Positions 1-64,000 of a stretch of DNA of 64,000 nt are shown piece by piece. Origin of the DNA: an uncultured Alphaproteobacteria bacterium. Its GTDB lineage: Bacteria > Pseudomonadota > Alphaproteobacteria > Puniceispirillales > Puniceispirillaceae. The notes beneath the pieces were generated by a model, which had not been told where the DNA came from, ran no database searches, and saw only the letters and a list, made by a program, of their open reading frames with translations. Position 1 is the first letter of the stretch, and every line of letters starts with the position of its first letter. A program made the translations under genes and the position numbers. The DNA is taken from positions 9,544 through 73,543 of the forward strand of contig CAJWVJ010000001.1 in the NCBI GenBank assembly GCA_913048595.1, given 5' to 3'.

Positions 1-1833
1 GGTGCTTGCCGCAACCAGCATCCGCTGACCTTCGGCCTTCATCAGCCTGACGATATCGACATCTGCCGGCAGGTCGACCATCAGGCTGACCGGCTCGCCA
101 AATCCGCGGCCGCGCGGCAGCTTGTCTCCGGCCAGCGTGTAGAAGCGGCCATTCTCGGCAAACAGCAGAATCTTGTCCGTGGTCTCGGCATGCAGAATGA
201 AGGCCGGCCCGTCGCCTTCCTTGAACTTGTATTCGGCCTCGGGATCGAGATGCCCCTTCATCGCCCTGATCCATCCCTTTTCGGAGCAGATGATGGTGAT
301 GGGCTCGCGCTCGACAAGGATTTCGGCGGCGTCTATATCAATATCCGGGGCCTCGGCACAATCGGTGCGGCGGCTGTCGGTCTTGGCGAACATCGCCTTC
401 ATGTCACGAATTTCACTGGTGATTCGCTGCCATTGCCGCGCCTCGTCGCCGACAAGGTCTGTCAGTTCCCGCTGTTCGGCAAGAAGCTGCTCGCGTTCGG
501 TCTTCAGCGCCATTTCTTCAAGCCGGCGCAGCGCGCGAAGCCGCATATCGAGGATGGCGTTGGCCTGTGTTTCCGTCAGTTCGAACCTCTCCATCAGGCG
601 GGCGCGCGGACTTTCGGCCTCGCGGATGATGGCAATCACTTCGTCGAGATTGAGATAGACGACGAGATAGCCTTCCAGAACCTCAAGCCGTGACGCGATC
701 TTGCCAAGCCGGAAGTTCGAACGCCTGACAAGCACCTCGCGGCGATGCGCCAGCCAGGCATTGAGCGCCTCGCGAAGGGACATCACGCCGGGCCGCCCCT
801 CGGCATCCAGCACATTCAGGTTCAAGGGCACGCGGGTTTCGAGATCGGTCAGCTTGAACAGGCTTTCCATGACCACTTCGGGTTCCAGCCTGCGGCTTTT
901 CGGCTCGAGGACGATCCGGAGGTCTTCGGCCGACTCATCACGAATATCCACAAGGAACGGCAGTTTCTTGGCCTGCAGCATGTCGGCCATGCGTTCAATC
1001 AGGCGGGATTTCTGCACCTGATAGGGAATTTCGGTGACGGCGATCTGCCAGGCCCCGCCCTTTTCCTTCTCCACCGCCCACCGCGCGCGCACCCGGAACC
1101 CGCCACGGCCGGTATCATAGGCCTCGCGGATGCTGTCGGCCGGTTCGACAAGGATACCGCCGGTCGGGAAATCGGGCCCGCGCACATAGCCAAGCAGGGT
1201 ATCGACCGAGGCGTTCGGATGCTTGATCAGATGCAGCGCGGCGTCAGCAAGCTCGGTGACGTTATGCGGCGGGATCGAGGTGGCCATGCCGACCGCGATT
1301 CCCTGCGCGCCATTGGCAAGAAGGTTCGGGATGCCGGCGGGAAGAAGGCACGGCTCTTCGGATTCCCCGTCATAGGTCGGACGGAAATCTACCGTTTCCT
1401 CGTCGATGCCGTCGAGAAGTAGCTGCGCCACCTCGGTCATGCGGGCCTCGGTATAGCGCATGGCAGCGGCGTTATCGCCGTCGATATTGCCGAAATTGCC
1501 CTGACCATCGACAAGCCGGTAACGCATGGCGAATTCCTGCGCCAGCCGGACCATCGCGTCATAGATGGCGGCGTCACCATGCGGGTGGAACTTACCCATG
1601 ACATCGCCGACAACACGAGCCGATTTTTTGAATCCCTGCCCGGGATCAAGGCGAAGCTGGCGCATGGCGAACAACAGGCGGCGATGGACAGGCTTCAGCC
1701 CGTCACGCACGTCGGGAAGCGAGCGCGAGGTGATCGTCGACAGCGCATAGGCGAGATAACGTTCGCTCAGCGCGGTCGAAAAGGCGGTATCGATAATCCG
1801 GTCATCCGTGCCGGCCATCACCTCATCACTCAT
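1..1833 (-). CDS. parC: DNA topoisomerase IV subunit A (3' end outside the window)
   Basis: Not in the ORF track because there is no stop in the window. Manual translation from ATG 1833 gives [52 protein letters not shown], with catalytic [11 protein letters not shown] near 1440-1470. YLAYALSTI is ParC-type. Confidence 0.95.
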
Positions 1834-1940
1834 CGAAAGACACCTTTTTTCCTGTCAGACTGTGATGCGGTGGCGGGCCACCGGCATCGGAAATGAAACG
1901 ATCATGGCTGCCCGAAGGCACATGAAAGATGTTGAGGTCG

Positions 1941-2687
1941 TTATACCGCCAAACCGCCGTACAGACCAGCCACCATGTCGGACAGACGGCGTCTTTGCGG
2001 CGGCAAATCGACATGATGCGCGGCAAAGACACGGCGCTCGAGAAAATGCCCGGTCAGGGCCAGCCCAGCCTCGAAATCATGCCGGTTGCAGGCCACCCCG
2101 CCAAGGAAGCGCGGGAGCGCCAGCATCCGTGCCGAGAAGTCTCCGGCCGCGCCTTCGGCAACAGCGCGCCCCGATTTCGGACTGACATGCGCCAGCCGGT
2201 CCATCTCGCCCGTCACAGCACAGCTGTCAAGATCGAGCCGGAACCCTGCCGCTTGGAGAAGGCCGAGCTCCCACCGCACATAGCCTTCCAGCCAGCGGTG
2301 TTCCTCATCCTCGATGGCCATCATGTCGAACAGCGCCTGTGTCGCCGCATACAGGCCCGGCTGTGCCTCGCGTTCGGGAAGCGCGCCATCCAGAAGTGCG
2401 CAGGACGAGGCAAGCCCGGCAAGGCGAAGCCTGTCATCCAGAAACTGCGCCGGCACCGCCTGCGCCAGCTCCAGCGTCATCTGGCCAAGCTGTTCGGGAA
2501 GGCGCGCCCGCCAGGCGGCCTGCACCCGGTTGCCGGGCTGCAGGGTGCCGCGAAGGCGCGATGAATTGCCGCCGCGGACAAGCCCGGCATGGCGCCCCTG
2601 CCGGGGGGTCAGAAGAGTGACGACGGCGCTGGATTCCCCGTGCGGGCGGACCGACAGGATCAGCGCTTCCTCGTTCCACTCAGGCAT
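1941..2687 (-). CDS. recO: DNA repair protein RecO
   Basis: MPEWNEEALILSVRPHGESS, LDLDSCAVTG, VSPKSGRAV. Start overlaps the era stop (ATGCCTGA). Confidence 0.95.
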   Translation of the reverse strand: MPEWNEEALILSVRPHGESSAVVTLLTPRQGRHAGLVRGGNSSRLRGTLQPGNRVQAAWRARLPEQLGQMTLELAQAVPAQFLDDRLRLAGLASSCALLDGALPEREAQPGLYAATQALFDMMAIEDEEHRWLEGYVRWELGLLQAAGFRLDLDSCAVTGEMDRLAHVSPKSGRAVAEGAAGDFSARMLALPRFLGGVACNRHDFEAGLALTGHFLERRVFAAHHVDLPPQRRRLSDMVAGLYGGLAV

Positions 2688-3582
2688 CGTAATCGAGATC
2701 CCAGACGGAATAGCGCGATGCGTCATCCATCCAGTCCTTGCGGTATTTCACATGGCTCAACACATGGATTCGCCGGTCGAGCGCCTCTTCAAGCTCGATG
2801 CGGGCTGCCATGCCTATGCGCTTGATGGTCGATCCGCGCTTGCCGAGTATGATGCCGCGGTGCCCCTCGCGCGCGACATAGATCGACAGATGGACAGTGG
2901 CGCTCCCGTCATCCTGCTCTTCCCATTTCTCGGTCTCGACAGTGAGTTGGTAGGGCAGTTCCTGATGCAGATTGAGAAACAGCTTTTCCCGCATGATCTC
3001 TGCCGCGAGAAGGCGAAGCGGCATGTCGGACAGATCATCCGGATCGAACAGATAGGGACTTTGCGGCATCTTCCCGGCAAGCCAGCCTTTCAGGTCGTCG
3101 ACGCCGTTTCCGGTCTCGGCCGACACCATGAAGATACGCTCGAACTCCATCTGTTTCGACATTGCATCGGCGCGTTCGAGAAGCCGTTCCTGCGGGGCAA
3201 GATCGATCTTGTTCAGCACCAGCGAGGCGCGGCGGCCGGATTCGGCAAGCTGTTCGACGATGGCTGCTGTATCGGCATCGATCTCGCGGCGCGCGCAATC
3301 GTGAAGCAACAGCAGAACATCGCCATCCTCGGCCCCTTTCCAGGCGGCCTGCACCATGGCGCGGTCGAGCCGGCGCTTTGGCTGGAAGATGCCGGGGGTG
3401 TCGATGAAGATGATCTGCGACCCGCCCGCCATGGCGATGCCCCTGATCCGGCTTCGCGTTGTCTGCACCTTTGGCGTGACAATCGATACCTTGCTGCCGA
3501 CCATGGCATTCATCAATGTCGACTTGCCGGCATTCGGCGCGCCGATCAGGGCCGCAAAGCCAGCACGGGTCTGCTCAGCCAT
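2680..3582 (-). CDS. era: GTPase Era
   Basis: GAPNAGKST, DTPG, NKID and a C-terminal KH domain. Start trimmed to MAEQTRAG. Confidence 0.97.
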   Translation of the reverse strand: MAEQTRAGFAALIGAPNAGKSTLMNAMVGSKVSIVTPKVQTTRSRIRGIAMAGGSQIIFIDTPGIFQPKRRLDRAMVQAAWKGAEDGDVLLLLHDCARREIDADTAAIVEQLAESGRRASLVLNKIDLAPQERLLERADAMSKQMEFERIFMVSAETGNGVDDLKGWLAGKMPQSPYLFDPDDLSDMPLRLLAAEIMREKLFLNLHQELPYQLTVETEKWEEQDDGSATVHLSIYVAREGHRGIILGKRGSTIKRIGMAARIELEEALDRRIHVLSHVKYRKDWMDDASRYSVWDLDYDA

Positions 3583-4270
3583 CGGCACCTCCCTTGCCTT
3601 CGATCCGCGCCAGCAGGCGGGATGCAGCCAGTTGCTCGGCCTCTTTGCGCGCGCCGGCGGTGGCGGTTTCCCCGCCATGGCCTTCCAGCCTGACTTCATA
3701 GGTCATCATCGGTGCGTGGTCCGGCCCGTCGCGCGCCAACAGACTGTAGGCCGGCAGCGCCAACCCCTTGCCCATCGCATATTCCTGAAGCCGCGACTTG
3801 GCGTCCTTCTCGCCCTGCGCCGGCACTGCCGCATCAAGAGGCCATCTTGCCAGTACGAAATTCCGCGCCGGCTCCAGCCCGCCATCAAGATAGATCGCGG
3901 CAACAAGGCTTTCGACGACGTCAGACAGGACGGAGTCGTTGGCCGCGACATCCATCCCCGATTGCGCGGCGATGACGGAGGCGAGGTCAAGATCGCGCGC
4001 CACCGCCGCCAGCGTCGACTGGCGTGCCGCCGCGTGGAATCGCAAGGATAGCTGGCCCTCGTCATCTTGCGGGCAATGGGCGTGGAAGTAGGTCGCCAGC
4101 ACAAGACCGAGAACCCGGTCGCCAAGAAATTCGAGCCGTTCATAGCTTTGCAGCGGCCCACCGGCGCTGGAATGTGTCAGGGCCTCGGCGAGAAGTTCAC
4201 GGTCACTGAAGTGATGACCTGTCTTGTCCTCGAGACCGGCGAGACCATCATGCGGCCCGGTCCCGGTCAA
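3575..4270 (-). CDS. rnc: Ribonuclease III
   Basis: ALTHSS and ERLEFLGD signature, C-terminal dsRBD (KSRLQE). Probable TTG start overlapping the lepB stop. Confidence 0.95.
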   Translation of the reverse strand: MTGTGPHDGLAGLEDKTGHHFSDRELLAEALTHSSAGGPLQSYERLEFLGDRVLGLVLATYFHAHCPQDDEGQLSLRFHAAARQSTLAAVARDLDLASVIAAQSGMDVAANDSVLSDVVESLVAAIYLDGGLEPARNFVLARWPLDAAVPAQGEKDAKSRLQEYAMGKGLALPAYSLLARDGPDHAPMMTYEVRLEGHGGETATAGARKEAEQLAASRLLARIEGKGGADG

Positions 4271-5001
4271 GTAATGCCGCCCCCGATTCGCGAATAGCGG
4301 ATGGCGAACGGCCATTTCCAGATTTCCCACAGCCGCGCGGTGCCGTTATGGCTGAAGAACAGAAACTGCGCCTTGCCGATGAAATTCTCGAACGGGACAA
4401 GACCGACGGACGAGGTGCGGCTGTCATTCGAATTGTCACGGTTGTCGCCCATCATGAAGTAGTGCCCGTCAGGCACGGTGAAGGTACGGGTGTTGTCGAG
4501 AACGCCGCTGTCGGTCATCTCGCGGATGCGATGCGTCGATCCTTCCGGGAAGGTCTCGATGTAATCGTCGTATTTCATCACGCTGAACCCGTCGGTGGCG
4601 GTCCCGATATCGTCATGCTGGCGAATGACCGGCACATCGTTGATATGGAGGATTCCGCGCTTCACCGCGATTTCATCGCCCGGCAGGCCGACGATGCGCT
4701 TGATAAAGGCCACGGATTCATTCCGTGGCTGCTTGAACACTACGACATCGCCGCGTTCCGGATCGCTTGACAGGACGCGCCCGCTGATCGGGATGGCGGC
4801 GAACGGAAAGGAATAGCGCGAATACCCATAGGAGAATTTCGAGACGAACAGGTAGTCGCCGACCTTCAGGGTCGGAATCATCGAGCCAGAGGGGATGTTG
4901 AAGGGTTCGAACAGCAGGGACCGGAACATCAAAGCCAGCGCACCGGCGATGATAATGGTGCGGAATGGCTCGAAACTCTTCTGTTTACTCTTGCTGCTCA
5001 T
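4267..5001 (-). CDS. lepB: Signal peptidase I
   Basis: IPSGSMIPTL, FIKRIVGLPGD, GDNRDNSNDSR. Confidence 0.97.
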   Translation of the reverse strand: MSSKSKQKSFEPFRTIIIAGALALMFRSLLFEPFNIPSGSMIPTLKVGDYLFVSKFSYGYSRYSFPFAAIPISGRVLSSDPERGDVVVFKQPRNESVAFIKRIVGLPGDEIAVKRGILHINDVPVIRQHDDIGTATDGFSVMKYDDYIETFPEGSTHRIREMTDSGVLDNTRTFTVPDGHYFMMGDNRDNSNDSRTSSVGLVPFENFIGKAQFLFFSHNGTARLWEIWKWPFAIRYSRIGGGIT

Positions 5002-5431
5002 GCGCGCCGCCCACCTCTGTTACCTGGTGATTCTTACCGATGCGAACCGAGATCACCACATAGGCAAGCGCGTAGGGCGGTTCATCACTCAGCGAAATAT
5101 CAACAACGGCGTTATACCCATCAGGCGTCAGCCTCTCAAGCGCCGTTTTGCACTGGCCGCTCAGCCGCATGTGCGGCGCCCCTGATTTGTCGTTGACGAC
5201 TTCGGCCTCGCGCCATCCAAGACCGACGACGCCAGACCCGCTCAGCGCCTTGTAAACAGCCTCCTTGGCGGCAAATCTTTTGGCAAGATAAAGGGTGGAA
5301 GAGGCACGTGACGCCGCCTCGGCGCGTTCGGCATCGGTGAAAATCCGGTCGAGGAATCGGTCGCCAAACCGCTCGATCGAGCGCCGGATCCGCCGCTCAT
5401 CGACAATATCTGTACCGATACCGAGGATCAC
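4985..5431 (-). CDS. acpS: Holo-ACP synthase
   Basis: [23 protein letters not shown]. Confidence 0.95.
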
Positions 5432-6162
5432 GAGGCACGTGCGGCCAGCATATGCCGGCGCATCTCGCCGATCGCAGGCTCTATCCCCCGGAACATCGCC
5501 TCGCCCATCAGGAAATGGCCGATATTCAACTCATGCATCTGCGGGATGGCGGCAATCGGGCCAACCGTATCGAAATCCAGCCCGTGGCCTGCGTGACATT
5601 CAAGGCCGAGCGAGTCAGCAAGTGCCGCCGCCTGCCGGATCCGCACCAACTCGTCGGCACGGCCTGCCGCATCATGGCAGTAGCGTCCGGTATGAAGCTC
5701 GACGATATCAGCGCCCATGGCCGCCGCCGCGCGGATTTCCACCTCGCTGGCCTCGATGAACAGCGACAGCCTGATGCCAGCGTCAAGGATGCGCGCAAAC
5801 AGAGGGGCAAGCTGGGCCTCGCGACCGGCAACGGCAAGCCCGCCTTCCGTGGTCACTTCTTCGCGGCGTTCTGGCACGATGCAGGCGGCGTTCGGCTTCA
5901 CGTCAAGCGCGATGTCGATCATCTCGCTTGTGGCCGCCATCTCGAAATTCAGCGGCAGGCTGATCGCCTGCTTTATGGCGAACATATCGGCGTCACGGAT
6001 ATGCCGGCGATCCTCGCGCAGATGGGCGGTGATGCCGTCTGCACCGGCCGCCTCAGCGGCCAGCGCGGCGCGCACAGGGTCGGGATGCGGCCCGCCGCGC
6101 GCGTTCCGGACCGTCGCCACATGATCGATATTGACGCCAAGCCGAAGCGGATTGTCGCTCAT
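5428..6162 (-). CDS. pdxJ: Pyridoxine 5'-phosphate synthase
   Basis: [36 protein letters not shown]. Confidence 0.97.
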
Positions 6163-6800
6163 AACCCTGCCTCCTTGTCGGCTGGTGACGGTGGGGTGCG
6201 CGGCAAATCGACCAGATTGTCGTTTTCTGGCCGCGACGCCGCGCGACGTGCGCGCGCCGCCTCAAGCCGCTTTGCCCGATGCACCCGCCAACCGGCCACG
6301 GCCCAGTAGGTGAACCCGAACCCGGCGAACCAGGCAATCGTTCCCATGATCAGCGCCCCGATGAGGATGGGAAGGAACAGCGCTCCGATCAGCAACGCCG
6401 GATCGGCAATGAACAGCGACATGAATTCCGTCATGGTGCCACCAAGCGATTTCACCTCGCCGCCGAATTCAAGGACGATAAAGGCGCCAAGCCGGTAATC
6501 CAGATAGAAAAACAGCGGGAACGTCCAGGGATTGCCGACAAAGGTGCCGAACAGGCAGGCCAGCAGATTGCCTCGGCACAGATAGGCCATGAACAACCCG
6601 ACAAGGAGATGAAGCCCGATAAACGGGGTGAAGGAGACGGCTATTCCCCAGGCGGCGCCGACCGCGATCGACAGGGTCGATCCCGGCATCCTCTTCACCC
6701 TCTGAATCAGATAGGAAATCAGCCGTCCGAAGCCACGCGCCGGCCAGACGATGCTGAGGACACGATCGACCATCGACAATTGTTTGCGGCGTTTGAACAT
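6159..6800 (-). CDS. DUF2062-family membrane protein
   Basis: MFKRRK N-terminus, [16 protein letters not shown]. Usual position between spoT and pdxJ. Confidence 0.8.
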
Positions 6801-6859
6801 ACTGGCTTTCCGGGCGCGGTTACGGGCTGACCATCAGGGGCGAATGCAGGACGGATGTG

Positions 6860-8989
6860 TTATTCCGCATCCCCGCGTTCGACGCTCTCTACATACTTAT
6901 TCGCCTGAAGAACCGCAATGATTGCACGCATATGTTCGACATCCTTAACTTCCAAATCCAACTCAAATCGGAAAAAATCAGGGGTGCGGTCAGTCAGATG
7001 GATGTTCGAGATGTTGCCGCCCTGCTGGCTGATCACCGTGGCGAGCGAGGCCAGCGACCCGGGCTCGTTCGACAGTACGGTATTCAGACGGCCATTCACC
7101 GTGCGAAGTGAATCCTGTTCCCAGGACACATCGAACCACAGTTCGGGCGCGTCGGAAAATTTGCTCAGCGTCGTGCAGCCGACCTTGTGCACGGTGATGC
7201 CCTTGCCGGTGGTGAAAATGCCAACAATCGCCTCGCCAGGCAGCGGATGACAGCAACGCGCTATGGTCACCGCCGTACCGGTATTGGTTCCCTTGATCTT
7301 CAGCTTGGACTGGCTGCTCTGTCCAAGGGTCCGGTTACGGGTGTCACGGTCGTCGATGACGATATCGGGATGCAGCTTTTCCAGAACACGAAGCGGTGAC
7401 AGCCGGTCCTCGCCAACAAGCGCGAACACCTCCTCGGCACGGGACACACCAAATGCCGATACCGACCTCTCAAGGGCCCGCGTGCGGAACGGACGGTCAT
7501 GCTCGCGAAAGGTCTTTTCGATCAGGGCCTTGCCGATTCGGCTGAACTCGGTGACCCGTTGCGCGCGGGTGAAACGGCGGATGGCCGACTTCGCGCGCCC
7601 GGTTTTGACAAAGCTCTCCCATTCGGCGCGTGGCTTGGCGTCCGCCTGCGTCAGAATTTCGATCTGGTCACCATTTTGCAACTCTGTCGCCAGTTGCCTT
7701 GTCTTGCCATTGATCCGAACACCAGTGCATGTTTCGCCGATCTGGGTGTGAACGGCATAGGCGAAATCGACCGCCGTCGCGCCGCGCGGCATCGCAATCA
7801 GGTCACCCCGCGGGGTAAAGCAGAACACCTGGTCGTGATACAGGTCCATCTTTGTGTGTTCGAAGAATTCCTCTGCACCGGCCTCCTCATCCAGAAGACC
7901 CACAAGCTCCTGAATCCACTTGTATTTCGGTGGGTTGTAATCGCTGTTCGCACGCTTGTAATGCCAATGGGCGGCGACGCCATGCTCGGCAACATGATGC
8001 ATTTCGGGTGTTCTGATCTGAACCTCGATCCGGTGGTTCTGTGGGCCCAGGATTCCGGTGTGAAGAGACTGGTATCCATTTCGCTTCGGCGTCGAGACAT
8101 AGTCCTTGAACCGTCCCATCACCGTTGGATATTGCTGATGAAGCTGGCCAAGCGCGCGATAGCAATCATCAAGCGTGGGCACCAGAATCCGGAAGGCGAC
8201 AATGTCTGCAAGCTGCTCCATCGTCACCGCCTTGGTCTGCATTTTGCGCCAGATCGAATAGGGCGATTTCATCCGCCCGGTGACGCTGCATTCAATGCCG
8301 ACACGCTCAATCGTCGATTGCAATTCGACGCTAATGGTCGGGATGGTGATCTTGGCTTCCGATGTCAGATATTCCAGACGCATGATAATGCTCTGACGCA
8401 TTTCGCCATTTAGGACTTCAAAGGCGCTTTCCTCAAGCTCGCCCTGAATTTGCGTCAGCCCGATGCGCTCGGCAAGGGGCGCATAGATATCCATGGTCTC
8501 GCGGGCGATCCGCATGCGCTTTTCCGGCTTCGGAATGAAGGACAGGGTGCGCATGTTGTGCGTGCGGTCGGCAAGTTTCACAAGAAGCACCCGCACATCC
8601 TCGCTCATCGCCATCAGAAGCTTGCGGAAATTTTCGGCCTGCGCACTGCTGGGAAGCGACTTGATGGCAAGCCGGCTGAGCTTGGTGACCCCGTCCACCA
8701 ACTGCGCGACATCCCCGCCAAATTCGGAATCAAGAGCTCCGAGGGTCACATCGCAATCCTCGACCGTGTCGTGGAGCAGCGCGGTGATAATGGTATCCTC
8801 GTCAAGGCGCATATCGGCAAGGATGTTGGCCACGGCGACCGGATGGGTAAAATAGGGCTCGCCGGAAGCGCGGCTCTGCCCGTGATGGGCGCGTTTGCCA
8901 AATTCAAAGGCGCGGGTCAGCCGCCGCGAGTCCACGGCGCTGTGATAGACGCGCATCTTTTCAATGATGGGATCAGCCGTTCCGATCAT
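6860..8989 (-). CDS. spoT: Bifunctional (p)ppGpp synthetase/hydrolase (RelA/SpoT homolog)
   Basis: HD hydrolase (LLHDTVED), synthetase (RFKDY, YQSLH, EVQIRT), TGS (DFAYAVHT), CCHP and ACT domains. Confidence 0.97.
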   Translation of the reverse strand: MIGTADPIIEKMRVYHSAVDSRRLTRAFEFGKRAHHGQSRASGEPYFTHPVAVANILADMRLDEDTIITALLHDTVEDCDVTLGALDSEFGGDVAQLVDGVTKLSRLAIKSLPSSAQAENFRKLLMAMSEDVRVLLVKLADRTHNMRTLSFIPKPEKRMRIARETMDIYAPLAERIGLTQIQGELEESAFEVLNGEMRQSIIMRLEYLTSEAKITIPTISVELQSTIERVGIECSVTGRMKSPYSIWRKMQTKAVTMEQLADIVAFRILVPTLDDCYRALGQLHQQYPTVMGRFKDYVSTPKRNGYQSLHTGILGPQNHRIEVQIRTPEMHHVAEHGVAAHWHYKRANSDYNPPKYKWIQELVGLLDEEAGAEEFFEHTKMDLYHDQVFCFTPRGDLIAMPRGATAVDFAYAVHTQIGETCTGVRINGKTRQLATELQNGDQIEILTQADAKPRAEWESFVKTGRAKSAIRRFTRAQRVTEFSRIGKALIEKTFREHDRPFRTRALERSVSAFGVSRAEEVFALVGEDRLSPLRVLEKLHPDIVIDDRDTRNRTLGQSSQSKLKIKGTNTGTAVTIARCCHPLPGEAIVGIFTTGKGITVHKVGCTTLSKFSDAPELWFDVSWEQDSLRTVNGRLNTVLSNEPGSLASLATVISQQGGNISNIHLTDRTPDFFRFELDLEVKDVEHMRAIIAVLQANKYVESVERGDAE

Positions 8990-9054
8990 GCCACTCTAGC
9001 CGACAGGGCGCCCGCAAGCCGCCCGAATCAACGGTGCAGAAGCGAGGTGTAGGC

Positions 9055-9468
9055 TTAATCTTCGCCGGTCATCTGCGACAGGTCAACATCCTCAAAGCCG
9101 GGCTCGGCCTCGGCCTCCGCAGCGCTGCTGATATGCATGCCGGCTCCCTCGCCCTCGGCCTCGCTGTAATCGCCGATCATCTCGGACAGATCCACGTCGA
9201 CCACCGACTGTTCTTCGGCCGGAAGCTCCTGCTCTTCCTGCGCGGTCAGGCGCTGCAGCTTCTTGACGATGGCGTCATCCAGATTTCCGATATCAACTGT
9301 CTCGGCGGCAATCTCGCGAAGGGCGATCACCGGGTTCTTGTCATTGTCGCGGTCCAGCGTCGGAAGGTCGCCCTTCATGATGCCGCGTGCGCGCTGCGAG
9401 GCTGTCAGTACAAGATCAAAACGGTTCGGGATTTTCTCGATGCAGTCTTCAACGGTTACACGTGCCAT
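9055..9468 (-). CDS. rpoZ: RNA polymerase omega subunit
   Basis: MARVTVEDC...NRFDLV...[12 protein letters not shown] with an acidic tail. Confidence 0.97.
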
Positions 9469-9629
9469 TTGTGGTCTCCAGACGACGCAGCTGCGGCATA
9501 GCGGGCGAGACGGGCCTTGCCGGCCGCATCGCCATGTCGCTTGTTTTCGAAAACTGACTGGGTTTTATCGCAATTCATCGCGCTTCGCAAGCCGAACCGG
9601 CACCCGGCACCACCTGCCGGCACAGGCCC

Positions 9630-10133
9630 CTACCCGGCGCGCCTGATCTGCTGCCCGGCGGGCAGCGCGGCAATAAGATCATCAATCGCCGCCCCTGTCG
9701 CCGGATGCCGGTAATCCGGCGCCACATCACGCAGCGGCAACAGAACAAAGGCACGTTCATGAAGCCGTGGATGCGGGATGGTCATCCCGTCTTCCTCGAT
9801 CAGCAGCGCGCCATAATCCAGAAGATCGAGATCAAGAACCCGCGCCGCATTGCGAACCGTCCGCACCCGGCCGAACCCGGCTTCAACCCGATGCAGGGCG
9901 GCCAGTGCATCACTTGCCGCAAGCACCGTCCGCGCCCGTATGACGGCATTGTTGAACCAGGGCTGATCGGAAACAGGCACCGGCGCAGTCTCATACCATG
10001 GCGAGACCGCGGCCACATCGATGCCATGCGCGGCCAGCCTGGCAATCGCCGCCTCGCATCCCGCACGCGGTGTGTCAAAACCATCCGGCGCCAGATTTGC
10101 CCCGATACCGATCAATAAGGTCTGCCCGTTCAT
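9630..10133 (-). CDS. folK: 2-amino-4-hydroxy-6-hydroxymethyldihydropteridine diphosphokinase
   Basis: IGIGANL, RVLDLDLL, IPHPRLHERAFVLLPL. Confidence 0.93.
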   Translation of the reverse strand: MNGQTLLIGIGANLAPDGFDTPRAGCEAAIARLAAHGIDVAAVSPWYETAPVPVSDQPWFNNAVIRARTVLAASDALAALHRVEAGFGRVRTVRNAARVLDLDLLDYGALLIEEDGMTIPHPRLHERAFVLLPLRDVAPDYRHPATGAAIDDLIAALPAGQQIRRAG

Positions 10134-10448
10134 GCTCCGTCTCTTTCCAACCTGCGGGCAGATGCCAGCCTTTGCTCCAGTTTCCAATGCGGTTTGCAAT
10201 ATGCGGAATCAGGCTTACAAATTTATCATGAATTAGGTGTCAGTTTACAAAACGTAAAATTCAGTCTACACCGTAAGCGAGGGCGTGCATTCAACGATGT
10301 TGTACCTAAAACCATCTAGACAGGTTGTTTGACCGTTTTGGCGCTCTGTAGTGGTGGCAGCTGACCGCCCTGTTTGGTTTAAGATATTTTAAGATGCGCC
10401 ATCAGCGCGTCCTTCAACCCTATTTCAAAGTATTAGGATACATATAAC

Positions 10449-11021
10449 ATGACTGATTCTTCCCGCGCCGAAAAAACGGTGCTTTTCATTGATGGATCCA
10501 ATTTTTACGCCGCCGCGCGCTCGCTTGGCATGGATATCGACTATGCGCGCATGCGTGCCTATTTCGCCAGGGATGCGCATCTGATTCGCGCCTACTACTA
10601 TACCGCCCTTCCGGAAGATCAGGAATATTCACCGCTTCGTCCCCTGATCGACTGGCTGGACTATAACGGCTATGCCGTGGTCAGCAAGCTGACCCGCGAA
10701 TTCACCGACCCCGACACCGGCAAACGCAGGATCAAGGGCAATATGGATATGGAAATCGCGCTGGACATGCTGAAGCTGGCACCGCAGATCGAACATGCGA
10801 TCCTGTTCTCCGGTGACGGCGATTTCTGCCGGCTGCTGGAAGATGTGCAAGGCATGGGCGTGCGGGTGACGGTGGTTTCGACGACAAAGACGTCACCGCC
10901 AATGGTCGCCGACGCGTTGCGCCGCATGGCGGATGAATTCGTGGAAATGGAAACCATCCGCGAGATGATCACCCGCCCGCCGCGTGCCAATGTCGAGGAT
11001 ATGCCGGCCGCAAACGGGTAG
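10449..11021 (+). CDS. NYN-domain (LabA/DUF88) protein
   Basis: FIDGSN, KGNMD, LFSGDGDF, LRRMADEF. Conserved position divergent from folK/rpoZ. Confidence 0.9.
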   Translation: MTDSSRAEKTVLFIDGSNFYAAARSLGMDIDYARMRAYFARDAHLIRAYYYTALPEDQEYSPLRPLIDWLDYNGYAVVSKLTREFTDPDTGKRRIKGNMDMEIALDMLKLAPQIEHAILFSGDGDFCRLLEDVQGMGVRVTVVSTTKTSPPMVADALRRMADEFVEMETIREMITRPPRANVEDMPAANG

Positions 11022-11027
11022 TCGGCC

Positions 11028-11669
11028 TTGCCACCGCTTCGACAGCCGTCCCGAGACTGCAGGCGGTGCCCGCGCCTCGTCGCGCTTCGCAGATCATGCC
11101 GGATCGCCGAACCGGACTGGCACAACGCCCCCGTTCCGGGATTTGGTCCTCTTGACGCCTCGCTTCTGATCATGGGGCTTGCCCCCGGACGGTGCGGTGC
11201 CAACAGGACCGGACGGCCCTTCACCGGCGATGCCGCGGGCGGATATCTGTTCCGGATGCTTGTCCGTTTCGATCTCGCGAGCGGCACCTACCGCGACGAC
11301 GGTCTCGACGACATCCGCCTCCATGACACGCGGATCAGCAATGTGGTGCGGTGCCTGCCACCTGACAACAAGCCTGTGGCGGCGGAGATCAACGCCTGTC
11401 GTCCTTTCCTGGCGGCCGAGATCGAGGCCATGCCGGCGCTTGGCACGATCCTGACACTTGGCCGGGTGGCGCATGATTCGACCTGCCGCGCCCTTGGTCT
11501 TCCTCCGGCGGACCTGCCATTCGGACATGGGGCCTGCTGGCAGGCAGATGTCGGCGGACGGCCCTTGCGCCTCGTCAGCTCCTATCATTGCTCGCGCTAC
11601 AACACCCAGACCGGCCGCCTGACCGATGCGATGTTTGCCGATATTTTCCGGATCATAGCGGACGGCTGA
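11028..11669 (+). CDS. Uracil-DNA glycosylase, family 5 (UdgB-like)
   Basis: CRRCPRL Fe-S cysteines, GLAPG..GANRTGRPFTGD, YHCSRYNTQTG. Confidence 0.9.
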   Translation: MPPLRQPSRDCRRCPRLVALRRSCRIAEPDWHNAPVPGFGPLDASLLIMGLAPGRCGANRTGRPFTGDAAGGYLFRMLVRFDLASGTYRDDGLDDIRLHDTRISNVVRCLPPDNKPVAAEINACRPFLAAEIEAMPALGTILTLGRVAHDSTCRALGLPPADLPFGHGACWQADVGGRPLRLVSSYHCSRYNTQTGRLTDAMFADIFRIIADG

Positions 11670-11686
11670 GCGGTGCCGGTCGCAGG

Positions 11687-12154
11687 CTAACCCTTGCTGC
11701 GAAGAAGTCGTGCCTTGTCGCGGCTCCAGTCACGGTCCTTTGCCGCCTGCCGTTTGTCCTGCTTCTTGCGGCCCTTTGCCAGACCAAGCTGAAGCTTGGC
11801 GACGCCCTTGCTGTTGAAATACAGCGCCAGCGGCACAAGCGTCATGCCCTCGCGGCGGACAAGCCCGAGAAGCTTGTTCCGCTCGCGGAGCTTGACCAGA
11901 AGTTCACGCGGGCGCTTGGGTTCGTGATTGTCGCGAGCAGGCTCATAGACCGGGATGTTGGCGTTGAACAGCACCAGACGGCCATTATCCTCGCCGGCAT
12001 AGCTTTCGGCGATGCTGGCGCGGCCGGTGCGAAGCGATTTCACTTCGCTGCCGCGCAGGATCAACCCGGCCTCGAGCGTGTCCTCGATCTCGTATTCATG
12101 CCTTGCGCGGCGGTTTTCCGCCACCCGGCCGGTGGTTATATGTCCCTTGGACAT
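11687..12154 (-). CDS. smpB: SsrA-binding protein
   Basis: [24 protein letters not shown]. Confidence 0.97.
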
Positions 12155-12234
12155 GGGTCGGTCCCTGCCTGTAAGGCGCGTTCATCCGGTGGCTTTCCCC
12201 GGCCGGCCATATCGCCGCCCGGCCAGCCGGGAGC

Positions 12235-13137
12235 CTAGTTCATCAGACCGGCACCGCGAAGCGCCGCTTCAACGCGGGCCTTGCTGGAATCGGCGATTTC
12301 GCACAGCGGCAGCCGGGTCTCGGAACTGCAGATCCCCAGAAGCTCGGCGGCGTATTTCACCGGCCCGGGGCTGGCCTCGCAGAACATCGCGTCGTGAACT
12401 TCAATCATTCGGCGGTTGATGTCCTGCGCGGTCGCGACATCACCTGCCTGCCAGGCATTGTGCATGTCGGCCATCTGCCGCGGGGCAATGTTGGATGTGA
12501 CTGAAATGGCACCATGGCCGCCGCCTGCCAGATAGGGAAGCGTCGTCGCATCCTCGCCGGACAGCTGGGCAAAGCCACTGCCGATGGCATTGGTGATGCG
12601 CGGCGGGCGGCCGACATCCGTGGTTGCGTCCTTGATGCCGGCAATGTTCGAGAAGTCCCGGGCCATGCGGGCCAGATTGTCATCGGACACGCGCACGATG
12701 GACCGGCCCGGAATGTCGTAGACAATCACCGCCACATCGACCGCCTCGGCGACCGCGGTGAAATGACGATACAGGCCATCCTGTGTGGGCTTGTTGTAAT
12801 AGGGGCTGACAATCAGCACGCCATCCGCACCGGCGGCCGCGGCATGTTTGGCAAGACGCACCGCCTCGGCCGTGCTGTTGGAGCCCGCCCCGGCGATCAC
12901 CGGCACGCGGCCCGCCGCCTGGTCGATGCACATCTCGACGACACGGTCATGCTCTTCATGCGACAGGGTCGGGGATTCACCGGTGGTGCCGACAGGCACC
13001 AGCCCATGCGTGCCGTTATCGATCTGGAAATCGACAAGGTTCCGGAACGCGGCCTCGTCGACCCGGCCGTTTGTGAACGGCGTGATCAGCGCGGTATATG
13101 ACCCGTTGAAGGGCGATCGTGCGGCGTCTTGGGACAT
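12235..13137 (-). CDS. dapA: 4-hydroxy-tetrahydrodipicolinate synthase
   Basis: GTTGES, PYYNKP, IKDAT, SGED. Confidence 0.95.
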   Translation of the reverse strand: MSQDAARSPFNGSYTALITPFTNGRVDEAAFRNLVDFQIDNGTHGLVPVGTTGESPTLSHEEHDRVVEMCIDQAAGRVPVIAGAGSNSTAEAVRLAKHAAAAGADGVLIVSPYYNKPTQDGLYRHFTAVAEAVDVAVIVYDIPGRSIVRVSDDNLARMARDFSNIAGIKDATTDVGRPPRITNAIGSGFAQLSGEDATTLPYLAGGGHGAISVTSNIAPRQMADMHNAWQAGDVATAQDINRRMIEVHDAMFCEASPGPVKYAAELLGICSSETRLPLCEIADSSKARVEAALRGAGLMN

Positions 13138-13375
13138 GGGACTTCCTGGTTTCTGGCCCCTGCCGAGGCCGTTTCAATGCGATAGCGCCTCAAAATAGGC
13201 GCGCCACCGCATGATGACAAGCCTGCAATGGGGCGTCCATCACAGCTTCTGATTCCGGTGATCGCCGGCCATTGCCTTCGCGCCACCGGCGTCTTGCCGC
13301 CAGGGGGATGGCTGAGTTACCGTTGAACGCCTTGTCCCCCACAATCCAGCAAACCACCTAGCACGGACCCGCCCA

Positions 13376-14374
13376 ATGAACCAGCACAGCCCCACGCCCG
13401 CCGTCAGCCTTGATGACATCAGGGCCGCCGCTGACCGCATCGCCGCGCACAGCATTCGCACGCCGCTGCTGGAATCACCGCGGGTGAATGGCTGGCTTGG
13501 CTTCCGGCTTCTGGTGAAATGTGAAAACCTGCAACACACCGGATCCTTCAAGCTTCGCGGCGCCACCAACGCGGTAATGAGCCTTCCTGACAGCGTCACC
13601 GATGTTGTCGCCTATTCCAGCGGCAACCATGCCCAGGCCGTCGCCAGAGCCGCCAGCCGCCGCGGCATGCGGGCCGTGATCGTCATGCCGGAAGATGCGC
13701 CGGCGCTGAAAATCGAAGGCACGCGCGCCTATGGTGCCGAAATTGTCACCTACGACCGCTACACTGAAAGCCGCGAAGAGATCGGGGGCAACATCGCCGC
13801 CGAGCGCAATGCCGAGCTGATCCGTCCGTTCGAAGATGTGCGCGTGATCGCCGGACAGGGCACCATAGGGCTGGAGATCGCCGCGCAATGCGCTGAACTT
13901 GGCGTAGCACCGCAGCATGTGATAAGCTGCTGCGGCGGTGGCGGGCTGATTGCCGGGGTCAGCCTTGCGGTGACATCGCGCATGCCGGCGACAAAAGTCT
14001 GGGCCGCCGAGCCGGAAGGGTTCGATGACACGATCCGGTCACTGGAAAGCGGGAAGATCGTCTCGGTCGATCCGGCCAGCAGGTCGATCTGCGACGCGGT
14101 GGTGACGCCAAGCCCGGGTGAAACCACATTCGCCATCAACCGTACCACCCTCGCCGGCGGCTTTGCTGTCAGTGACGAGCTGGTGCTGCAGGTCATGGCG
14201 ACCGCCTTCAAGCACCTTAAACTTGTGATCGAACCCGGCGGCGCGGTCGCGCTGGCGGCGGCACTTGACGGGCGGCTGCCGTCAGGAACGGATTGCGCTG
14301 TCGCCGTGGCATCAGGCGGCAATGTCGATCCCCAGATGTTCGCGCGCGCACTGGTGGCGGGGCCGCTGTTTTAG
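13376..14374 (+). CDS. PLP-dependent threonine/serine dehydratase family protein
   Basis: ENLQHTGSFKLRGA, SSGNHAQ, GGGGL, SGGN. No regulatory domain. Confidence 0.88.
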   Translation: MNQHSPTPAVSLDDIRAAADRIAAHSIRTPLLESPRVNGWLGFRLLVKCENLQHTGSFKLRGATNAVMSLPDSVTDVVAYSSGNHAQAVARAASRRGMRAVIVMPEDAPALKIEGTRAYGAEIVTYDRYTESREEIGGNIAAERNAELIRPFEDVRVIAGQGTIGLEIAAQCAELGVAPQHVISCCGGGGLIAGVSLAVTSRMPATKVWAAEPEGFDDTIRSLESGKIVSVDPASRSICDAVVTPSPGETTFAINRTTLAGGFAVSDELVLQVMATAFKHLKLVIEPGGAVALAAALDGRLPSGTDCAVAVASGGNVDPQMFARALVAGPLF

Positions 14375-14397
14375 CCGCGCCCCCGCGCATCATTGCA

Positions 14398-15966
14398 TCA
14401 GAAATCGGTCGGCGCGCCGCCCTCTTCCTTGCGACGTTCGACAAAGGCGCAGAGCGCTTCATCTATGGCCGGGTCAATCAGCGGCCTTTCATATTCCGCC
14501 AGAATCTGCTTCCAGGCGGCGTTGGCGCGCTGATGCGTCCAGATTGCCCCGGCCTCTTCCCATGCTTCGTAATTGCGCCAGTCTGACATGAGCGGCGCAT
14601 AGAACGCGTCGCGATACCGGGACTGGGTGTGGTCAGCGCCGAAGAAATGCCCGAACGGGCCGACCGCGTCGATCGCCTCGACGGCAAGGTCGTCCGCGCT
14701 CATCGGCACCGGCCTGTTGGTGTAGAGAATCTGCTGCAGCATCTCGCAATCCATGACGAATTTCTCAAAGCTGGCTGACAACCCCCCTTCCATCCAGCCG
14801 GCGGCATGGTAGATCATGTTGGCATGGCCGGAACAGCTTCCCTGAAGCGAGAAGGCCGATTCCCAGACAGCCTGGGCGTCGGGCGCGTTGCAGGCATTGG
14901 CGTTGGACGCGCGCCATGGCAGGCCATAGCGCCGCGCCATCTGGCCCGAAATCTGCATCGCGCGCACGTATTCGGGCGTGCCGAAAGCCGGCGCGCCGGT
15001 CTTCATATCGACATTACTGGTGAAAGCGCCATATACGCAGGGCGCGCCTTCGCGAACCTGCTGCAGCAGCGCGACAGCGGCAAGCCCCTCGGCATTCTGC
15101 TGGGTGACCGCGCCGGCAATGGTCACCGGCGCCATCGCCCCGGCAAGTGTGAAGGGCGAGATGAACACCACCTGGCCACGTCGCGCGGCGCGCATCGCCC
15201 CGTCCAGCATCGGCCAGTCATGTTTCAGCGGGGACGAGGAATTGATGTTGGTGAACATATGCGGACGGGATTCAAACTCTTCGGCACTCATCCCGCCGGC
15301 GATGCGGACCATCTCCATCACATCTTCGATTCGCTCCGGCCCCAGCGAATAGGCATGGATCACCTTGTCGGTCAGCGTCAGCATGTCGTAATGCGCGTCG
15401 AGATGCCGGATCGAGGCGTGAATGTCGATCGGCTCCACCGGATAACCGCAATTGAAATGTATGCAGTTATAGGATTGCGACAGCCGCAGCAGATCCTGAA
15501 AATCGGCGCGGTTGCCGACCCGCCTGCCCCGCTCGAGATCCATCACATTCGGGGCCGAGGCGACCTGCCCGAAATTGAAATGCCGACCGCCAACGGTGAT
15601 TTCCCGCTCGGCATTGCGCGGGGTGATGGTGAACTGCGCCGGCGCCTTCGCCACCATTTCGGTGACAAAGCCCCGGTCCATGTGAACCCGCTTTGTGTCG
15701 CGATCGACCTTGCAACCCGCGGCCGCAAGAACATCAAGCGCGTCATCATTCAGGAACAGGATGCCTATCTCCTCGAGAATCCGCATGCTGGCTTCATGAA
15801 TCGCCTCAACGCCCTCGGCATCGATCGGCTGTGCAGGGTCATCGAGATAGGTGGCTGGCCCCCATTCCAGCTGGTTGGCAAGAAATGGCAGCTTCGGCTT
15901 CGCCGCGTCTCCGCCGCGCCGCCGCCGGCGGCCCTGTGTCGGGGCATCTGCAGTGATCTCGGACAT
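14398..15966 (-). CDS. Non-pyrrolysine trimethylamine methyltransferase family (MttB/MtgB-like) corrinoid-dependent methyltransferase
   Basis: PFTLAGAMAPVT, FTSNVDMKTGAPAFGTPE, HAAGWMEGGL. No in-frame TAG. Confidence 0.9.
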   Translation of the reverse strand: MSEITADAPTQGRRRRRGGDAAKPKLPFLANQLEWGPATYLDDPAQPIDAEGVEAIHEASMRILEEIGILFLNDDALDVLAAAGCKVDRDTKRVHMDRGFVTEMVAKAPAQFTITPRNAEREITVGGRHFNFGQVASAPNVMDLERGRRVGNRADFQDLLRLSQSYNCIHFNCGYPVEPIDIHASIRHLDAHYDMLTLTDKVIHAYSLGPERIEDVMEMVRIAGGMSAEEFESRPHMFTNINSSSPLKHDWPMLDGAMRAARRGQVVFISPFTLAGAMAPVTIAGAVTQQNAEGLAAVALLQQVREGAPCVYGAFTSNVDMKTGAPAFGTPEYVRAMQISGQMARRYGLPWRASNANACNAPDAQAVWESAFSLQGSCSGHANMIYHAAGWMEGGLSASFEKFVMDCEMLQQILYTNRPVPMSADDLAVEAIDAVGPFGHFFGADHTQSRYRDAFYAPLMSDWRNYEAWEEAGAIWTHQRANAAWKQILAEYERPLIDPAIDEALCAFVERRKEEGGAPTDF

Positions 15967-16161
15967 CGGCACCTCTTCAGACCATCTGCGACGACGGTAT
16001 CAGCCACATGCAGGGCAATCGTTCAAAAAATGACATCTCATGCCCAAATTCGGCCATCCGAGGACCCGGCACCTTTTATCTTGCCTGTATGCCAAGGGGT
16101 GCTAGACATTGCGACGGACGTTATCCCGTCGGGGGTGACAGGAAATCAGGGAGTGCCTCGG

Positions 16162-16680
16162 GTGGCCAACATCCAGTTTGTTCTAGGTGGGGCGCGGTCC
16201 GGCAAATCGGCACATGCCGAAGGTCTTGCCGAGGCCGCCGGCGACAGGCCGGTCTATATCGCCACCGCTGAAATCTTCGATTCCGAGATGGAATCGCGGA
16301 TCGCCCTTCATCAGGAACGGCGCGGCCCGCACTGGCAGCTTGTCGAGGCCCCGATTGACCTGCCACAGGCCATAGGGGCCGCCGACAGCGCGGACAGCGT
16401 CATCCTGGTCGACTGTCTGAGTGTGTGGATCACCAATATCCTGGTCCATGAGATGGATACGGACGACGCCGGCGACAGGCTCGCCGCCGCCTTGTCATCC
16501 TGCAAGGGCACCGTCATCCTTGTCGCCAGCGAAACAGGACTTGGAATTGTGCCTGAAAACAGGCTCTCACGGCGCTTCCGTGATGCCAATGGGCGCCTCA
16601 ATCAGGCTGTCGCGGCACTGGCGGACGAGGTATTTTTTGTCGCGGCAGGGATTGCCTTAAGACTTAAACCCCCGCAATAA
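16162..16680 (+). CDS. cobU: Bifunctional adenosylcobinamide kinase/guanylyltransferase (CobU/CobP)
   Basis: Real gene is the 3' end of ORF 14806..16680: GTG start, VLGGARSGKS, YIATA, VDCL, SETGLGIVP, RRFRD. Confidence 0.93.
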   Translation: MANIQFVLGGARSGKSAHAEGLAEAAGDRPVYIATAEIFDSEMESRIALHQERRGPHWQLVEAPIDLPQAIGAADSADSVILVDCLSVWITNILVHEMDTDDAGDRLAAALSSCKGTVILVASETGLGIVPENRLSRRFRDANGRLNQAVAALADEVFFVAAGIALRLKPPQ

Positions 16681-16720
16681 ACGATTAAGCTTTTCAATGT
16701 GTCAATCTGGACCAGCGCCG

Positions 16721-17740
16721 ATGAACTCCTTTTCCTCCGTGTCCCATATCAGGGAATTATATGACCAGCTGCCAGCGGCCAATGACGGAATGCGCGGCGG
16801 CGCGGCGGCGCGGCAGGATCAACTCACCAAGCCGCCGGGCTCGCTCGGCCGGCTCGAGCAGCTGGCGCTGTGGATGGCAAGCTGGCAGGCAACGGTGAAT
16901 CCGAAGATCGAGGCTGGAAAATGCCTTGTCTTTGCAGGCAACCATGGTGTCGTCAAACAGGGCATCAGCCCCTTCCCGCCGGAAGTCACGCAACAGATGG
17001 TCTGGAATTTTGAGGCTGGCGGCGCCGCCATCAACCAGCTGTGCGAAACCGCCGGTCTCGCACTGGAGGTCACCGCCCTCGACCTGAACCGTCCGACGAT
17101 TGATTTCACCACCGCGCCGGCAATGGACCCTGACGAGGTTCTCCATGCCATGAACGCCGGTGCCACAGCCATCGGCGAGACATGTGACTACCTGATCCTC
17201 GGCGAAATGGGGATCGGCAACACGACGGCGGCGGCGGCGCTCTGCATGGCGCGCTTCGGCGGCAATGCCAGCGGCTGGGTCGGCCCGGGCACCGGACTTG
17301 ACCAGGCCGGCGTGACGCACAAGGCGATGATCGTCCAGGCGGCGATCGACCGGCATGGCGAGTCGTTCGAAGATCCGGTCAGCCTGCTGGCCGCGCTTGG
17401 CGGCCGCGAACTGGCAGCCATCGCCGGCGCGGTCCTGGAAGCGCGCCTGCGCCGCATCCCGGTGATGCTGGATGGGTTCATTTCATCGGCCGCGGCGGCG
17501 GCGCTGACCGCCGGCAACAGGCTGGATGTGCTGGATCACTGCATGATTTCACACCTGTCACCCGAGCCGGGCCATATGCGGCTTGCCACAGCCCTTCGCA
17601 AGCAACCGCTTCTCGATCTTCGCATGCGGCTTGGCGAGGCAAGCGGGGCCGCAGTGGCGACGCTGCTGGTGCGGGCCGCACTGGCAATGCATAACGGCAT
17701 GGCGACCTTCGACGAAGCCGGGGTCAGCAAGAGCGCATGA
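16721..17740 (+). CDS. cobT: Nicotinate-nucleotide-dimethylbenzimidazole phosphoribosyltransferase
   Basis: LTKPPGSLGRLE, GEMGIGNTT, RLGEASGA, MATF. Confidence 0.96.
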   Translation: MNSFSSVSHIRELYDQLPAANDGMRGGAAARQDQLTKPPGSLGRLEQLALWMASWQATVNPKIEAGKCLVFAGNHGVVKQGISPFPPEVTQQMVWNFEAGGAAINQLCETAGLALEVTALDLNRPTIDFTTAPAMDPDEVLHAMNAGATAIGETCDYLILGEMGIGNTTAAAALCMARFGGNASGWVGPGTGLDQAGVTHKAMIVQAAIDRHGESFEDPVSLLAALGGRELAAIAGAVLEARLRRIPVMLDGFISSAAAAALTAGNRLDVLDHCMISHLSPEPGHMRLATALRKQPLLDLRMRLGEASGAAVATLLVRAALAMHNGMATFDEAGVSKSA

Positions 17741-18543
17741 CCGACGGGGATGGCACAGACAAACAGCCGCTTGCTGGTGACTGTGCGTCCGCCTTCCTTC
17801 TTCTCAGCCGGATACCAGTGACCTGGTACAGCTTTCCTGACGACCGGCCTCCCGACTTCATTTCCTCGCTCTGGGCCTTTCCGCTTGTCGGCCTTGTCAT
17901 TGGGGGCAGCGGCGGCCTTGTGATGCTGGCAGGCCAGCTGCTGACCCTTCCGCCAGTCGTCGCAGCGGTCGGCGGCCTTGCCGCCATGGTGATGATGTCA
18001 GGCGCCATGCATGAGGACGGGCTGGCCGACATGGCGGACGGATTCGGCGGTGGGCGCGATACCGAATCCAAGATCCGGATCATGCATGACAGCCGGATCG
18101 GAAGTTACGGCGTGCTGGCGCTCATTCTCGCGGTCGCCATGCGGATCGGACTCTATATTTCCCTGCTCGCTGCCTTCAGCGGAATGACGCTCGTCATGTT
18201 CATGGCGGCGGTTCAGGCGACAGCCCGGTTTCAACCCGTGCTACAGCTGTCGGCCTTCCGCGTCAGCCCGCATGCCAGCCTGGCGCAACTGACCGGCCGC
18301 CCGGGCGCAACAAGACTGGCCGCATCCGCACTTCTGTGCCTGGTGCCCCTGGCCTGGCTTCTCGGCCCTGTCACGGCGGCCGTGATCGCGTTGCCCGGCC
18401 TTGCTGTCGGCATCTACCTCGGCAGGCTGGCGACACGGCATGTCGAGGGGCTCACCGGCGACGTGATGGGAGCGACGATCATTCTGGCCGAGATCATCAT
18501 GCTGATCTGCTGGGCGGCGCTTGCCGGGACGCTGGCCGCATGA
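17737..18543 (+). CDS. cobS: Adenosylcobinamide-GDP ribazoletransferase (cobalamin synthase, CobS/CobV)
   Basis: GAMHEDGLADMADG, IMHDSRIGSYG, GLTGDVMGA. Hydrophobic. Confidence 0.94.
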   Translation: MTDGDGTDKQPLAGDCASAFLLLSRIPVTWYSFPDDRPPDFISSLWAFPLVGLVIGGSGGLVMLAGQLLTLPPVVAAVGGLAAMVMMSGAMHEDGLADMADGFGGGRDTESKIRIMHDSRIGSYGVLALILAVAMRIGLYISLLAAFSGMTLVMFMAAVQATARFQPVLQLSAFRVSPHASLAQLTGRPGATRLAASALLCLVPLAWLLGPVTAAVIALPGLAVGIYLGRLATRHVEGLTGDVMGATIILAEIIMLICWAALAGTLAA

Positions 18544-19184
18544 CAGACCATCCCGCAACAAGGGACCTCTATTTCATACGGCATGCGCCGGTGCACAAGG
18601 CTGCCGGCCATGTGCCGCCATGCAACCCACCGATCCTGGAGGCGGATTACCACTTGCAACCGGTAACGGCGATGCTGCCGCGTGATGCAGCCTGGCTTGT
18701 CTCGCCGCTGCAGCGTGCCTGGCAGACGGCCGACCTTCTCGCGCCTGCGCTGGCTCCTGCATCTCGCGCCGAACTGCCGGAGCTGTCCGAGATGGAATTC
18801 GGTGACTGGGCGGGGCGACCTGTTGCCGAGGTCTGGGACGAAATCAGCACCAGACCGCTTCACAACTGGTCCTTTCTGACAGCCGACACACTGCCCCCCG
18901 GGGGTGAAAGCTTCACCATGCTGGCGAACAGGGTGTCCGGATGGATGGAGTCCCTCGCCTTCGACACGGCCCCGCTTGTGATCATCGCCCATTCCGGGGT
19001 CATGCGCGCGGCAATGGCGCATGCGCTTGCCATGCCAACCGACCATGCGGTGGGCATTCCGATTGCGCATTTCGGGGTTCTTCACCTTCGGCAGATGGAC
19101 CCGGCCCGCGCCATGGCGGCCGGGGGGCACTGGCTGTTCGTCGGGCTGACCGACCCGAAGGCGGTGCCAGCCAGTCCGTTGTAA
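18540..19184 (+). CDS. cobC: Histidine phosphatase family protein, probable alpha-ribazole phosphatase
   Basis: FIRHAP, SPLQRA..TA, EMEFGDW, PGGESF, IAHSG. Coupled to cobS (ATGA overlap). Confidence 0.75.
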   Translation: MTDHPATRDLYFIRHAPVHKAAGHVPPCNPPILEADYHLQPVTAMLPRDAAWLVSPLQRAWQTADLLAPALAPASRAELPELSEMEFGDWAGRPVAEVWDEISTRPLHNWSFLTADTLPPGGESFTMLANRVSGWMESLAFDTAPLVIIAHSGVMRAAMAHALAMPTDHAVGIPIAHFGVLHLRQMDPARAMAAGGHWLFVGLTDPKAVPASPL

Positions 19185-19190
19185 ACGGGC

Positions 19191-19790
19191 CTAGCTGCTG
19201 AGCCGCCGTGCGCCGCGCGGATCGATCCAGCCGATGGTTCCGTCCTCGCGGCGATGCACGACATTCAGCCCGAAATGCGCCGCGTTGCGGAACATCAGCA
19301 TGGATGTCTCACTCAGTTCCAGACGCATCACCGCCTGTTCGACGGTCAGCATCTCGATGTCATAGGCCAGCTCGGCGATCACCGGCGGCAGGCCAGATTC
19401 GCCATCCACGGCCGCTTCTTCAAGCTGGTCGGCCGCAGCATAGACAAGCATCTGTGCGGGAAGAACGTCATCCTCCTCGGCGGGGGTGACGGTGTTGCGA
19501 TGGTTCTTCAGCCGTCTCTTGTGCCGGCGCAATCGTTTTTCCGCATGTTCGATGGCGGCGTCCAGCGCGGCATGCGCGTTCTGCGCATAGCCCGTCGCCT
19601 CGAGCTCCATTCGTCGTGACAGCGCCACACGGGTCTTTACACGGAATCCGGCATCAGCCTTTTCAAGGGTGACCTGGCCACTGACGGCGCGGTCGAAATA
19701 CTTGTTCACAACGCCATTCAGTGCGTCTTCGGCATGCGTCTGGAACGCCGCGCCGGTATCCATGTTTTTCCCTGAAACGCTGATCTGCAT
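19191..19790 (-). CDS. hpf: Ribosome hibernation promoting factor (long HPF/RaiA)
   Basis: MQISVSGKNMDTG, EKRLRRHKRRLK, C-terminal NVVHRREDGTIGWID. Confidence 0.93.
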   Translation of the reverse strand: MQISVSGKNMDTGAAFQTHAEDALNGVVNKYFDRAVSGQVTLEKADAGFRVKTRVALSRRMELEATGYAQNAHAALDAAIEHAEKRLRRHKRRLKNHRNTVTPAEEDDVLPAQMLVYAAADQLEEAAVDGESGLPPVIAELAYDIEMLTVEQAVMRLELSETSMLMFRNAAHFGLNVVHRREDGTIGWIDPRGARRLSS

Positions 19791-19998
19791 ATCTGTCTCC
19801 CTTGATTCAGACAGCGACGCCGCACCGTAGGAGGAAGATAGAGGCCGACGCGCGCCATGAGGCGGGCAATGTCACCCGCGACAGCGGAACGCACGGCATG
19901 CGCGCCCATCGCAAAAGCAAGCATTTGGCTTGGAAGGGAGCGACCGGGCGCTCCAATACTCAAACTGTGCCAACAATTACCTTTCCAGGCAAGAAAAA

Positions 19999-20081
19999 CC
20001 GGACCATCAGGCCGGACCATCAGGCCGGACCATCAGGCCGGACTATCAGGCCGGACCATCAGGCCGGACCATCAGGCCGGA
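19999..20081. repeat. 13-bp tandem repeat, (CCGGACCATCAGG)x6 plus a partial copy
   Basis: Units start at 19999, 20012, 20025, 20038 (one C>T), 20051 and 20064, followed by CCGGA. Confidence 0.97.
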
Positions 20082-20716
20082 ACCGCCGGCAGACAGCGAA
20101 GGCCAAGCGACAACCGCCCGCCGGTTACCCTGTCGACACCGTGCAGGGGGCGCGCCTCCTCACCCTCGCGCCCGGCAAAGCCTTCGGCGGACAGGATCAC
20201 GATCCGCCCGGGGCGGTCATCAATGCGGCGCGTTCCCGCGCCATCGCGGGTGTCACAGGAAAACAGCCGCGATGTTCCGGCGAGTGTGATGATGAACACA
20301 AGGCCGCGATAGCGCTTGCCATCGCGGTGGATGCCGATCCCCGTCGAACCTGCCGGATAGCGCTGGATGGCGAAATCGGCAAGATCGACGGGCGTGGCAA
20401 GAGGGGCCGGCCACAGGTCGAGATTGGCGGCCTCGACCGTTGTTTCGAGAAGACTGGCCAGCTGGTCGAACACGCCTGTCCGCGGGGCCGGAAAGCAGAC
20501 CTCGAAATCCTGTGACACGCGCCGCCCCCTATGTTCGATCACCGGAGTGGCCAGCCGAAAGGGCTGGGCGCCGGCATAATCGCGAAGGCTGTCCACCTCT
20601 TCATCGGTCAGGAAAGACAGGCTTGTGACGCGTCGCTGCGGCGCGCCAAGCCTCGTCAGCGCGCGTTTCATGGCGCTGACCCTGCCGGGAGTCATGGTAA
20701 AGGGACGCTCAGGCAT
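20072..20716 (-). CDS. 2OG-Fe(II) oxygenase superfamily protein (AlkB-like fold)
   Basis: IQRY...GIGIHRD (HxD), PLHGV (distal His), GRLSLGLR (2OG-binding Arg). Confidence 0.7.
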   Translation of the reverse strand: MPERPFTMTPGRVSAMKRALTRLGAPQRRVTSLSFLTDEEVDSLRDYAGAQPFRLATPVIEHRGRRVSQDFEVCFPAPRTGVFDQLASLLETTVEAANLDLWPAPLATPVDLADFAIQRYPAGSTGIGIHRDGKRYRGLVFIITLAGTSRLFSCDTRDGAGTRRIDDRPGRIVILSAEGFAGREGEEARPLHGVDRVTGGRLSLGLRCLPAVPA

Positions 20717-21167
20717 CGACCTGATCTTCCGCATCGGCACGGCGGAATTCCACGGCTGTGCGGCATCCGGCACAGACAAGCCCGGCCTTGCGGCGGTGGC
20801 GCGGCACGGCAAAACACCCGTTAGGGCAGACCATGATCCACGGGGCCTTGGAAAAGCTCAGCGTGTGGCACCGCGCGGCGGTGCATCCGATCTCGCGCGC
20901 CTTGCGCCGCCAGACAGCGTCATGGCCATGGCGCGGCCCGACAAGGGCATGCGCGATCTCGTGAAGGATGGTGTCGCGAATGTGGCTTGCTTCGGCATGG
21001 CGGACATAATGGCGCGACAGCGAAATGGTGCGGTTGGTATAGTCGCACTGGCCGGCGCGGCGGCGCGCATGGTCAAGCTTCACTGTCCAGCCATCAAGGC
21101 CGTGATGACGCATGAGCTCGGCAGCCGTGTCCAGCGCCGCCTGAAGCGGCCGTTCAGTTGGCTTCAT
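20709..21167 (-). CDS. SprT-like zinc metalloprotease
   Basis: RRRAGQC, ILHEIAHAL, HGHDAVW, CPNGC...CAGC. Start trimmed to MKPTERP. Confidence 0.85.
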   Translation of the reverse strand: MKPTERPLQAALDTAAELMRHHGLDGWTVKLDHARRRAGQCDYTNRTISLSRHYVRHAEASHIRDTILHEIAHALVGPRHGHDAVWRRKAREIGCTAARCHTLSFSKAPWIMVCPNGCFAVPRHRRKAGLVCAGCRTAVEFRRADAEDQVDA

Positions 21168-21357
21168 GCTGTGCCAGCCATTTGACCACAGCGCTGGCGG
21201 CCGGAATCCAGGCCAGGCCAGCGATGGTGAAGAACAGCAGGTCGAGCAGGAAATGAATCTCGATGATGAAGGTGGACAGCCAGACCATGGCGCCGACATA
21301 GATCGCCAGCGCCGGCATGATCCCCACCGCAACTGCAAAATGCCGCCAACGTTTCAT
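21154..21357 (-). CDS. Small two-TM protein, DUF2842-like
   Basis: 67 aa, two hydrophobic helices, FFTIAGLAWIP. Confidence 0.7.
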   Translation of the reverse strand: MKRWRHFAVAVGIMPALAIYVGAMVWLSTFIIEIHFLLDLLFFTIAGLAWIPAASAVVKWLAQHEAN

Positions 21358-21395
21358 CCTGAAACTCCCGCCCCTGCCGTTCAGGGGTTCATACT

Positions 21396-22193
21396 CTACC
21401 CAGCCACCGCATCATATATGAGTTTGACACTCATCGCGAACAACACGCTGTAGCTGAAATGATAGAAAATCCGGTCCGACATCATCCTGTTCAACTGGCG
21501 TCCGGCATAGACCCCTATCGGAATCAGCGGCAGCAGGCAGGCCGAGACGGTCATCGTGTCGCGGGTGAACAACCCCAGATCGCCATAGAAGGGCAGCTTG
21601 GCAATATTGATGGTGAAGAAATAGATCGTCATGGTGCCGACAAAAGCCTGGCGCGCCAGCCCGTGTGGCAGCAGGAAAATCTGCGCCGGTATGCCGCCTG
21701 AAAGCGACACGAAGCTCGCCAGTCCCGATAATCCGCACCAGCCGAAGGCGCGCTGCCAGATGCGCCCCATCATCCGCTTTGCGACCTCTTCATTGGTGAC
21801 ACCGCTTGGCCAAATCAGCTGGCGGCCGTAATCAAGCGCGATGATGATGCCGACAAGGCCGATCAGCAGAATCAGCACCCGGTCGTTGAGATAGTCGAAC
21901 AGAAGCCACCCTGCCAGCTGCCCGGCGATCCCGAAGCCGCACATGATCAGGGCGAAGCGCCGGTTCATCCATTGCCGCCACAGATAGACGACCCACACAT
22001 CGGTGATCAGGAACAGCGGCAGTAACACGCCAAGAGCCAGCTTCGGCGGCAGAACAAACAGCAGAATGGGCGTGCTGAGCGATCCAAGCGCGCCGCCAAA
22101 CCCCGATTTCGAGATCGATACCGCCATGACCGACAGAAAGCAGATCAGCCAGAAATAGACAGGCGTGTCCTGCAACGCCTCAAAGCCTGTCAT
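21396..22193 (-). CDS. TauE/SafE (TSUP) family exporter
   Basis: ISKSGFGGALG, LLPLFLITD, repeated hydrophobic halves. Start MTGFEAL overlaps the DMT stop. Confidence 0.85.
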   Translation of the reverse strand: MTGFEALQDTPVYFWLICFLSVMAVSISKSGFGGALGSLSTPILLFVLPPKLALGVLLPLFLITDVWVVYLWRQWMNRRFALIMCGFGIAGQLAGWLLFDYLNDRVLILLIGLVGIIIALDYGRQLIWPSGVTNEEVAKRMMGRIWQRAFGWCGLSGLASFVSLSGGIPAQIFLLPHGLARQAFVGTMTIYFFTINIAKLPFYGDLGLFTRDTMTVSACLLPLIPIGVYAGRQLNRMMSDRIFYHFSYSVLFAMSVKLIYDAVAG

Positions 22194-23149
22194 GCGCCTA
22201 TCCTTCTCTCTTCTCCCGCGGCCACCCCTGAAACAGGCACGCCAGCGCCATCCTGGGCCACATTTCGCCGGCCTTCCCGCATAGCGATATAGGACACACC
22301 GCCAAGAACCACCAGCGCCCCGAGAAGGGTCGAGGCAGTGGGAATTTCGTCGAACAAGGCGATGCCGAACAGAATCACGAACAGAAGCTGGATATATTTG
22401 CCGGCCTGGGCCGCCCACATCGGCCCGGCGAAGGACCGCATCAGCGTCACATGGCCAAGCGTGGCCGCCACCCCGATGACAAGGATTCCCATCCAGTTGT
22501 TAGCCGACATTGGCTGCCAGACAAGCAGCGCGAAGGGCAGCGAGACCAGCGTGATGGTCACGGACAAGGCGAGGATGATGAAAGTATCATCATGATGCGC
22601 CTTCAGCTGCTTGGCGATCAGGTCGGAAAAGGCGAAACAGGCCGCCGTCACCATCACCGCCATGGTGCCAGCCCCGATGGTGCTGAAGCCGGGCTTGATG
22701 ATGATCAGCGCCCCGGCAAAGGATATCAGGATCGCCATGACCCGGCGCAGGCGCAGTCTTTCGCCAAGAAACAGCGCCGCGCCGATGGTCGCCCAGACCG
22801 GGCTGAGATTGAGAATGGCGTTCACATAAGCCAGCGGAATGGCGTTGATCGAAAAGAACCACAGGCTGACACCGGTCGCATGGATCATCCCGCGCCCGAC
22901 AAGCGCGCCGCGCACTGGCGAGCGCCAGAGCTGCGGAAGCATCCTGCCGGCAACCGGAAGAAGAAGACAAATCCCGACCACATAGCGAAGCGCCGCCGTC
23001 TGGGTTGGCGGTAGATCGTCAAGACACAGACGAACCGCCAGCATGACGACGGAAAACAACATGCTGCTGACAATCATCCACCCCAGCGCGTGACGAACCG
23101 CCCGCCCGCTTTCGGGCGGCGGCGTGGCTGGCGGGGCTACCGCGGTCAT
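22190..23149 (-). CDS. DMT/EamA family transporter
   Basis: About 10 TM segments, ALFLGERL, IIKPG, LFDEIP. Confidence 0.88.
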   Translation of the reverse strand: MTAVAPPATPPPESGRAVRHALGWMIVSSMLFSVVMLAVRLCLDDLPPTQTAALRYVVGICLLLPVAGRMLPQLWRSPVRGALVGRGMIHATGVSLWFFSINAIPLAYVNAILNLSPVWATIGAALFLGERLRLRRVMAILISFAGALIIIKPGFSTIGAGTMAVMVTAACFAFSDLIAKQLKAHHDDTFIILALSVTITLVSLPFALLVWQPMSANNWMGILVIGVAATLGHVTLMRSFAGPMWAAQAGKYIQLLFVILFGIALFDEIPTASTLLGALVVLGGVSYIAMREGRRNVAQDGAGVPVSGVAAGEERRIGA

Positions 23150-25062
23150 GAAGCACGGCTTTCATCCCAGAACAGGGGACCGCCGCGAAAGGCCGGAAAC
23201 CCGATCCCGAAGATGCAGGCGGCATCTGCGATATCGGCTGACCCGACAACCCCCTCGTCCACCGCCGCAAGACATTCCGCGACAAGCGGCGCCAGCATGT
23301 CGGCGGCGATGGCGTCAAGCTCGTCAGCATCATAGCTGCCGCGAGGGCGTATGGCCTTTTTGCCGTCCCATTCATAAAAGCCGGACCCGCTTTTGCGGCC
23401 CATATCGCCAGCCTCGATCATCGCGGTAAAGCGCGCCGCCACAACCGGCGAGATGCCGGTAACCTGACCGGCCCCGAGGCAGACATCAATCCCCACCTGA
23501 TCGCACAGTTCGATTGGCCCCATCGGCATGCCGAAGGTGACAAGCGCCTGATCGATCCTGTCCGGATCGGCGCCATCAAGCACCGCCTCGACAGCCTTGA
23601 ACACATAGGGCAGAAGCGCCCTGTTGACCAGAAAGCCGGGCGCCGACTTGCACCGCACAGGCAGCTTCTTCAGCGCCCCGCAGACATACATGGCGCGGTC
23701 CACAAAGGTGCTGTCGCTGGCATCGGAATAGACAATCTCGACAAGTGGCAGCACCGGCACCGGGTTGAAGAAATGCATGCCGATCAGCCGGTCCGGCGAT
23801 GCGAGCGCTGTGCCGATCTCCTCAAGCGGGATAGCCGAGGTATTGGTTGCCATGATGGCGTCCGGCTTCATACGGGCCTCGGCCGCGGCAAAGACCGACT
23901 GCTTGATCTTCAGATCTTCGGCCACCGCCTCGATCAGCAAATCGGCATCCGCCAGCCTGTCGCCAGCGGCATCGGCCCGAAGCCGCGCCAGCGCCTGCTG
24001 CACCTTTTCGGGCGCTTTCAGACGCCTCTCATAGAGACCGCGCGCCCGCTTGATGGCCTTGTCCACGGCCTCGGCAGAAATGTCCTGAAGCGAGACGGTG
24101 AACCCGTTCATCGCGGCAACTGCAGCGATATCACCACCCATTGTACCAGCACCGATGACATGAATGTGCGAGACGTGATGCTCCCCGCGCCCGCCCTTCT
24201 TCACCATGTCGGTCAGCTGAAAATTGCGCCGCATGCCAGCCGAGGCAGGTGTCATCATAAGCTTAGAAAAGAGTTTCGTTTCGCTTTTCATCATATTGTC
24301 TTTGTTGAATTCTGAAACAGAGTAGTGATCCAGAATTCCAAACGGGGCCGGCATGTTCCGCGCGCTTGTCCTGGCCAGCAACGCGGCGCGTTCCGCCTCG
24401 ATCATGGCGGCGGTGTCAGCCGTCCGGGGGGCCGGACGTCGTGCGATCTGGCCGGCGATAGCCTCACGCCCGGCTGCCGCAAGGTCATCGCGGCTGGCAA
24501 CAAGGTGGTCGATGGCGTTCGCCTCGAACGCTTCACGCGCCTTCATTGGCTTGCCATGCAGAACCAGCTTCAGTGCGGTTTCCGGCCCCATCCGGTCCCA
24601 GGCCCTGACCGATCCGCCATAGCCGGGAAGAAGGCCGAGATTGATCTCGGGAAACCCGACCTGGCAGGCCGCGTCGTCGATGGCGATGATCCGGTCGAAG
24701 GCCAGCGCCAGTTCGAACCCGCCGCCGACGCAGATCCCGTCGATCAGGATGACGCTGGGGCAGTCCAGCCCCTCGATGGCGGCGAAACATGCCAGCACAT
24801 CGGCGATATGGGCCTCGATTTCGGCGGCGCTTGCGAACAGGGCAAATTCATTGACGTCCGCACCGAAGATGAAGCCGCGCGGCTTTGCCGAGGAAAAGAC
24901 GAACCCGGCAGGCGCGCGCGTCACAATCTCGTCGACTGCCTCGATCAGCTCGGCCATCACTTCCTGCGCGAACACATTGACAGAGCGGCCCTTGGCGTCC
25001 ATCGACAGGCGGGCAATTCCGGCATCATCAAAGCTCAGCTCGAAATGGGTGTAATTGGACAA
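23146..25062 (-). CDS. Enoyl-CoA hydratase/3-hydroxyacyl-CoA dehydrogenase (FadB/FadJ-like)
   Basis: FIFGADV, GGGFE, PEINLG (hydratase); GAGTMG, TNTS, HFFNP, GFLVNR (dehydrogenase). Confidence 0.92.
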   Translation of the reverse strand: MSNYTHFELSFDDAGIARLSMDAKGRSVNVFAQEVMAELIEAVDEIVTRAPAGFVFSSAKPRGFIFGADVNEFALFASAAEIEAHIADVLACFAAIEGLDCPSVILIDGICVGGGFELALAFDRIIAIDDAACQVGFPEINLGLLPGYGGSVRAWDRMGPETALKLVLHGKPMKAREAFEANAIDHLVASRDDLAAAGREAIAGQIARRPAPRTADTAAMIEAERAALLARTSARNMPAPFGILDHYSVSEFNKDNMMKSETKLFSKLMMTPASAGMRRNFQLTDMVKKGGRGEHHVSHIHVIGAGTMGGDIAAVAAMNGFTVSLQDISAEAVDKAIKRARGLYERRLKAPEKVQQALARLRADAAGDRLADADLLIEAVAEDLKIKQSVFAAAEARMKPDAIMATNTSAIPLEEIGTALASPDRLIGMHFFNPVPVLPLVEIVYSDASDSTFVDRAMYVCGALKKLPVRCKSAPGFLVNRALLPYVFKAVEAVLDGADPDRIDQALVTFGMPMGPIELCDQVGIDVCLGAGQVTGISPVVAARFTAMIEAGDMGRKSGSGFYEWDGKKAIRPRGSYDADELDAIAADMLAPLVAECLAAVDEGVVGSADIADAACIFGIGFPAFRGGPLFWDESRAS

Positions 25063-25111
25063 ATTCGCCTCCCTGGCGTGTCACGGAAAATTCCCGGCCC
25101 TGCCGACCGAC

Positions 25112-25924
25112 CTACCTCTTACCTGCCGCGACCTCGCCGGCTAGGCGTCTCGCCGCCAAGACGACGGATTCGACAGTCTCATGAATTTGGTAATTTGCCA
25201 CCTGTTTTTCAGCCCCACCACCCATGACCGGCAGGTCGCCCTCGGGATGATGACGCCGCAGCATCCAGACCGGGATGGCAAGCTCACGCGCCGCCGCGAT
25301 CTTGGCGAAACTGGCCGGACCGCCCGAATTCTTGCAGCACAGAAGCGTGATGCCATTGTCCGAGAAAGTCCGGCGTTCCTCGGCTTCGGTCTGCGGCATG
25401 GCATTGATGAAGGTGGCATTGGCCGGCCCGGCGCGGCCTTCGACATTCAGCGCCCGGGCCAGCAGGGTGATGTCGTCGCGTCTGGTAAAAATCTCGATCG
25501 ACCGGGTGCCGCCCGCAAGGAACACACGCGCGCCGGCGGGGATGGCGTCGGCCATATCCTGCCAGCTGTCGAAACTCCGCCACGCATCCCCCGCCTGCGG
25601 GGTCCAGGGCGGCCGCTCCAGCCGCAGGCACGGGATTCCCAGAATCCTGGCCGCTTCGCGGACATTGCGGCTGATCTGCCTTGCGAAAGGATGGGTCGCG
25701 TCAATCAACAGCCCGACCCCGTTCTCCCGCGCATAGGCGGCCAGCCCGTCGGCACCGCCAAAGCCTCCCATGCGGGTCGGTACGGGAAACGGTGCCGGAT
25801 CGGGCGTCGCCCCGGCAAGAGAGGCCGTCAGGCTGACAGACGTTTCGGCTCTAAGCGCGTCGATCACCGCACGGGATTCGGCGGTGCCGGCCAGAACCAG
25901 CGTCTCCAGCCGGGGCGCGGTCAT
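25112..25924 (-). CDS. cobK: Precorrin-6A/cobalt-precorrin-6A reductase
   Basis: LAGTAES, GGFGG, IDATHPFA, KNSGG, KIAAAR. Confidence 0.95.
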   Translation of the reverse strand: MTAPRLETLVLAGTAESRAVIDALRAETSVSLTASLAGATPDPAPFPVPTRMGGFGGADGLAAYARENGVGLLIDATHPFARQISRNVREAARILGIPCLRLERPPWTPQAGDAWRSFDSWQDMADAIPAGARVFLAGGTRSIEIFTRRDDITLLARALNVEGRAGPANATFINAMPQTEAEERRTFSDNGITLLCCKNSGGPASFAKIAAARELAIPVWMLRRHHPEGDLPVMGGGAEKQVANYQIHETVESVVLAARRLAGEVAAGKR

Positions 25925-27069
25925 GCCGCGCTTCCCGTGCCGAACATGCCGGCACGGCCAAGACAGACGCCGTCGCGGCTGATCACAACCACCTCAACCT
26001 CGGTCGGCGCGCCACGAAGGTGCGCCAGCGCGGTGTCGCGCGCGCCTGCGGCGATGGTGGTCGCCAGCGCTGTGCGCTGCGAATCCGTTGCCATCTGCGA
26101 GACTTCAAGAACCGAATTCGCACGCGCCACCGCCGCGCGATCCATGCCGAGCGGCGGCGCCAGATCGGCAAGACGGTCGAAATCCACCTGCGAGCGCGCC
26201 GAATGAAGGTCGATCGCCCCCTGCGACAGCTTCACGAGCTTGCCGAACCCGCCAAGGATCGACAGGCGCGGCACCGGATGACGCCGCATGTATTTCAGCA
26301 TGCCGCCGACAAAATCGCCCATATCGATCAGCGCGATCTCGGGAAGGTCATACTCCCCCTGGCCCCAGGCTTCCGACGTGGCGCCTGTCGATCCCATGAC
26401 ATGAGGCAGGCTATTGGCCCGCGCCACATCGATCCCGCGATGGATCGAGGCGATCCAGGCCGAACAGGAAAAGGGCCTGACAACACCCGTTGTCCCCAGA
26501 ATCGAAATGCCGCCTTCGATGCCAAGCCGCGGGTTCCATGTCCTGGTCGCGATCTCGGCCCCGTCCGGCACCGAGATCTCGATCGCGACATCCATTGTCC
26601 CGCCAAGCGCCGCGGCAAGCTCGGCTACCGCATCCTGCATCATCTGGCGCGGCACAGGGTTGATGGCGGGCTCGCCGACCGCCACCGGCAGGCCGGGCTT
26701 GGTGATGGTGCCGACACCCTCGCCGCCGGAGAAAACCACCCCCTTGCCGGGCGCCCCCCGGCGCAGGGTGGCACAGATCATCGCGCCATGGGTGACGTCG
26801 GGATCATCACCGGCATCCTTGATGATCGCGGCGCGGAACCACTTCTCTTGCCCGTCGGCCCCTTGCCCGTCGTCCCCATGCGCGGTCTCGGCAACGGCGA
26901 GATCGGCGTTTTTGCCGCTTGGCGTGACAATTGTGACGCGATCAGGAAACTGCCCGGTGAGCATCGCCGTGTAGGCTGCATTCACGGCAGCGGTGGCACA
27001 TGTACCCGTGGTCCAGCCAAACCGGAGCTTCGTCTCGAGCCTGTCTTTCCGCGTCGCGGACCGGGTCAT
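25921..27069 (-). CDS. cbiD: Cobalt-precorrin-5B C1-methyltransferase
   Basis: GWTTGTCATAA, KDAGDDPDVTHG, NPRLGIEGGISILGTTG. Confidence 0.96.
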   Translation of the reverse strand: MTRSATRKDRLETKLRFGWTTGTCATAAVNAAYTAMLTGQFPDRVTIVTPSGKNADLAVAETAHGDDGQGADGQEKWFRAAIIKDAGDDPDVTHGAMICATLRRGAPGKGVVFSGGEGVGTITKPGLPVAVGEPAINPVPRQMMQDAVAELAAALGGTMDVAIEISVPDGAEIATRTWNPRLGIEGGISILGTTGVVRPFSCSAWIASIHRGIDVARANSLPHVMGSTGATSEAWGQGEYDLPEIALIDMGDFVGGMLKYMRRHPVPRLSILGGFGKLVKLSQGAIDLHSARSQVDFDRLADLAPPLGMDRAAVARANSVLEVSQMATDSQRTALATTIAAGARDTALAHLRGAPTEVEVVVISRDGVCLGRAGMFGTGSAA

Positions 27070-27210
27070 CTATCGGACACCTGTCGGGTTGGGCTTCAGC
27101 CTGTTTCCGGCCCGGCCGATTGGCCTTGCAGGTTGCGTGCTGTTACCGTTAACTGCCTTGATTAGTAGCGAATTTACATAAGCGAATCCACCACCACCGG
27201 ACCCGAGAAG

Positions 27211-28101
27211 ATGACCAGCGACAGCCACGACCATCCAGCCCGCCACGCCGGCAGCCTGCCGGCGCTGGACGCGCGCGAATGGCCGGTCTTCCAGCCGGGC
27301 TGGGTGTGGATGACAGGTGGCGGCCCGGGAGATCCGGGACTGATCACGCTTCACGCGCTGAACGCCCTGCAACAGGCCGATGTCATCATCTATGACGCAC
27401 TTGTCGATCCGGCGCTGCTGCGATGGGCGCGGCCCGGGGCGGACATCGAATATGCCGGCAAACGCGGCGGCAAACCCTCGCCAAGCCAGCGCGACATCTC
27501 GCTGCGTTTGATCGAACTTGCCCGCGGCAACAAGCGTGTGCTGCGCCTGAAGGGCGGCGATCCGTTCGTGTTCGGTCGTGGCGGCGAGGAAGCACAGACT
27601 CTGGTCCAGGCCGGAATCAATATCCGGGTCATTCCGGGAATTTCGGCCGGCATCGGCGGGCTTGCCTATGCCGGTATTCCGGTGACCCACCGCGACGTCA
27701 ACCAGTCAGTAACCTTCCTGTCAGGCCATGACCGCACCGGGCTGACGCCCTCCGCCATCGACTGGGACGGTCTTGGCCGAAGCGCGCAGGTCATCGTGAT
27801 GTATATGGCGATCAAGCATATGCCCGATATCTGCGAGAAGCTGATCGCCGCCGGCAGGCCGGCCGACGAACCGGTGGCCGTTGTCCGCAACGCCACCCGC
27901 GAGGATATGGCGGTGCTTGAGACAACGCTAGCAAAGGCGCCGGAGGATATTGTCGAAAGCGGAATCGGCGCCCCGGCGATCGTCTGCATCGGGCGGGTGG
28001 TTCTGATGCGCCAGTGCCTTGACTGGCTTGGCCAGATGGCGGGCGAGCCGGTGCGCGACACCGACCCGCTTGGCGTGCGTGCCGTCTCGGAAACAGGCTG
28101 A
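27211..28101 (+). CDS. cobA: Uroporphyrinogen-III C-methyltransferase
   Basis: GGGPGDPGLIT, YDALV, RLKGGDPFVFGRGGEE, IPVTHR. Confidence 0.95.
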   Translation: MTSDSHDHPARHAGSLPALDAREWPVFQPGWVWMTGGGPGDPGLITLHALNALQQADVIIYDALVDPALLRWARPGADIEYAGKRGGKPSPSQRDISLRLIELARGNKRVLRLKGGDPFVFGRGGEEAQTLVQAGINIRVIPGISAGIGGLAYAGIPVTHRDVNQSVTFLSGHDRTGLTPSAIDWDGLGRSAQVIVMYMAIKHMPDICEKLIAAGRPADEPVAVVRNATREDMAVLETTLAKAPEDIVESGIGAPAIVCIGRVVLMRQCLDWLGQMAGEPVRDTDPLGVRAVSETG

Positions 28102-29396
28102 TGGCATCGCATGGGCTGGTCGTGGCCGGCCTCACCTCGGGAAGCGGCAAGACAACGGTGACGCTTGGCCTTCTTCGCGCCATGACGCGCGCCGGACTGT
28201 CCGTCTGCGCGGCGAAATCCGGTCCTGACTATATCGATTCCGCCTTCCTTGCCGCAGCCAGCGGCGCGCCAGCGGTGAATCTCGACAGCCATGCCATGGT
28301 TCCGGCGCATCTGCGCCAGCTGGCAGCAGACAGCCCGTGCCCAATGCTTCTCATCGAGGGGGTCATGGGGCTGTTCGACGGCACCGATGGCGGCAGCGGC
28401 AGCACCGTGTCGGTGGCGGCGGCGTTGCGGGCTCCGGTGATGCTGGTTCTCGACGCCCGCCACCAGGGGCAGACAGCCGCCGTGCTTGCCGCCGGCATCG
28501 CCACGCAACTTCCGGACGGCGTTGCCCTTGCCGGGGTGGTGCTGAACCGCATCGCCTCGCCACGGCATCAGCTGCTGATCACCGAAGCGCTTGCCGACCG
28601 CGGCATCGCCATGTTCGGCAGCCTGCCTGCCAATGGCGATATTGAAATTCCCTCCCGCCATCTGGGGCTGGTGCAGGCGGCGGACCTTGCCGCCACCGGC
28701 GCTCTGGACCCTGTGATCGAACAGGCGGCGGACCTGGTCGCGGCGAATCTCGACCTGACAGCCATCGAAGCCGCCTTCCGCCAGCTTGCCGGATCGGACG
28801 ACCAGCCAACCCGGCTCCCCCCGCCGGGGCAGCGCATTGCCGTGGCGCGCGATGCCGCCTTCGGCTTTGCCTACGAGCATATGATGGCGGGCTGGCTGGC
28901 CGCCGGGGCCGAGATCACGACCTTCTCGCCACTGGCCAACGAGACGCCGGACAGCAGCGCCGATTTCATCTTCCTTCCCGGCGGCTACCCGGAACTGCAT
29001 CTGCCGGTCCTGTCATCCGCAGGCAGCTTTCTTGACGGGCTTCGCAAGGCGGCGGCGCGCGGCACGCGGATCTATGGCGAATGTGGCGGCTACATGGTGC
29101 TTGGCGACGCGATCACCGGTGCCGATGGTGAGAGCCACGACATGGCTGGCCTGCTGCGTCTGCAAACAAGCTTTGCCAGCCGCAAGCTGCATCTTGGATA
29201 TCGCCGGATGACCCCGCTGACCGGGTTCTGGCCGGGTCTGCCACCGGTTTCAGGCCATGAGTTCCATTACACAAGCGCCATCCGCGCCGAGGGCGACCCG
29301 CTGTTCGCGATGGCCGATGCCGGCGGGCGCGATCTCGGCACGACCGGCCTTGCGTCAGGGCCTGTCGCCGGGTCCTACGCCCATATCATCGCCTGA
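28101..29396 (+). CDS. cobB: Cobyrinate/hydrogenobyrinate a,c-diamide synthase
   Basis: SGSGKTT, KSGPDYID, IEGVMGLFDG, PSRHLGL, ECGG, HEFHY. Confidence 0.95.
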   Translation: MASHGLVVAGLTSGSGKTTVTLGLLRAMTRAGLSVCAAKSGPDYIDSAFLAAASGAPAVNLDSHAMVPAHLRQLAADSPCPMLLIEGVMGLFDGTDGGSGSTVSVAAALRAPVMLVLDARHQGQTAAVLAAGIATQLPDGVALAGVVLNRIASPRHQLLITEALADRGIAMFGSLPANGDIEIPSRHLGLVQAADLAATGALDPVIEQAADLVAANLDLTAIEAAFRQLAGSDDQPTRLPPPGQRIAVARDAAFGFAYEHMMAGWLAAGAEITTFSPLANETPDSSADFIFLPGGYPELHLPVLSSAGSFLDGLRKAAARGTRIYGECGGYMVLGDAITGADGESHDMAGLLRLQTSFASRKLHLGYRRMTPLTGFWPGLPPVSGHEFHYTSAIRAEGDPLFAMADAGGRDLGTTGLASGPVAGSYAHIIA

Positions 29397-29403
29397 CCGC
29401 CGG

Positions 29404-30189
29404 TCAGCCATCAGCGCCTGTGGCCCGGCCACGCTTCGGGCGAAGCACATGCACATGCTCGGCATCATAAAGCGCGCTGTCACGAAAATCGGTTGTCTGC
29501 GCCAGCGCCGGCCCGACAAAGATCAGCGCGGTGCGGGTGATCTTGGCCTCCTGAACCTTGGACCGGATGTCCGACAGCGTACCGTGAATATAGGATTCAT
29601 CCGGCCAGCCGACGCGGTAGGCCACAATCACCGGGCAATCCTCGCCATAGAGCGGGGCCAGATCACGCTCGATCTGCCGCAGATTGCGGACCGACAGGTG
29701 GATGGCCAGCGTCGCCCCGGTCCTGCCAAGGCTTGTCAGCTCCTCGCCCGGCGGCATCGCCGACGACTTCATCGCCGTGCGGGTGAGGATCAGCGACTGC
29801 GCCACCTCCGGCACTGTCAGCTCGATCCCCAGACCGGCGGCGGCGGCGGCATAGGCCGACACACCGGGCACGATCCTGTAGTCAATGCCGAGCGTCTTCA
29901 GCCGCCTGATCTGTTCGGCGATGGCGCCATAGAGCGACGGGTCGCCGGAATGTACCCGCGCCACATCCTGCCCCCTCTGATGCGCTGCCGCCATCTCGTC
30001 GATGATGTCGTCCAGCGTCAGCGACGCCGTGTCGATCACCCGCGCATCCGCCGGCGCGGCGGCGACAACAGCCTCGGGCACAAGCGATCCGGCATACAGA
30101 CAGACCTGGCAGCTTTCGATCAGCCGCAGCCCGCGCACCGTGATCAATTCGGGATCACCGGGCCCGGCACCGATGAAGTGAACCGTCAT
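29404..30189 (-). CDS. cobM: Precorrin-4 C11-methyltransferase
   Basis: VHFIGAGPGDPELITVRG, YAGSLV, HSGDPSLYGAIAEQ. Confidence 0.96.
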   Translation of the reverse strand: MTVHFIGAGPGDPELITVRGLRLIESCQVCLYAGSLVPEAVVAAAPADARVIDTASLTLDDIIDEMAAAHQRGQDVARVHSGDPSLYGAIAEQIRRLKTLGIDYRIVPGVSAYAAAAAGLGIELTVPEVAQSLILTRTAMKSSAMPPGEELTSLGRTGATLAIHLSVRNLRQIERDLAPLYGEDCPVIVAYRVGWPDESYIHGTLSDIRSKVQEAKITRTALIFVGPALAQTTDFRDSALYDAEHVHVLRPKRGRATGADG

Positions 30190-32045
30190 GAGGCTGCCTT
30201 TCCGTCGGTGTCGGTGGAATCAAGATGCCTGGCATAGCCGCGCGGGGTATAGACTGCGCTGCCACGGCCAAGGTCGATGCGGCGTGAAGAACTGGCCCCG
30301 ACCATCACCGTCGTCAGCATGTCGACCTCGTCGATATCGAGGCTTGCCAGCGTGCGATGCCTGATCGTCTCGTCCGGGCGGCCGAGATTGGCCGCCAGGA
30401 TCACCGGCACATCACCCCGATATCCGACAAGGATGTCACGCGCCGCGGCAAGCTGCGTGCGCCGCCGCATCGAGACCGGATTATAGAAGGCGACCACGAA
30501 ATCGCCGGCTCCGGCGGCGTGGATGCGCTTCTCAATGGCTTCCCACGGCGTCAGCAGGTCGGACAGAGAGATGGCGCAGAAATCATGGCCGAGGATGGCG
30601 CCGGACCGGGCCGCCGCCGCCTGCAGGGCCGAAATGCCCGGGGCGCTGACCACCTCGACGCGGCGGGCGGCATCGCTGACACCGCCATCCTCCTGCGAGC
30701 GGTCCAGAAGTTCATAGACAAGCGCGCCCATGGCATAGATGCCGGCATCGCCGGAGCAGATCACCGCGACATCCTTGCCGGTCGCGGCGGCTTCCAGCGC
30801 ATAGCGGCAGCGTGCCTCCTCCTCGCCAAGCTTGAAGTCACGGCGCGGGATATGCGCGGCGACCGCGCCAAGAAGGTCGATATAGAGGTCGTAGCCAACA
30901 AGCTCGTCCGCCCCCAGAATCAGACGCGACGCCTCTGGCGTGCGCCATTCCGCCTGTCCCGGCCCGATGCCGACCAGTATCACCCGGCCCGGCTTTCGCC
31001 CGCCAAGAGCCGCCTTGGCGACGGGGTGCGGCGCCAGTGCCAGCGCCATGGTGGCATTTGCCGATTTCGCCTTTGGATGAAACAGCGTCCCGTCAGGCCC
31101 GGCCGCGGCAAGGGCCGCCGCCTCGGCGACTCCGGGGATGCCGATCTCCTCTTCGACAACCTTCGACGGGTTGGCAAGGCGCGGGGCCTCGGCGGCCAGC
31201 GTCTCTCTGTCGAAAATCCGCAGCGGCACCGCCAGCATCGCGGCAAGCGCCTGAAGCGCGGGCTCATCCGCCTTCAGATCAACGCTGAAGACACCGGCGA
31301 CGGACGCGGCGTTGATATCGGCGCTGGCAAGCTCCTGCATCACCAGCTCGATCACCTCGTCGGCGCCGCAGCCGCGCGCACAGCCAACACCAAGCATCAC
31401 ATCCTGCGGGCAGTAGACAAGCTCGCTTTCGGACGGGGTGTGCTGGCGGCGGGTTACGGTCAGCGACACGGCATTGCCGCGCGGCACATTCTCGAACCAG
31501 TCATTCAGACCATCCAGACAGTCACCATCAATGAAGGCCCCGTCGCCGGCCAGCAGTTGCGGCATGACGCGCTGCGCCGCCGCCTTGTTGGCAAGCCGCC
31601 ATCCGGAAGGCGGCTCGTCCAGCGGAATACCCCAGCGGTCATCCCCGGCGGTGGTGATGGCAAGGGTGGCACCGACAGCGTCTGCTACCTGCCGCGCCAG
31701 GGTGATCGCCCCGTGATGGCCGCCGACAAGCGGCACAGCGACCCCGCCGCCCTCGGCAACGGCGATGACAGGCGCATCCGTGCTCTTGTGGCGCAGATGC
31801 GGGGCGACCGCCCGGATCAGGATGCCGGCGGCGCAGATTCCTATCACCGGCCGGCCGCTGCAGAACAGGTCGGCGATATGCGGCTTGGCCCGGCCGAAAT
31901 GATGCGGCGCGTCAGGACAGCGAACGGCATGACCGTGGATATCGGCGTCAATCGCCTCGGCAAGCCGCCCGGCAAGCGCCAGCCCGGCGCTCGACAGGCA
32001 CAGAATGACCGGCTTGGCAGGCGTGTCCGCCTTCAGCTGATCCAT
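30186..32045 (-). CDS. cobJ: CbiG-CobJ fusion (CbiG domains plus precorrin-3B C17-methyltransferase)
   Basis: N-terminal CbiG (AAGILIR, GGHHGA, ITTAGD, GVGC, GVAEAAA). C-terminal CobJ (VGIGPG, SGDAGIYAM, HDFCAISLSDLLTPW, YTPRGY). Confidence 0.94.
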   Translation of the reverse strand: MDQLKADTPAKPVILCLSSAGLALAGRLAEAIDADIHGHAVRCPDAPHHFGRAKPHIADLFCSGRPVIGICAAGILIRAVAPHLRHKSTDAPVIAVAEGGGVAVPLVGGHHGAITLARQVADAVGATLAITTAGDDRWGIPLDEPPSGWRLANKAAAQRVMPQLLAGDGAFIDGDCLDGLNDWFENVPRGNAVSLTVTRRQHTPSESELVYCPQDVMLGVGCARGCGADEVIELVMQELASADINAASVAGVFSVDLKADEPALQALAAMLAVPLRIFDRETLAAEAPRLANPSKVVEEEIGIPGVAEAAALAAAGPDGTLFHPKAKSANATMALALAPHPVAKAALGGRKPGRVILVGIGPGQAEWRTPEASRLILGADELVGYDLYIDLLGAVAAHIPRRDFKLGEEEARCRYALEAAATGKDVAVICSGDAGIYAMGALVYELLDRSQEDGGVSDAARRVEVVSAPGISALQAAAARSGAILGHDFCAISLSDLLTPWEAIEKRIHAAGAGDFVVAFYNPVSMRRRTQLAAARDILVGYRGDVPVILAANLGRPDETIRHRTLASLDIDEVDMLTTVMVGASSSRRIDLGRGSAVYTPRGYARHLDSTDTDGKAAS

Positions 32046-32740
32046 GGATCATCTCCCTTATAGACAAGGATCATCGAAAAATAGGGGGCGTCGTCAGGCG
32101 CCTCGTCCAATGTCAGCGCGCGCTGGCGCGGCAGCGAGGCATGCGAGGTATAGCGGGCCTTGCCCGCCAGACCCAGCCCGCCAAGAAGCGCGCGAAGCCG
32201 CGGCATGTGGCGGCCGATCTTCATGATGGCCACAGCGTCGGCACGGGTGATCGCCTCGCCGAGCGCGGCGTCATCAAGGGTGGCCGGCAGCACCGTCAGA
32301 ACATCGCTTCGCGCCACCAGCGGATGCGCCTGGGCTGCGGCACAGGCGGACAGGCTGTTGACCCCCGGCACGATCACCACCGGATAGGCGTCGCGAAGCC
32401 GCACCAGAAGATACATGAAGGACCCGTAGAACAGCGGATCGCCCTCGCACAGCAGCACCACATCCCGCCCGGCGTCGAGATGCGCGCCAATCTCGGCCGC
32501 CCCCCTGTCATAGATCGACTGCGCCGGCGCGCGGCCGGCGCGCATCGGCACGATCATCGGAATTTCCGTGGCATCGGGTCTGATCGCCTCGGCGACAATG
32601 GCGCGTGCGAAGCTCTCGCCGGAATCAGGGGCCGGATAGGCGATCACCTCTGCCGCCTCGACAAGCGCCCAGGCCCGCCGCGTGACCAGCTGCGGATCAC
32701 CAGGTCCGGTGCCAACGCCATAAAGGGTTCCGGCCGCCAT
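32033..32740 (-). CDS. cobI: Precorrin-2 C20-methyltransferase
   Basis: LYGVGTGPGDP, CEGDPLFYGSF, PYFSM. Confidence 0.95.
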   Translation of the reverse strand: MAAGTLYGVGTGPGDPQLVTRRAWALVEAAEVIAYPAPDSGESFARAIVAEAIRPDATEIPMIVPMRAGRAPAQSIYDRGAAEIGAHLDAGRDVVLLCEGDPLFYGSFMYLLVRLRDAYPVVIVPGVNSLSACAAAQAHPLVARSDVLTVLPATLDDAALGEAITRADAVAIMKIGRHMPRLRALLGGLGLAGKARYTSHASLPRQRALTLDEAPDDAPYFSMILVYKGDDPWIS

Positions 32741-32743
32741 GAT

Positions 32744-33934
32744 CTATCCCGGCCCCTGCCAGCACCATTGGGTGACAGGCATCAGCGGACGCCAACCGTG
32801 AAAGCCGCCAACCGGATCGGCATGCTGAACGGACAGGCGGACCAGATCACCGCCGCTTCGCTGCCAGGCGGCGATCAGAACGCTTTCGCTTTCGATGGTG
32901 ACCGCATGCGCGACCAGCCACCCGCCAGGCCGCACCGCCGCCTGCGCGGCCGTGATGACCGCTTCCGACATCCCGCCGCCAATGAACACCGCGTCTGGAC
33001 GTGGCAGGCCGGCAAGGGCATCGGCCACATCGCCCTCGACCGGCACAAGCCCGGTCACGCCATGCGTGCCGGCATTGGCAACGGCCCGGTCAAGCTGCGC
33101 CCGGCTGCGATCAATGGCATAGGCCGTGCCACGCGGCGCGTTGCGAAGGAAATCCACCGAAACGGCGCCAGACCCGCTGCCAATGTCCCAGAGCACCGCC
33201 CCCGGAAAAGGTGCCAGCTTGGCAAGGGCGCTTGCCCGCGCATCCCGCTTCGTCAGCTTGCCGTCATTGTCAAAACCGGAATCAGGGGCCGCCAGCCCGT
33301 GCGCCACCGGCCCGGCATCGGGACATTCGACCCCGATAATATGAAAATCGGGCACCCTGTCATGCGACCAGTCATGCGCCGTGCCATCGATCCGTGATTC
33401 CCCGGCCCCGCCAAGATGCGCCAGCACGTGAAGCCGGGCCCGGCCATAGCCGCGCGCGGCAAGAAGCTGTGCGACCTGCTGCGGGCTGCCGCCATCCTGC
33501 GCGATCACCAGAAGGCGGGCCCGCGGGTGAAGCGCCGCGCCAAGGCTGCCGACCGGCCTGCCATGGATGCTGACGACGCGGCATGCCGCCATCGGCCAGC
33601 CAAGACGAGCCGCGGCAAGCTGCAGCCCGGAGACCGCCGGAACCACCTCGCAGGCATCCGGGCCGAGCCTGCGAACAAGGCTCGCCCCGGCACCGAACCA
33701 CATCGGGTCCCCTGTTGCCAGAAGTGCAAGTGATTTCTTAGAATTTGTTTTCAATATATTGTAAATATGTGAAAATGGTGACGGCCAAACCTGAACTTCC
33801 GGTCCGTCGGGAAGGTCGCCGTGAAAGCGGGGGGCGGCAATGATCATATCCATGCCGGCGAGCCGCGCGCGGATCTCGGGTGACAGACTAGCCGCCCCGC
33901 CCTCGCCCACACCGATGACAAGCGGGCGGGCCAT
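32744..33934 (-). CDS. cobL: Precorrin-6B C5,15-methyltransferase/decarboxylase (CbiET)
   Basis: IGVGEGG, ATGDPMWFGAG, LTKRDAR, WDIGSGSG, PDAVFIGGG. Start trimmed to MARPLVIG. Confidence 0.94.
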   Translation of the reverse strand: MARPLVIGVGEGGAASLSPEIRARLAGMDMIIAAPRFHGDLPDGPEVQVWPSPFSHIYNILKTNSKKSLALLATGDPMWFGAGASLVRRLGPDACEVVPAVSGLQLAAARLGWPMAACRVVSIHGRPVGSLGAALHPRARLLVIAQDGGSPQQVAQLLAARGYGRARLHVLAHLGGAGESRIDGTAHDWSHDRVPDFHIIGVECPDAGPVAHGLAAPDSGFDNDGKLTKRDARASALAKLAPFPGAVLWDIGSGSGAVSVDFLRNAPRGTAYAIDRSRAQLDRAVANAGTHGVTGLVPVEGDVADALAGLPRPDAVFIGGGMSEAVITAAQAAVRPGGWLVAHAVTIESESVLIAAWQRSGGDLVRLSVQHADPVGGFHGWRPLMPVTQWCWQGPG

Positions 33935-34569
33935 CACGCCTCTTCCCCGCCGGCCAGAAGGGCCAGCGCGTTGACAACCGATGACGCCATGGCAGACCCG
34001 CCGCGCGTGCCGTGAACGGCAAGGAACGGTACCGTGGCCGCACTGGCAAGGTCCTGCTTGCTTTCCGCCGCACCGACAAAGCCGACCGGGCAGCCGATGA
34101 TGGCGGCCGGGCGCGGCCCGCCTTCCGCGATGATCTCGAGGCAGCGGAACAGGGTTGTCGGGGCGTTGCCGATCACCACGATCGCGCCCTCCAGCCGGTC
34201 GCGCCATAATTCCACCGCGGCCGCCGAGCGGGTTGTGCCGCGTTCCCTCGCCAGCCGGGGCGTCGCCGGGTCGTTCAGCGTGACGATGACGTCGTTCGCC
34301 GCGGGAAGAAACCGGCGGGTGATCCCGCTTGCCACCATTTCACAATCGCAGAACACCGGCGCGCCGCCGCGCATCGCATCAGTGGCCGCGCCGACGAAAC
34401 TGTCGGATGCCTCAAGGTCGCTGACAATATCCGGCATGCCGCAGGCATGTATCAGGCGCATGGCGACGCTGGCAAGCCCGTCGTCAAGACCGGACAGGTC
34501 TGCCGCCTCGCGAACGATGGCGAAGGATCTGGCGTAGATTTCCGCCGGGTCTGTCAGATACCCCCCCAC
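33934..34569 (-). CDS. cobH: Precorrin-8X methylmutase
   Basis: IYARSF, RLIHACG, TRSAAA, IGNAPT, PVGFVGAAESK, RGGSA. Confidence 0.96.
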   Translation of the reverse strand: MGGYLTDPAEIYARSFAIVREAADLSGLDDGLASVAMRLIHACGMPDIVSDLEASDSFVGAATDAMRGGAPVFCDCEMVASGITRRFLPAANDVIVTLNDPATPRLARERGTTRSAAAVELWRDRLEGAIVVIGNAPTTLFRCLEIIAEGGPRPAAIIGCPVGFVGAAESKQDLASAATVPFLAVHGTRGGSAMASSVVNALALLAGGEEA

Positions 34570-34578
34570 GGCAGACCG

Positions 34579-35706
34579 TCATCCGTCCGCCTTGTCGGCG
34601 GATTTCGCGGGTTTGCGGTGGCGAACCGATTCCGGGCCCAGCGGATGGTCCGCATGCGGATAGGGATGGTGGTGATGGTCGTGCCCGTGGTCATGATGGT
34701 GGTCATGGTCGTGACCATGGTGGTGGTGGTGATGTCCCTGGTCGAGACGGCAGGCTCCAGTGCAGAAATGGTCGCACAGATCGCAATCCTCGACATTGCT
34801 TCCGGGGGCGGATACACCCTGCCCCTCGACATGATGGTGGTGGCTCTGCTGCGCCTGCCCCACCTCATCCTCGAAGCCAAGGACCTGCGCGCGGTATTTG
34901 CACATGGCGCAGTTCATGTTGTTGCTGCCTTCCAGAATTTCACGAACGCGGTCGGCGAAGGTGGCGATCACCTTGGGATGGTCGCTCAGATAGCCGGCCT
35001 TGACGAATTCGATATCCGGATGGGCCGCCGCCACCTCGTCGGTGAAACCGTAGATGCGGTCGATGAGGATGCCGCTGAACAGGAAATAGGGGAAGACTAC
35101 GATCCGCTTGAACCCAAGCCTCGTCACATGCTCAAGACAGGGCTGGACAAGCGGGAAGGTCACGCCGGAATAGCCGACCTCGGCCCAGCCGAACCCCATG
35201 CCTTCCCACAGCATGCGGGAAATCTTCGAAATGTTCGAATTCGCGTCCGGGTCGGAGGCGCCGCGCCCGATCACCACGAGGCATGTCTCGGCGCGGTCGA
35301 CCGGCCCGCCGGCGGCGTCGGCGGCGTCGATGGCGGCGGCGATGCGCTCGCCGGCGGCCTGCAGCATCTGCAGGTCAACGGCCAGCTCGCGGCCATACTG
35401 GATGGTGATGCCATGTTCGGCAGCATAGGTGTTCAGGACCGACGGAATGTCATTCTTGGCGTGGCCGGCGGCAAACAGCATGCCAGGCACCGCCAGGACA
35501 TGGTTCACCCCCTGCTCGCGAAGCTTGTCGAGGCCGGTATTGATCACTGGCGTGGCGAATTCCAGATAGCCGTATTCGACCGGCCAGTCAGGGAACATCG
35601 GCGCCAGCTTTTCAGCCAGAACGGCGAATTCGGTCACGGCGGATTTCGAGCGCGAGCCATGCCCGCAGATCATCACGCCATATTTCGGTGCGGCTGCCTC
35701 ATGCAT
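34579..35706 (-). CDS. cbiX: Long CbiX-type sirohydrochlorin chelatase with Cys motifs and His-rich tail
   Basis: GHGSR, YLEFATP, AGHAKNDIP, GRGASDPDAN, MNCAMCKYR, CDLCDHFCTGAC, poly-His tail ending HPYPHADHPLGP. Confidence 0.92.
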   Translation of the reverse strand: MHEAAAPKYGVMICGHGSRSKSAVTEFAVLAEKLAPMFPDWPVEYGYLEFATPVINTGLDKLREQGVNHVLAVPGMLFAAGHAKNDIPSVLNTYAAEHGITIQYGRELAVDLQMLQAAGERIAAAIDAADAAGGPVDRAETCLVVIGRGASDPDANSNISKISRMLWEGMGFGWAEVGYSGVTFPLVQPCLEHVTRLGFKRIVVFPYFLFSGILIDRIYGFTDEVAAAHPDIEFVKAGYLSDHPKVIATFADRVREILEGSNNMNCAMCKYRAQVLGFEDEVGQAQQSHHHHVEGQGVSAPGSNVEDCDLCDHFCTGACRLDQGHHHHHHGHDHDHHHDHGHDHHHHPYPHADHPLGPESVRHRKPAKSADKADG

Positions 35707-35974
35707 GGGCCTTGTCTCCTGTCGCCTCTGTATCTTCGGCTTCGCTGTCCTCGGCGGTGGATGCGGCATCATCCCGCGGCCTGACCACTGCCAGCCCGGC
35801 CGCGACAACGGCTGCCGCGCCCGCAAGCCCGGCCGCTACCAGATGGCCATGGCCGGCAAGCTCGCCAAGATGCCCCCAATGCGCCATGACGGTCGCCGGG
35901 TTCAGCATCGCGATGGTCATGACGGTGGCCGCGACCATCGATGTCTGTGTTGCGGGCAAAGGGTGGGGCATCAT
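35699..35974 (-). CDS. Small membrane protein with AHWGH/GHGH motif (DUF6732-like)
   Basis: Signal-like segment ending MA-HWGHLGELAGHGH, then a TM helix and acidic tail. SD AAGGA at 35982-35986 (tandem ATGs 35971-35977). Stop overlaps the cbiX start. Confidence 0.7.
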   Translation of the reverse strand: MMPHPLPATQTSMVAATVMTIAMLNPATVMAHWGHLGELAGHGHLVAAGLAGAAAVVAAGLAVVRPRDDAASTAEDSEAEDTEATGDKAHA

Positions 35975-35982
35975 CATTAGTT

Positions 35983-36160
35983 CCTTGCGGCGTCGCGCGG
36001 CGGTTGCATTTCGGGCGGCAAGGGCAGATGAAAACAGTCCTATGGCGGATGCGCCTGCAACCCGCTCATGTCCCTGGTCCGAGGCCCGGGTTTGGTGCCC
36101 TGCCTGGGTCCACCGCACCGGGGTCGTTTTCATCTTGTCGCCAAGTCCACCGACCTTACC
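35983..36160 (-). promoter_or_regulatory. Candidate structured leader RNA of the cbiX operon (unassigned family)
   Basis: Perfect 10-bp closing helix (36026-36035 with 36126-36135) enclosing three hairpins, plus alternative pairings that include an anti-SD helix. Folded by eye only. Confidence 0.5.
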
Positions 36161-36225
36161 TAGATTGTAGCCGAAACTCCCGAATGGAATTGCACGCAAG
36201 CGACCAAAGTTGAATTATACCGACG

Positions 36226-37203
36226 ATGACTGACTGGCCCCCGATCCTCGGCCTTGCCTTTGCCGCCCTTGCCACGCGCGCCACCATCCTGCTGGCCGCG
36301 CTGGCCATCGACTGGCTTGTCGGCGAGCCTGATCTGCTGTGGCGCCGGGTTCCACACCCGGTGGTGCTGTTCGGGCGCGCCATCTCCTTTATGGACAGGC
36401 ATTTGAACAAACGACGTGGCGTCACCGGCAAGTCCCGGCAGGCGCGAGGGGCGCTGGCGATTCTGGCCCTTGTCTGCCTTGCGGCGACAGGGGGATGGGT
36501 CCTGTCCTTTGGCGGACCGGTTGTCAGCTGCCTTGTGCTGGCGGTCCTGCTGGCCGCGCGGTCGCTTGACGAGCATATACGGGCGGTTGCGGCGGCCATG
36601 GAAGACGGCCTCGCGCCGGCCCGCCGCGCTGTCGGGATGATTGTCGGACGCGACACCAGCGGCCTGAAGAAGGCCGACATCGCCCGCGCCGCCATCGAGA
36701 CAGGGGCGGAGAACCTGTCGGACGGGGTGATCGCACCGGCGATCTGGTTCCTTGTCGCCGGGCTTCCCGGGCTTTTGGTCTACAAGATGGTGAACACCGC
36801 CGACAGCATGATCGGCTATCGCAATGCCCGCTACCGGGCCTTTGGCAGCGCGGCGGCGCGGCTTGATGATGGTCTGAATCTGATCCCGGCGCGGGTAACG
36901 GCATTGCTGATCTGCGCGGCGGCGGCGCTTCACGGGCGCGGTCCGGCGGCCTTTCGCGTCATGAAGGCGGACGCAAGGCACCATGCCTCGCCAAATGCCG
37001 GATGGCCGGAGGCGGCGATGGCCGGCGCGATCAATGTCTGGCTTGCCGGTCCGCGCCGGTACGGCAACCGGGTGCGCCAGGCGCGGCGGTTCAACGAGAC
37101 CGGCCGCATCGCCGACGCCGCCGCCATTCTGGCCTCGCTTCGCATGCTGATCATGGCACAGCTGGTCTTTGCGCTTCTGGTGCTTCTATTCGTGCTGATC
37201 TAG
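36226..37203 (+). CDS. cobD: Adenosylcobinamide-phosphate synthase (CobD/CbiB)
   Basis: [45 protein letters not shown]. Confidence 0.96.
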
Positions 37204-38681
37204 AGACCGGCGATCCGGGCAAAGCTGTCCAGATCGAGATTGGCCGCCATATGCGCGGCCAGCTTATCCAGCGTTTCATCCACCCGCGAGTCGAAATCCA
37301 CCTCGCCAAACGCGCCGCTTCGCCCGCGCCGCGCCGCCAGCCAATCCAGAAAAGCGCGCCGGAACCCGTCATCCGCGAAAATCCCGTGAAGATAGGTGCC
37401 GATGACCCGGCCATCGGCGGACATCGCCCCTTCCGGCCTGCCATCCAGCGTCAGGAACGGCGTGGCGCAATCCGGCCCGGCGGTGCGCCCCATATGGATT
37501 TCATACCCGCTGACCGGCCTGTCGAACCCGTTGGCATGAGCGGTGACGCGGGTCAGCCGCTTGTCACCTGCCAGCATCGTCTCGACCCTCAGATGGCCAA
37601 GCCCGTCCGTAGCACCAGCCGGCCCCTCGACTCCCTGCGGGTCGTCAAGCCTTGTCCCCAGCATCTGATACCCACCACACAGCCCCATCACCACGCCGCC
37701 GCGCCGCAGATGCGCGGCAAGGTCGATGTCCCAGCCCTGCGCGCGGAAAAAGGCCAGATCGGATATGGTGGATTTCGAGCCCGGAAGCAGCACCATGTCG
37801 GCATCCGGCGGGATCACGTCGCCGGCCTCGACCAGAACGACATCCACATCAGGCTCGCCGGCAAGCGGATCAAGATCGTCGAAATTGGCGATGCGGCGCA
37901 GCACCGGCACGGCGATCCTCACCGGCGCGCCGTCTCGCGCCTCGCCGGCCTTGCCCTTGATATCGAGAATATCCTCGGCGGGAAGGAAGCGCGCCGGCGG
38001 GAACCAGGGAAGGATGCCGATCCCCTGCCATCCAGTGGCGCGCCGGATAATCTCCATGCCCTCGGCGAACAATGTGGTATCGCCGCGGAACTTGTTGATC
38101 AGGAATCCCTTGATCAGCGCGCGGTCGGCGGCCTCGAGGACGGCGTCGGTGCCGACGAGGCTGGCGATGACGCCGCCGCGGTCGATGTCACCCACGATCA
38201 CCACCGGCACATCCGCGGCGACGGCAAAGCCCATATTGGCAATGTCGCCGGCGCGAAGATTGACCTCGGCCGGGCTTCCCGCACCCTCGACGATGACCAG
38301 ATCGGCATCGCGCCCGATGATCTCGAAACTGTCCAGAACACGGGGCAACAGCTCGGCCTTGTGGGTGCCGTATTCGCGGGCCCGCATGCTGCCGAACCGC
38401 TGGCCCTGGACGATGATCTGCGATCCCGTCTCGCTTTCCGGCTTCAGCAGGACCGGATTCATATGGACCGATGTCGGGGCGCGGCAGCCGCGTGCCTGCA
38501 TCGCCTGCGCGCGGCCTATCTCGCCGCCATCCTCGGTCACGGCGGCGTTGTTTGACATGTTCTGCGGCTTGAACGGGCGTACCCGCAGCCCGGCATCGGC
38601 GAAATGCCGGCAGAGACCGGCGACAAGCACCGACTTGCCGACATTCGAGCCGGCCCCCTGCAGCATGATGGTGGCCGGCAT
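37200..38681 (-). CDS. cobQ: Cobyric acid synthase
   Basis: [46 protein letters not shown]. Confidence 0.97.
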
Positions 38682-39313
38682 CAGAATTCGACGCCGATCT
38701 GCGCCTTGATTCCCGACCGGAAGGGATGTTTGACAAGCGTCATCTCGGTTGCCAGATCGGCGATCTCGATCAGCTCCTCGGCGGCATTGCGGCCGGTCAT
38801 CACCACATGCGTCATCTCGGGTTTTTCCGTTTCCAGAAACGCGATCACCTCGGCAAGCGGGATGTAGCCATAGCGAAGCGCGATGTTGATCTCGTCGAGA
38901 AGCACCATGTGGTTGCGATCGTCGCGGATCAGTTCCTTGGCCTTTTCCCAGGCGGCGGTGGCGGCGGCGATATCGCGCTCGCGGTCCTGTGTCTCCCAGG
39001 TGAACCCCTCGCCCATGGTGTGGAATTCACAAAGCGAGCCGAAATGGCCGCTGATCAAATTACGCTCGCCTGTGTCCATGCCACCCTTGATGAACTGCAC
39101 CACGGCGCATTTCAGCCCGTGCGCGATGCAACGGAAGATCATCCCGAATGCCGCCGATGATTTGCCCTTGCCCTTGCCGGTATGGACGATCAACAGGCCC
39201 TTTTCACTGGTCTTTGTCGCCATGATCTTGTCGCGCGCCTGCTTCTTGCGCGCCATCTTGGCGTTGTGGCGTTCGGTATCAGAAGGGGGTGTCTCATCTG
39301 CTGGGCTGGTCAT
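38681..39313 (-). CDS. cobO: Cob(I)yrinic acid a,c-diamide adenosyltransferase
   Basis: [37 protein letters not shown]. Confidence 0.97.
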
Positions 39314-42300
39314 GACGCTGTCTCCCGGGGTGATGTGCGAAGCCGCTCGAGGTCAGCCTGCACGCTGTTGCGGCGCGGTGTCCAGAGGCCGCGTTCGATG
39401 GCCTCTTCGAAGCGGTCGAGCATATCCTGATAGGCCGCGTCATTCGTCCGTTCAAGAAAATCACGGACATGATCATCCTCGATATAGGCCTGGTACAGGG
39501 CGGCGAAATGATATTCCGCCACCTGCCGCGTCGTGGCCGAGAAGGCGAACAGATAATCCACCGTTGCCGCCATCTCGAACGCGCCCTTGTATCCATGGCG
39601 CATCGCGCCCTCGATCCATTTCGGATTGCCGGCCCGCCCGCGGACAACACGGCCGATTTCCTCGCCAAGCGTGCGGATCACCGGCCGTTCGGCAAGCGAA
39701 TGGTCATTGTGATAGATTGGCACGTCGCGGCCCGACAAATGCGCCACCGCCGCCGACAGGCCGCCGGCAAACTGATAGTAGTCATCACTGTCGAGGATGT
39801 CATGCTCGCGGTTGTCCTGGTTGTGCAGCACCGCTTCGGACGCGGACAGGCGCGCCTCGAGAACATCACGCGCTTCGATGCCCTCGGCATGCTCGCCGTA
39901 AGCATGCCCCGACCAGATCAGGAAGGCCTCGGCGAAATCGGACCTGTCCTGCCATAATTTCTCGTCGATCAGGGCCTGAAGCCCGGCCCCGTAGGCGCCC
40001 GGCCTGGCGCTGAAGATGCGAAGCGTGCTGCGGCGAAGCGCGGACGCCTCGTCAACGCCGTTGCGGCGGGCTTCGGCGGTCTCGCGGCGCGCGGCGGCGG
40101 CGATGGGGTTCAATTCTTCCGGCTCGTCCAGCGCGGCAAGCGCCCGCACTGCCCGGTCGAACAGCGTCATCTGCCCCGGAAACGCATCGCGGAAGAAACC
40201 GGAGCAGCGAAGACAGACATCCACCCGCGGCCTGTCCAGAACGTCCAGCGGGATGATCTCGAAACCGGTGACGCGGCGCGAACTGGCGTCCCATGACGGG
40301 CGAACCCCCATCAGCGCCAGCGCCTGCGCGATGTCATCACCACCGGTGCGCATGTTCGATGTGCCCCAGGCCGACAGCACCACTGCCCGCGGCCAGTTGC
40401 CATGATCCATCAGATGCCGGTCAAGCAACGCCTCGGCAGACGCCCAGCCAAGCCGCCAGGCCACCGGGGTCGGCAGGGCCCGGCTGTCGATCGAGAAGAA
40501 GTTCCGTCCGGTCGGCAGCACCTCCGGCCGGCCGCGTGTCGGCGCACCGGAGGCCCCCGGCGGAATGAACCGCCCTGACAGGCCGCGAAGAAGGGCCTCT
40601 CTCTCGCGCGGGCCGCAGGCGTCAAGCCGGTCACGAATGGCGGGAAGCGCATTCTCGATGATGTCCTGTGAAGCTGGCCCCACCGGCACCGCCGTCCCTT
40701 CGACCATGGCGGCGGCAAGCCTGTCGATTCGTTCCACCGTGTCGCCCGTGCTACGCCAGGGATCGGATGACTGCGCCGCCAGAACCGGCGGGCGATCCGC
40801 CGTCCAGGGCGCGCCGCGCTCGGCCGTCAGCGGGTCGAACCCGTCATCCGAAGTGTCTGATGATGACAGACCAAGATCACCGGCGATGGCCCGCGGCAGG
40901 GCAGCATGCGGCCCCTCGCCATCACCGCGCGGGGTCCGCAGGATCTGTGTCAGCAACCCGTTGGCAAGTCTGGTGTCGGGCGACTCACCGAAGACATGCA
41001 GCCCGTCACGAATCTGCATTTCCTTGAGGTCACAGAGGTAGTTATCCAGCTTCAGCAGCTGCTCGGCCGCGTCCTCGGCCGCGTCGATGCCGCAGTCAGC
41101 GGTGATTCCCGCCCGCGTCGCCGTCGCCAGAATATCGGACAGCAGCGCGTCGGACCGCGCCCGGTCCATGCCGGCGGCCTCGTAATATTCATCCATCTGC
41201 GCTTCCAGCTCGGCCATCAAGCCATGGCTGTCCGCCTGCGCCATCGGCGGGGTCAGATGGTCGATGATCACCGCCGCCGTGCGGCGCTTGGCCTGCGCGC
41301 CCTCGCCCGGGTCGTTGACGATAAAAGGATAAAGATGCGGTATCGGCCCCAGAACCGCCTCGGGAATACACGCGGCCGCAAGGGCCAGCGCCTTGCCGGG
41401 AAGCCATTCCAGATTACCGTGCTTGCCGAAATGCACCACGGCATCAATGCCGAATTCATGGCGCATCCACCAATAGAGCGCGAAGTAGTTATGCGGCGGC
41501 ACCAGATCGGGCGAGTGATATGTGGCCTTGGGGTCGATGTTGTAGCCGCGCGCCGGCTGCACCGCGACAAGCACATGGCCGTAGCGGCGAAGCGGCAGGC
41601 GGATCGCCTCGCCGTCACACATCGGGTCATCCGCAGGATCGCCCCAGCGCGCGATGACTGCCTCGCGAAGCGGGTCGGGAAGCCTGTCGAAGACAGCGCG
41701 GTAGGACTGCAGCGGCATGGCGGCGTCGCAGACGCGTCCCTGCCAGCCTTCATTGGTCGGACCTGCGCGAAGATCGGCGACGAGCGCGGCGCTGTCCTGC
41801 GGTAAGGCCCCCAGTTGATAGCCGGCATCCGCCATCGCCGTCATCGCGGCACAGGCGCTTGCCGGGGTGTCGAGCCCGACCCCGTTTGCAAGCCTGCCGT
41901 CACGGTTCGGGTAATTCGCCATGACAAGCGCGACCCTGGCTCTGGCGGCGTCAGTCCGGCGAAGCCGCGCCCAGCCGGCGGCAAGTGTCGCGACATAGGC
42001 CGCCCGATCCGGCACCGCTTCATAGCCCGTCGTCATCGCATGGGTCAGCGGGTCGCGCTGCGGCGGCCGCTTGAACCCGACAGCGCGGGTCAGCAGCCGC
42101 CCGTCAAGTTCGGGAAGCGCCACATTCATCGCCAGGTCTCGCGCTGTCAGGCCGGCGGTGGACCCGGTCCAGTCCTCGACCCGGCTTGCTGCCAGAACAA
42201 GCTGCAGCACCGGCGCGTCAACCGCGCCAAAGGGCCCGACCGAGGCAACACCGGGCATCGTATCCCCGGCCGCTGCCGGATCCGACACGGCAAAACTCGT

Positions 42301-43119
42301 CATGTTCAGAATGACGTCGGCCTGTGCCTCGGCTAGAAGCGCGGCAATTATCGGCGCGGCGTCACCATCCTTCAGGCTGGCGCTGAACAGCGGCAGTGGA
42401 TTCAGCCCGGCATCACGGCAGGCGGTGATCATCGCATCCACCGGCGCCAGATCGTCCGCCTGAAGCAGGGCACGGTAGAAGATGATGGCGGCCACAGGCG
42501 CGCCGGCGATCCAGTCACCGGACAGCGAGGCCAGATCGGGCATATCCCGCCCCGGCCAGTAGATGCCGGCGCGAAGAAGCGGGCGCGGCGGCGCGGCCAT
42601 CGCGGTGCCGTCGAGAAGGTCGCTTATGGCGTGAAGAAAGGCCAGCGCATTGTCCTTGCCGCCGGCATCAAGATAGGCGGACAGTGACCGGCAGACCTCC
42701 GTGTCGAAGGATGACAGGTAGTCGAGTTCGGGGTCGGGGCGCGCGTCACCGGGAAGAAAGACGACCGGCACACCGCCGGATACCGCCTGCGCGCGAAGCT
42801 GTTGCACGCCATAGGACCAGTAGGCGCTGCCGCCAAGAAGCCTGACCACCACCAGCCGCGCCGCGGCGACGGTATTGGCGATATATTGATCGACCGAAAA
42901 GGGGTGACTGAGGCTGAGATAATTGGCGACCCGCACCCGCGGCGCATCCGTCCTGACCTCATCATCGTTACCCTGAAACGCGGCCACGGCGGCGGACAGC
43001 AGGCTGACCTCGGTATCGGCAGATGTCAGGATGACGATATCGCCCGGCGGCTGGCCGAGATCGACGGCCTCGTCGGAATCATAAAGGGCACCGCCCTCTT
43101 CGACCCTAAGAAGATGCAT
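39310..43119 (-). CDS. cobN: Cobaltochelatase subunit CobN
   Basis: MHLL N-terminus, VALPELDG, HFGKHGNLEWLPGK, LPTGRNF, YYQFAGG, NPKWIEG. 1269 aa. Confidence 0.97.
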   Translation of the reverse strand: MHLLRVEEGGALYDSDEAVDLGQPPGDIVILTSADTEVSLLSAAVAAFQGNDDEVRTDAPRVRVANYLSLSHPFSVDQYIANTVAAARLVVVRLLGGSAYWSYGVQQLRAQAVSGGVPVVFLPGDARPDPELDYLSSFDTEVCRSLSAYLDAGGKDNALAFLHAISDLLDGTAMAAPPRPLLRAGIYWPGRDMPDLASLSGDWIAGAPVAAIIFYRALLQADDLAPVDAMITACRDAGLNPLPLFSASLKDGDAAPIIAALLAEAQADVILNMTSFAVSDPAAAGDTMPGVASVGPFGAVDAPVLQLVLAASRVEDWTGSTAGLTARDLAMNVALPELDGRLLTRAVGFKRPPQRDPLTHAMTTGYEAVPDRAAYVATLAAGWARLRRTDAARARVALVMANYPNRDGRLANGVGLDTPASACAAMTAMADAGYQLGALPQDSAALVADLRAGPTNEGWQGRVCDAAMPLQSYRAVFDRLPDPLREAVIARWGDPADDPMCDGEAIRLPLRRYGHVLVAVQPARGYNIDPKATYHSPDLVPPHNYFALYWWMRHEFGIDAVVHFGKHGNLEWLPGKALALAAACIPEAVLGPIPHLYPFIVNDPGEGAQAKRRTAAVIIDHLTPPMAQADSHGLMAELEAQMDEYYEAAGMDRARSDALLSDILATATRAGITADCGIDAAEDAAEQLLKLDNYLCDLKEMQIRDGLHVFGESPDTRLANGLLTQILRTPRGDGEGPHAALPRAIAGDLGLSSSDTSDDGFDPLTAERGAPWTADRPPVLAAQSSDPWRSTGDTVERIDRLAAAMVEGTAVPVGPASQDIIENALPAIRDRLDACGPREREALLRGLSGRFIPPGASGAPTRGRPEVLPTGRNFFSIDSRALPTPVAWRLGWASAEALLDRHLMDHGNWPRAVVLSAWGTSNMRTGGDDIAQALALMGVRPSWDASSRRVTGFEIIPLDVLDRPRVDVCLRCSGFFRDAFPGQMTLFDRAVRALAALDEPEELNPIAAAARRETAEARRNGVDEASALRRSTLRIFSARPGAYGAGLQALIDEKLWQDRSDFAEAFLIWSGHAYGEHAEGIEARDVLEARLSASEAVLHNQDNREHDILDSDDYYQFAGGLSAAVAHLSGRDVPIYHNDHSLAERPVIRTLGEEIGRVVRGRAGNPKWIEGAMRHGYKGAFEMAATVDYLFAFSATTRQVAEYHFAALYQAYIEDDHVRDFLERTNDAAYQDMLDRFEEAIERGLWTPRRNSVQADLERLRTSPRETAS

Positions 43120-44215
43120 GATCGTCCATCAGTGTGCCGCCAAGACGGCCCGCGATGGCGGCGGCGTCAAGCCCGGCCATGCCGATCACCACAAGCCGGC
43201 CGGATACCGAATCCCGGTCACGCGCGAAATAGCCGTCGACGCGCCGGCCGACCGCCTGCACCACGAAGGGAAGCGCCCTGCCGGCGACATCCACCCGCCC
43301 CTTGGCCCGCAGCACGCCGAATTCGCCGGCGATGGCGGCGATTTCCTGCTGGAAGGCGTCGGCATCCGCGACCGCCCCGACCGAGATCACATGCGAGGCG
43401 AATTCATCATGGCCATGCTCATGATGGTGGTGGTGGTCCTCATCATCATGGTCGTGGTCATGCTCATCCTCATGATGATGATGGTGGTGATGGTGATGGG
43501 CATGTTCGGACCTGGCATGCGCCTGCTCTTCCATGTCCAGCCCCAGAATGGCGTCCATGGGCGCCGCGCCGCCAGAGACGGGGATGATCGGCGTCGGCGC
43601 GTCAAGCTGCCCCTCGACCGTGGCGCGGGCACGGGCAAGACCGGCGTCGTCCAGCATGTCGGCCTTCGACAGCACGATCAGGTTGGCAGCGCCGATCTGG
43701 TCGGCGAACAGCTCGTCGATGGGGCTTTCATGGTCAAGCTCCTCGTCGGCGGCGCGCTGCGCCTCGAGCGCCTCCAGATCATGGGCCACCCCGCCATCCG
43801 CAAGCGCCGGGCCATCGACAAGCGTCACCACCCCGTCAAGCATCACCTGTGACTTGATATCCGGCCAGTTGAAGGCCTGAACCAGCGGCTGCGGCAAGGC
43901 CAGCCCGGAGGTTTCGATGATGATGTGGTCAGGCTTCGGGTCCTGCACCAGCAATTGCTGGATGCTGGGCAGGAAATCATCGGCAACGGTGCAGCAGATA
44001 CAGCCATTGGCAAGCTCGATGATTTCCTCGGCGCTGCAGCTGTCGGCCCCACATTCCTGAAGCATGTCGCCATCCATGCCGATATCGCCGAATTCATTGA
44101 CGATCAGCGCCAACCTCCTGCCATTGGCCTGCATGATGATGTTGCGGATCAGCGTGGTCTTGCCGGCGCCGAGAAAGCCGGTAATCACGGTTGCCGGAAT
44201 ACGGGCTGAAGCCAT
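43106..44215 (-). CDS. cobW: Cobalamin biosynthesis GTPase/metallochaperone CobW (COG0523)
   Basis: GFLGAGKTT, NEFG, GCICCTVADDF, ETSGLA, long His/acidic linker, RAKG. Confidence 0.96.
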   Translation of the reverse strand: MASARIPATVITGFLGAGKTTLIRNIIMQANGRRLALIVNEFGDIGMDGDMLQECGADSCSAEEIIELANGCICCTVADDFLPSIQQLLVQDPKPDHIIIETSGLALPQPLVQAFNWPDIKSQVMLDGVVTLVDGPALADGGVAHDLEALEAQRAADEELDHESPIDELFADQIGAANLIVLSKADMLDDAGLARARATVEGQLDAPTPIIPVSGGAAPMDAILGLDMEEQAHARSEHAHHHHHHHHHEDEHDHDHDDEDHHHHHEHGHDEFASHVISVGAVADADAFQQEIAAIAGEFGVLRAKGRVDVAGRALPFVVQAVGRRVDGYFARDRDSVSGRLVVIGMAGLDAAAIAGRLGGTLMDDHASS

Positions 44216-44335
44216 GTCATGACCCTTTCAGCTGGCGGGCGAAGACATCAGACGCGACAAGGCAGAGCCACCCGGTCCTGCCCCCTGCCTGAAACACCAC
44301 CCGCACAAGCGCGGATGGCGCCGGGTTAAGCTGGG

Positions 44336-44968
44336 CTACATGCCGGAGAAGATCAGCGGTTCGACGATCTCGACCATATAGGTCAGGCCGACACCGGCAA
44401 CCACCGCACCGGCAAGGCGCGGCTTCATGGCGCCAGCGTCAAGCGCCTTCCAGACACGGGCGGTGAACAGGGCAACAGCCATGGCGATGGCCATCTGGAT
44501 GAAGCCGAACCCGACAAGATAGGCGACAATCGGGGTCGTCTCGGCACCGACAACCGCCTCGCCATAGGCCCAGCCATGAAACAGGCCGGCGGCGGCGGCA
44601 AGGGCCGCGGCGGGACGGATATCTGACACCTTGCCACGCATGGCGAAACCGCCTGCCACCATCACCGATGCGGTGATGACCACTTCGGCAAGCGGCAGCG
44701 TCACGGCGGCGAGCATCAGCAGGGTGCCGCCCACAGTACCGCCGACAAAGGCAGCCGGCATGACCAGGCGCGCGCGGTGGAAAGCGGCGATCAGGCCAAT
44801 ACCGATCACAAAGGCCAGATGGTCAAAACCGATGACCGGGTGGCCGACACCGGACAGGAAGCCGTGAAGAGCAGTCTGCGGTGTCATCCCGCCAAGCGGA
44901 TGATGCGCGAAAGCCGCGCCTGTCATTGTCAGGATCATGGCTGCCGCCAGGGTGAAAATTCTGGTCAT
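44336..44968 (-). CDS. HupE/UreJ family metal transporter, probably cobalt
   Basis: Signal AFA-HHPLGG, GHPVIGFDHLAF, GLFHGWAYG. Lies under a cobalamin riboswitch. Confidence 0.9.
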   Translation of the reverse strand: MTRIFTLAAAMILTMTGAAFAHHPLGGMTPQTALHGFLSGVGHPVIGFDHLAFVIGIGLIAAFHRARLVMPAAFVGGTVGGTLLMLAAVTLPLAEVVITASVMVAGGFAMRGKVSDIRPAAALAAAAGLFHGWAYGEAVVGAETTPIVAYLVGFGFIQMAIAMAVALFTARVWKALDAGAMKPRLAGAVVAGVGLTYMVEIVEPLIFSGM

Positions 44969-45081
44969 TGGGCGTCCCCCTTCGAACCGTCAGGTTCGTC
45001 TGTATGCGGGGAATCGTGTCGCCGACAGCGCAATCAAGGCTCGCTTCACGGCATACCCCGGCCGTTGCAATTCTGGCTTCA

Positions 45082-45262
45082 AAGGCAGGTCTCCTGGCTC
45101 GAGGTCGTGGCCCGGCACCCTTCCCGGAAGCACGCTTCCAGTGGGATCCTGACGGGCGACCATCTTACAGTCGCGGGGACGGCTATGGCTTAGGGCAGTC
45201 ATTTTTCACCCTCACCATATTCCCTCATTAAGGCATGGAGCTTTGCTCCACAGCCACCTTCA
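45082..45262 (-). ncRNA. Cobalamin (AdoCbl-type) riboswitch
   Basis: Minus strand reads AAGGU...UUAAUGAGGGAAUAUGGUG...AAGCCAUAGCCGUCCCCGCGACUGUAA...CCACUG...CGGGAAGG...GAGCCAGGAGACCUGCC, i.e. the B12 box and all core motifs. Confidence 0.95.
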
Positions 45263-45349
45263 AGGCTGACAAATATTGGTCTGATTCTGCGGCATCCTGT
45301 CAACCAATTGCGTCACCGAATGGTCCGCCACCGCCATGCGCCGGAACGG

Positions 45350-46390
45350 CTAGCCCGTCATCAGCGGCGCGCCGACACGAATGTCCCCGACAGGCTGGCC
45401 CGCCCAGTTGCTGAGCTTTGCCAGCGACAGTGCCCTGACCGGATCACCAAGCTCATAGCCAAGCGCATGGATCAGCGCGGCGATGGCCGCGCCGGCAGCG
45501 CGGCTGTTGCCGTCACGCGCCTTGACCATCGCACCAAGGCCAAACTCGTGAAACGCCGCGCCATAGACGCCTTCCGCACCTGTCTTTGCGGTGATCCTGT
45601 CGCCGAACCCCTCGGCAAGCGCGGTGCAGAGCCGCCTGTCGCCGGCGATCATGCGTGGCGCGGCAGCAATCCCATGACGAATTCGCGCGCAGGCAGCCAG
45701 GCGGCCGGCCGTAAGCTCGCCGCCCCCGGCAAACAGCGCAAAGCCCCGCGCCCAGTTGCCAAGCGGCGCGCTCAGCGCCGGTGCCCCGCAGCCGTCGATG
45801 CCATGCGGATTGGCGATCAGGTCAAGCCCGACCATCGCTTCCAGCGTGCCGAGGATAGCCTGCTGCACAGGATGGCCCAGCGCCGCATATCCCGCCGGAT
45901 CATGGCCGAGGCACTGCGCCAGAACCATCATGCCGGCATGTTTGCCGCTGCAATTGTTGTGAACCGGCGCCGGCGATTCAAGATCACGCGCCTGGCGAAG
46001 AAGGGTCGGCTGGTCGCCAGACCATTGCGGGCCGCAGGACAGGACGTCTTCGGACAGGCTGAACCTGTCCAGAAGGCGGCGGACGGCAGCGACATGCTCC
46101 GGCTGACCGTTATGGCTGGCGCAAACAAGCGACATCTCCGGCGGCACAAGGCGCCTGTCCTCATCCATCCTGTCCCAGGCCTCCGACAGGGCGATCGCCT
46201 GAAGCGGCTTCATCGCCGAGCGCGGAAAGACCATGCGTTCAACCTCGCCAAGCCCGACCAGCACACCGCCATCGGCATCGCACAGCGCGACATCGACAGC
46301 GTGGCAGCTTTCCTCGGCCCCGCCACGCGTCACCGAGACATGGAGCGGTTCATCCGACACAAGAGGAAGGGAGATACGCGGAACGGCCAT
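45350..46390 (-). CDS. Asparaginase II (Rhizobium AnsA-type)
   Basis: FPRSAMKPLQA, ASHNG, HNNCSGKHAG, IDGC, AKTGAEG. Confidence 0.9.
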   Translation of the reverse strand: MAVPRISLPLVSDEPLHVSVTRGGAEESCHAVDVALCDADGGVLVGLGEVERMVFPRSAMKPLQAIALSEAWDRMDEDRRLVPPEMSLVCASHNGQPEHVAAVRRLLDRFSLSEDVLSCGPQWSGDQPTLLRQARDLESPAPVHNNCSGKHAGMMVLAQCLGHDPAGYAALGHPVQQAILGTLEAMVGLDLIANPHGIDGCGAPALSAPLGNWARGFALFAGGGELTAGRLAACARIRHGIAAAPRMIAGDRRLCTALAEGFGDRITAKTGAEGVYGAAFHEFGLGAMVKARDGNSRAAGAAIAALIHALGYELGDPVRALSLAKLSNWAGQPVGDIRVGAPLMTG

Positions 46391-46518
46391 GGCAGACTTT
46401 CCAAAGAGGGCACCCGCCAAGCCTTAGCAAGGCGAGGAAGGCGACACAATGGCCGCCTTCCCCACATGGTTCGTCATCCACCCCCCTGCGCCAGGTCAGG
46501 CTCCAGGGGGGACAGGCC

Positions 46519-47883
46519 CTAGAACGGGTTGTTTTCCGACTTCCCGCGGGTGTCGAAGAATTCCTTCGTGATCGCAAAGACGACCGGCGAAAGAACAATC
46601 AACGCCACAAGGTTCGGGATGGCCATCATCGCGTTCAGCGTGTCGGCCAGCAGCCAGACGAAGCCAAGCTTCACCGTCGCCCCGACAATCGCCGCCAACG
46701 ACCAGACCGCACGGAACGGCATGATGATGCCGGTGCCGAACAGATAGGCCAGCGACCGCTCGGAATAGTAGGACCATCCGATGATCGTGGTGAAGGCGAA
46801 GATCGCCAGCGAGATGGCGATGATCGGCCCGCCAAGTCCGGGCAGGCTTGCCTCGAAGGCAGCCGAGGTCAGCGCCGCGCCGGTGGCGCCGCTTGTCCAG
46901 ACACCCGTCGACAGGATCGCCAGCGCGGTGAAGCTACAGACGATGAGGGTGTCGATGAAGGTGCCGAGCATGGCGACCAGACCCTGGCTGACCGGACCCT
47001 TGGTCTTGGCGGCGGCGTGCGCGATCGGGGCCGAGCCGAGGCCCGCCTCGTTCGAGAAGACGCCGCGTGCCACACCGAAGCGGATCGCCGCCCAGACCGC
47101 CGCGCCGGCGAACCCGCCCGTGGCGGCCGTCGGCGAAAAGGCATGGGTGAAGATCAGCCCGATGGCATGCGGAATCTGGCCGGCATTGATCACCAGGATC
47201 ACCAGCGAGGCCAGGATGTAGAGCGCCGCCATCAGGGGCACAAGCGCGCCCGCCACCTGGGAAATCCGCTGAATACCGCCGAGAAGCACCGCGCCGACAA
47301 GAAGCGCCACGATGATGCCGGTATAGAGGTGCGGAATACCGAAATTGGTGTGGAGCGCGTCGGCGATGGAGTTCGACTGGACCATATTGCCGATGCCGAA
47401 CCCGGCGATGCCGGCGAACAGCGCGAAGGTGACCGCAAGCCACTTCCAGTTGGCACCCATGCCGTTCTGAATGTAATACATCGGCCCGCCGACGAAATTG
47501 CCGTTCTCGTCGGTTTCACGGAACCGGACGGCGCAGACCGCCTCGGCATATTTCGTGGCCATGCCGACAAGCGCCGTCATCCACATCCAGAAGACCGCCC
47601 CGGGGCCGCCGAGAAAGATGGCTGTCGCGACGCCGGCGATATTGCCGGTGCCGATGGTCGCCGACAAGGATGTCATCAGCGCGTTGAAGGGAGTGATGTC
47701 TCCGGCGTCATCGCCGGGGATGCGGCCCTTCCACAGCAGGGAAAAGCCGAACGGGATCTTCATGATCGACAAGAATCGCAAGCCAACCGTCAAGAACAGG
47801 CCGGCCCCGAGAATCAGGATCAGCATGGGGACGCCCCATACGATACCATTCACCGTGCCGACGAATTCGGAGATCGCTTCCAT
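46519..47883 (-). CDS. Alanine/glycine:cation symporter (AgcS)
   Basis: ATIGTGNIAGVA, GGPGAVFWMW, GGPMYYI, FSNEAGLGSAP, FIDT. Confidence 0.95.
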   Translation of the reverse strand: MEAISEFVGTVNGIVWGVPMLILILGAGLFLTVGLRFLSIMKIPFGFSLLWKGRIPGDDAGDITPFNALMTSLSATIGTGNIAGVATAIFLGGPGAVFWMWMTALVGMATKYAEAVCAVRFRETDENGNFVGGPMYYIQNGMGANWKWLAVTFALFAGIAGFGIGNMVQSNSIADALHTNFGIPHLYTGIIVALLVGAVLLGGIQRISQVAGALVPLMAALYILASLVILVINAGQIPHAIGLIFTHAFSPTAATGGFAGAAVWAAIRFGVARGVFSNEAGLGSAPIAHAAAKTKGPVSQGLVAMLGTFIDTLIVCSFTALAILSTGVWTSGATGAALTSAAFEASLPGLGGPIIAISLAIFAFTTIIGWSYYSERSLAYLFGTGIIMPFRAVWSLAAIVGATVKLGFVWLLADTLNAMMAIPNLVALIVLSPVVFAITKEFFDTRGKSENNPF

Positions 47884-48103
47884 GTCTCGTTCCTTTCGTC
47901 AAATGCGTCTTCGTGCATTCCGGAACGAAACTGGGAACGATACAGATGAAGGGGGGACGCCCCGGATCACACCGCTAGGGCCAGGGCCAGCCGCCCCATC
48001 AATGGTGCGACAAACTGTCCTGACTGCCCCTTTTCTACATCAGATGCGGTGGCCCGACAACCACTTCTTCACCACAATCCATTATATAAAATATTAATTT
48101 TAT

Positions 48104-51100
48104 TTAATTTATCAGACTCGCCTCGCCCATCACCTCCCCCAGAACCGACAGCAGAAGATCGCAATCCGCGGCCCCGATGGTCAGCGGCGGCCTGATCTTC
48201 AGAACGTTGTCGTCAGGACCGTCCGTGCCGATCAGGATGCGGTGATCGCGAAGCCTGTTGCTGACATAGTCGGCAAGTGCGGTGGCCGGGGTCTTCGCGG
48301 CGCGGTCGGTGACAAGCTCCACCCCGATGAACAGGCCGCGCCCGCGCACATCACCGATGATGGGAAACCTGTCCTGAAGGGCGCGAAGCCCGTCCAGAAG
48401 CCGTTTTCCCATGACGGCGGCATTGTGCTGAAGCCCCTCATCCTCGACAATCGACAGCACCTCGGCACCGATGGCGCAGGCCAGCGTGGTGCCCCCGAAG
48501 GTCGAGAAGAATTCCATGCCGTTGGCAAAGCTGGCGGCGATCTCTTCGGTGGTGACGACCGCGCCAAGCGGGTGGCCATTGCCAAGCGGCTTGCCAAGAA
48601 CCACCATGTCCGGGGAGGCCTGCTGCGTCTCGAACCCCCAATAGGCATCCCCAAGCCGCCCAAGGCCGGTCTGCACCTCATCCGCGATGCACAGACCTCC
48701 GGCAGCCCGCACCCGTTCATAGACAGCCGCCAGATACCCGGCCGGTGGCTCGATCTGGCCGCCGACGCTGGGAAAGCTCTCGGCGATGAACCCGGCCGGC
48801 GCATGGCCGCCTTGCGCAAGCAGGCCGACGGCCCGGTCGATATCGGCGGCGTATTTCGCGCCCGCCTCCGGGTCATCATGGCCGAAGCGCCCGCGATAGG
48901 GATCGGCAAGCTCGGTGATCGCCACCCAGTCCGGCGCACCGGTCCCGCCGGGCCCGTTGAATTTAAAAGGGCTGATGTCGATGGTGCCGGTTGTATGGCC
49001 GTGATAGGCATGGTCCTGGACGATCATCCCGCGGCGGCCGCTATGAGCGCGCGCCAGACGCAGTGCCAGCTCGTTCGCCTCCGACCCAGAGGTGACGAAA
49101 TAGCAATGCGTCAGATGCGGCGGCAGCTTGGCGCGAAGCGCGTCGGCAAACCGCATTTGCAGTGGATGGATATAGCGGGTGTTGGTGTTCAGAAGCCGGC
49201 TCTGGCGTTCGATCACGGCGGCGATCCGCGGATGCGCATGGCCGACATGCGGCACGTTGTTATAGGCATCAAGGTGGGTGCGTCCATGCTGGTCATACAG
49301 ATAATGCCGCCAGCCGCGCAGAATCTGCAGCGGGCGCCGGTATGACAGCTTCAGATTCGCGCCGAACCGCGCCTTGCGGGCGGTGATCAGCGCATCCGTG
49401 TTGGCAGCGTCACAGACCAGATCATCGGGCGCCAGCCCCAGAAGATCGGCCGGGTTGGGATAAAGCGCCGCGAAATAGGCCAGATCGTCCGGATCGGCCA
49501 CCCCGGGCCAGTCATCGGCCGACGTGACATCCGGATCGGGAAGGCCTGTCGCCAGCTGAAAATGCAGATGCGGCTGCCAGCCGCCATTGACCGCCGAGGT
49601 GCCAAGCGCGGCGAACGTGTCGCCCGCGGCGATGTTGTCGCCAGCGGCCAGGCCGGCAAGGCTCTGCGGGTCGAGATGGCCGTACAGGGTGAAGAATTCA
49701 TCGCCCTCATCCGTGTGATGCCGAAGCACCACCGTGCCGCCATAATCCTGAGGATTGTCGCGGTTGATGGCGGTGACCACCCTTCCGTCCAGCGGGGCAT
49801 GGACCATGCGCCCGGCAGGGGCGAACAGATCGATACCGAGATGCATGGTGCGCCGCCCTTCGACCGCGGTCGGTGCGGTCAGATAGCCGGGGCTGGTGTA
49901 GACAAGCCGCGGTTCGAGATAATAGCCGACATGCACCTCGTCGCCGTCAAGCGCCACCGGGACAAGCCTGTCACATTCTCCAAGGGTCAGGTTGGTCGGA
50001 TCGGTCGGCAGCACCGAATCCCCGACAGCGAGGGAACAGACAGGCGCATGGGCAAGGCTCTCGCCCATCACCGGGGCCATGCTGCCGCGCTGTGCGGCAA
50101 GCCACCGGGTGACACGCGCCGCGCCCTCGACAATGTCAAGACCGGCGGCGACCCGAAGCCGCCGCGCCACCTCATCCCGGCTCCAGTGGCGCGCCACCTC
50201 AAGAAACGCCATCGCCGGGGCCTGACTGACCGTCACATAGGGATCATCGGGACGTTCGCGCGCCATCATCGCGCTGTTCACCAGCGACACGCCGAGCCGG
50301 ACCATCATCAGCGGATAGACCATGTCGATCTCGCTCGCCGACAGCGGGCAGGCGGCCACATAGCCGGCGACAAGCGATTGAAGCGCCGCCATCGGGCGCG
50401 GCTTGTCGAGGACCATATAGGCCGCCGCCGTCGCCAGATCACAGACATGCGGGGCCCTGACCATGTCACCGAAATCAATCACCCCGGTCAGGGACGGAAC
50501 GTCAAGCGACGGCCTGACAAGAAGGTTGTAATCATTGCCGTCGCAATGAATGGCGTGGTGGTCCAGTTCTAATAATTCACTTTCAAGTTCAGTTTCAAAT
50601 ACCTCAAAATATTCATTAATAATATCTTTAATATCTTCATCCAAAATCTCAACACCATGCGGCAACGCCCAGTGTGGGCGAAGCGGGTGCCATTTGAAAT
50701 CCCGCGACAGCGCCGGATGGTCGAACCCCTCCAGCGCGGCGGTGATCGTGCCGAGCGTGGTGCCGATCTGGTGCAGCAGCGCGGGCGGGTGCGGGCGCAT
50801 CGCGCCAAGTGGCATGCCGGCGAGACCGGTGATCACCCAGGCAATCCGGTCATCGCCGGACGGGCCCGACACCACCGCACTGGCCGCGCCGTCATGGCGG
50901 AGAATGACAGCCGGCACCGGCAGGTCGCTCGCCGCCCCTGCGAGATGGTCAAGCGCCACCACCTGCATGTCGACCAGCCCCGGCGCACAGTCCGGCCGCA
51001 TGATCTTCAGCACTGCCAGAAGCGCGCCATCGCCCGTCACGGCGATGTTCAGGTCGAACTCGCCATCCAGCGCGGCGAGCTCGCCGCTGATGCCGTAATG

Positions 51101-51148
51101 CGTCTCCAGATAGTCTTTCCAGAACCGGCTTTCCTGATCGGACCACAT
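48104..51148 (-). CDS. Three-domain protein: APH-like kinase, M23 peptidase-like domain, class-III aminotransferase/phospho-lyase
   Basis: IHCDGNDYN...IDFGD (kinase); HLGIDLF...YGHL...PHLHFQ (M23); [30 protein letters not shown] (PLP). Confidence 0.9.
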
Positions 51149-51296
51149 GAACCTCTCCCCGTCACACCGGCATCCTATCGCGCGCGGCATGAAGGTCAAA
51201 GGGGGCCGGCAGGTGATCCCCCCTTCACATATGCGGCGCGCGCCCCCATTTCTCGGTCACGGACGGCAGCCGCCGTTTTCTGCGAAGGAAGGTTCC

Positions 51297-52046
51297 ATGC
51301 CGCATTACCTTATCACCGGGGCGAGTTCCGGGATCGGTGCCGCCCTTGCCACCGCGCTGTTGCGAAGGGGCGATTCCGTCACCGCGCTGGCCCGCCGCAA
51401 GGACCGGCTGGATTTGCTTGCCGCCGGCAAGGGAAGGCTTCACCCGGCCTCCTGCGATGTCACCGACGCCGGCGCCACCGCCGCCGCCATTGACGAGGCG
51501 ACCGGCGCCCTCGGACCTGTAGACTGTGCCATCCTCAATGCCGGCATGTACGAGCCGCAGGACACCACGAAGATCGACCCCGCCGCCTATGCCCGCCACA
51601 TGGATGTGAACTATATGGGGGTGGTGAACGCCCTTCCCCGCCTGATCGACGGCATGCTGGCGCGGGGCACCGGCCAGATCGCCATCGTCTCGTCGGTGGC
51701 GGGATGGCGCGGGCTGCCAAAGGCGGCCGCCTACGGCCCGACCAAGGCGGCGCTGATCTCGCTTGCCGAATCCATGACCTTCGACCTTGCCCCGCGCGGC
51801 ATCGATGTGAAGGTGATCTGTCCCGGCTTCGTGAAGACGGAATCCACGGCCGTGAATGATTACGACATGCCCGGGCTGATCAGCGCCGATACCGCCGCTA
51901 TCGAGATCATCCGCGGCTTGCGAAGCAACCAGTTCGTGATCCAGTTCCCGAAACATTTCACGCGCAAGATGGGCCTGCTGCGCTGGCTTCCCGACCGCAC
52001 CTTCTTCAGGACGGTCGGTGCCCGCACCGGTTTTCCCCAGCCCTGA
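51297..52046 (+). CDS. Short-chain dehydrogenase/reductase
   Basis: ITGASSGIG, LNAG, SSVAG, YGPTK, PGFV. Confidence 0.92.
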   Translation: MPHYLITGASSGIGAALATALLRRGDSVTALARRKDRLDLLAAGKGRLHPASCDVTDAGATAAAIDEATGALGPVDCAILNAGMYEPQDTTKIDPAAYARHMDVNYMGVVNALPRLIDGMLARGTGQIAIVSSVAGWRGLPKAAAYGPTKAALISLAESMTFDLAPRGIDVKVICPGFVKTESTAVNDYDMPGLISADTAAIEIIRGLRSNQFVIQFPKHFTRKMGLLRWLPDRTFFRTVGARTGFPQP

Positions 52047-52068
52047 CAGCCCAGACGCCGACGCCGCC

Positions 52069-52542
52069 ATGACCCCGCCCGAGATCATCACCCGATATGC
52101 CGACGCCTTCGCCGCGCTGTCACCGGACAATATGGATGACCTGCTGGCCACCGTCTCGCCGGATGTGCGGTTCGTCGATCCTTTCAATGACGTGACAGGC
52201 CATGACGGGTTCCGCGCCATCTTCACCCATATGTTCGAGACCTGCGAGGAACCGCGCTTCCACATCATCGACATCGCCTCGTCCGCCGGCCCGTCAGATG
52301 GCCCGGCGGGCGACAGGCGCGCCTATCTCCGGTGGCGGATGAGCGGTCGCGTCAGGGGCTGGCCGCACACCGAGCTGAACCTGCAAGGCATGAGCGAGGT
52401 GCATGTCGGCGAAGACGGGCTGATCTGCCGTCATATCGACCATTGGGACAGCGCCAGCCAGCTTCTGGCGCGGCTTCCAGTCATCGGCGCGATGATCAGG
52501 CCGGTTCTGCGGCTGTTCCGGGTCAGATCGGGCGGAAGGTAA
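52069..52542 (+). CDS. SnoaL/NTF2-like protein
   Basis: DVRFVDPFN, IFTHMF, HIDHWD...LPVIG. Confidence 0.85.
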   Translation: MTPPEIITRYADAFAALSPDNMDDLLATVSPDVRFVDPFNDVTGHDGFRAIFTHMFETCEEPRFHIIDIASSAGPSDGPAGDRRAYLRWRMSGRVRGWPHTELNLQGMSEVHVGEDGLICRHIDHWDSASQLLARLPVIGAMIRPVLRLFRVRSGGR

Positions 52543-52981
52543 GAAGCACCTCGCCAAGACGCAGCCCCGCCTTCGACACGGTGGCGCGGTTGACCATCAC
52601 GCCGCCACCCTGAAGCACCATCACATCGTCGAACCGCACCTTCACCTTGCGGCCATACATCACCAGCCGGAAGTCGTAGCGCCAGCTCAGCATGTTGTCG
52701 GTGCATTTGCCGACGGCCACCCCGACCACATCGTCACATTCGCCGCGATACCGCCCCTCGCCAAGCGCCGTCACCACCCAGCGGCGGGTCTCGCGCTCGC
52801 CGTCATCATAGAGAAAATCCTCGTCAAGGATGAACCCGTCGCTTGTGCGGGTTCCCTTGACCTCGACATTGAACTGGCGGCGAATGGTGCCGAACCGGTC
52901 GACGAACACCCCGTAAGCGTCGAGACGCTGCGCAAAATATTCCTCTGGCAGAAAGCGCGGAATGGCCATCCCGCCGCTCAT
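52523..52981 (-). CDS. DUF3833-family protein
   Basis: EEYF...AYGVFVDRFG...RQF...LDEDFLYDDG...RRW...FDD.M...NRA.VSK.G. Start MSGG overlaps the upstream stop. Confidence 0.85.
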   Translation of the reverse strand: MSGGMAIPRFLPEEYFAQRLDAYGVFVDRFGTIRRQFNVEVKGTRTSDGFILDEDFLYDDGERETRRWVVTALGEGRYRGECDDVVGVAVGKCTDNMLSWRYDFRLVMYGRKVKVRFDDVMVLQGGGVMVNRATVSKAGLRLGEVLLTFRPI

Positions 52982-54180
52982 TTGGCGTGCGGGCTGTTGT
53001 GCATGAACAGCAGCTGCTTCACATCGATCATGCCAGCGCGGAACCCACCCTCGCAGTAGGACAGGTACAGCTCCCACATACGCTTGAAACGAGCATCGAA
53101 CTTGTCGGTCGCAAGGTTTGGCCAGGCGGCCTGGAACCGGTCCCGCCACTCGGCAAGAGTGCGGGCATAATGAAGACCGAAACCGTTGGCCTCGACCAGT
53201 TTCAGGCCGGCATCGGCAACCGGGCGCTCCAGCCGCGGCATCGACGGCAGCATGCCGCCCGGGAAGATATAGCGCTGAATGAAGTCCGGTTCGCGGACAT
53301 AGTCGTCGAACGCGTCTTCCTCGATGGTGATGGCCTGAAGCGCGGCCCGCCCGCCATCTTTCAGAAGCGCGGAAACGGATTCGAAATAGGTGGGCCAATA
53401 GGCCTGCCCGACCGCCTCGAACATCTCGATGGAGACGATCTTGTCAAACCGGCCCCTGAGGTCGCGATAGTCGGTCAGCTTAACCTCGGCGCGGTCGGCG
53501 AGGCCGGCATCGGCAAGCCGCCGGCGCGCGAAATCATGCTGCTCCTTCGAGATGGTGATGCCGGTGACGCGCGCGCCGCGCTCTTCGACGGCGTATTTGG
53601 CAAATCCGCCCCAGCCGCAGCCGATTTCCAGCACATGGTCGCCCGGCTGGATATCGGCGAGATCGGCGAGATGGCGGTACTTGTTCTTCTGCGCGGTGCT
53701 CAGGTCATCGGTCTCGTGGTCATAGACAGCAGATGAATAGGTCATCGTGCTGTCCAGCCAGGCGGCGTAGAAGTCGTTTCCGAGGTCGTAATGATAGGAG
53801 ATATTGCGGGCCGAGCCGGACTTGCTGTTGCGGCGCAGGCCGTGGAACAGCCGCAGGCTGATCCGGCGCCAGACATTCGCCGCCATCGCATGGGTCAGCA
53901 TCTCGTCATGCAGCACCGCAAGCTCGATCAGACCGGCCATCGAACTGCTCTCGACCTCGCCATCCATCACCGCTTCGCAGAATCCCATCTTGCCGTCGGT
54001 CAGCATGCGCGAGACAGCCGTCATGGAATGGAGCGTGACATCGGCCGCCGGCCCCGGCGCGGCGCCCCGGAAATCACGGCTGGTCCCGTCGGGAAGCGTC
54101 ACCTTCAGTGAACCGAACTGAAGTCTCGAGAAGATCGCGAAAAGAAGATCAAGCTTTCGCCGCTGAATGAAACCAGCCAT
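52978..54180 (-). CDS. Cfa-family SAM-dependent fatty-acyl methyltransferase (UfaM-like)
   Basis: NISYHYDLGNDFY, MTYSS, LEIGCGWG, SIEMFEAVG, FIQRYIFPGG, YLSYC. Confidence 0.9.
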   Translation of the reverse strand: MAGFIQRRKLDLLFAIFSRLQFGSLKVTLPDGTSRDFRGAAPGPAADVTLHSMTAVSRMLTDGKMGFCEAVMDGEVESSSMAGLIELAVLHDEMLTHAMAANVWRRISLRLFHGLRRNSKSGSARNISYHYDLGNDFYAAWLDSTMTYSSAVYDHETDDLSTAQKNKYRHLADLADIQPGDHVLEIGCGWGGFAKYAVEERGARVTGITISKEQHDFARRRLADAGLADRAEVKLTDYRDLRGRFDKIVSIEMFEAVGQAYWPTYFESVSALLKDGGRAALQAITIEEDAFDDYVREPDFIQRYIFPGGMLPSMPRLERPVADAGLKLVEANGFGLHYARTLAEWRDRFQAAWPNLATDKFDARFKRMWELYLSYCEGGFRAGMIDVKQLLFMHNSPHAK

Positions 54181-54230
54181 TCCTGCCTTACCCGTCGCCT
54201 GCACCGGCACCATGCGCCAATTACATACCT

Positions 54231-55022
54231 CTATTGTCCGCCGGTATCGCGCGCCCGTGACCAGGGCTGGGGCGGCGCCGGCCGGCCATGGAACGGCACC
54301 TTCTTCAACCAGAGGCGCGCTGCCTCGACATGGATCGAAACAAGCGGCCTGAGTGGCCATTGCCCGGTCGCCAGAAGCGCGCGAACCACTGACATAGTAG
54401 TAAGCCTTTCCCGCGAGCCGCGCAATGTCGCGGTCAGCCTTGCCGTGCCATTTGCGGAATACCGCATCAGCACCCGCACCCGGTCGCGTTCCGGCGGGGC
54501 GCTGACGCGAAGCCTGTAGGCCCCGTCGACCGGAAAGAAGGGCGAGACATGGAAAATCTTCGTTGCCTCAAGGGTGGTCTCCCTACCGTCGGCGCGCCCG
54601 ATATAGGAATGCATGTCGCCGAATGTGTTGCGGACCTCATAGATATAGACACGATCCGCCCCTGCCTCGTCCCGCATCACATAGACCGACACCGGGTTGA
54701 AGGCGACCCCGAGGATTCGCGGGAAGGTCAGAAGATGAACCGAGGCGATCCGGATTCCAGGGCATATCTCGGCCGCCAGGTCGCGGGCATAGTCTGCCAG
54801 CGGCACCACCGGCTCCGACCGCCGGAAGTTCGGGCCATAATCCGCCTGCCGGAAGGACAGCAGGTTGAATCCGTCCACCGAAAACAGCGCCGACTGTTCC
54901 TGCGCCGCGTCAAGCTGGTCAAGATCGATCCAGATCGACAGACCGCTGCGGGACAGGAAATGTGATGGCGTGCCATGCCGCGTGTGATCAATCTTCGAGC
55001 GCACAAGCTGGCAGGCTGGCAT
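54231..55022 (-). CDS. DUF1365-family protein (UfaO-like)
   Basis: HTR, PRILGVAFNPVS, YEVRNTFG..HSY, KIFHVSPF, IHVEA.RLWLK. Confidence 0.88.
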   Translation of the reverse strand: MPACQLVRSKIDHTRHGTPSHFLSRSGLSIWIDLDQLDAAQEQSALFSVDGFNLLSFRQADYGPNFRRSEPVVPLADYARDLAAEICPGIRIASVHLLTFPRILGVAFNPVSVYVMRDEAGADRVYIYEVRNTFGDMHSYIGRADGRETTLEATKIFHVSPFFPVDGAYRLRVSAPPERDRVRVLMRYSANGTARLTATLRGSRERLTTMSVVRALLATGQWPLRPLVSIHVEAARLWLKKVPFHGRPAPPQPWSRARDTGGQ

Positions 55023-56335
55023 CAGGCAATCTCGCGGTCATCCGGCGGCGGCAGAAGATAGGGCCTGACCTGCGTGTCCCAGGGGATTTCGGCGCCAAGC
55101 GTGCGGGCCACGGCAATGGCGGATTTCAGTCCGTCCTCATGGAAGCCGTGGCCAGTCCAGGCCCCGGCGAAGAACAGATCGCCGCTCCCCTGAATTGCGG
55201 GAAGACGCTGCTGGCCCTGAACCGCCCTTTCGTCGAACATCGGGTGGTCATAGCTGTAGATGCCATGGACAAGCGCCGGGTCGGGCTCGCGATGCGGGTT
55301 CAATGTCTCAAAAAGCGGATAGGCATTGTCGATGGATTGCAGCCTGTTCATCCAGTAGGTCAGACAGAGTGAATCTCCGGCACCGTCGCTGCCGATATAG
55401 TTCCAGGACCCCCAGGCACCGCGCCGTTTCGGCATCAGGCTCGGGTCCGAATGAAGAACCGCCCGGTTCGGCTGAAAACGGAAGCTGGAGAGAATGTCGC
55501 GCTCCAGCGGCGTGGCGTCGCTGATCATGGCAAGCGACTGGTCCGCATGCGCGGCCATCACCACCTTGTCGAACCAGACATCACCCTCGCCCCGGATGGA
55601 CAGGATGACCCCACCCTGATCGCGCCGGATGCCGGTGATGTGCGTGTCGAGGTGAACGCGGCCACCCTGCATTCCGCCAAGGCTGTCGACGACGCGAGTC
55701 ACATATTCCCGCGACCCGCCCTTCACGGTGCGCCAGCGCGGCCGTTCAATGAAGTTCAGAAGCTTGTGGTTTTCCATGAACTGCAGGAAGGACCGAACCG
55801 GGTAATCCAGCATCGTCTGCGCCGAACAGGACCAGATCGCCGCGCCCATCGGCAGCAGGTGATCTTCGACGAAGGCGGTAGCGTAGCTTTCACGGCTAAG
55901 GAACTGGGCAAGCGATTCATCGCGCGGGCCGGAGAAGGCCTTGCGATAGCCGGTGCGGTAGAAACGCACCAGATCCGACAGCATCGCCCAGTAGCGCGAG
56001 CGCAGCAGATTGCCGGGCTGCGCGACAAACCCGGTCAGCGAGCCTTCATATTCACAGTCACCTTCGCGAAGGGATACGGCGAAGCTCATGTCGCTTTCGA
56101 TCCACGGCACATCGAGCCGTTCGAACATCGACACCAGGTTCGGATAGTTCAGCGGATTGAAGACGATGAAGCCGGTATCGACCGGCACCTTGACACCGTT
56201 GAAATCAGCCTCGACCGTATGGCTGTGACCGCCAACACGCGTATCCCGCTCGAACAGGTGGACTTCGGCTTGAGGATGAAGAAGATAGGCGGATGCCAGG
56301 CCTGAAATGCCTGACCCGATTACTGCAATACGCAT
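55022..56335 (-). CDS. FAD-dependent amine-oxidase-family oxidoreductase (UfaD-like)
   Basis: IAVIGSGISG, GGHSHT, VDTGFIVFN..NYPN, MSFAVS, WNY, YDHP, GFHEDG. Confidence 0.88.
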   Translation of the reverse strand: MRIAVIGSGISGLASAYLLHPQAEVHLFERDTRVGGHSHTVEADFNGVKVPVDTGFIVFNPLNYPNLVSMFERLDVPWIESDMSFAVSLREGDCEYEGSLTGFVAQPGNLLRSRYWAMLSDLVRFYRTGYRKAFSGPRDESLAQFLSRESYATAFVEDHLLPMGAAIWSCSAQTMLDYPVRSFLQFMENHKLLNFIERPRWRTVKGGSREYVTRVVDSLGGMQGGRVHLDTHITGIRRDQGGVILSIRGEGDVWFDKVVMAAHADQSLAMISDATPLERDILSSFRFQPNRAVLHSDPSLMPKRRGAWGSWNYIGSDGAGDSLCLTYWMNRLQSIDNAYPLFETLNPHREPDPALVHGIYSYDHPMFDERAVQGQQRLPAIQGSGDLFFAGAWTGHGFHEDGLKSAIAVARTLGAEIPWDTQVRPYLLPPPDDREIA

Positions 56336-56450
56336 GGCCCTTCCCAGCAACTTGGCTGCGACCCACGGGCACCTGCGGGGTACAGACAGAAACAACTCCC
56401 CTTAGATATAGGGACTAACTCCCGGTTTCAACATCCTAAATTGCGATTGC

Positions 56451-56486
56451 CAGTGAATTTCACGGTGAATTTGACAATGAATTCTC
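56451..56486. repeat. Three imperfect 12-bp direct repeats with core TGAATT
   Basis: CAGTGAATTTCA / CGGTGAATTTGA / CAATGAATTCTC. TGAATT occurs at 56454, 56466 and 56478. Confidence 0.75.
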
Positions 56487-56501
56487 AGGGAACAGGCCAC
56501 C

Positions 56502-57497
56502 ATGATTTCCAGCTTCGGCAAAACACCAGAAGATGAACAGGTTGTCGCGGGCCGGATATCCGCCCATGGGCTCAGCGCCACCATCCTGACCTGGGGCGCC
56601 GCCCTGCAGGATCTGCGGCTGGACTCCACCGGCAGGCCGCTGGTGCTCGGCTTCACATCGCTTCATGACTATCTGGCGCATGGCATGTATCACGGGGCAA
56701 CCGTCGGCCGAGTCATCAACCGCATCGGCGGGGCGTCAGCCCCGATCGGCGGCACCGCCTGCCGGTTCGACTGCAATGATCCGGGCGGCCATACGCTGCA
56801 TGGCGGGCGCGCCGGCTATGCGGCGCGCAACTGGCAGATGACCGATCATCAGGCTGGCGAGATCACCTTCGGGCTGACGGACCCGCACGGGTCGATGGGG
56901 TTTCCAGGCACGGTGACGGCAAACTGCCGCTACAGCCTTGTGAGCCGCGACGGCGCGCCGACGCTTCGCATCGAGCTTCGTGCCCGGACAGATGCGCCGA
57001 CCCTCGTCAATCTCGGGCATCACAGCTATTTCTGCCTTGATGACAGTGGCGATATCCGCGGCCATGACCTTCGGATCGATGCCGACCGTTACCTCGCCGC
57101 CGACGCCACCTCTCTGCCCACCGGGGTGATTGAACAGGTGGATGGCAGCAGGTTCGACTTTCGCCTGCGGCGTCGCGTCGCCGGCAGCTATGACCATAAT
57201 TTCTGCCTTGCCGACGCGCGACGCGGCCTGACCCCGGTGGCCTGGCTGGACTCGCCCCGCTCGGGGCTGTCGATGCGGGTCAGCACCACCGAACCCGGTC
57301 TGCAGCTCTACACAGGACAGGGACTGACGGATGGTGGCAGCGGCCATGACGGGCATGCCACCGGTCCCTACGCCGGCATCTGCCTTGAGCCACAATGCTG
57401 GCCGGATGCGCCGAACAACGCGGCATTTCCGTCGATTGACCTGCGTGCCGGCGACAGCTACCAACAGATTAGTGAATTTTCCTTCCCCCACGGCTGA
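56502..57497 (+). CDS. galM: Aldose 1-epimerase (GalM family)
   Basis: GATVGRVINRI, LHGG, GFPG, NLGHHSYF, YDHNF, LQLYTG, CLEPQ.WPD. Confidence 0.85.
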   Translation: MISSFGKTPEDEQVVAGRISAHGLSATILTWGAALQDLRLDSTGRPLVLGFTSLHDYLAHGMYHGATVGRVINRIGGASAPIGGTACRFDCNDPGGHTLHGGRAGYAARNWQMTDHQAGEITFGLTDPHGSMGFPGTVTANCRYSLVSRDGAPTLRIELRARTDAPTLVNLGHHSYFCLDDSGDIRGHDLRIDADRYLAADATSLPTGVIEQVDGSRFDFRLRRRVAGSYDHNFCLADARRGLTPVAWLDSPRSGLSMRVSTTEPGLQLYTGQGLTDGGSGHDGHATGPYAGICLEPQCWPDAPNNAAFPSIDLRAGDSYQQISEFSFPHG

Positions 57498-57539
57498 CCC
57501 GAATCCCCGGGCTCTGCCCGAACCGACGAGACCATTTCC

Positions 57540-58586
57540 GTGATCTACAAACAGCTTGGCCGCACCGACCTCAATGTCAGCCTTCTCTGCCTCGGCTCGA
57601 TGACCTGGGGAACCCAGAACACCCCGCAGGAGGGCCATGCGCAGATCGACATGGTGCTGGACCACGGGATCAATTTCATCGATACGGCGGAAATCTACCC
57701 GACCACCCCTCTAAGCAAGGAAACGCAAGGCGAGACCGAACGCATCATCGGGCAATGGGTGGAGGCATCAGGGCGGCGGAGTGAGGTGATCCTCGCCACC
57801 AAGGTGGCGGGCGAAGGCTATCGCAATGTGCGTGACGGCGCGCCGATCTCGCCGGCGACAATCCGCATCGCGCTTGAGGAATCGCTGCGCGCCATGCGAA
57901 CCGACTACATCGATCTCTATCAGCTTCACTGGCCGAACCGCGGATCCTACATGTTTCGCAAGAACTGGCTCTATGACCCGACGGGCCAGGACCGGGACGC
58001 CACGCTGACCCATATGGCCGAGGTCCTTGAGTGCCTGGAGTCCTTCCGCCGGGAAGGCAAGGTCCGCCATGTCGGCCTGTCGAATGAAAGCGCCTGGGGA
58101 ACTGCCCAGTGGCTGCGGTTTTCCGAGGATGGCGCGCTGCCGCGCATCGCCTCGATCCAGAATGAATATTCGCTTCTCTGCCGCCTGTTCGACACCGACC
58201 TTGCCGAACTGGCGCATAACGAGGATGTCGGGCTTCTTGCCTTTTCGCCGCTTGCCTGCGGGCTTCTCACACGAAAATACAGCGCCGGCAAAAACGCGCC
58301 GGCGGGATCGCGCATGAGCATCACATCCGATCTTGGCGGGCGGATCACGCCACGGGTCTGGCCTGCCATCGACGCCTACGCGAAGATCGCCGACGATCAT
58401 GGCCTCGACCTTGGGCAGATGGCGCTTGCCTGGGCGATGACACGACCTTTCATGGGATCGGTGATTTTCGGGGCCACTTCGCTGCCGCAGCTTGAATCAG
58501 CGATCGCCTCGGCCGACCTGACCCTGTCTGACGAGGTGATGGCCAGCATAGACGCGGCGCACAAAGCCCATCCCATGCCCTATTGA
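57540..58586 (+). CDS. Aldo/keto reductase (Tas-like)
   Basis: LCLGSMTWG, FIDTAEIY, IDLYQLHWP, GLSNE, IQNEYSLL. Confidence 0.92.
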   Translation: MIYKQLGRTDLNVSLLCLGSMTWGTQNTPQEGHAQIDMVLDHGINFIDTAEIYPTTPLSKETQGETERIIGQWVEASGRRSEVILATKVAGEGYRNVRDGAPISPATIRIALEESLRAMRTDYIDLYQLHWPNRGSYMFRKNWLYDPTGQDRDATLTHMAEVLECLESFRREGKVRHVGLSNESAWGTAQWLRFSEDGALPRIASIQNEYSLLCRLFDTDLAELAHNEDVGLLAFSPLACGLLTRKYSAGKNAPAGSRMSITSDLGGRITPRVWPAIDAYAKIADDHGLDLGQMALAWAMTRPFMGSVIFGATSLPQLESAIASADLTLSDEVMASIDAAHKAHPMPY

Positions 58587-58619
58587 CCGGCGCACAGACA
58601 AACAGCACTCCAGAGGATC

Positions 58620-59702
58620 ATGAAAATGGCAAAGAACAGATATGATATCGCGGTGATTCCGGGCGACGGCATCGGCAAGGAAGTGGTGCCCGAAGGCATG
58701 CGCGCGCTGGAAGCCGCCGCCGGGCGCTTTGACATCCCGCTCCATTTCGATCATTTCGATTTTGCCAGCTACGACTATTACGCCAAGCATGGCGACATGA
58801 TGCCGGAAGACTGGAAAGCCCGGATCGGCGGCCATGACGCGCTGTTCTTCGGCGCTGTCGGCTGGCCGGAAAAAATTCCGGACCATGTCTCGCTCTGGGG
58901 CTCGTTGCTGAAATTCCGGCGGGAATTCGACCAATATGTCAATCTGCGGCCGGTCCGGCTTCTTCCCGGGGTGCCGTCACCACTTGCCAACCGCGTGCCT
59001 GGGGATATCGATTTCTATATCGTCCGCGAGAATACCGAGGGCGAATATTCCTCGATCGGCGGGCGCATGTTCCAGGGGACCGAGCGCGAAATTGTCATTC
59101 AGGAAACGGTGATGAGCCGCACCGGCGTTGACCGGGTGCTGAAATTCGCCTTCGAACTGGCGCAGAGCCGGCCGAAAAAGCACCTCACCTCGGCCACCAA
59201 ATCGAACGGCATCTCGATCACCATGCCCTATTGGGACGAACGCGTTGCCGAAATGGCCAAATCCTATGAGGATGTCGCGGTCGACCAGTATCATATCGAT
59301 ATCCTGACTGCGCATTTCGTGCTGAATCCCGACTGGTTCGACGTTGTCGTAGCCTCGAACCTGTTTGGCGACATTCTGTCGGACCTCGGCCCGGCCTGCA
59401 CCGGCACGATCGGCGTCGCCCCGTCAGCCAACATCAACCCGAACGGCGATTTCCCGTCACTGTTCGAGCCCGTTCACGGATCGGCACCCGACATCGCCGG
59501 CAAGGGCATCGCCAACCCGGTCGGCCAGATCTGGACAGCGGCGATGATGCTGGAACATCTGGGATTTGCCGAGGCGGCGAGATGCATCACCGACGCCATC
59601 GACACCGCACTTGCGCAGCCCGCTCTTCGCACCGCCGACCTTGGCGGCAGCGCCACCACCGAAAGCTGCGGCAAAGCCATTGCCGAAATCATCAGCGGCT
59701 GA
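58620..59702 (+). CDS. Tartrate/D-malate dehydrogenase (decarboxylating)
   Basis: IPGDGIG, FGAVG, RREFDQYVNLRP, RENTEGEY, TKSNG, NLFGDILSD, EPVHGSAPDI. Confidence 0.92.
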   Translation: MKMAKNRYDIAVIPGDGIGKEVVPEGMRALEAAAGRFDIPLHFDHFDFASYDYYAKHGDMMPEDWKARIGGHDALFFGAVGWPEKIPDHVSLWGSLLKFRREFDQYVNLRPVRLLPGVPSPLANRVPGDIDFYIVRENTEGEYSSIGGRMFQGTEREIVIQETVMSRTGVDRVLKFAFELAQSRPKKHLTSATKSNGISITMPYWDERVAEMAKSYEDVAVDQYHIDILTAHFVLNPDWFDVVVASNLFGDILSDLGPACTGTIGVAPSANINPNGDFPSLFEPVHGSAPDIAGKGIANPVGQIWTAAMMLEHLGFAEAARCITDAIDTALAQPALRTADLGGSATTESCGKAIAEIISG

Positions 59703-59703
59703 C

Positions 59704-60489
59704 ATGACACCCGATACGGCCTTCGACCTTGATGAACGGCTTGCGGCAGGCACATTCCTTGTCGCCCGGCATGAGGCTATTCAGGTGCGGCTTGCCAATG
59801 ATGCCCGCTTTTTCTGGCTGATGCTGGTGCCGGAGATTCCCGGGGCCAGCGAGCTGCATGATCTTGGCGAGGTGACACAACAGGCGCTGATGCGGCTTGC
59901 CACCCGGCTTGGCGCCTGGCTGAAGGCGGAAACCGGGGCTGACAAGGTCAATTCCGCCGCCATCGGCAATATGGTGCCCCAGCTTCATGTCCATATCGTG
60001 GCGCGGCAAGCGGGTGATGCCGCCTGGCCCGATCCGATCTGGGGGCATGGCGCACCGGTGCCGATGGATGAAGACCTGCGCCGCGCCCGCATCGACGCCA
60101 TCGCCGGCTTTGTTGCGGGCCTGCCGCCGTCTGGCGACCCGATCTACAAGATCTGCGATGCCGCCCTGTGGGATGAAGCTGTGAAGTCGGGACATTTCAC
60201 CGGTGCCGAAATCGACATTCAGGATGGCTATATCCATTTTTCCACCGCGACGCAGGCGCAGGAGACTGCGCGGCGTCATTTCAGGGCGCGCAAGGGGCTT
60301 GTGTTTGTGGCCATTGATCCGGCCGGTCTTGAGATCATCTGGGAGACGTCGCGCGGCGGCGACCTGTTCCCGCATCTCTATGATGCGCTGCCGGTCAGCT
60401 CGGCCCTGTCTGTAACCGCCATGCACCCCGACAGCGACGGAACGCCGATCCCCGAAGGCGGCTTTCCGGCACCGCGAACACCCCGCTAG
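59704..60489 (+). CDS. Fusion of a HIT-like domain and a DUF952 domain
   Basis: N-terminal FDLDERL...NDARFFWLMLVP...IGNMVPQLHVHIVAR..D.AWP.PIWG. C-terminal IYKI...DGYIHFST..Q...SRGGDLFPHLY. Confidence 0.82.
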   Translation: MTPDTAFDLDERLAAGTFLVARHEAIQVRLANDARFFWLMLVPEIPGASELHDLGEVTQQALMRLATRLGAWLKAETGADKVNSAAIGNMVPQLHVHIVARQAGDAAWPDPIWGHGAPVPMDEDLRRARIDAIAGFVAGLPPSGDPIYKICDAALWDEAVKSGHFTGAEIDIQDGYIHFSTATQAQETARRHFRARKGLVFVAIDPAGLEIIWETSRGGDLFPHLYDALPVSSALSVTAMHPDSDGTPIPEGGFPAPRTPR

Positions 60490-60609
60490 CTTGTCTGGCA
60501 GAATTCGCGGAAACAGATAACCTTGAAACAGAACACAAAATGCATCTCACGCGGCGTGAAGATAGCGCCGCGCAACAATTTCGGGCAACCGAAACAGGCA
60601 GGAAAACGG

Positions 60610-62106
60610 TCAGACATGCGTCTGCCTTCGCACAGCATCCATAAGGCCCGCGACACTGCCCCCGGACCCGGCAGAAACTGCGCCAAAGCAGTAGAAGTCC
60701 GGACGGATGACTGCCGCCTCGATCCCCAGCGATGAAAGCATTTCCGCTATGGCAGGATGATCATCCGGATCAATGGCAATAGCCACTTCTTGAGGCGGCA
60801 AGGAGACGCCGGACAAAACGGCTGATTTTCCGACCACCGCAAGCCGCCCCGCCATCGCATCTCCAAGCAACCGGTCATCGGCAAGCCGGGGCTGCGGCAT
60901 ACGGATGCCGCGCATGCCGTCGCCGTCAGGGCCTATGGCATGGTCAAGGTCGCGGCTGATAGAATTCATCTGCGCGGCACCATCGGGCCGGATGGCATGG
61001 GTCAGCGCTTCGGCTGTCTCGGCGCTGTTCATCATCTCGCCGACACGGACCGCCGTTTCGATATACGTCCGTGTGTGGGCGCGCCGTTCGCGCTCATAGC
61101 TGTCGAACAGTGACTCGGGCGCCTGCCAGCGCAAAACGGCGGCAAGTTTCCAGCCCAGATTGGCGACATCCCTGATGCCTGTGCACATGCCCTGCCCGAG
61201 GAATGGCGGCATCAGATGCGCGGCATCGCCAGCGATCATCAGCCGGCCGTCCCGCCAGCGGGTGGCCAGCTTGGATTCGAAACTGTAAACCGCCTTGCGC
61301 GCGATCTCGCCATCCTCCGGTGTGATGGCTGGACGAAGGCGGGGCCAGATGAAGTCATCGCCTGTCACCTCTTCCAACTTTTCCTCCGGCCTCAGGCTGA
61401 TTTCCCAGCGGCGCCATTCACGCGGGCAGCGTACATAGGTGGTTGGCCGCTCACGATCGCAGGTCTGGATGGTGAAGTCGCCAAGGTCGGGCCGCGGCTT
61501 TTTCAGCTTCACGTCGATGACAAGCCAGCGCTCCTGAAACCCCAGATCCTCCCAGTCACTGTCCATGGCCGCACGGACAACCGATTTCGCCCCGTCCGTG
61601 CCAATGGCATAGCGTGCCGTCACACTCTGTTCCGAACCGCCATGCAGATAGGAAATTTCGACAAGCGTCCCGGTGTCATGGACCGCCGTCACATGCGCCG
61701 ACCGGCGCAGCGTAACCGTCTTGCAATCGCCGATCCCGCGGTTCAGTTCGGCCTCAAGGTCTGGCTGGTGAAAGCGATAGCTGGGATACCAGCCAAGCGG
61801 GCCGATTTCCTGCGGACGCGGCCAGTCCAGAAGCAAATTCTGGTCACAATCGACAAATTTTGTGCCGACATTCACCCGCGCATCGCGGCCGATGCCCTCC
61901 GACAGGCCGATGGACTGGAAAACCCGCATCGCCTCGTCATCGAAATGCACCGCGCGCGGCAGCGGGTAGACCGCTTCCTCGCGTTCGAGAACCAGCACAT
62001 CTATGCCATATCCCCCAAGGATATTGGCAAGCGTGGCGCCTGTAGGCCCAAGGCCCACAATCACCACCTCGTGATCCGGCTCCTTCAAAGTCTCCGTTCT
62101 TGTCAT
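60610..62106 (-). CDS. FAD-dependent aromatic hydroxylase (MhpA-like)
   Basis: VGLGPTG, PRAVHFDDE, FHQPDLE, GTDGAKS, GDAAHLMPPFLGQGMCTGIRD..NLGWKL, IRPD. Confidence 0.9.
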   Translation of the reverse strand: MTRTETLKEPDHEVVIVGLGPTGATLANILGGYGIDVLVLEREEAVYPLPRAVHFDDEAMRVFQSIGLSEGIGRDARVNVGTKFVDCDQNLLLDWPRPQEIGPLGWYPSYRFHQPDLEAELNRGIGDCKTVTLRRSAHVTAVHDTGTLVEISYLHGGSEQSVTARYAIGTDGAKSVVRAAMDSDWEDLGFQERWLVIDVKLKKPRPDLGDFTIQTCDRERPTTYVRCPREWRRWEISLRPEEKLEEVTGDDFIWPRLRPAITPEDGEIARKAVYSFESKLATRWRDGRLMIAGDAAHLMPPFLGQGMCTGIRDVANLGWKLAAVLRWQAPESLFDSYERERRAHTRTYIETAVRVGEMMNSAETAEALTHAIRPDGAAQMNSISRDLDHAIGPDGDGMRGIRMPQPRLADDRLLGDAMAGRLAVVGKSAVLSGVSLPPQEVAIAIDPDDHPAIAEMLSSLGIEAAVIRPDFYCFGAVSAGSGGSVAGLMDAVRRQTHV

Positions 62107-62112
62107 CCTAAA

Positions 62113-63081
62113 TCAACGGGGTAACTGATCATAAAGCCAGGGGCAATCAATCAGCATAGGTGTCCGCTTGCCCTCGGCGGCGGCCTGAAGGCGCAAATCG
62201 CGCATGACGCTGCGCCGGTCCTCGGGGAGGTGAACCCGCTCATGCCCCCAGAAGCTCGGCCCGACACTGGTTTCATGAGGCTGCCAGCTGTCAAGATCGA
62301 TGACGCGGCCGCCCCATCCGCTCTCGATGAAGAAGCTTGACGGCGTCCTGGCGTAGAAGGATGTCATATAGTCATTGGTATGCCGCCCCAGCGTGTAGGC
62401 AATGCAGTCGTCCTCGATCTGCGCAAGGTCGTAGCCCTGCCCGACATCATCCAGATTCTGGTATTCGACCATGAAGTGATGGAGGCCGCGCCGGCCTGTT
62501 CCGATCATGGCGAAGCTGTGATGGCGGCCATTCACGTGAAAGAAATACATCGGATAGGGCTGCAGCGCATAATCGCTGACATGAAAGCCGAGAACATCGC
62601 GATAGAGCGGCAGAAGCGGCTGGACATCAGCGACATGAAGCACCGCGTGCCCCATGCCATAGGGACCTGTCAGAAACCCCTCGATGGCGCGGCCCGGGGT
62701 GAACGGATCGGTGGCAAGCCGCGGGCTGGCGAACAGCTCGACACGGTTGCCGTCGGGGTCATCAAAATGGATCATGCGCTCGACAAAGCGCTGGTCGCAC
62801 AGGGCTCGGCCCGCCTCGGTCACGCCGATGCCGAACGCCTCGATCCGCGATGCCAGCGTGTCGAGATCGGCTGGCTCCGCCACCTGCCATCCCATGAAGG
62901 CGAATTCATCCCCGGCTTCGTCCAGAACAACAAGCCTCTGCCGCCAGTCATCCATGCGGAAGGCCATGGTTCCGCCGCCCGAATCAACCTTCTGCATGCC
63001 AAGCAGCCTGCCGGCATAATCCGACCAGTCTGCCAGCGCCGGTGACCTGACACCCATATATCCGAGCGCGATGATCGGCAT
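62113..63081 (-). CDS. Type I extradiol ring-cleavage dioxygenase (BphC-like, VOC)
   Basis: LGYMGV, GMGHAV, RHHS, LHHFMVE, LGRHTND, SFY..TPS.F.IE.GW. Confidence 0.92.
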   Translation of the reverse strand: MPIIALGYMGVRSPALADWSDYAGRLLGMQKVDSGGGTMAFRMDDWRQRLVVLDEAGDEFAFMGWQVAEPADLDTLASRIEAFGIGVTEAGRALCDQRFVERMIHFDDPDGNRVELFASPRLATDPFTPGRAIEGFLTGPYGMGHAVLHVADVQPLLPLYRDVLGFHVSDYALQPYPMYFFHVNGRHHSFAMIGTGRRGLHHFMVEYQNLDDVGQGYDLAQIEDDCIAYTLGRHTNDYMTSFYARTPSSFFIESGWGGRVIDLDSWQPHETSVGPSFWGHERVHLPEDRRSVMRDLRLQAAAEGKRTPMLIDCPWLYDQLPR

Positions 63082-63260
63082 GAACAGCTTCCTCCACGCG
63101 CAAGCCTAACGGTGCCGGCATGGCGCTGGCAAGCCATCTTGGGAAGGAAAGAGGTGATGTGTAACACTGTCGCGCCGGCCATGCCGCGGAGGTTTATCAA
63201 TTGACCGGGGACGTGCCTCTGTGGCTTTTTGGAACGGCATTTGGAAGAGTGACGGGACGG

Positions 63261-63809
63261 ATGAGCGACACGCCACAAAAACGGTTTCGGGAAACCCTGA
63301 CCATCTGGCCGCACAGGTCGCTGTCGCCGCGAGGCTTCCTGCTGGTCATGGCGACCCTCGGCTCACTCGCCTTTTGCATTGGTCTCGGCTTCTTCCTGCT
63401 TGGTGCCTGGCCTGTGATCGGGTTTCTGGGGCTGGAACTGCTGGTCGTCTGGGTGGCGTTCAAGATGAATTATCGCGCTGCCAGGCGGCGCCAGCACCTG
63501 ACCGCGACCGCCAGCAACCTGAAGATCGAAGATGTGTCGCCGGCCGGCAACCGCGAAACCACGGAATTGCCGACGGCGTGGGTCCAGGTCGAACTGACCC
63601 CTCGTGAAGAGCCGAAAATGCGCTCGCGCCTTCAGCAAAAGGTCATTGTGCGGTCCCATGGCAAGACGGCCGAAATCGGCAACTTCCTGCATCCTGCCGA
63701 AACACCGCGTCTGGCGCGCGAAGTCACCCGCATGGTCGAGCGTGCGCGCGCCGCGGCGCTTCGTGATGACGACCCGCCGCAGACCGAGCAGGCCGAGCGC
63801 GTTCGCTGA
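63261..63809 (+). CDS. DUF2244-family membrane protein
   Basis: PHRSLSPRGF, GAWPVIGFLGLE, EIGNFL. Confidence 0.85.
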   Translation: MSDTPQKRFRETLTIWPHRSLSPRGFLLVMATLGSLAFCIGLGFFLLGAWPVIGFLGLELLVVWVAFKMNYRAARRRQHLTATASNLKIEDVSPAGNRETTELPTAWVQVELTPREEPKMRSRLQQKVIVRSHGKTAEIGNFLHPAETPRLAREVTRMVERARAAALRDDDPPQTEQAERVR

Positions 63810-63952
63810 CAACGGCAGACGCGGCGGGCAGGCCATCACATGCAATCAAATAGGATGCAATCACCCGCATTTCGGGCCACATTGCCGGTATGGATATCCT
63901 GACGCCCTTCCAGATTGCGCTGACGCTTCTCGCCACTGGTGATGCCGAACTG

Positions 63953-64000
63953 ATGTCGACCATCACCCTGTCGCTGCTTGTCAGCCTGACGGCGGTGGTG
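63953..64000 (+). CDS. Possible 5' fragment of a membrane protein
   Basis: ATG followed by MSTITLSLLVSLTAVV, hydrophobic, running off the window. Confidence 0.35.
   Translation, partial: MSTITLSLLVSLTAVV

Follow-up and report, generated by a model that had tools for sequence, protein, structure and literature searches.

The leader between two divergent genes in the 64,000-nucleotide stretch of DNA analysed here (the window) encodes, on its minus strand, a structured RNA that recurs ahead of corrin-ring biosynthesis genes. The first-pass annotation of this DNA had proposed an unannotated, riboswitch-like, cis-regulatory RNA at this site, drawn on the minus strand; homologues, covariation and scans uphold that proposal and show the RNA to be conserved, to lie on the minus strand and to be absent from Rfam. 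We establish here the fold of the RNA, its functional strand, its gene context and the homology of its arms to the P2 and P4 arms of cobalamin riboswitches. On the basis of folding models, we lean, with somewhat better than even confidence, towards the view that it acts on translation as a ligand-stabilised OFF riboswitch, that it stems from the 5' half of a class-I cobalamin (Cbl-I) riboswitch, and that it would control the DUF6732-cbiX-cobH-L-I-J-M operon.

Genomic context of the leader

The leader is the gap between the divergent cbiB gene, which begins at 36226 on the plus strand, and a minus-strand run of genes, DUF6732-cbiX-cobH-cobL-cobI-cbiG-cobJ-cobM. The features of the neighbourhood are:

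29404-34569, minus strand: corrin-ring genes cobH, cobL, cobI, a cbiG-cobJ fusion and cobM (ORF layout; co-transcription is predicted)
34579-35703, minus strand: cbiX, a large class II chelatase with a His tail (PF01903, E = 7e-49; Cys motif and His-rich tail in the sequence)
35699-35977, minus strand: DUF6732 small protein, operon gene 1 (Pfam PF20506, E = 1e-12; ATG at 35977, 35974 or 35971)
36226-37203, plus strand: cbiB/cobD, divergent, bounding the leader (PF03186)
45067-45276, minus strand: canonical cobalamin riboswitch ahead of hupE-cobW-cobN-cobO-cobQ (RF00174, 99.5 bits), context outside the element

Family scans supplied the names cobH, cobL and cbiG-cobJ; the names cobI and cobM come from sequence and general knowledge and are presumably right. 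CbiX, CbiG and CbiD, with no CobG match in the window's 69%-complete genome, point toward the early-cobalt route of corrin synthesis; cobN and cobW are also present. The cluster at 25112-43119 thus mixes early-route cbiX, cbiG and cbiD with late-route cobN and cobW and holds two candidate cobalt chelatases. By its His tail, Cys motif and operon, cbiX here would fit the CbiX-L cobalt type as part of PMC7689651 describes it; some alphaproteobacterial CbiX-family proteins are ferrochelatases (PMC4063343, in part). The canonical cobalamin riboswitch is the sole Rfam match in the 64-kb window, and its L4 also has an inserted hairpin.

Homologues share a three-way junction

A CbiX search of 61 related genomes yielded 27 loci with both cbiX and cbiB, and the same non-coding core is found in all 27. 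A structure-blind MAFFT alignment of the homologues, folded with RNAalifold, reveals a shared three-way junction of 80 nt at 36155-36076 on the minus strand, made up of P1, a P2 hairpin, a 10-nt joining strand (J2/3) and a P3 arm with an inserted hairpin that bears a 2-nt bulge. The parts of the leader, in their expected order of transcription, are:

36164-36169, minus strand: -10-like hexamer (transcription start predicted just ahead of P1)
36076-36155, minus strand: conserved three-way-junction RNA, putative aptamer (MAFFT and RNAalifold, pair counts, tree-null covariation)
36147-36155, minus strand: P1 5' strand (junction-proximal pairs G-C in 21/27 relatives; both-side changes in 3 and 6 sequences at two columns)
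36133-36146, minus strand: P2 hairpin, equivalent of the Cbl-I P2 arm (length variable in the family; 3 pairs at E < 0.05 in a register partly chosen by pairing; 4 inner pairs 100% paired in the structure-blind alignment A1)
36123-36132, minus strand: J2/3 strand, with a putative T-loop-like start and then a Cbl J3/4 remnant (contains G36131 and A36124)
36085-36122, minus strand: P3 arm, equivalent of Cbl P4, with a split T-loop-like cap (100% paired across the 27 sequences from SAR116; one pair reaches E = 0.025)
36094-36114, minus strand: inserted hairpin with the 2-nt bulge G36110, A36109 (strongest covarying pair, E = 0.008; bulge GA in 68/70 members, AA in 2/70)
36076-36084, minus strand: P1 3' strand (resembles the start of Cbl P5 in Rhizobiales members)
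36042-36069, minus strand: variable linker hairpin, the P4 of the first-pass annotation (sequence not conserved)
36026-36035, minus strand: putative anti-aptamer strand, partner of the P2 3' strand and J2/3 (duplex z = -5.1 versus shuffles; cotranscriptional folding)
36014-36024, minus strand: putative switch strand, partner of either the P2 loop (36142-36138) or the Shine-Dalgarno (SD) sequence (folding analysis)
35982-35988, minus strand: SD region of the DUF6732 gene (sequence)

On the structure-blind alignment, RNAalifold scores 15 of 22 pairs as compensated, and counts over the 27 SAR116 sequences find both-side changes in 14 of 26 pairs. Covariation was also measured on 121 distinct rows against a tree-based null: of 2485 column pairs, the ten that score highest are all base pairs of the three-way junction, 5 of them at E < 0.05 and none of those 5 in P1. 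Since this 121-row alignment was anchored partly by pairing, with nine P1/P2 registers set by hand and an uncertain P1 register in locus L073, the structure-blind counts are important. An 84-sequence alignment that had been fitted to the model has 92.8% of its cells paired. A further MAFFT alignment, A2, was misregistered at its 5' end and was not used. Three unpaired bases, G36131, A36124 and the bulged A36109, are invariant in 70/70 members that had been retrieved without a DNA pattern. Covarying structure with invariant unpaired bases within a 5' leader is a general trait of riboswitches, and this RNA shows it.

Every segment and pairing that the first-pass annotation had listed for this leader is present at its coordinates. 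The four-way junction that it had assembled from them is the minimum-free-energy (MFE) fold of 35960-36180, a region that is overall no more stable than shuffles (z = +0.89), and is not a conserved sensing fold, its P3 and P4 being unconserved. Only one of its helices, named P2 there (36122-36085) and P3 here, is conserved, and it had missed the conserved P1 (36155-36147 with 36084-36076) and P2 (36146-36133). Relatives do share a conserved, covarying structure, though it is three-way rather than four-way. The perfect 10-bp helix that was to close the four-way junction, 36135-36126 with 36035-36026, is modestly above chance, a helix of at least 10 bp arising in 19 of 1000 dinucleotide shuffles. 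As the closing helix of an aptamer it would abolish the conserved P2 and J2/3, and it is better read as an anti-aptamer pairing. Wobble pairs had been said to leave the strand unsettled; across homologues, G·U wobbles number 241 against 13 C·A, an excess that fixes the minus strand as the functional one. In the window's genus the 5' strand of P1 could alternatively pair with the last bases of J2/3, a reading that was dropped since distant members break it.

Distribution and downstream genes

Model R1 matched 43 of the 151 genomes of the order, and the matches inspected all lie ahead of DUF6732 or cbiX; two weak matches are chance. A pattern scan of species genomes gave at least 119 matches and at least 81 added non-duplicate members, which among the matches listed are mostly from Rhizobiales such as Jiella, Aurantimonas, Afifella, Nitratireductor and Devosia. 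After 12 of 137 parsed pattern matches were dropped by eye as chance coding matches, the family set comprises 125 parsed members among the matches listed, from SAR116, Rhizobiales and other alphaproteobacteria. Locus L076 was left out of the counts: its weak model match at about 1500-1583, which is probably chance, lies upstream of a gene for a His-rich protein, which we take to be a nickel-insertion protein, and has no bulged hairpin. The named records with closely similar leaders are SAR116/Puniceispirillales, and we take the window to belong to that group.

Presence of the RNA follows that of cbiX in SAR116 genomes, among the matches listed, in that cbiX is found in 23 of 23 genomes with the RNA and has no match in 8 of 8 without it. 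The RNA is not universal across the class, where it lies within 1.5 kb of 6 of the 28 best cbiX loci. The next gene of the 125 members is cbiX in 99, DUF6732 on short loci in 13 and of CbiG_C type in 5 (1 by eye), and 8 loci are too short; all members with a readable next gene thus stand ahead of a cbiX-type operon or a CbiG_C gene. From metagenomes we obtained 99 unique matches, 91 of which pass a structure filter. These 91 precede cbiX (43), a CbiG_C-type gene (17, 10 by eye) or DUF6732 (1), with 29 too short and 1 false.

Two other explanations of the conserved sequence were tried and rejected. A MITE/REP repeat is ruled out by a single copy in the window's 69%-complete genome and by one strong match in each genome searched. 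A coding extension, ORF 35699-36199, is ruled out as well: its frame is open in 29/113 members and the phases are evenly spread (41/37/35), so this ORF is no real extension. In 8 of the 24 metatranscriptome runs listed, contig X4 spans 36045-36142 without differences and contig X8 bridges 35949-36133; contigs do not reveal strand, start or level, and these two are a weak hint that the leader occurs in RNA libraries.

Relationship to cobalamin riboswitches and other known RNAs

The first-pass annotation had stated that the leader lacks cobalamin-riboswitch motifs. This is true only of the 3' half of a cobalamin riboswitch; for the 5' half, Cbl-I P2, the L2B T-loop and P4 all have counterparts here. 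Model R1 weakly matched the 5' halves of two genuine cobalamin riboswitches, and model R2, built from members only, gave 14 non-member matches in class and phylum searches, 9 of which are 5' halves of RF00174 riboswitches, L346, L348 and L360 among them. In register with cobalamin riboswitches (L074 and L077), the RNA aligns near one-to-one over P2, the T-loop strand, J3/4, P4 and the inserted hairpin, and the spacing to P4 is near-identical, equal in L074 and one base longer in several others. The closest likeness is to an alphaproteobacterial form of Cbl-I with a hairpin in L4 (L346, L348, L360, L454-L458), which shares the P2 arm, the T-loop-like strand and a split-loop P4 with a bulged hairpin; the same bulged hairpin occurs in full-length switches L346, L348 and L360, and the bulged A also in L454-L458. 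Three metagenomic members ahead of cbiX have a Cbl-like 5' end and are intermediate in form (L245, L254, L312).

In Cbl-I, by definition, P3-P6 meet in a four-way junction, P5 contributes a kissing loop, and T-loops sit in the P2 arm and in L4 (PMC7367189, in part), and its pocket consists of J3/4 and J6/3 (PMC7689651, in part). By register, the P2 arm with its proximal T-loop and P4 with the L4 T-loop are present, with a T-loop geometry that we infer and with L4 letters that are not kept in family f156; the assignment of the J2/3 start as a T-loop likewise follows from the Cbl-I register and is putative. The RNA also shares with Cbl-I a site ahead of B12-related genes and a predicted OFF mode by sequestration of the ribosome-binding site. 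It differs in having no P3, P5, P6, kissing loop or B12 box, in an altered J3/4 whose partner is gone, and in a P1 that closes right after P4, so that the P3-P6 four-way core is replaced by a three-way junction. RF00174 (gathering score 31.5 bits) gives no match at the locus at E up to 10 and none on 20 member loci. The B12-box pattern is found in 0/125 members, single hexamers occurring in 3-14 of 125 in counts that have no control, and none of the 99 unique metagenome matches is a full-length cobalamin switch, although the search pattern allowed Cbl letters. With the P2 arm and P4 of Cbl-I kept and the rest missing, the RNA is therefore a relative of the class, not a member of it, and its sequence makes the 5' half of a Cbl-I riboswitch its likely ancestor.

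Other known RNAs resemble it less closely. The TPP riboswitch has a pyrimidine-sensing T-loop, and it too presents a hairpin followed by a T-loop-like strand. However, the Rfam scans of members gave no TPP match, the weak matches of the family model are cobalamin switches, and the gene context is unrelated. The NiCo riboswitch is a four-way junction, and the first-pass annotation had seen a resemblance to it. Like NiCo/czcD, the RNA is a compact leader near a cobalt-handling gene, but it is three-way and predicted OFF, its downstream genes are biosynthetic, and the NiCo model, RF02683, gives no match at the locus at E up to 10. NiCo riboswitches are metal-activated, have four metal-binding guanines and lie ahead of exporters (PMC7689651, in part); a conserved four-way junction of that type with metal-binding guanines is absent, the four-way fold being unconserved in homologues. 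The 'snugglers', ligand-switched variants such as those of ykkC (PMC10043782, in part), are also relatives of a common class with a narrower gene set, but the RNA described here has lost half of the aptamer and has a rewired junction.

The Rfam 15 scans of the region and of the member loci are at chance level; in the region there are two chance-level matches at E up to 10 and no credible one. We found no published description of this RNA in the literature searched, which covers few subscription journals. By term search, no cbiX or cobalamin-pathway motif appears in the main texts of PMC11109978, PMC8632094 and bioRxiv 10.64898/2026.10.21.760802 or in one supplement of PMC8632094. As a separate observation, a cobalamin riboswitch at locus L353 is followed, about 430 nt further downstream on its strand, by a yybP-ykoY manganese riboswitch (2155-2314).

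Predicted switching of the expression platform

In the predicted pathway, the three-way junction would form first during transcription. The emerging strand 36035-36014 would then invade P2 and J2/3, its anti-SD part would be caught by the P2 loop, and the ribosome site would be left open (ON). If the junction were held instead, the anti-SD strand would pair over the SD sequence (OFF). The four-way fold of the first-pass annotation is likely this ligand-free ON state, as judged from folding models. We infer that the bulged A may dock into the J2/3 T-loop and brace a new pocket.

Holding the junction raised the predicted cost of opening the SD in 76/113 members and lowered it in 17/113. Because any folding constraint biases this cost upward, the platform was shuffled in 48 hand-picked diverse members, with 8 shuffles each. 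The effect of holding the junction exceeded that in the shuffled platforms in 39/48 members (median 2.3 versus 0.35 kcal/mol); the member genomes are related rather than independent, so these counts and the p-value overstate the significance. Anti-aptamer strands track changes in aptamer sequence in SAR116, with z below -1 in 22/40 leaders and above 0 in 11/40, the latter being no better than shuffles on the tested segment.

In the window copy, the junction is the MFE fold of the prefixes ending at 36074 and 36039 and not of the prefix ending at 36059. In longer prefixes, 36035-36026 invades P2 and J2/3, 36021-36017 is caught by the P2 loop, and the core of the emerging SD is free. Once the leader is complete, the anti-SD/SD helix prevails in either state (ddG -0.1), and the junction is about 8 kcal/mol costlier than the free fold. 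There is no equilibrium switch in this copy, and therefore its ON state would be kinetic. The folding tests thus favour an OFF switch across the family, not at equilibrium in the window copy. Both competing pairings that the first-pass annotation had proposed exist, and the anti-SD pairing fits the OFF logic of the family; the segments of the other, GGUUGCA and UGCAACC, each occur in 1/40 SAR116 leaders, which in both cases is the window's own.

A start site at the TACAAT hexamer had also been suggested. A TAnnnT box ends 7-11 nt ahead of P1 in 39/40 SAR116 leaders, but a consensus scanner reports no full promoter; the promoter/terminator scan of the leader gives no hint of an intrinsic terminator. 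At 8 loci of family f156, P1 stops 1-3 nt ahead of the SD. Such minimal versions, whose P1 reaches to within a few bases of the SD and which have no separate platform (L371-L379 of f156, L216, L219, L255, L436, L440 and L442), are good experimental constructs.

Devosia carries the RNA in both synthesis contexts

A strong match is found in 50/61 Devosia genomes. In three tested genomes the RNA lies ahead of cbiX and there is no CobG; in two others it lies ahead of a CbiG_C gene, with no cbiX match and with CobG or a near-cut-off CobG. The joining strand is identical in the cbiX (n=3) and CobG-like (n=2) genomes, and retention of the RNA with the same joining strand in both routes argues against a ligand confined to one route, such as cobalt-sirohydrochlorin. 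Many Devosia genomes have a lone CbiG_C/cobE-like gene in place of cbiX-to-cobM and cobG-cobH-I-J-M elsewhere, and others retain cbiX (L099 1575-2024, L341, L345, L415-L444). From sequence, this pattern looks like a route swap inside one genus.

Candidate ligands and alternative explanations

Within the OFF-riboswitch reading, we tentatively place first a ligand that is a corrinoid product common to both routes, though we hold this choice with well under even confidence. It could be a cobalamin in a novel binding mode, or else one of the late products of ring synthesis (such as cobyrinate, hydrogenobyrinate or cobinamide), and would give feedback repression. Against this reading stands the loss of the Cbl pocket (the P3-P6 junction, J6/3 and the kissing loop), so that a corrinoid would need a new binding mode; 17/113 members shift the opposite way, and the window copy is one that has no equilibrium switch. 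The same fold might instead sense a transition metal, Co2+ or else Ni2+/Fe2+, and lower the chelatase and the putative metal-binding small proteins at high metal. The first genes are usually a His-tailed chelatase, DUF6732 with its His-rich motif or a HupE/UreJ protein (L071), and cobalt, being common to both routes, would fit the Devosia result too. We nevertheless regard metal sensing as unlikely, given neither a NiCo match nor a conserved four-way junction; shutting down ring synthesis when cobalt is plentiful is hard to rationalise, and in many Devosia the CbiG_C gene is the sole gene under the RNA. Alternatively, the leader would bind a protein, and an operon product, for example a CbiG_C/CobE domain or CbiX, would repress its own translation. 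A CbiG_C domain is encoded in the window operon by cbiG-cobJ, the fusion recurs in three other cbiX operons that we read (L342-L344), and the domain is that of the lone downstream gene in many Devosia. We rank a protein-binding leader below metal sensing in probability, since a small ligand would also account for an origin in a metabolite aptamer and for the invariant unpaired purines of the T-loop-like motifs, the gene in Devosia may be what a deletion left behind, and RNA binding by CbiG_C is hypothetical.

Lower again we would put a ligand-free relic, left by the decay of a cobalamin riboswitch and retained to stabilise the 5' end or to damp translation at a fixed level. Half of the ancestral aptamer is lost, the window copy has no equilibrium switch, and some Devosia members have almost no platform (L436, L440, L442), but decay is hard to square with unpaired bases that are invariant across distant families, with anti-aptamer strands that track aptamer changes and with the high retention in Devosia. 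Least probable by far is that the four-way junction closed by 36135-36126 with 36035-36026 is itself a NiCo-like sensing fold. It is the MFE of the window copy, but the hexamer of its 3' P1 strand occurs in 13/40 SAR116 leaders, its P3 and P4 are unconserved, it would destroy the covarying P2, and RF02683 is unmatched at E up to 10; the conservation pattern largely refutes it.

Under the preferred OFF-riboswitch reading, two related switches may be at work. A canonical cobalamin switch is also present in 5/5 member genomes checked, about 9 kb upstream in the same cluster in 3/5. The RNA described here is found solely ahead of ring-synthesis genes, and the canonical switch heads the cobW-cobN operon of the same cluster. 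It is conceivable, at a little less than even confidence, that a new class arose when the back half of a cobalamin switch was deleted and the front half closed into a pocket of its own that senses something other than intact cobalamin (a corrin ring product lacking the base or the metal, or cobalt); two related switches reading different pathway points would then govern ring synthesis and the insertion of cobalt. If a ligand is bound, the RNA would be a natural example of an aptamer remade through the loss of half of its structure, one that can be compared with close full-length relatives and with intermediates, and SAR116 and other alphaproteobacterial B12 producers would tune ring synthesis independently of the canonical B12 switch that their cluster also holds. 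With its 80 nt the RNA would be easy to probe and crystallise, and a corrin-intermediate sensor would be useful for B12 strain engineering. Its retention ahead of the lone CbiG_C/cobE gene in Devosia offers a handle on the role of that gene.

Neighbouring genes and sequences

The gene right after the RNA often encodes a small protein, either DUF6732, HupE/UreJ-like or unnamed, that has a His motif and whose N-terminus is hydrophobic (window 35699-35977, L071, L150, L207). From their sequences, these small first-gene proteins possibly serve cobalt binding or uptake. Between the divergent genes, a block at 36186-36226 is conserved across the window's family. Read on the plus strand, it presents a -35-like hexamer at 36190-36195, a 17-nt spacer and an AT-rich hexamer at 36213-36218, with the ATG of cbiB 7 nt on; cbiB has no visible SD and may be leaderless.
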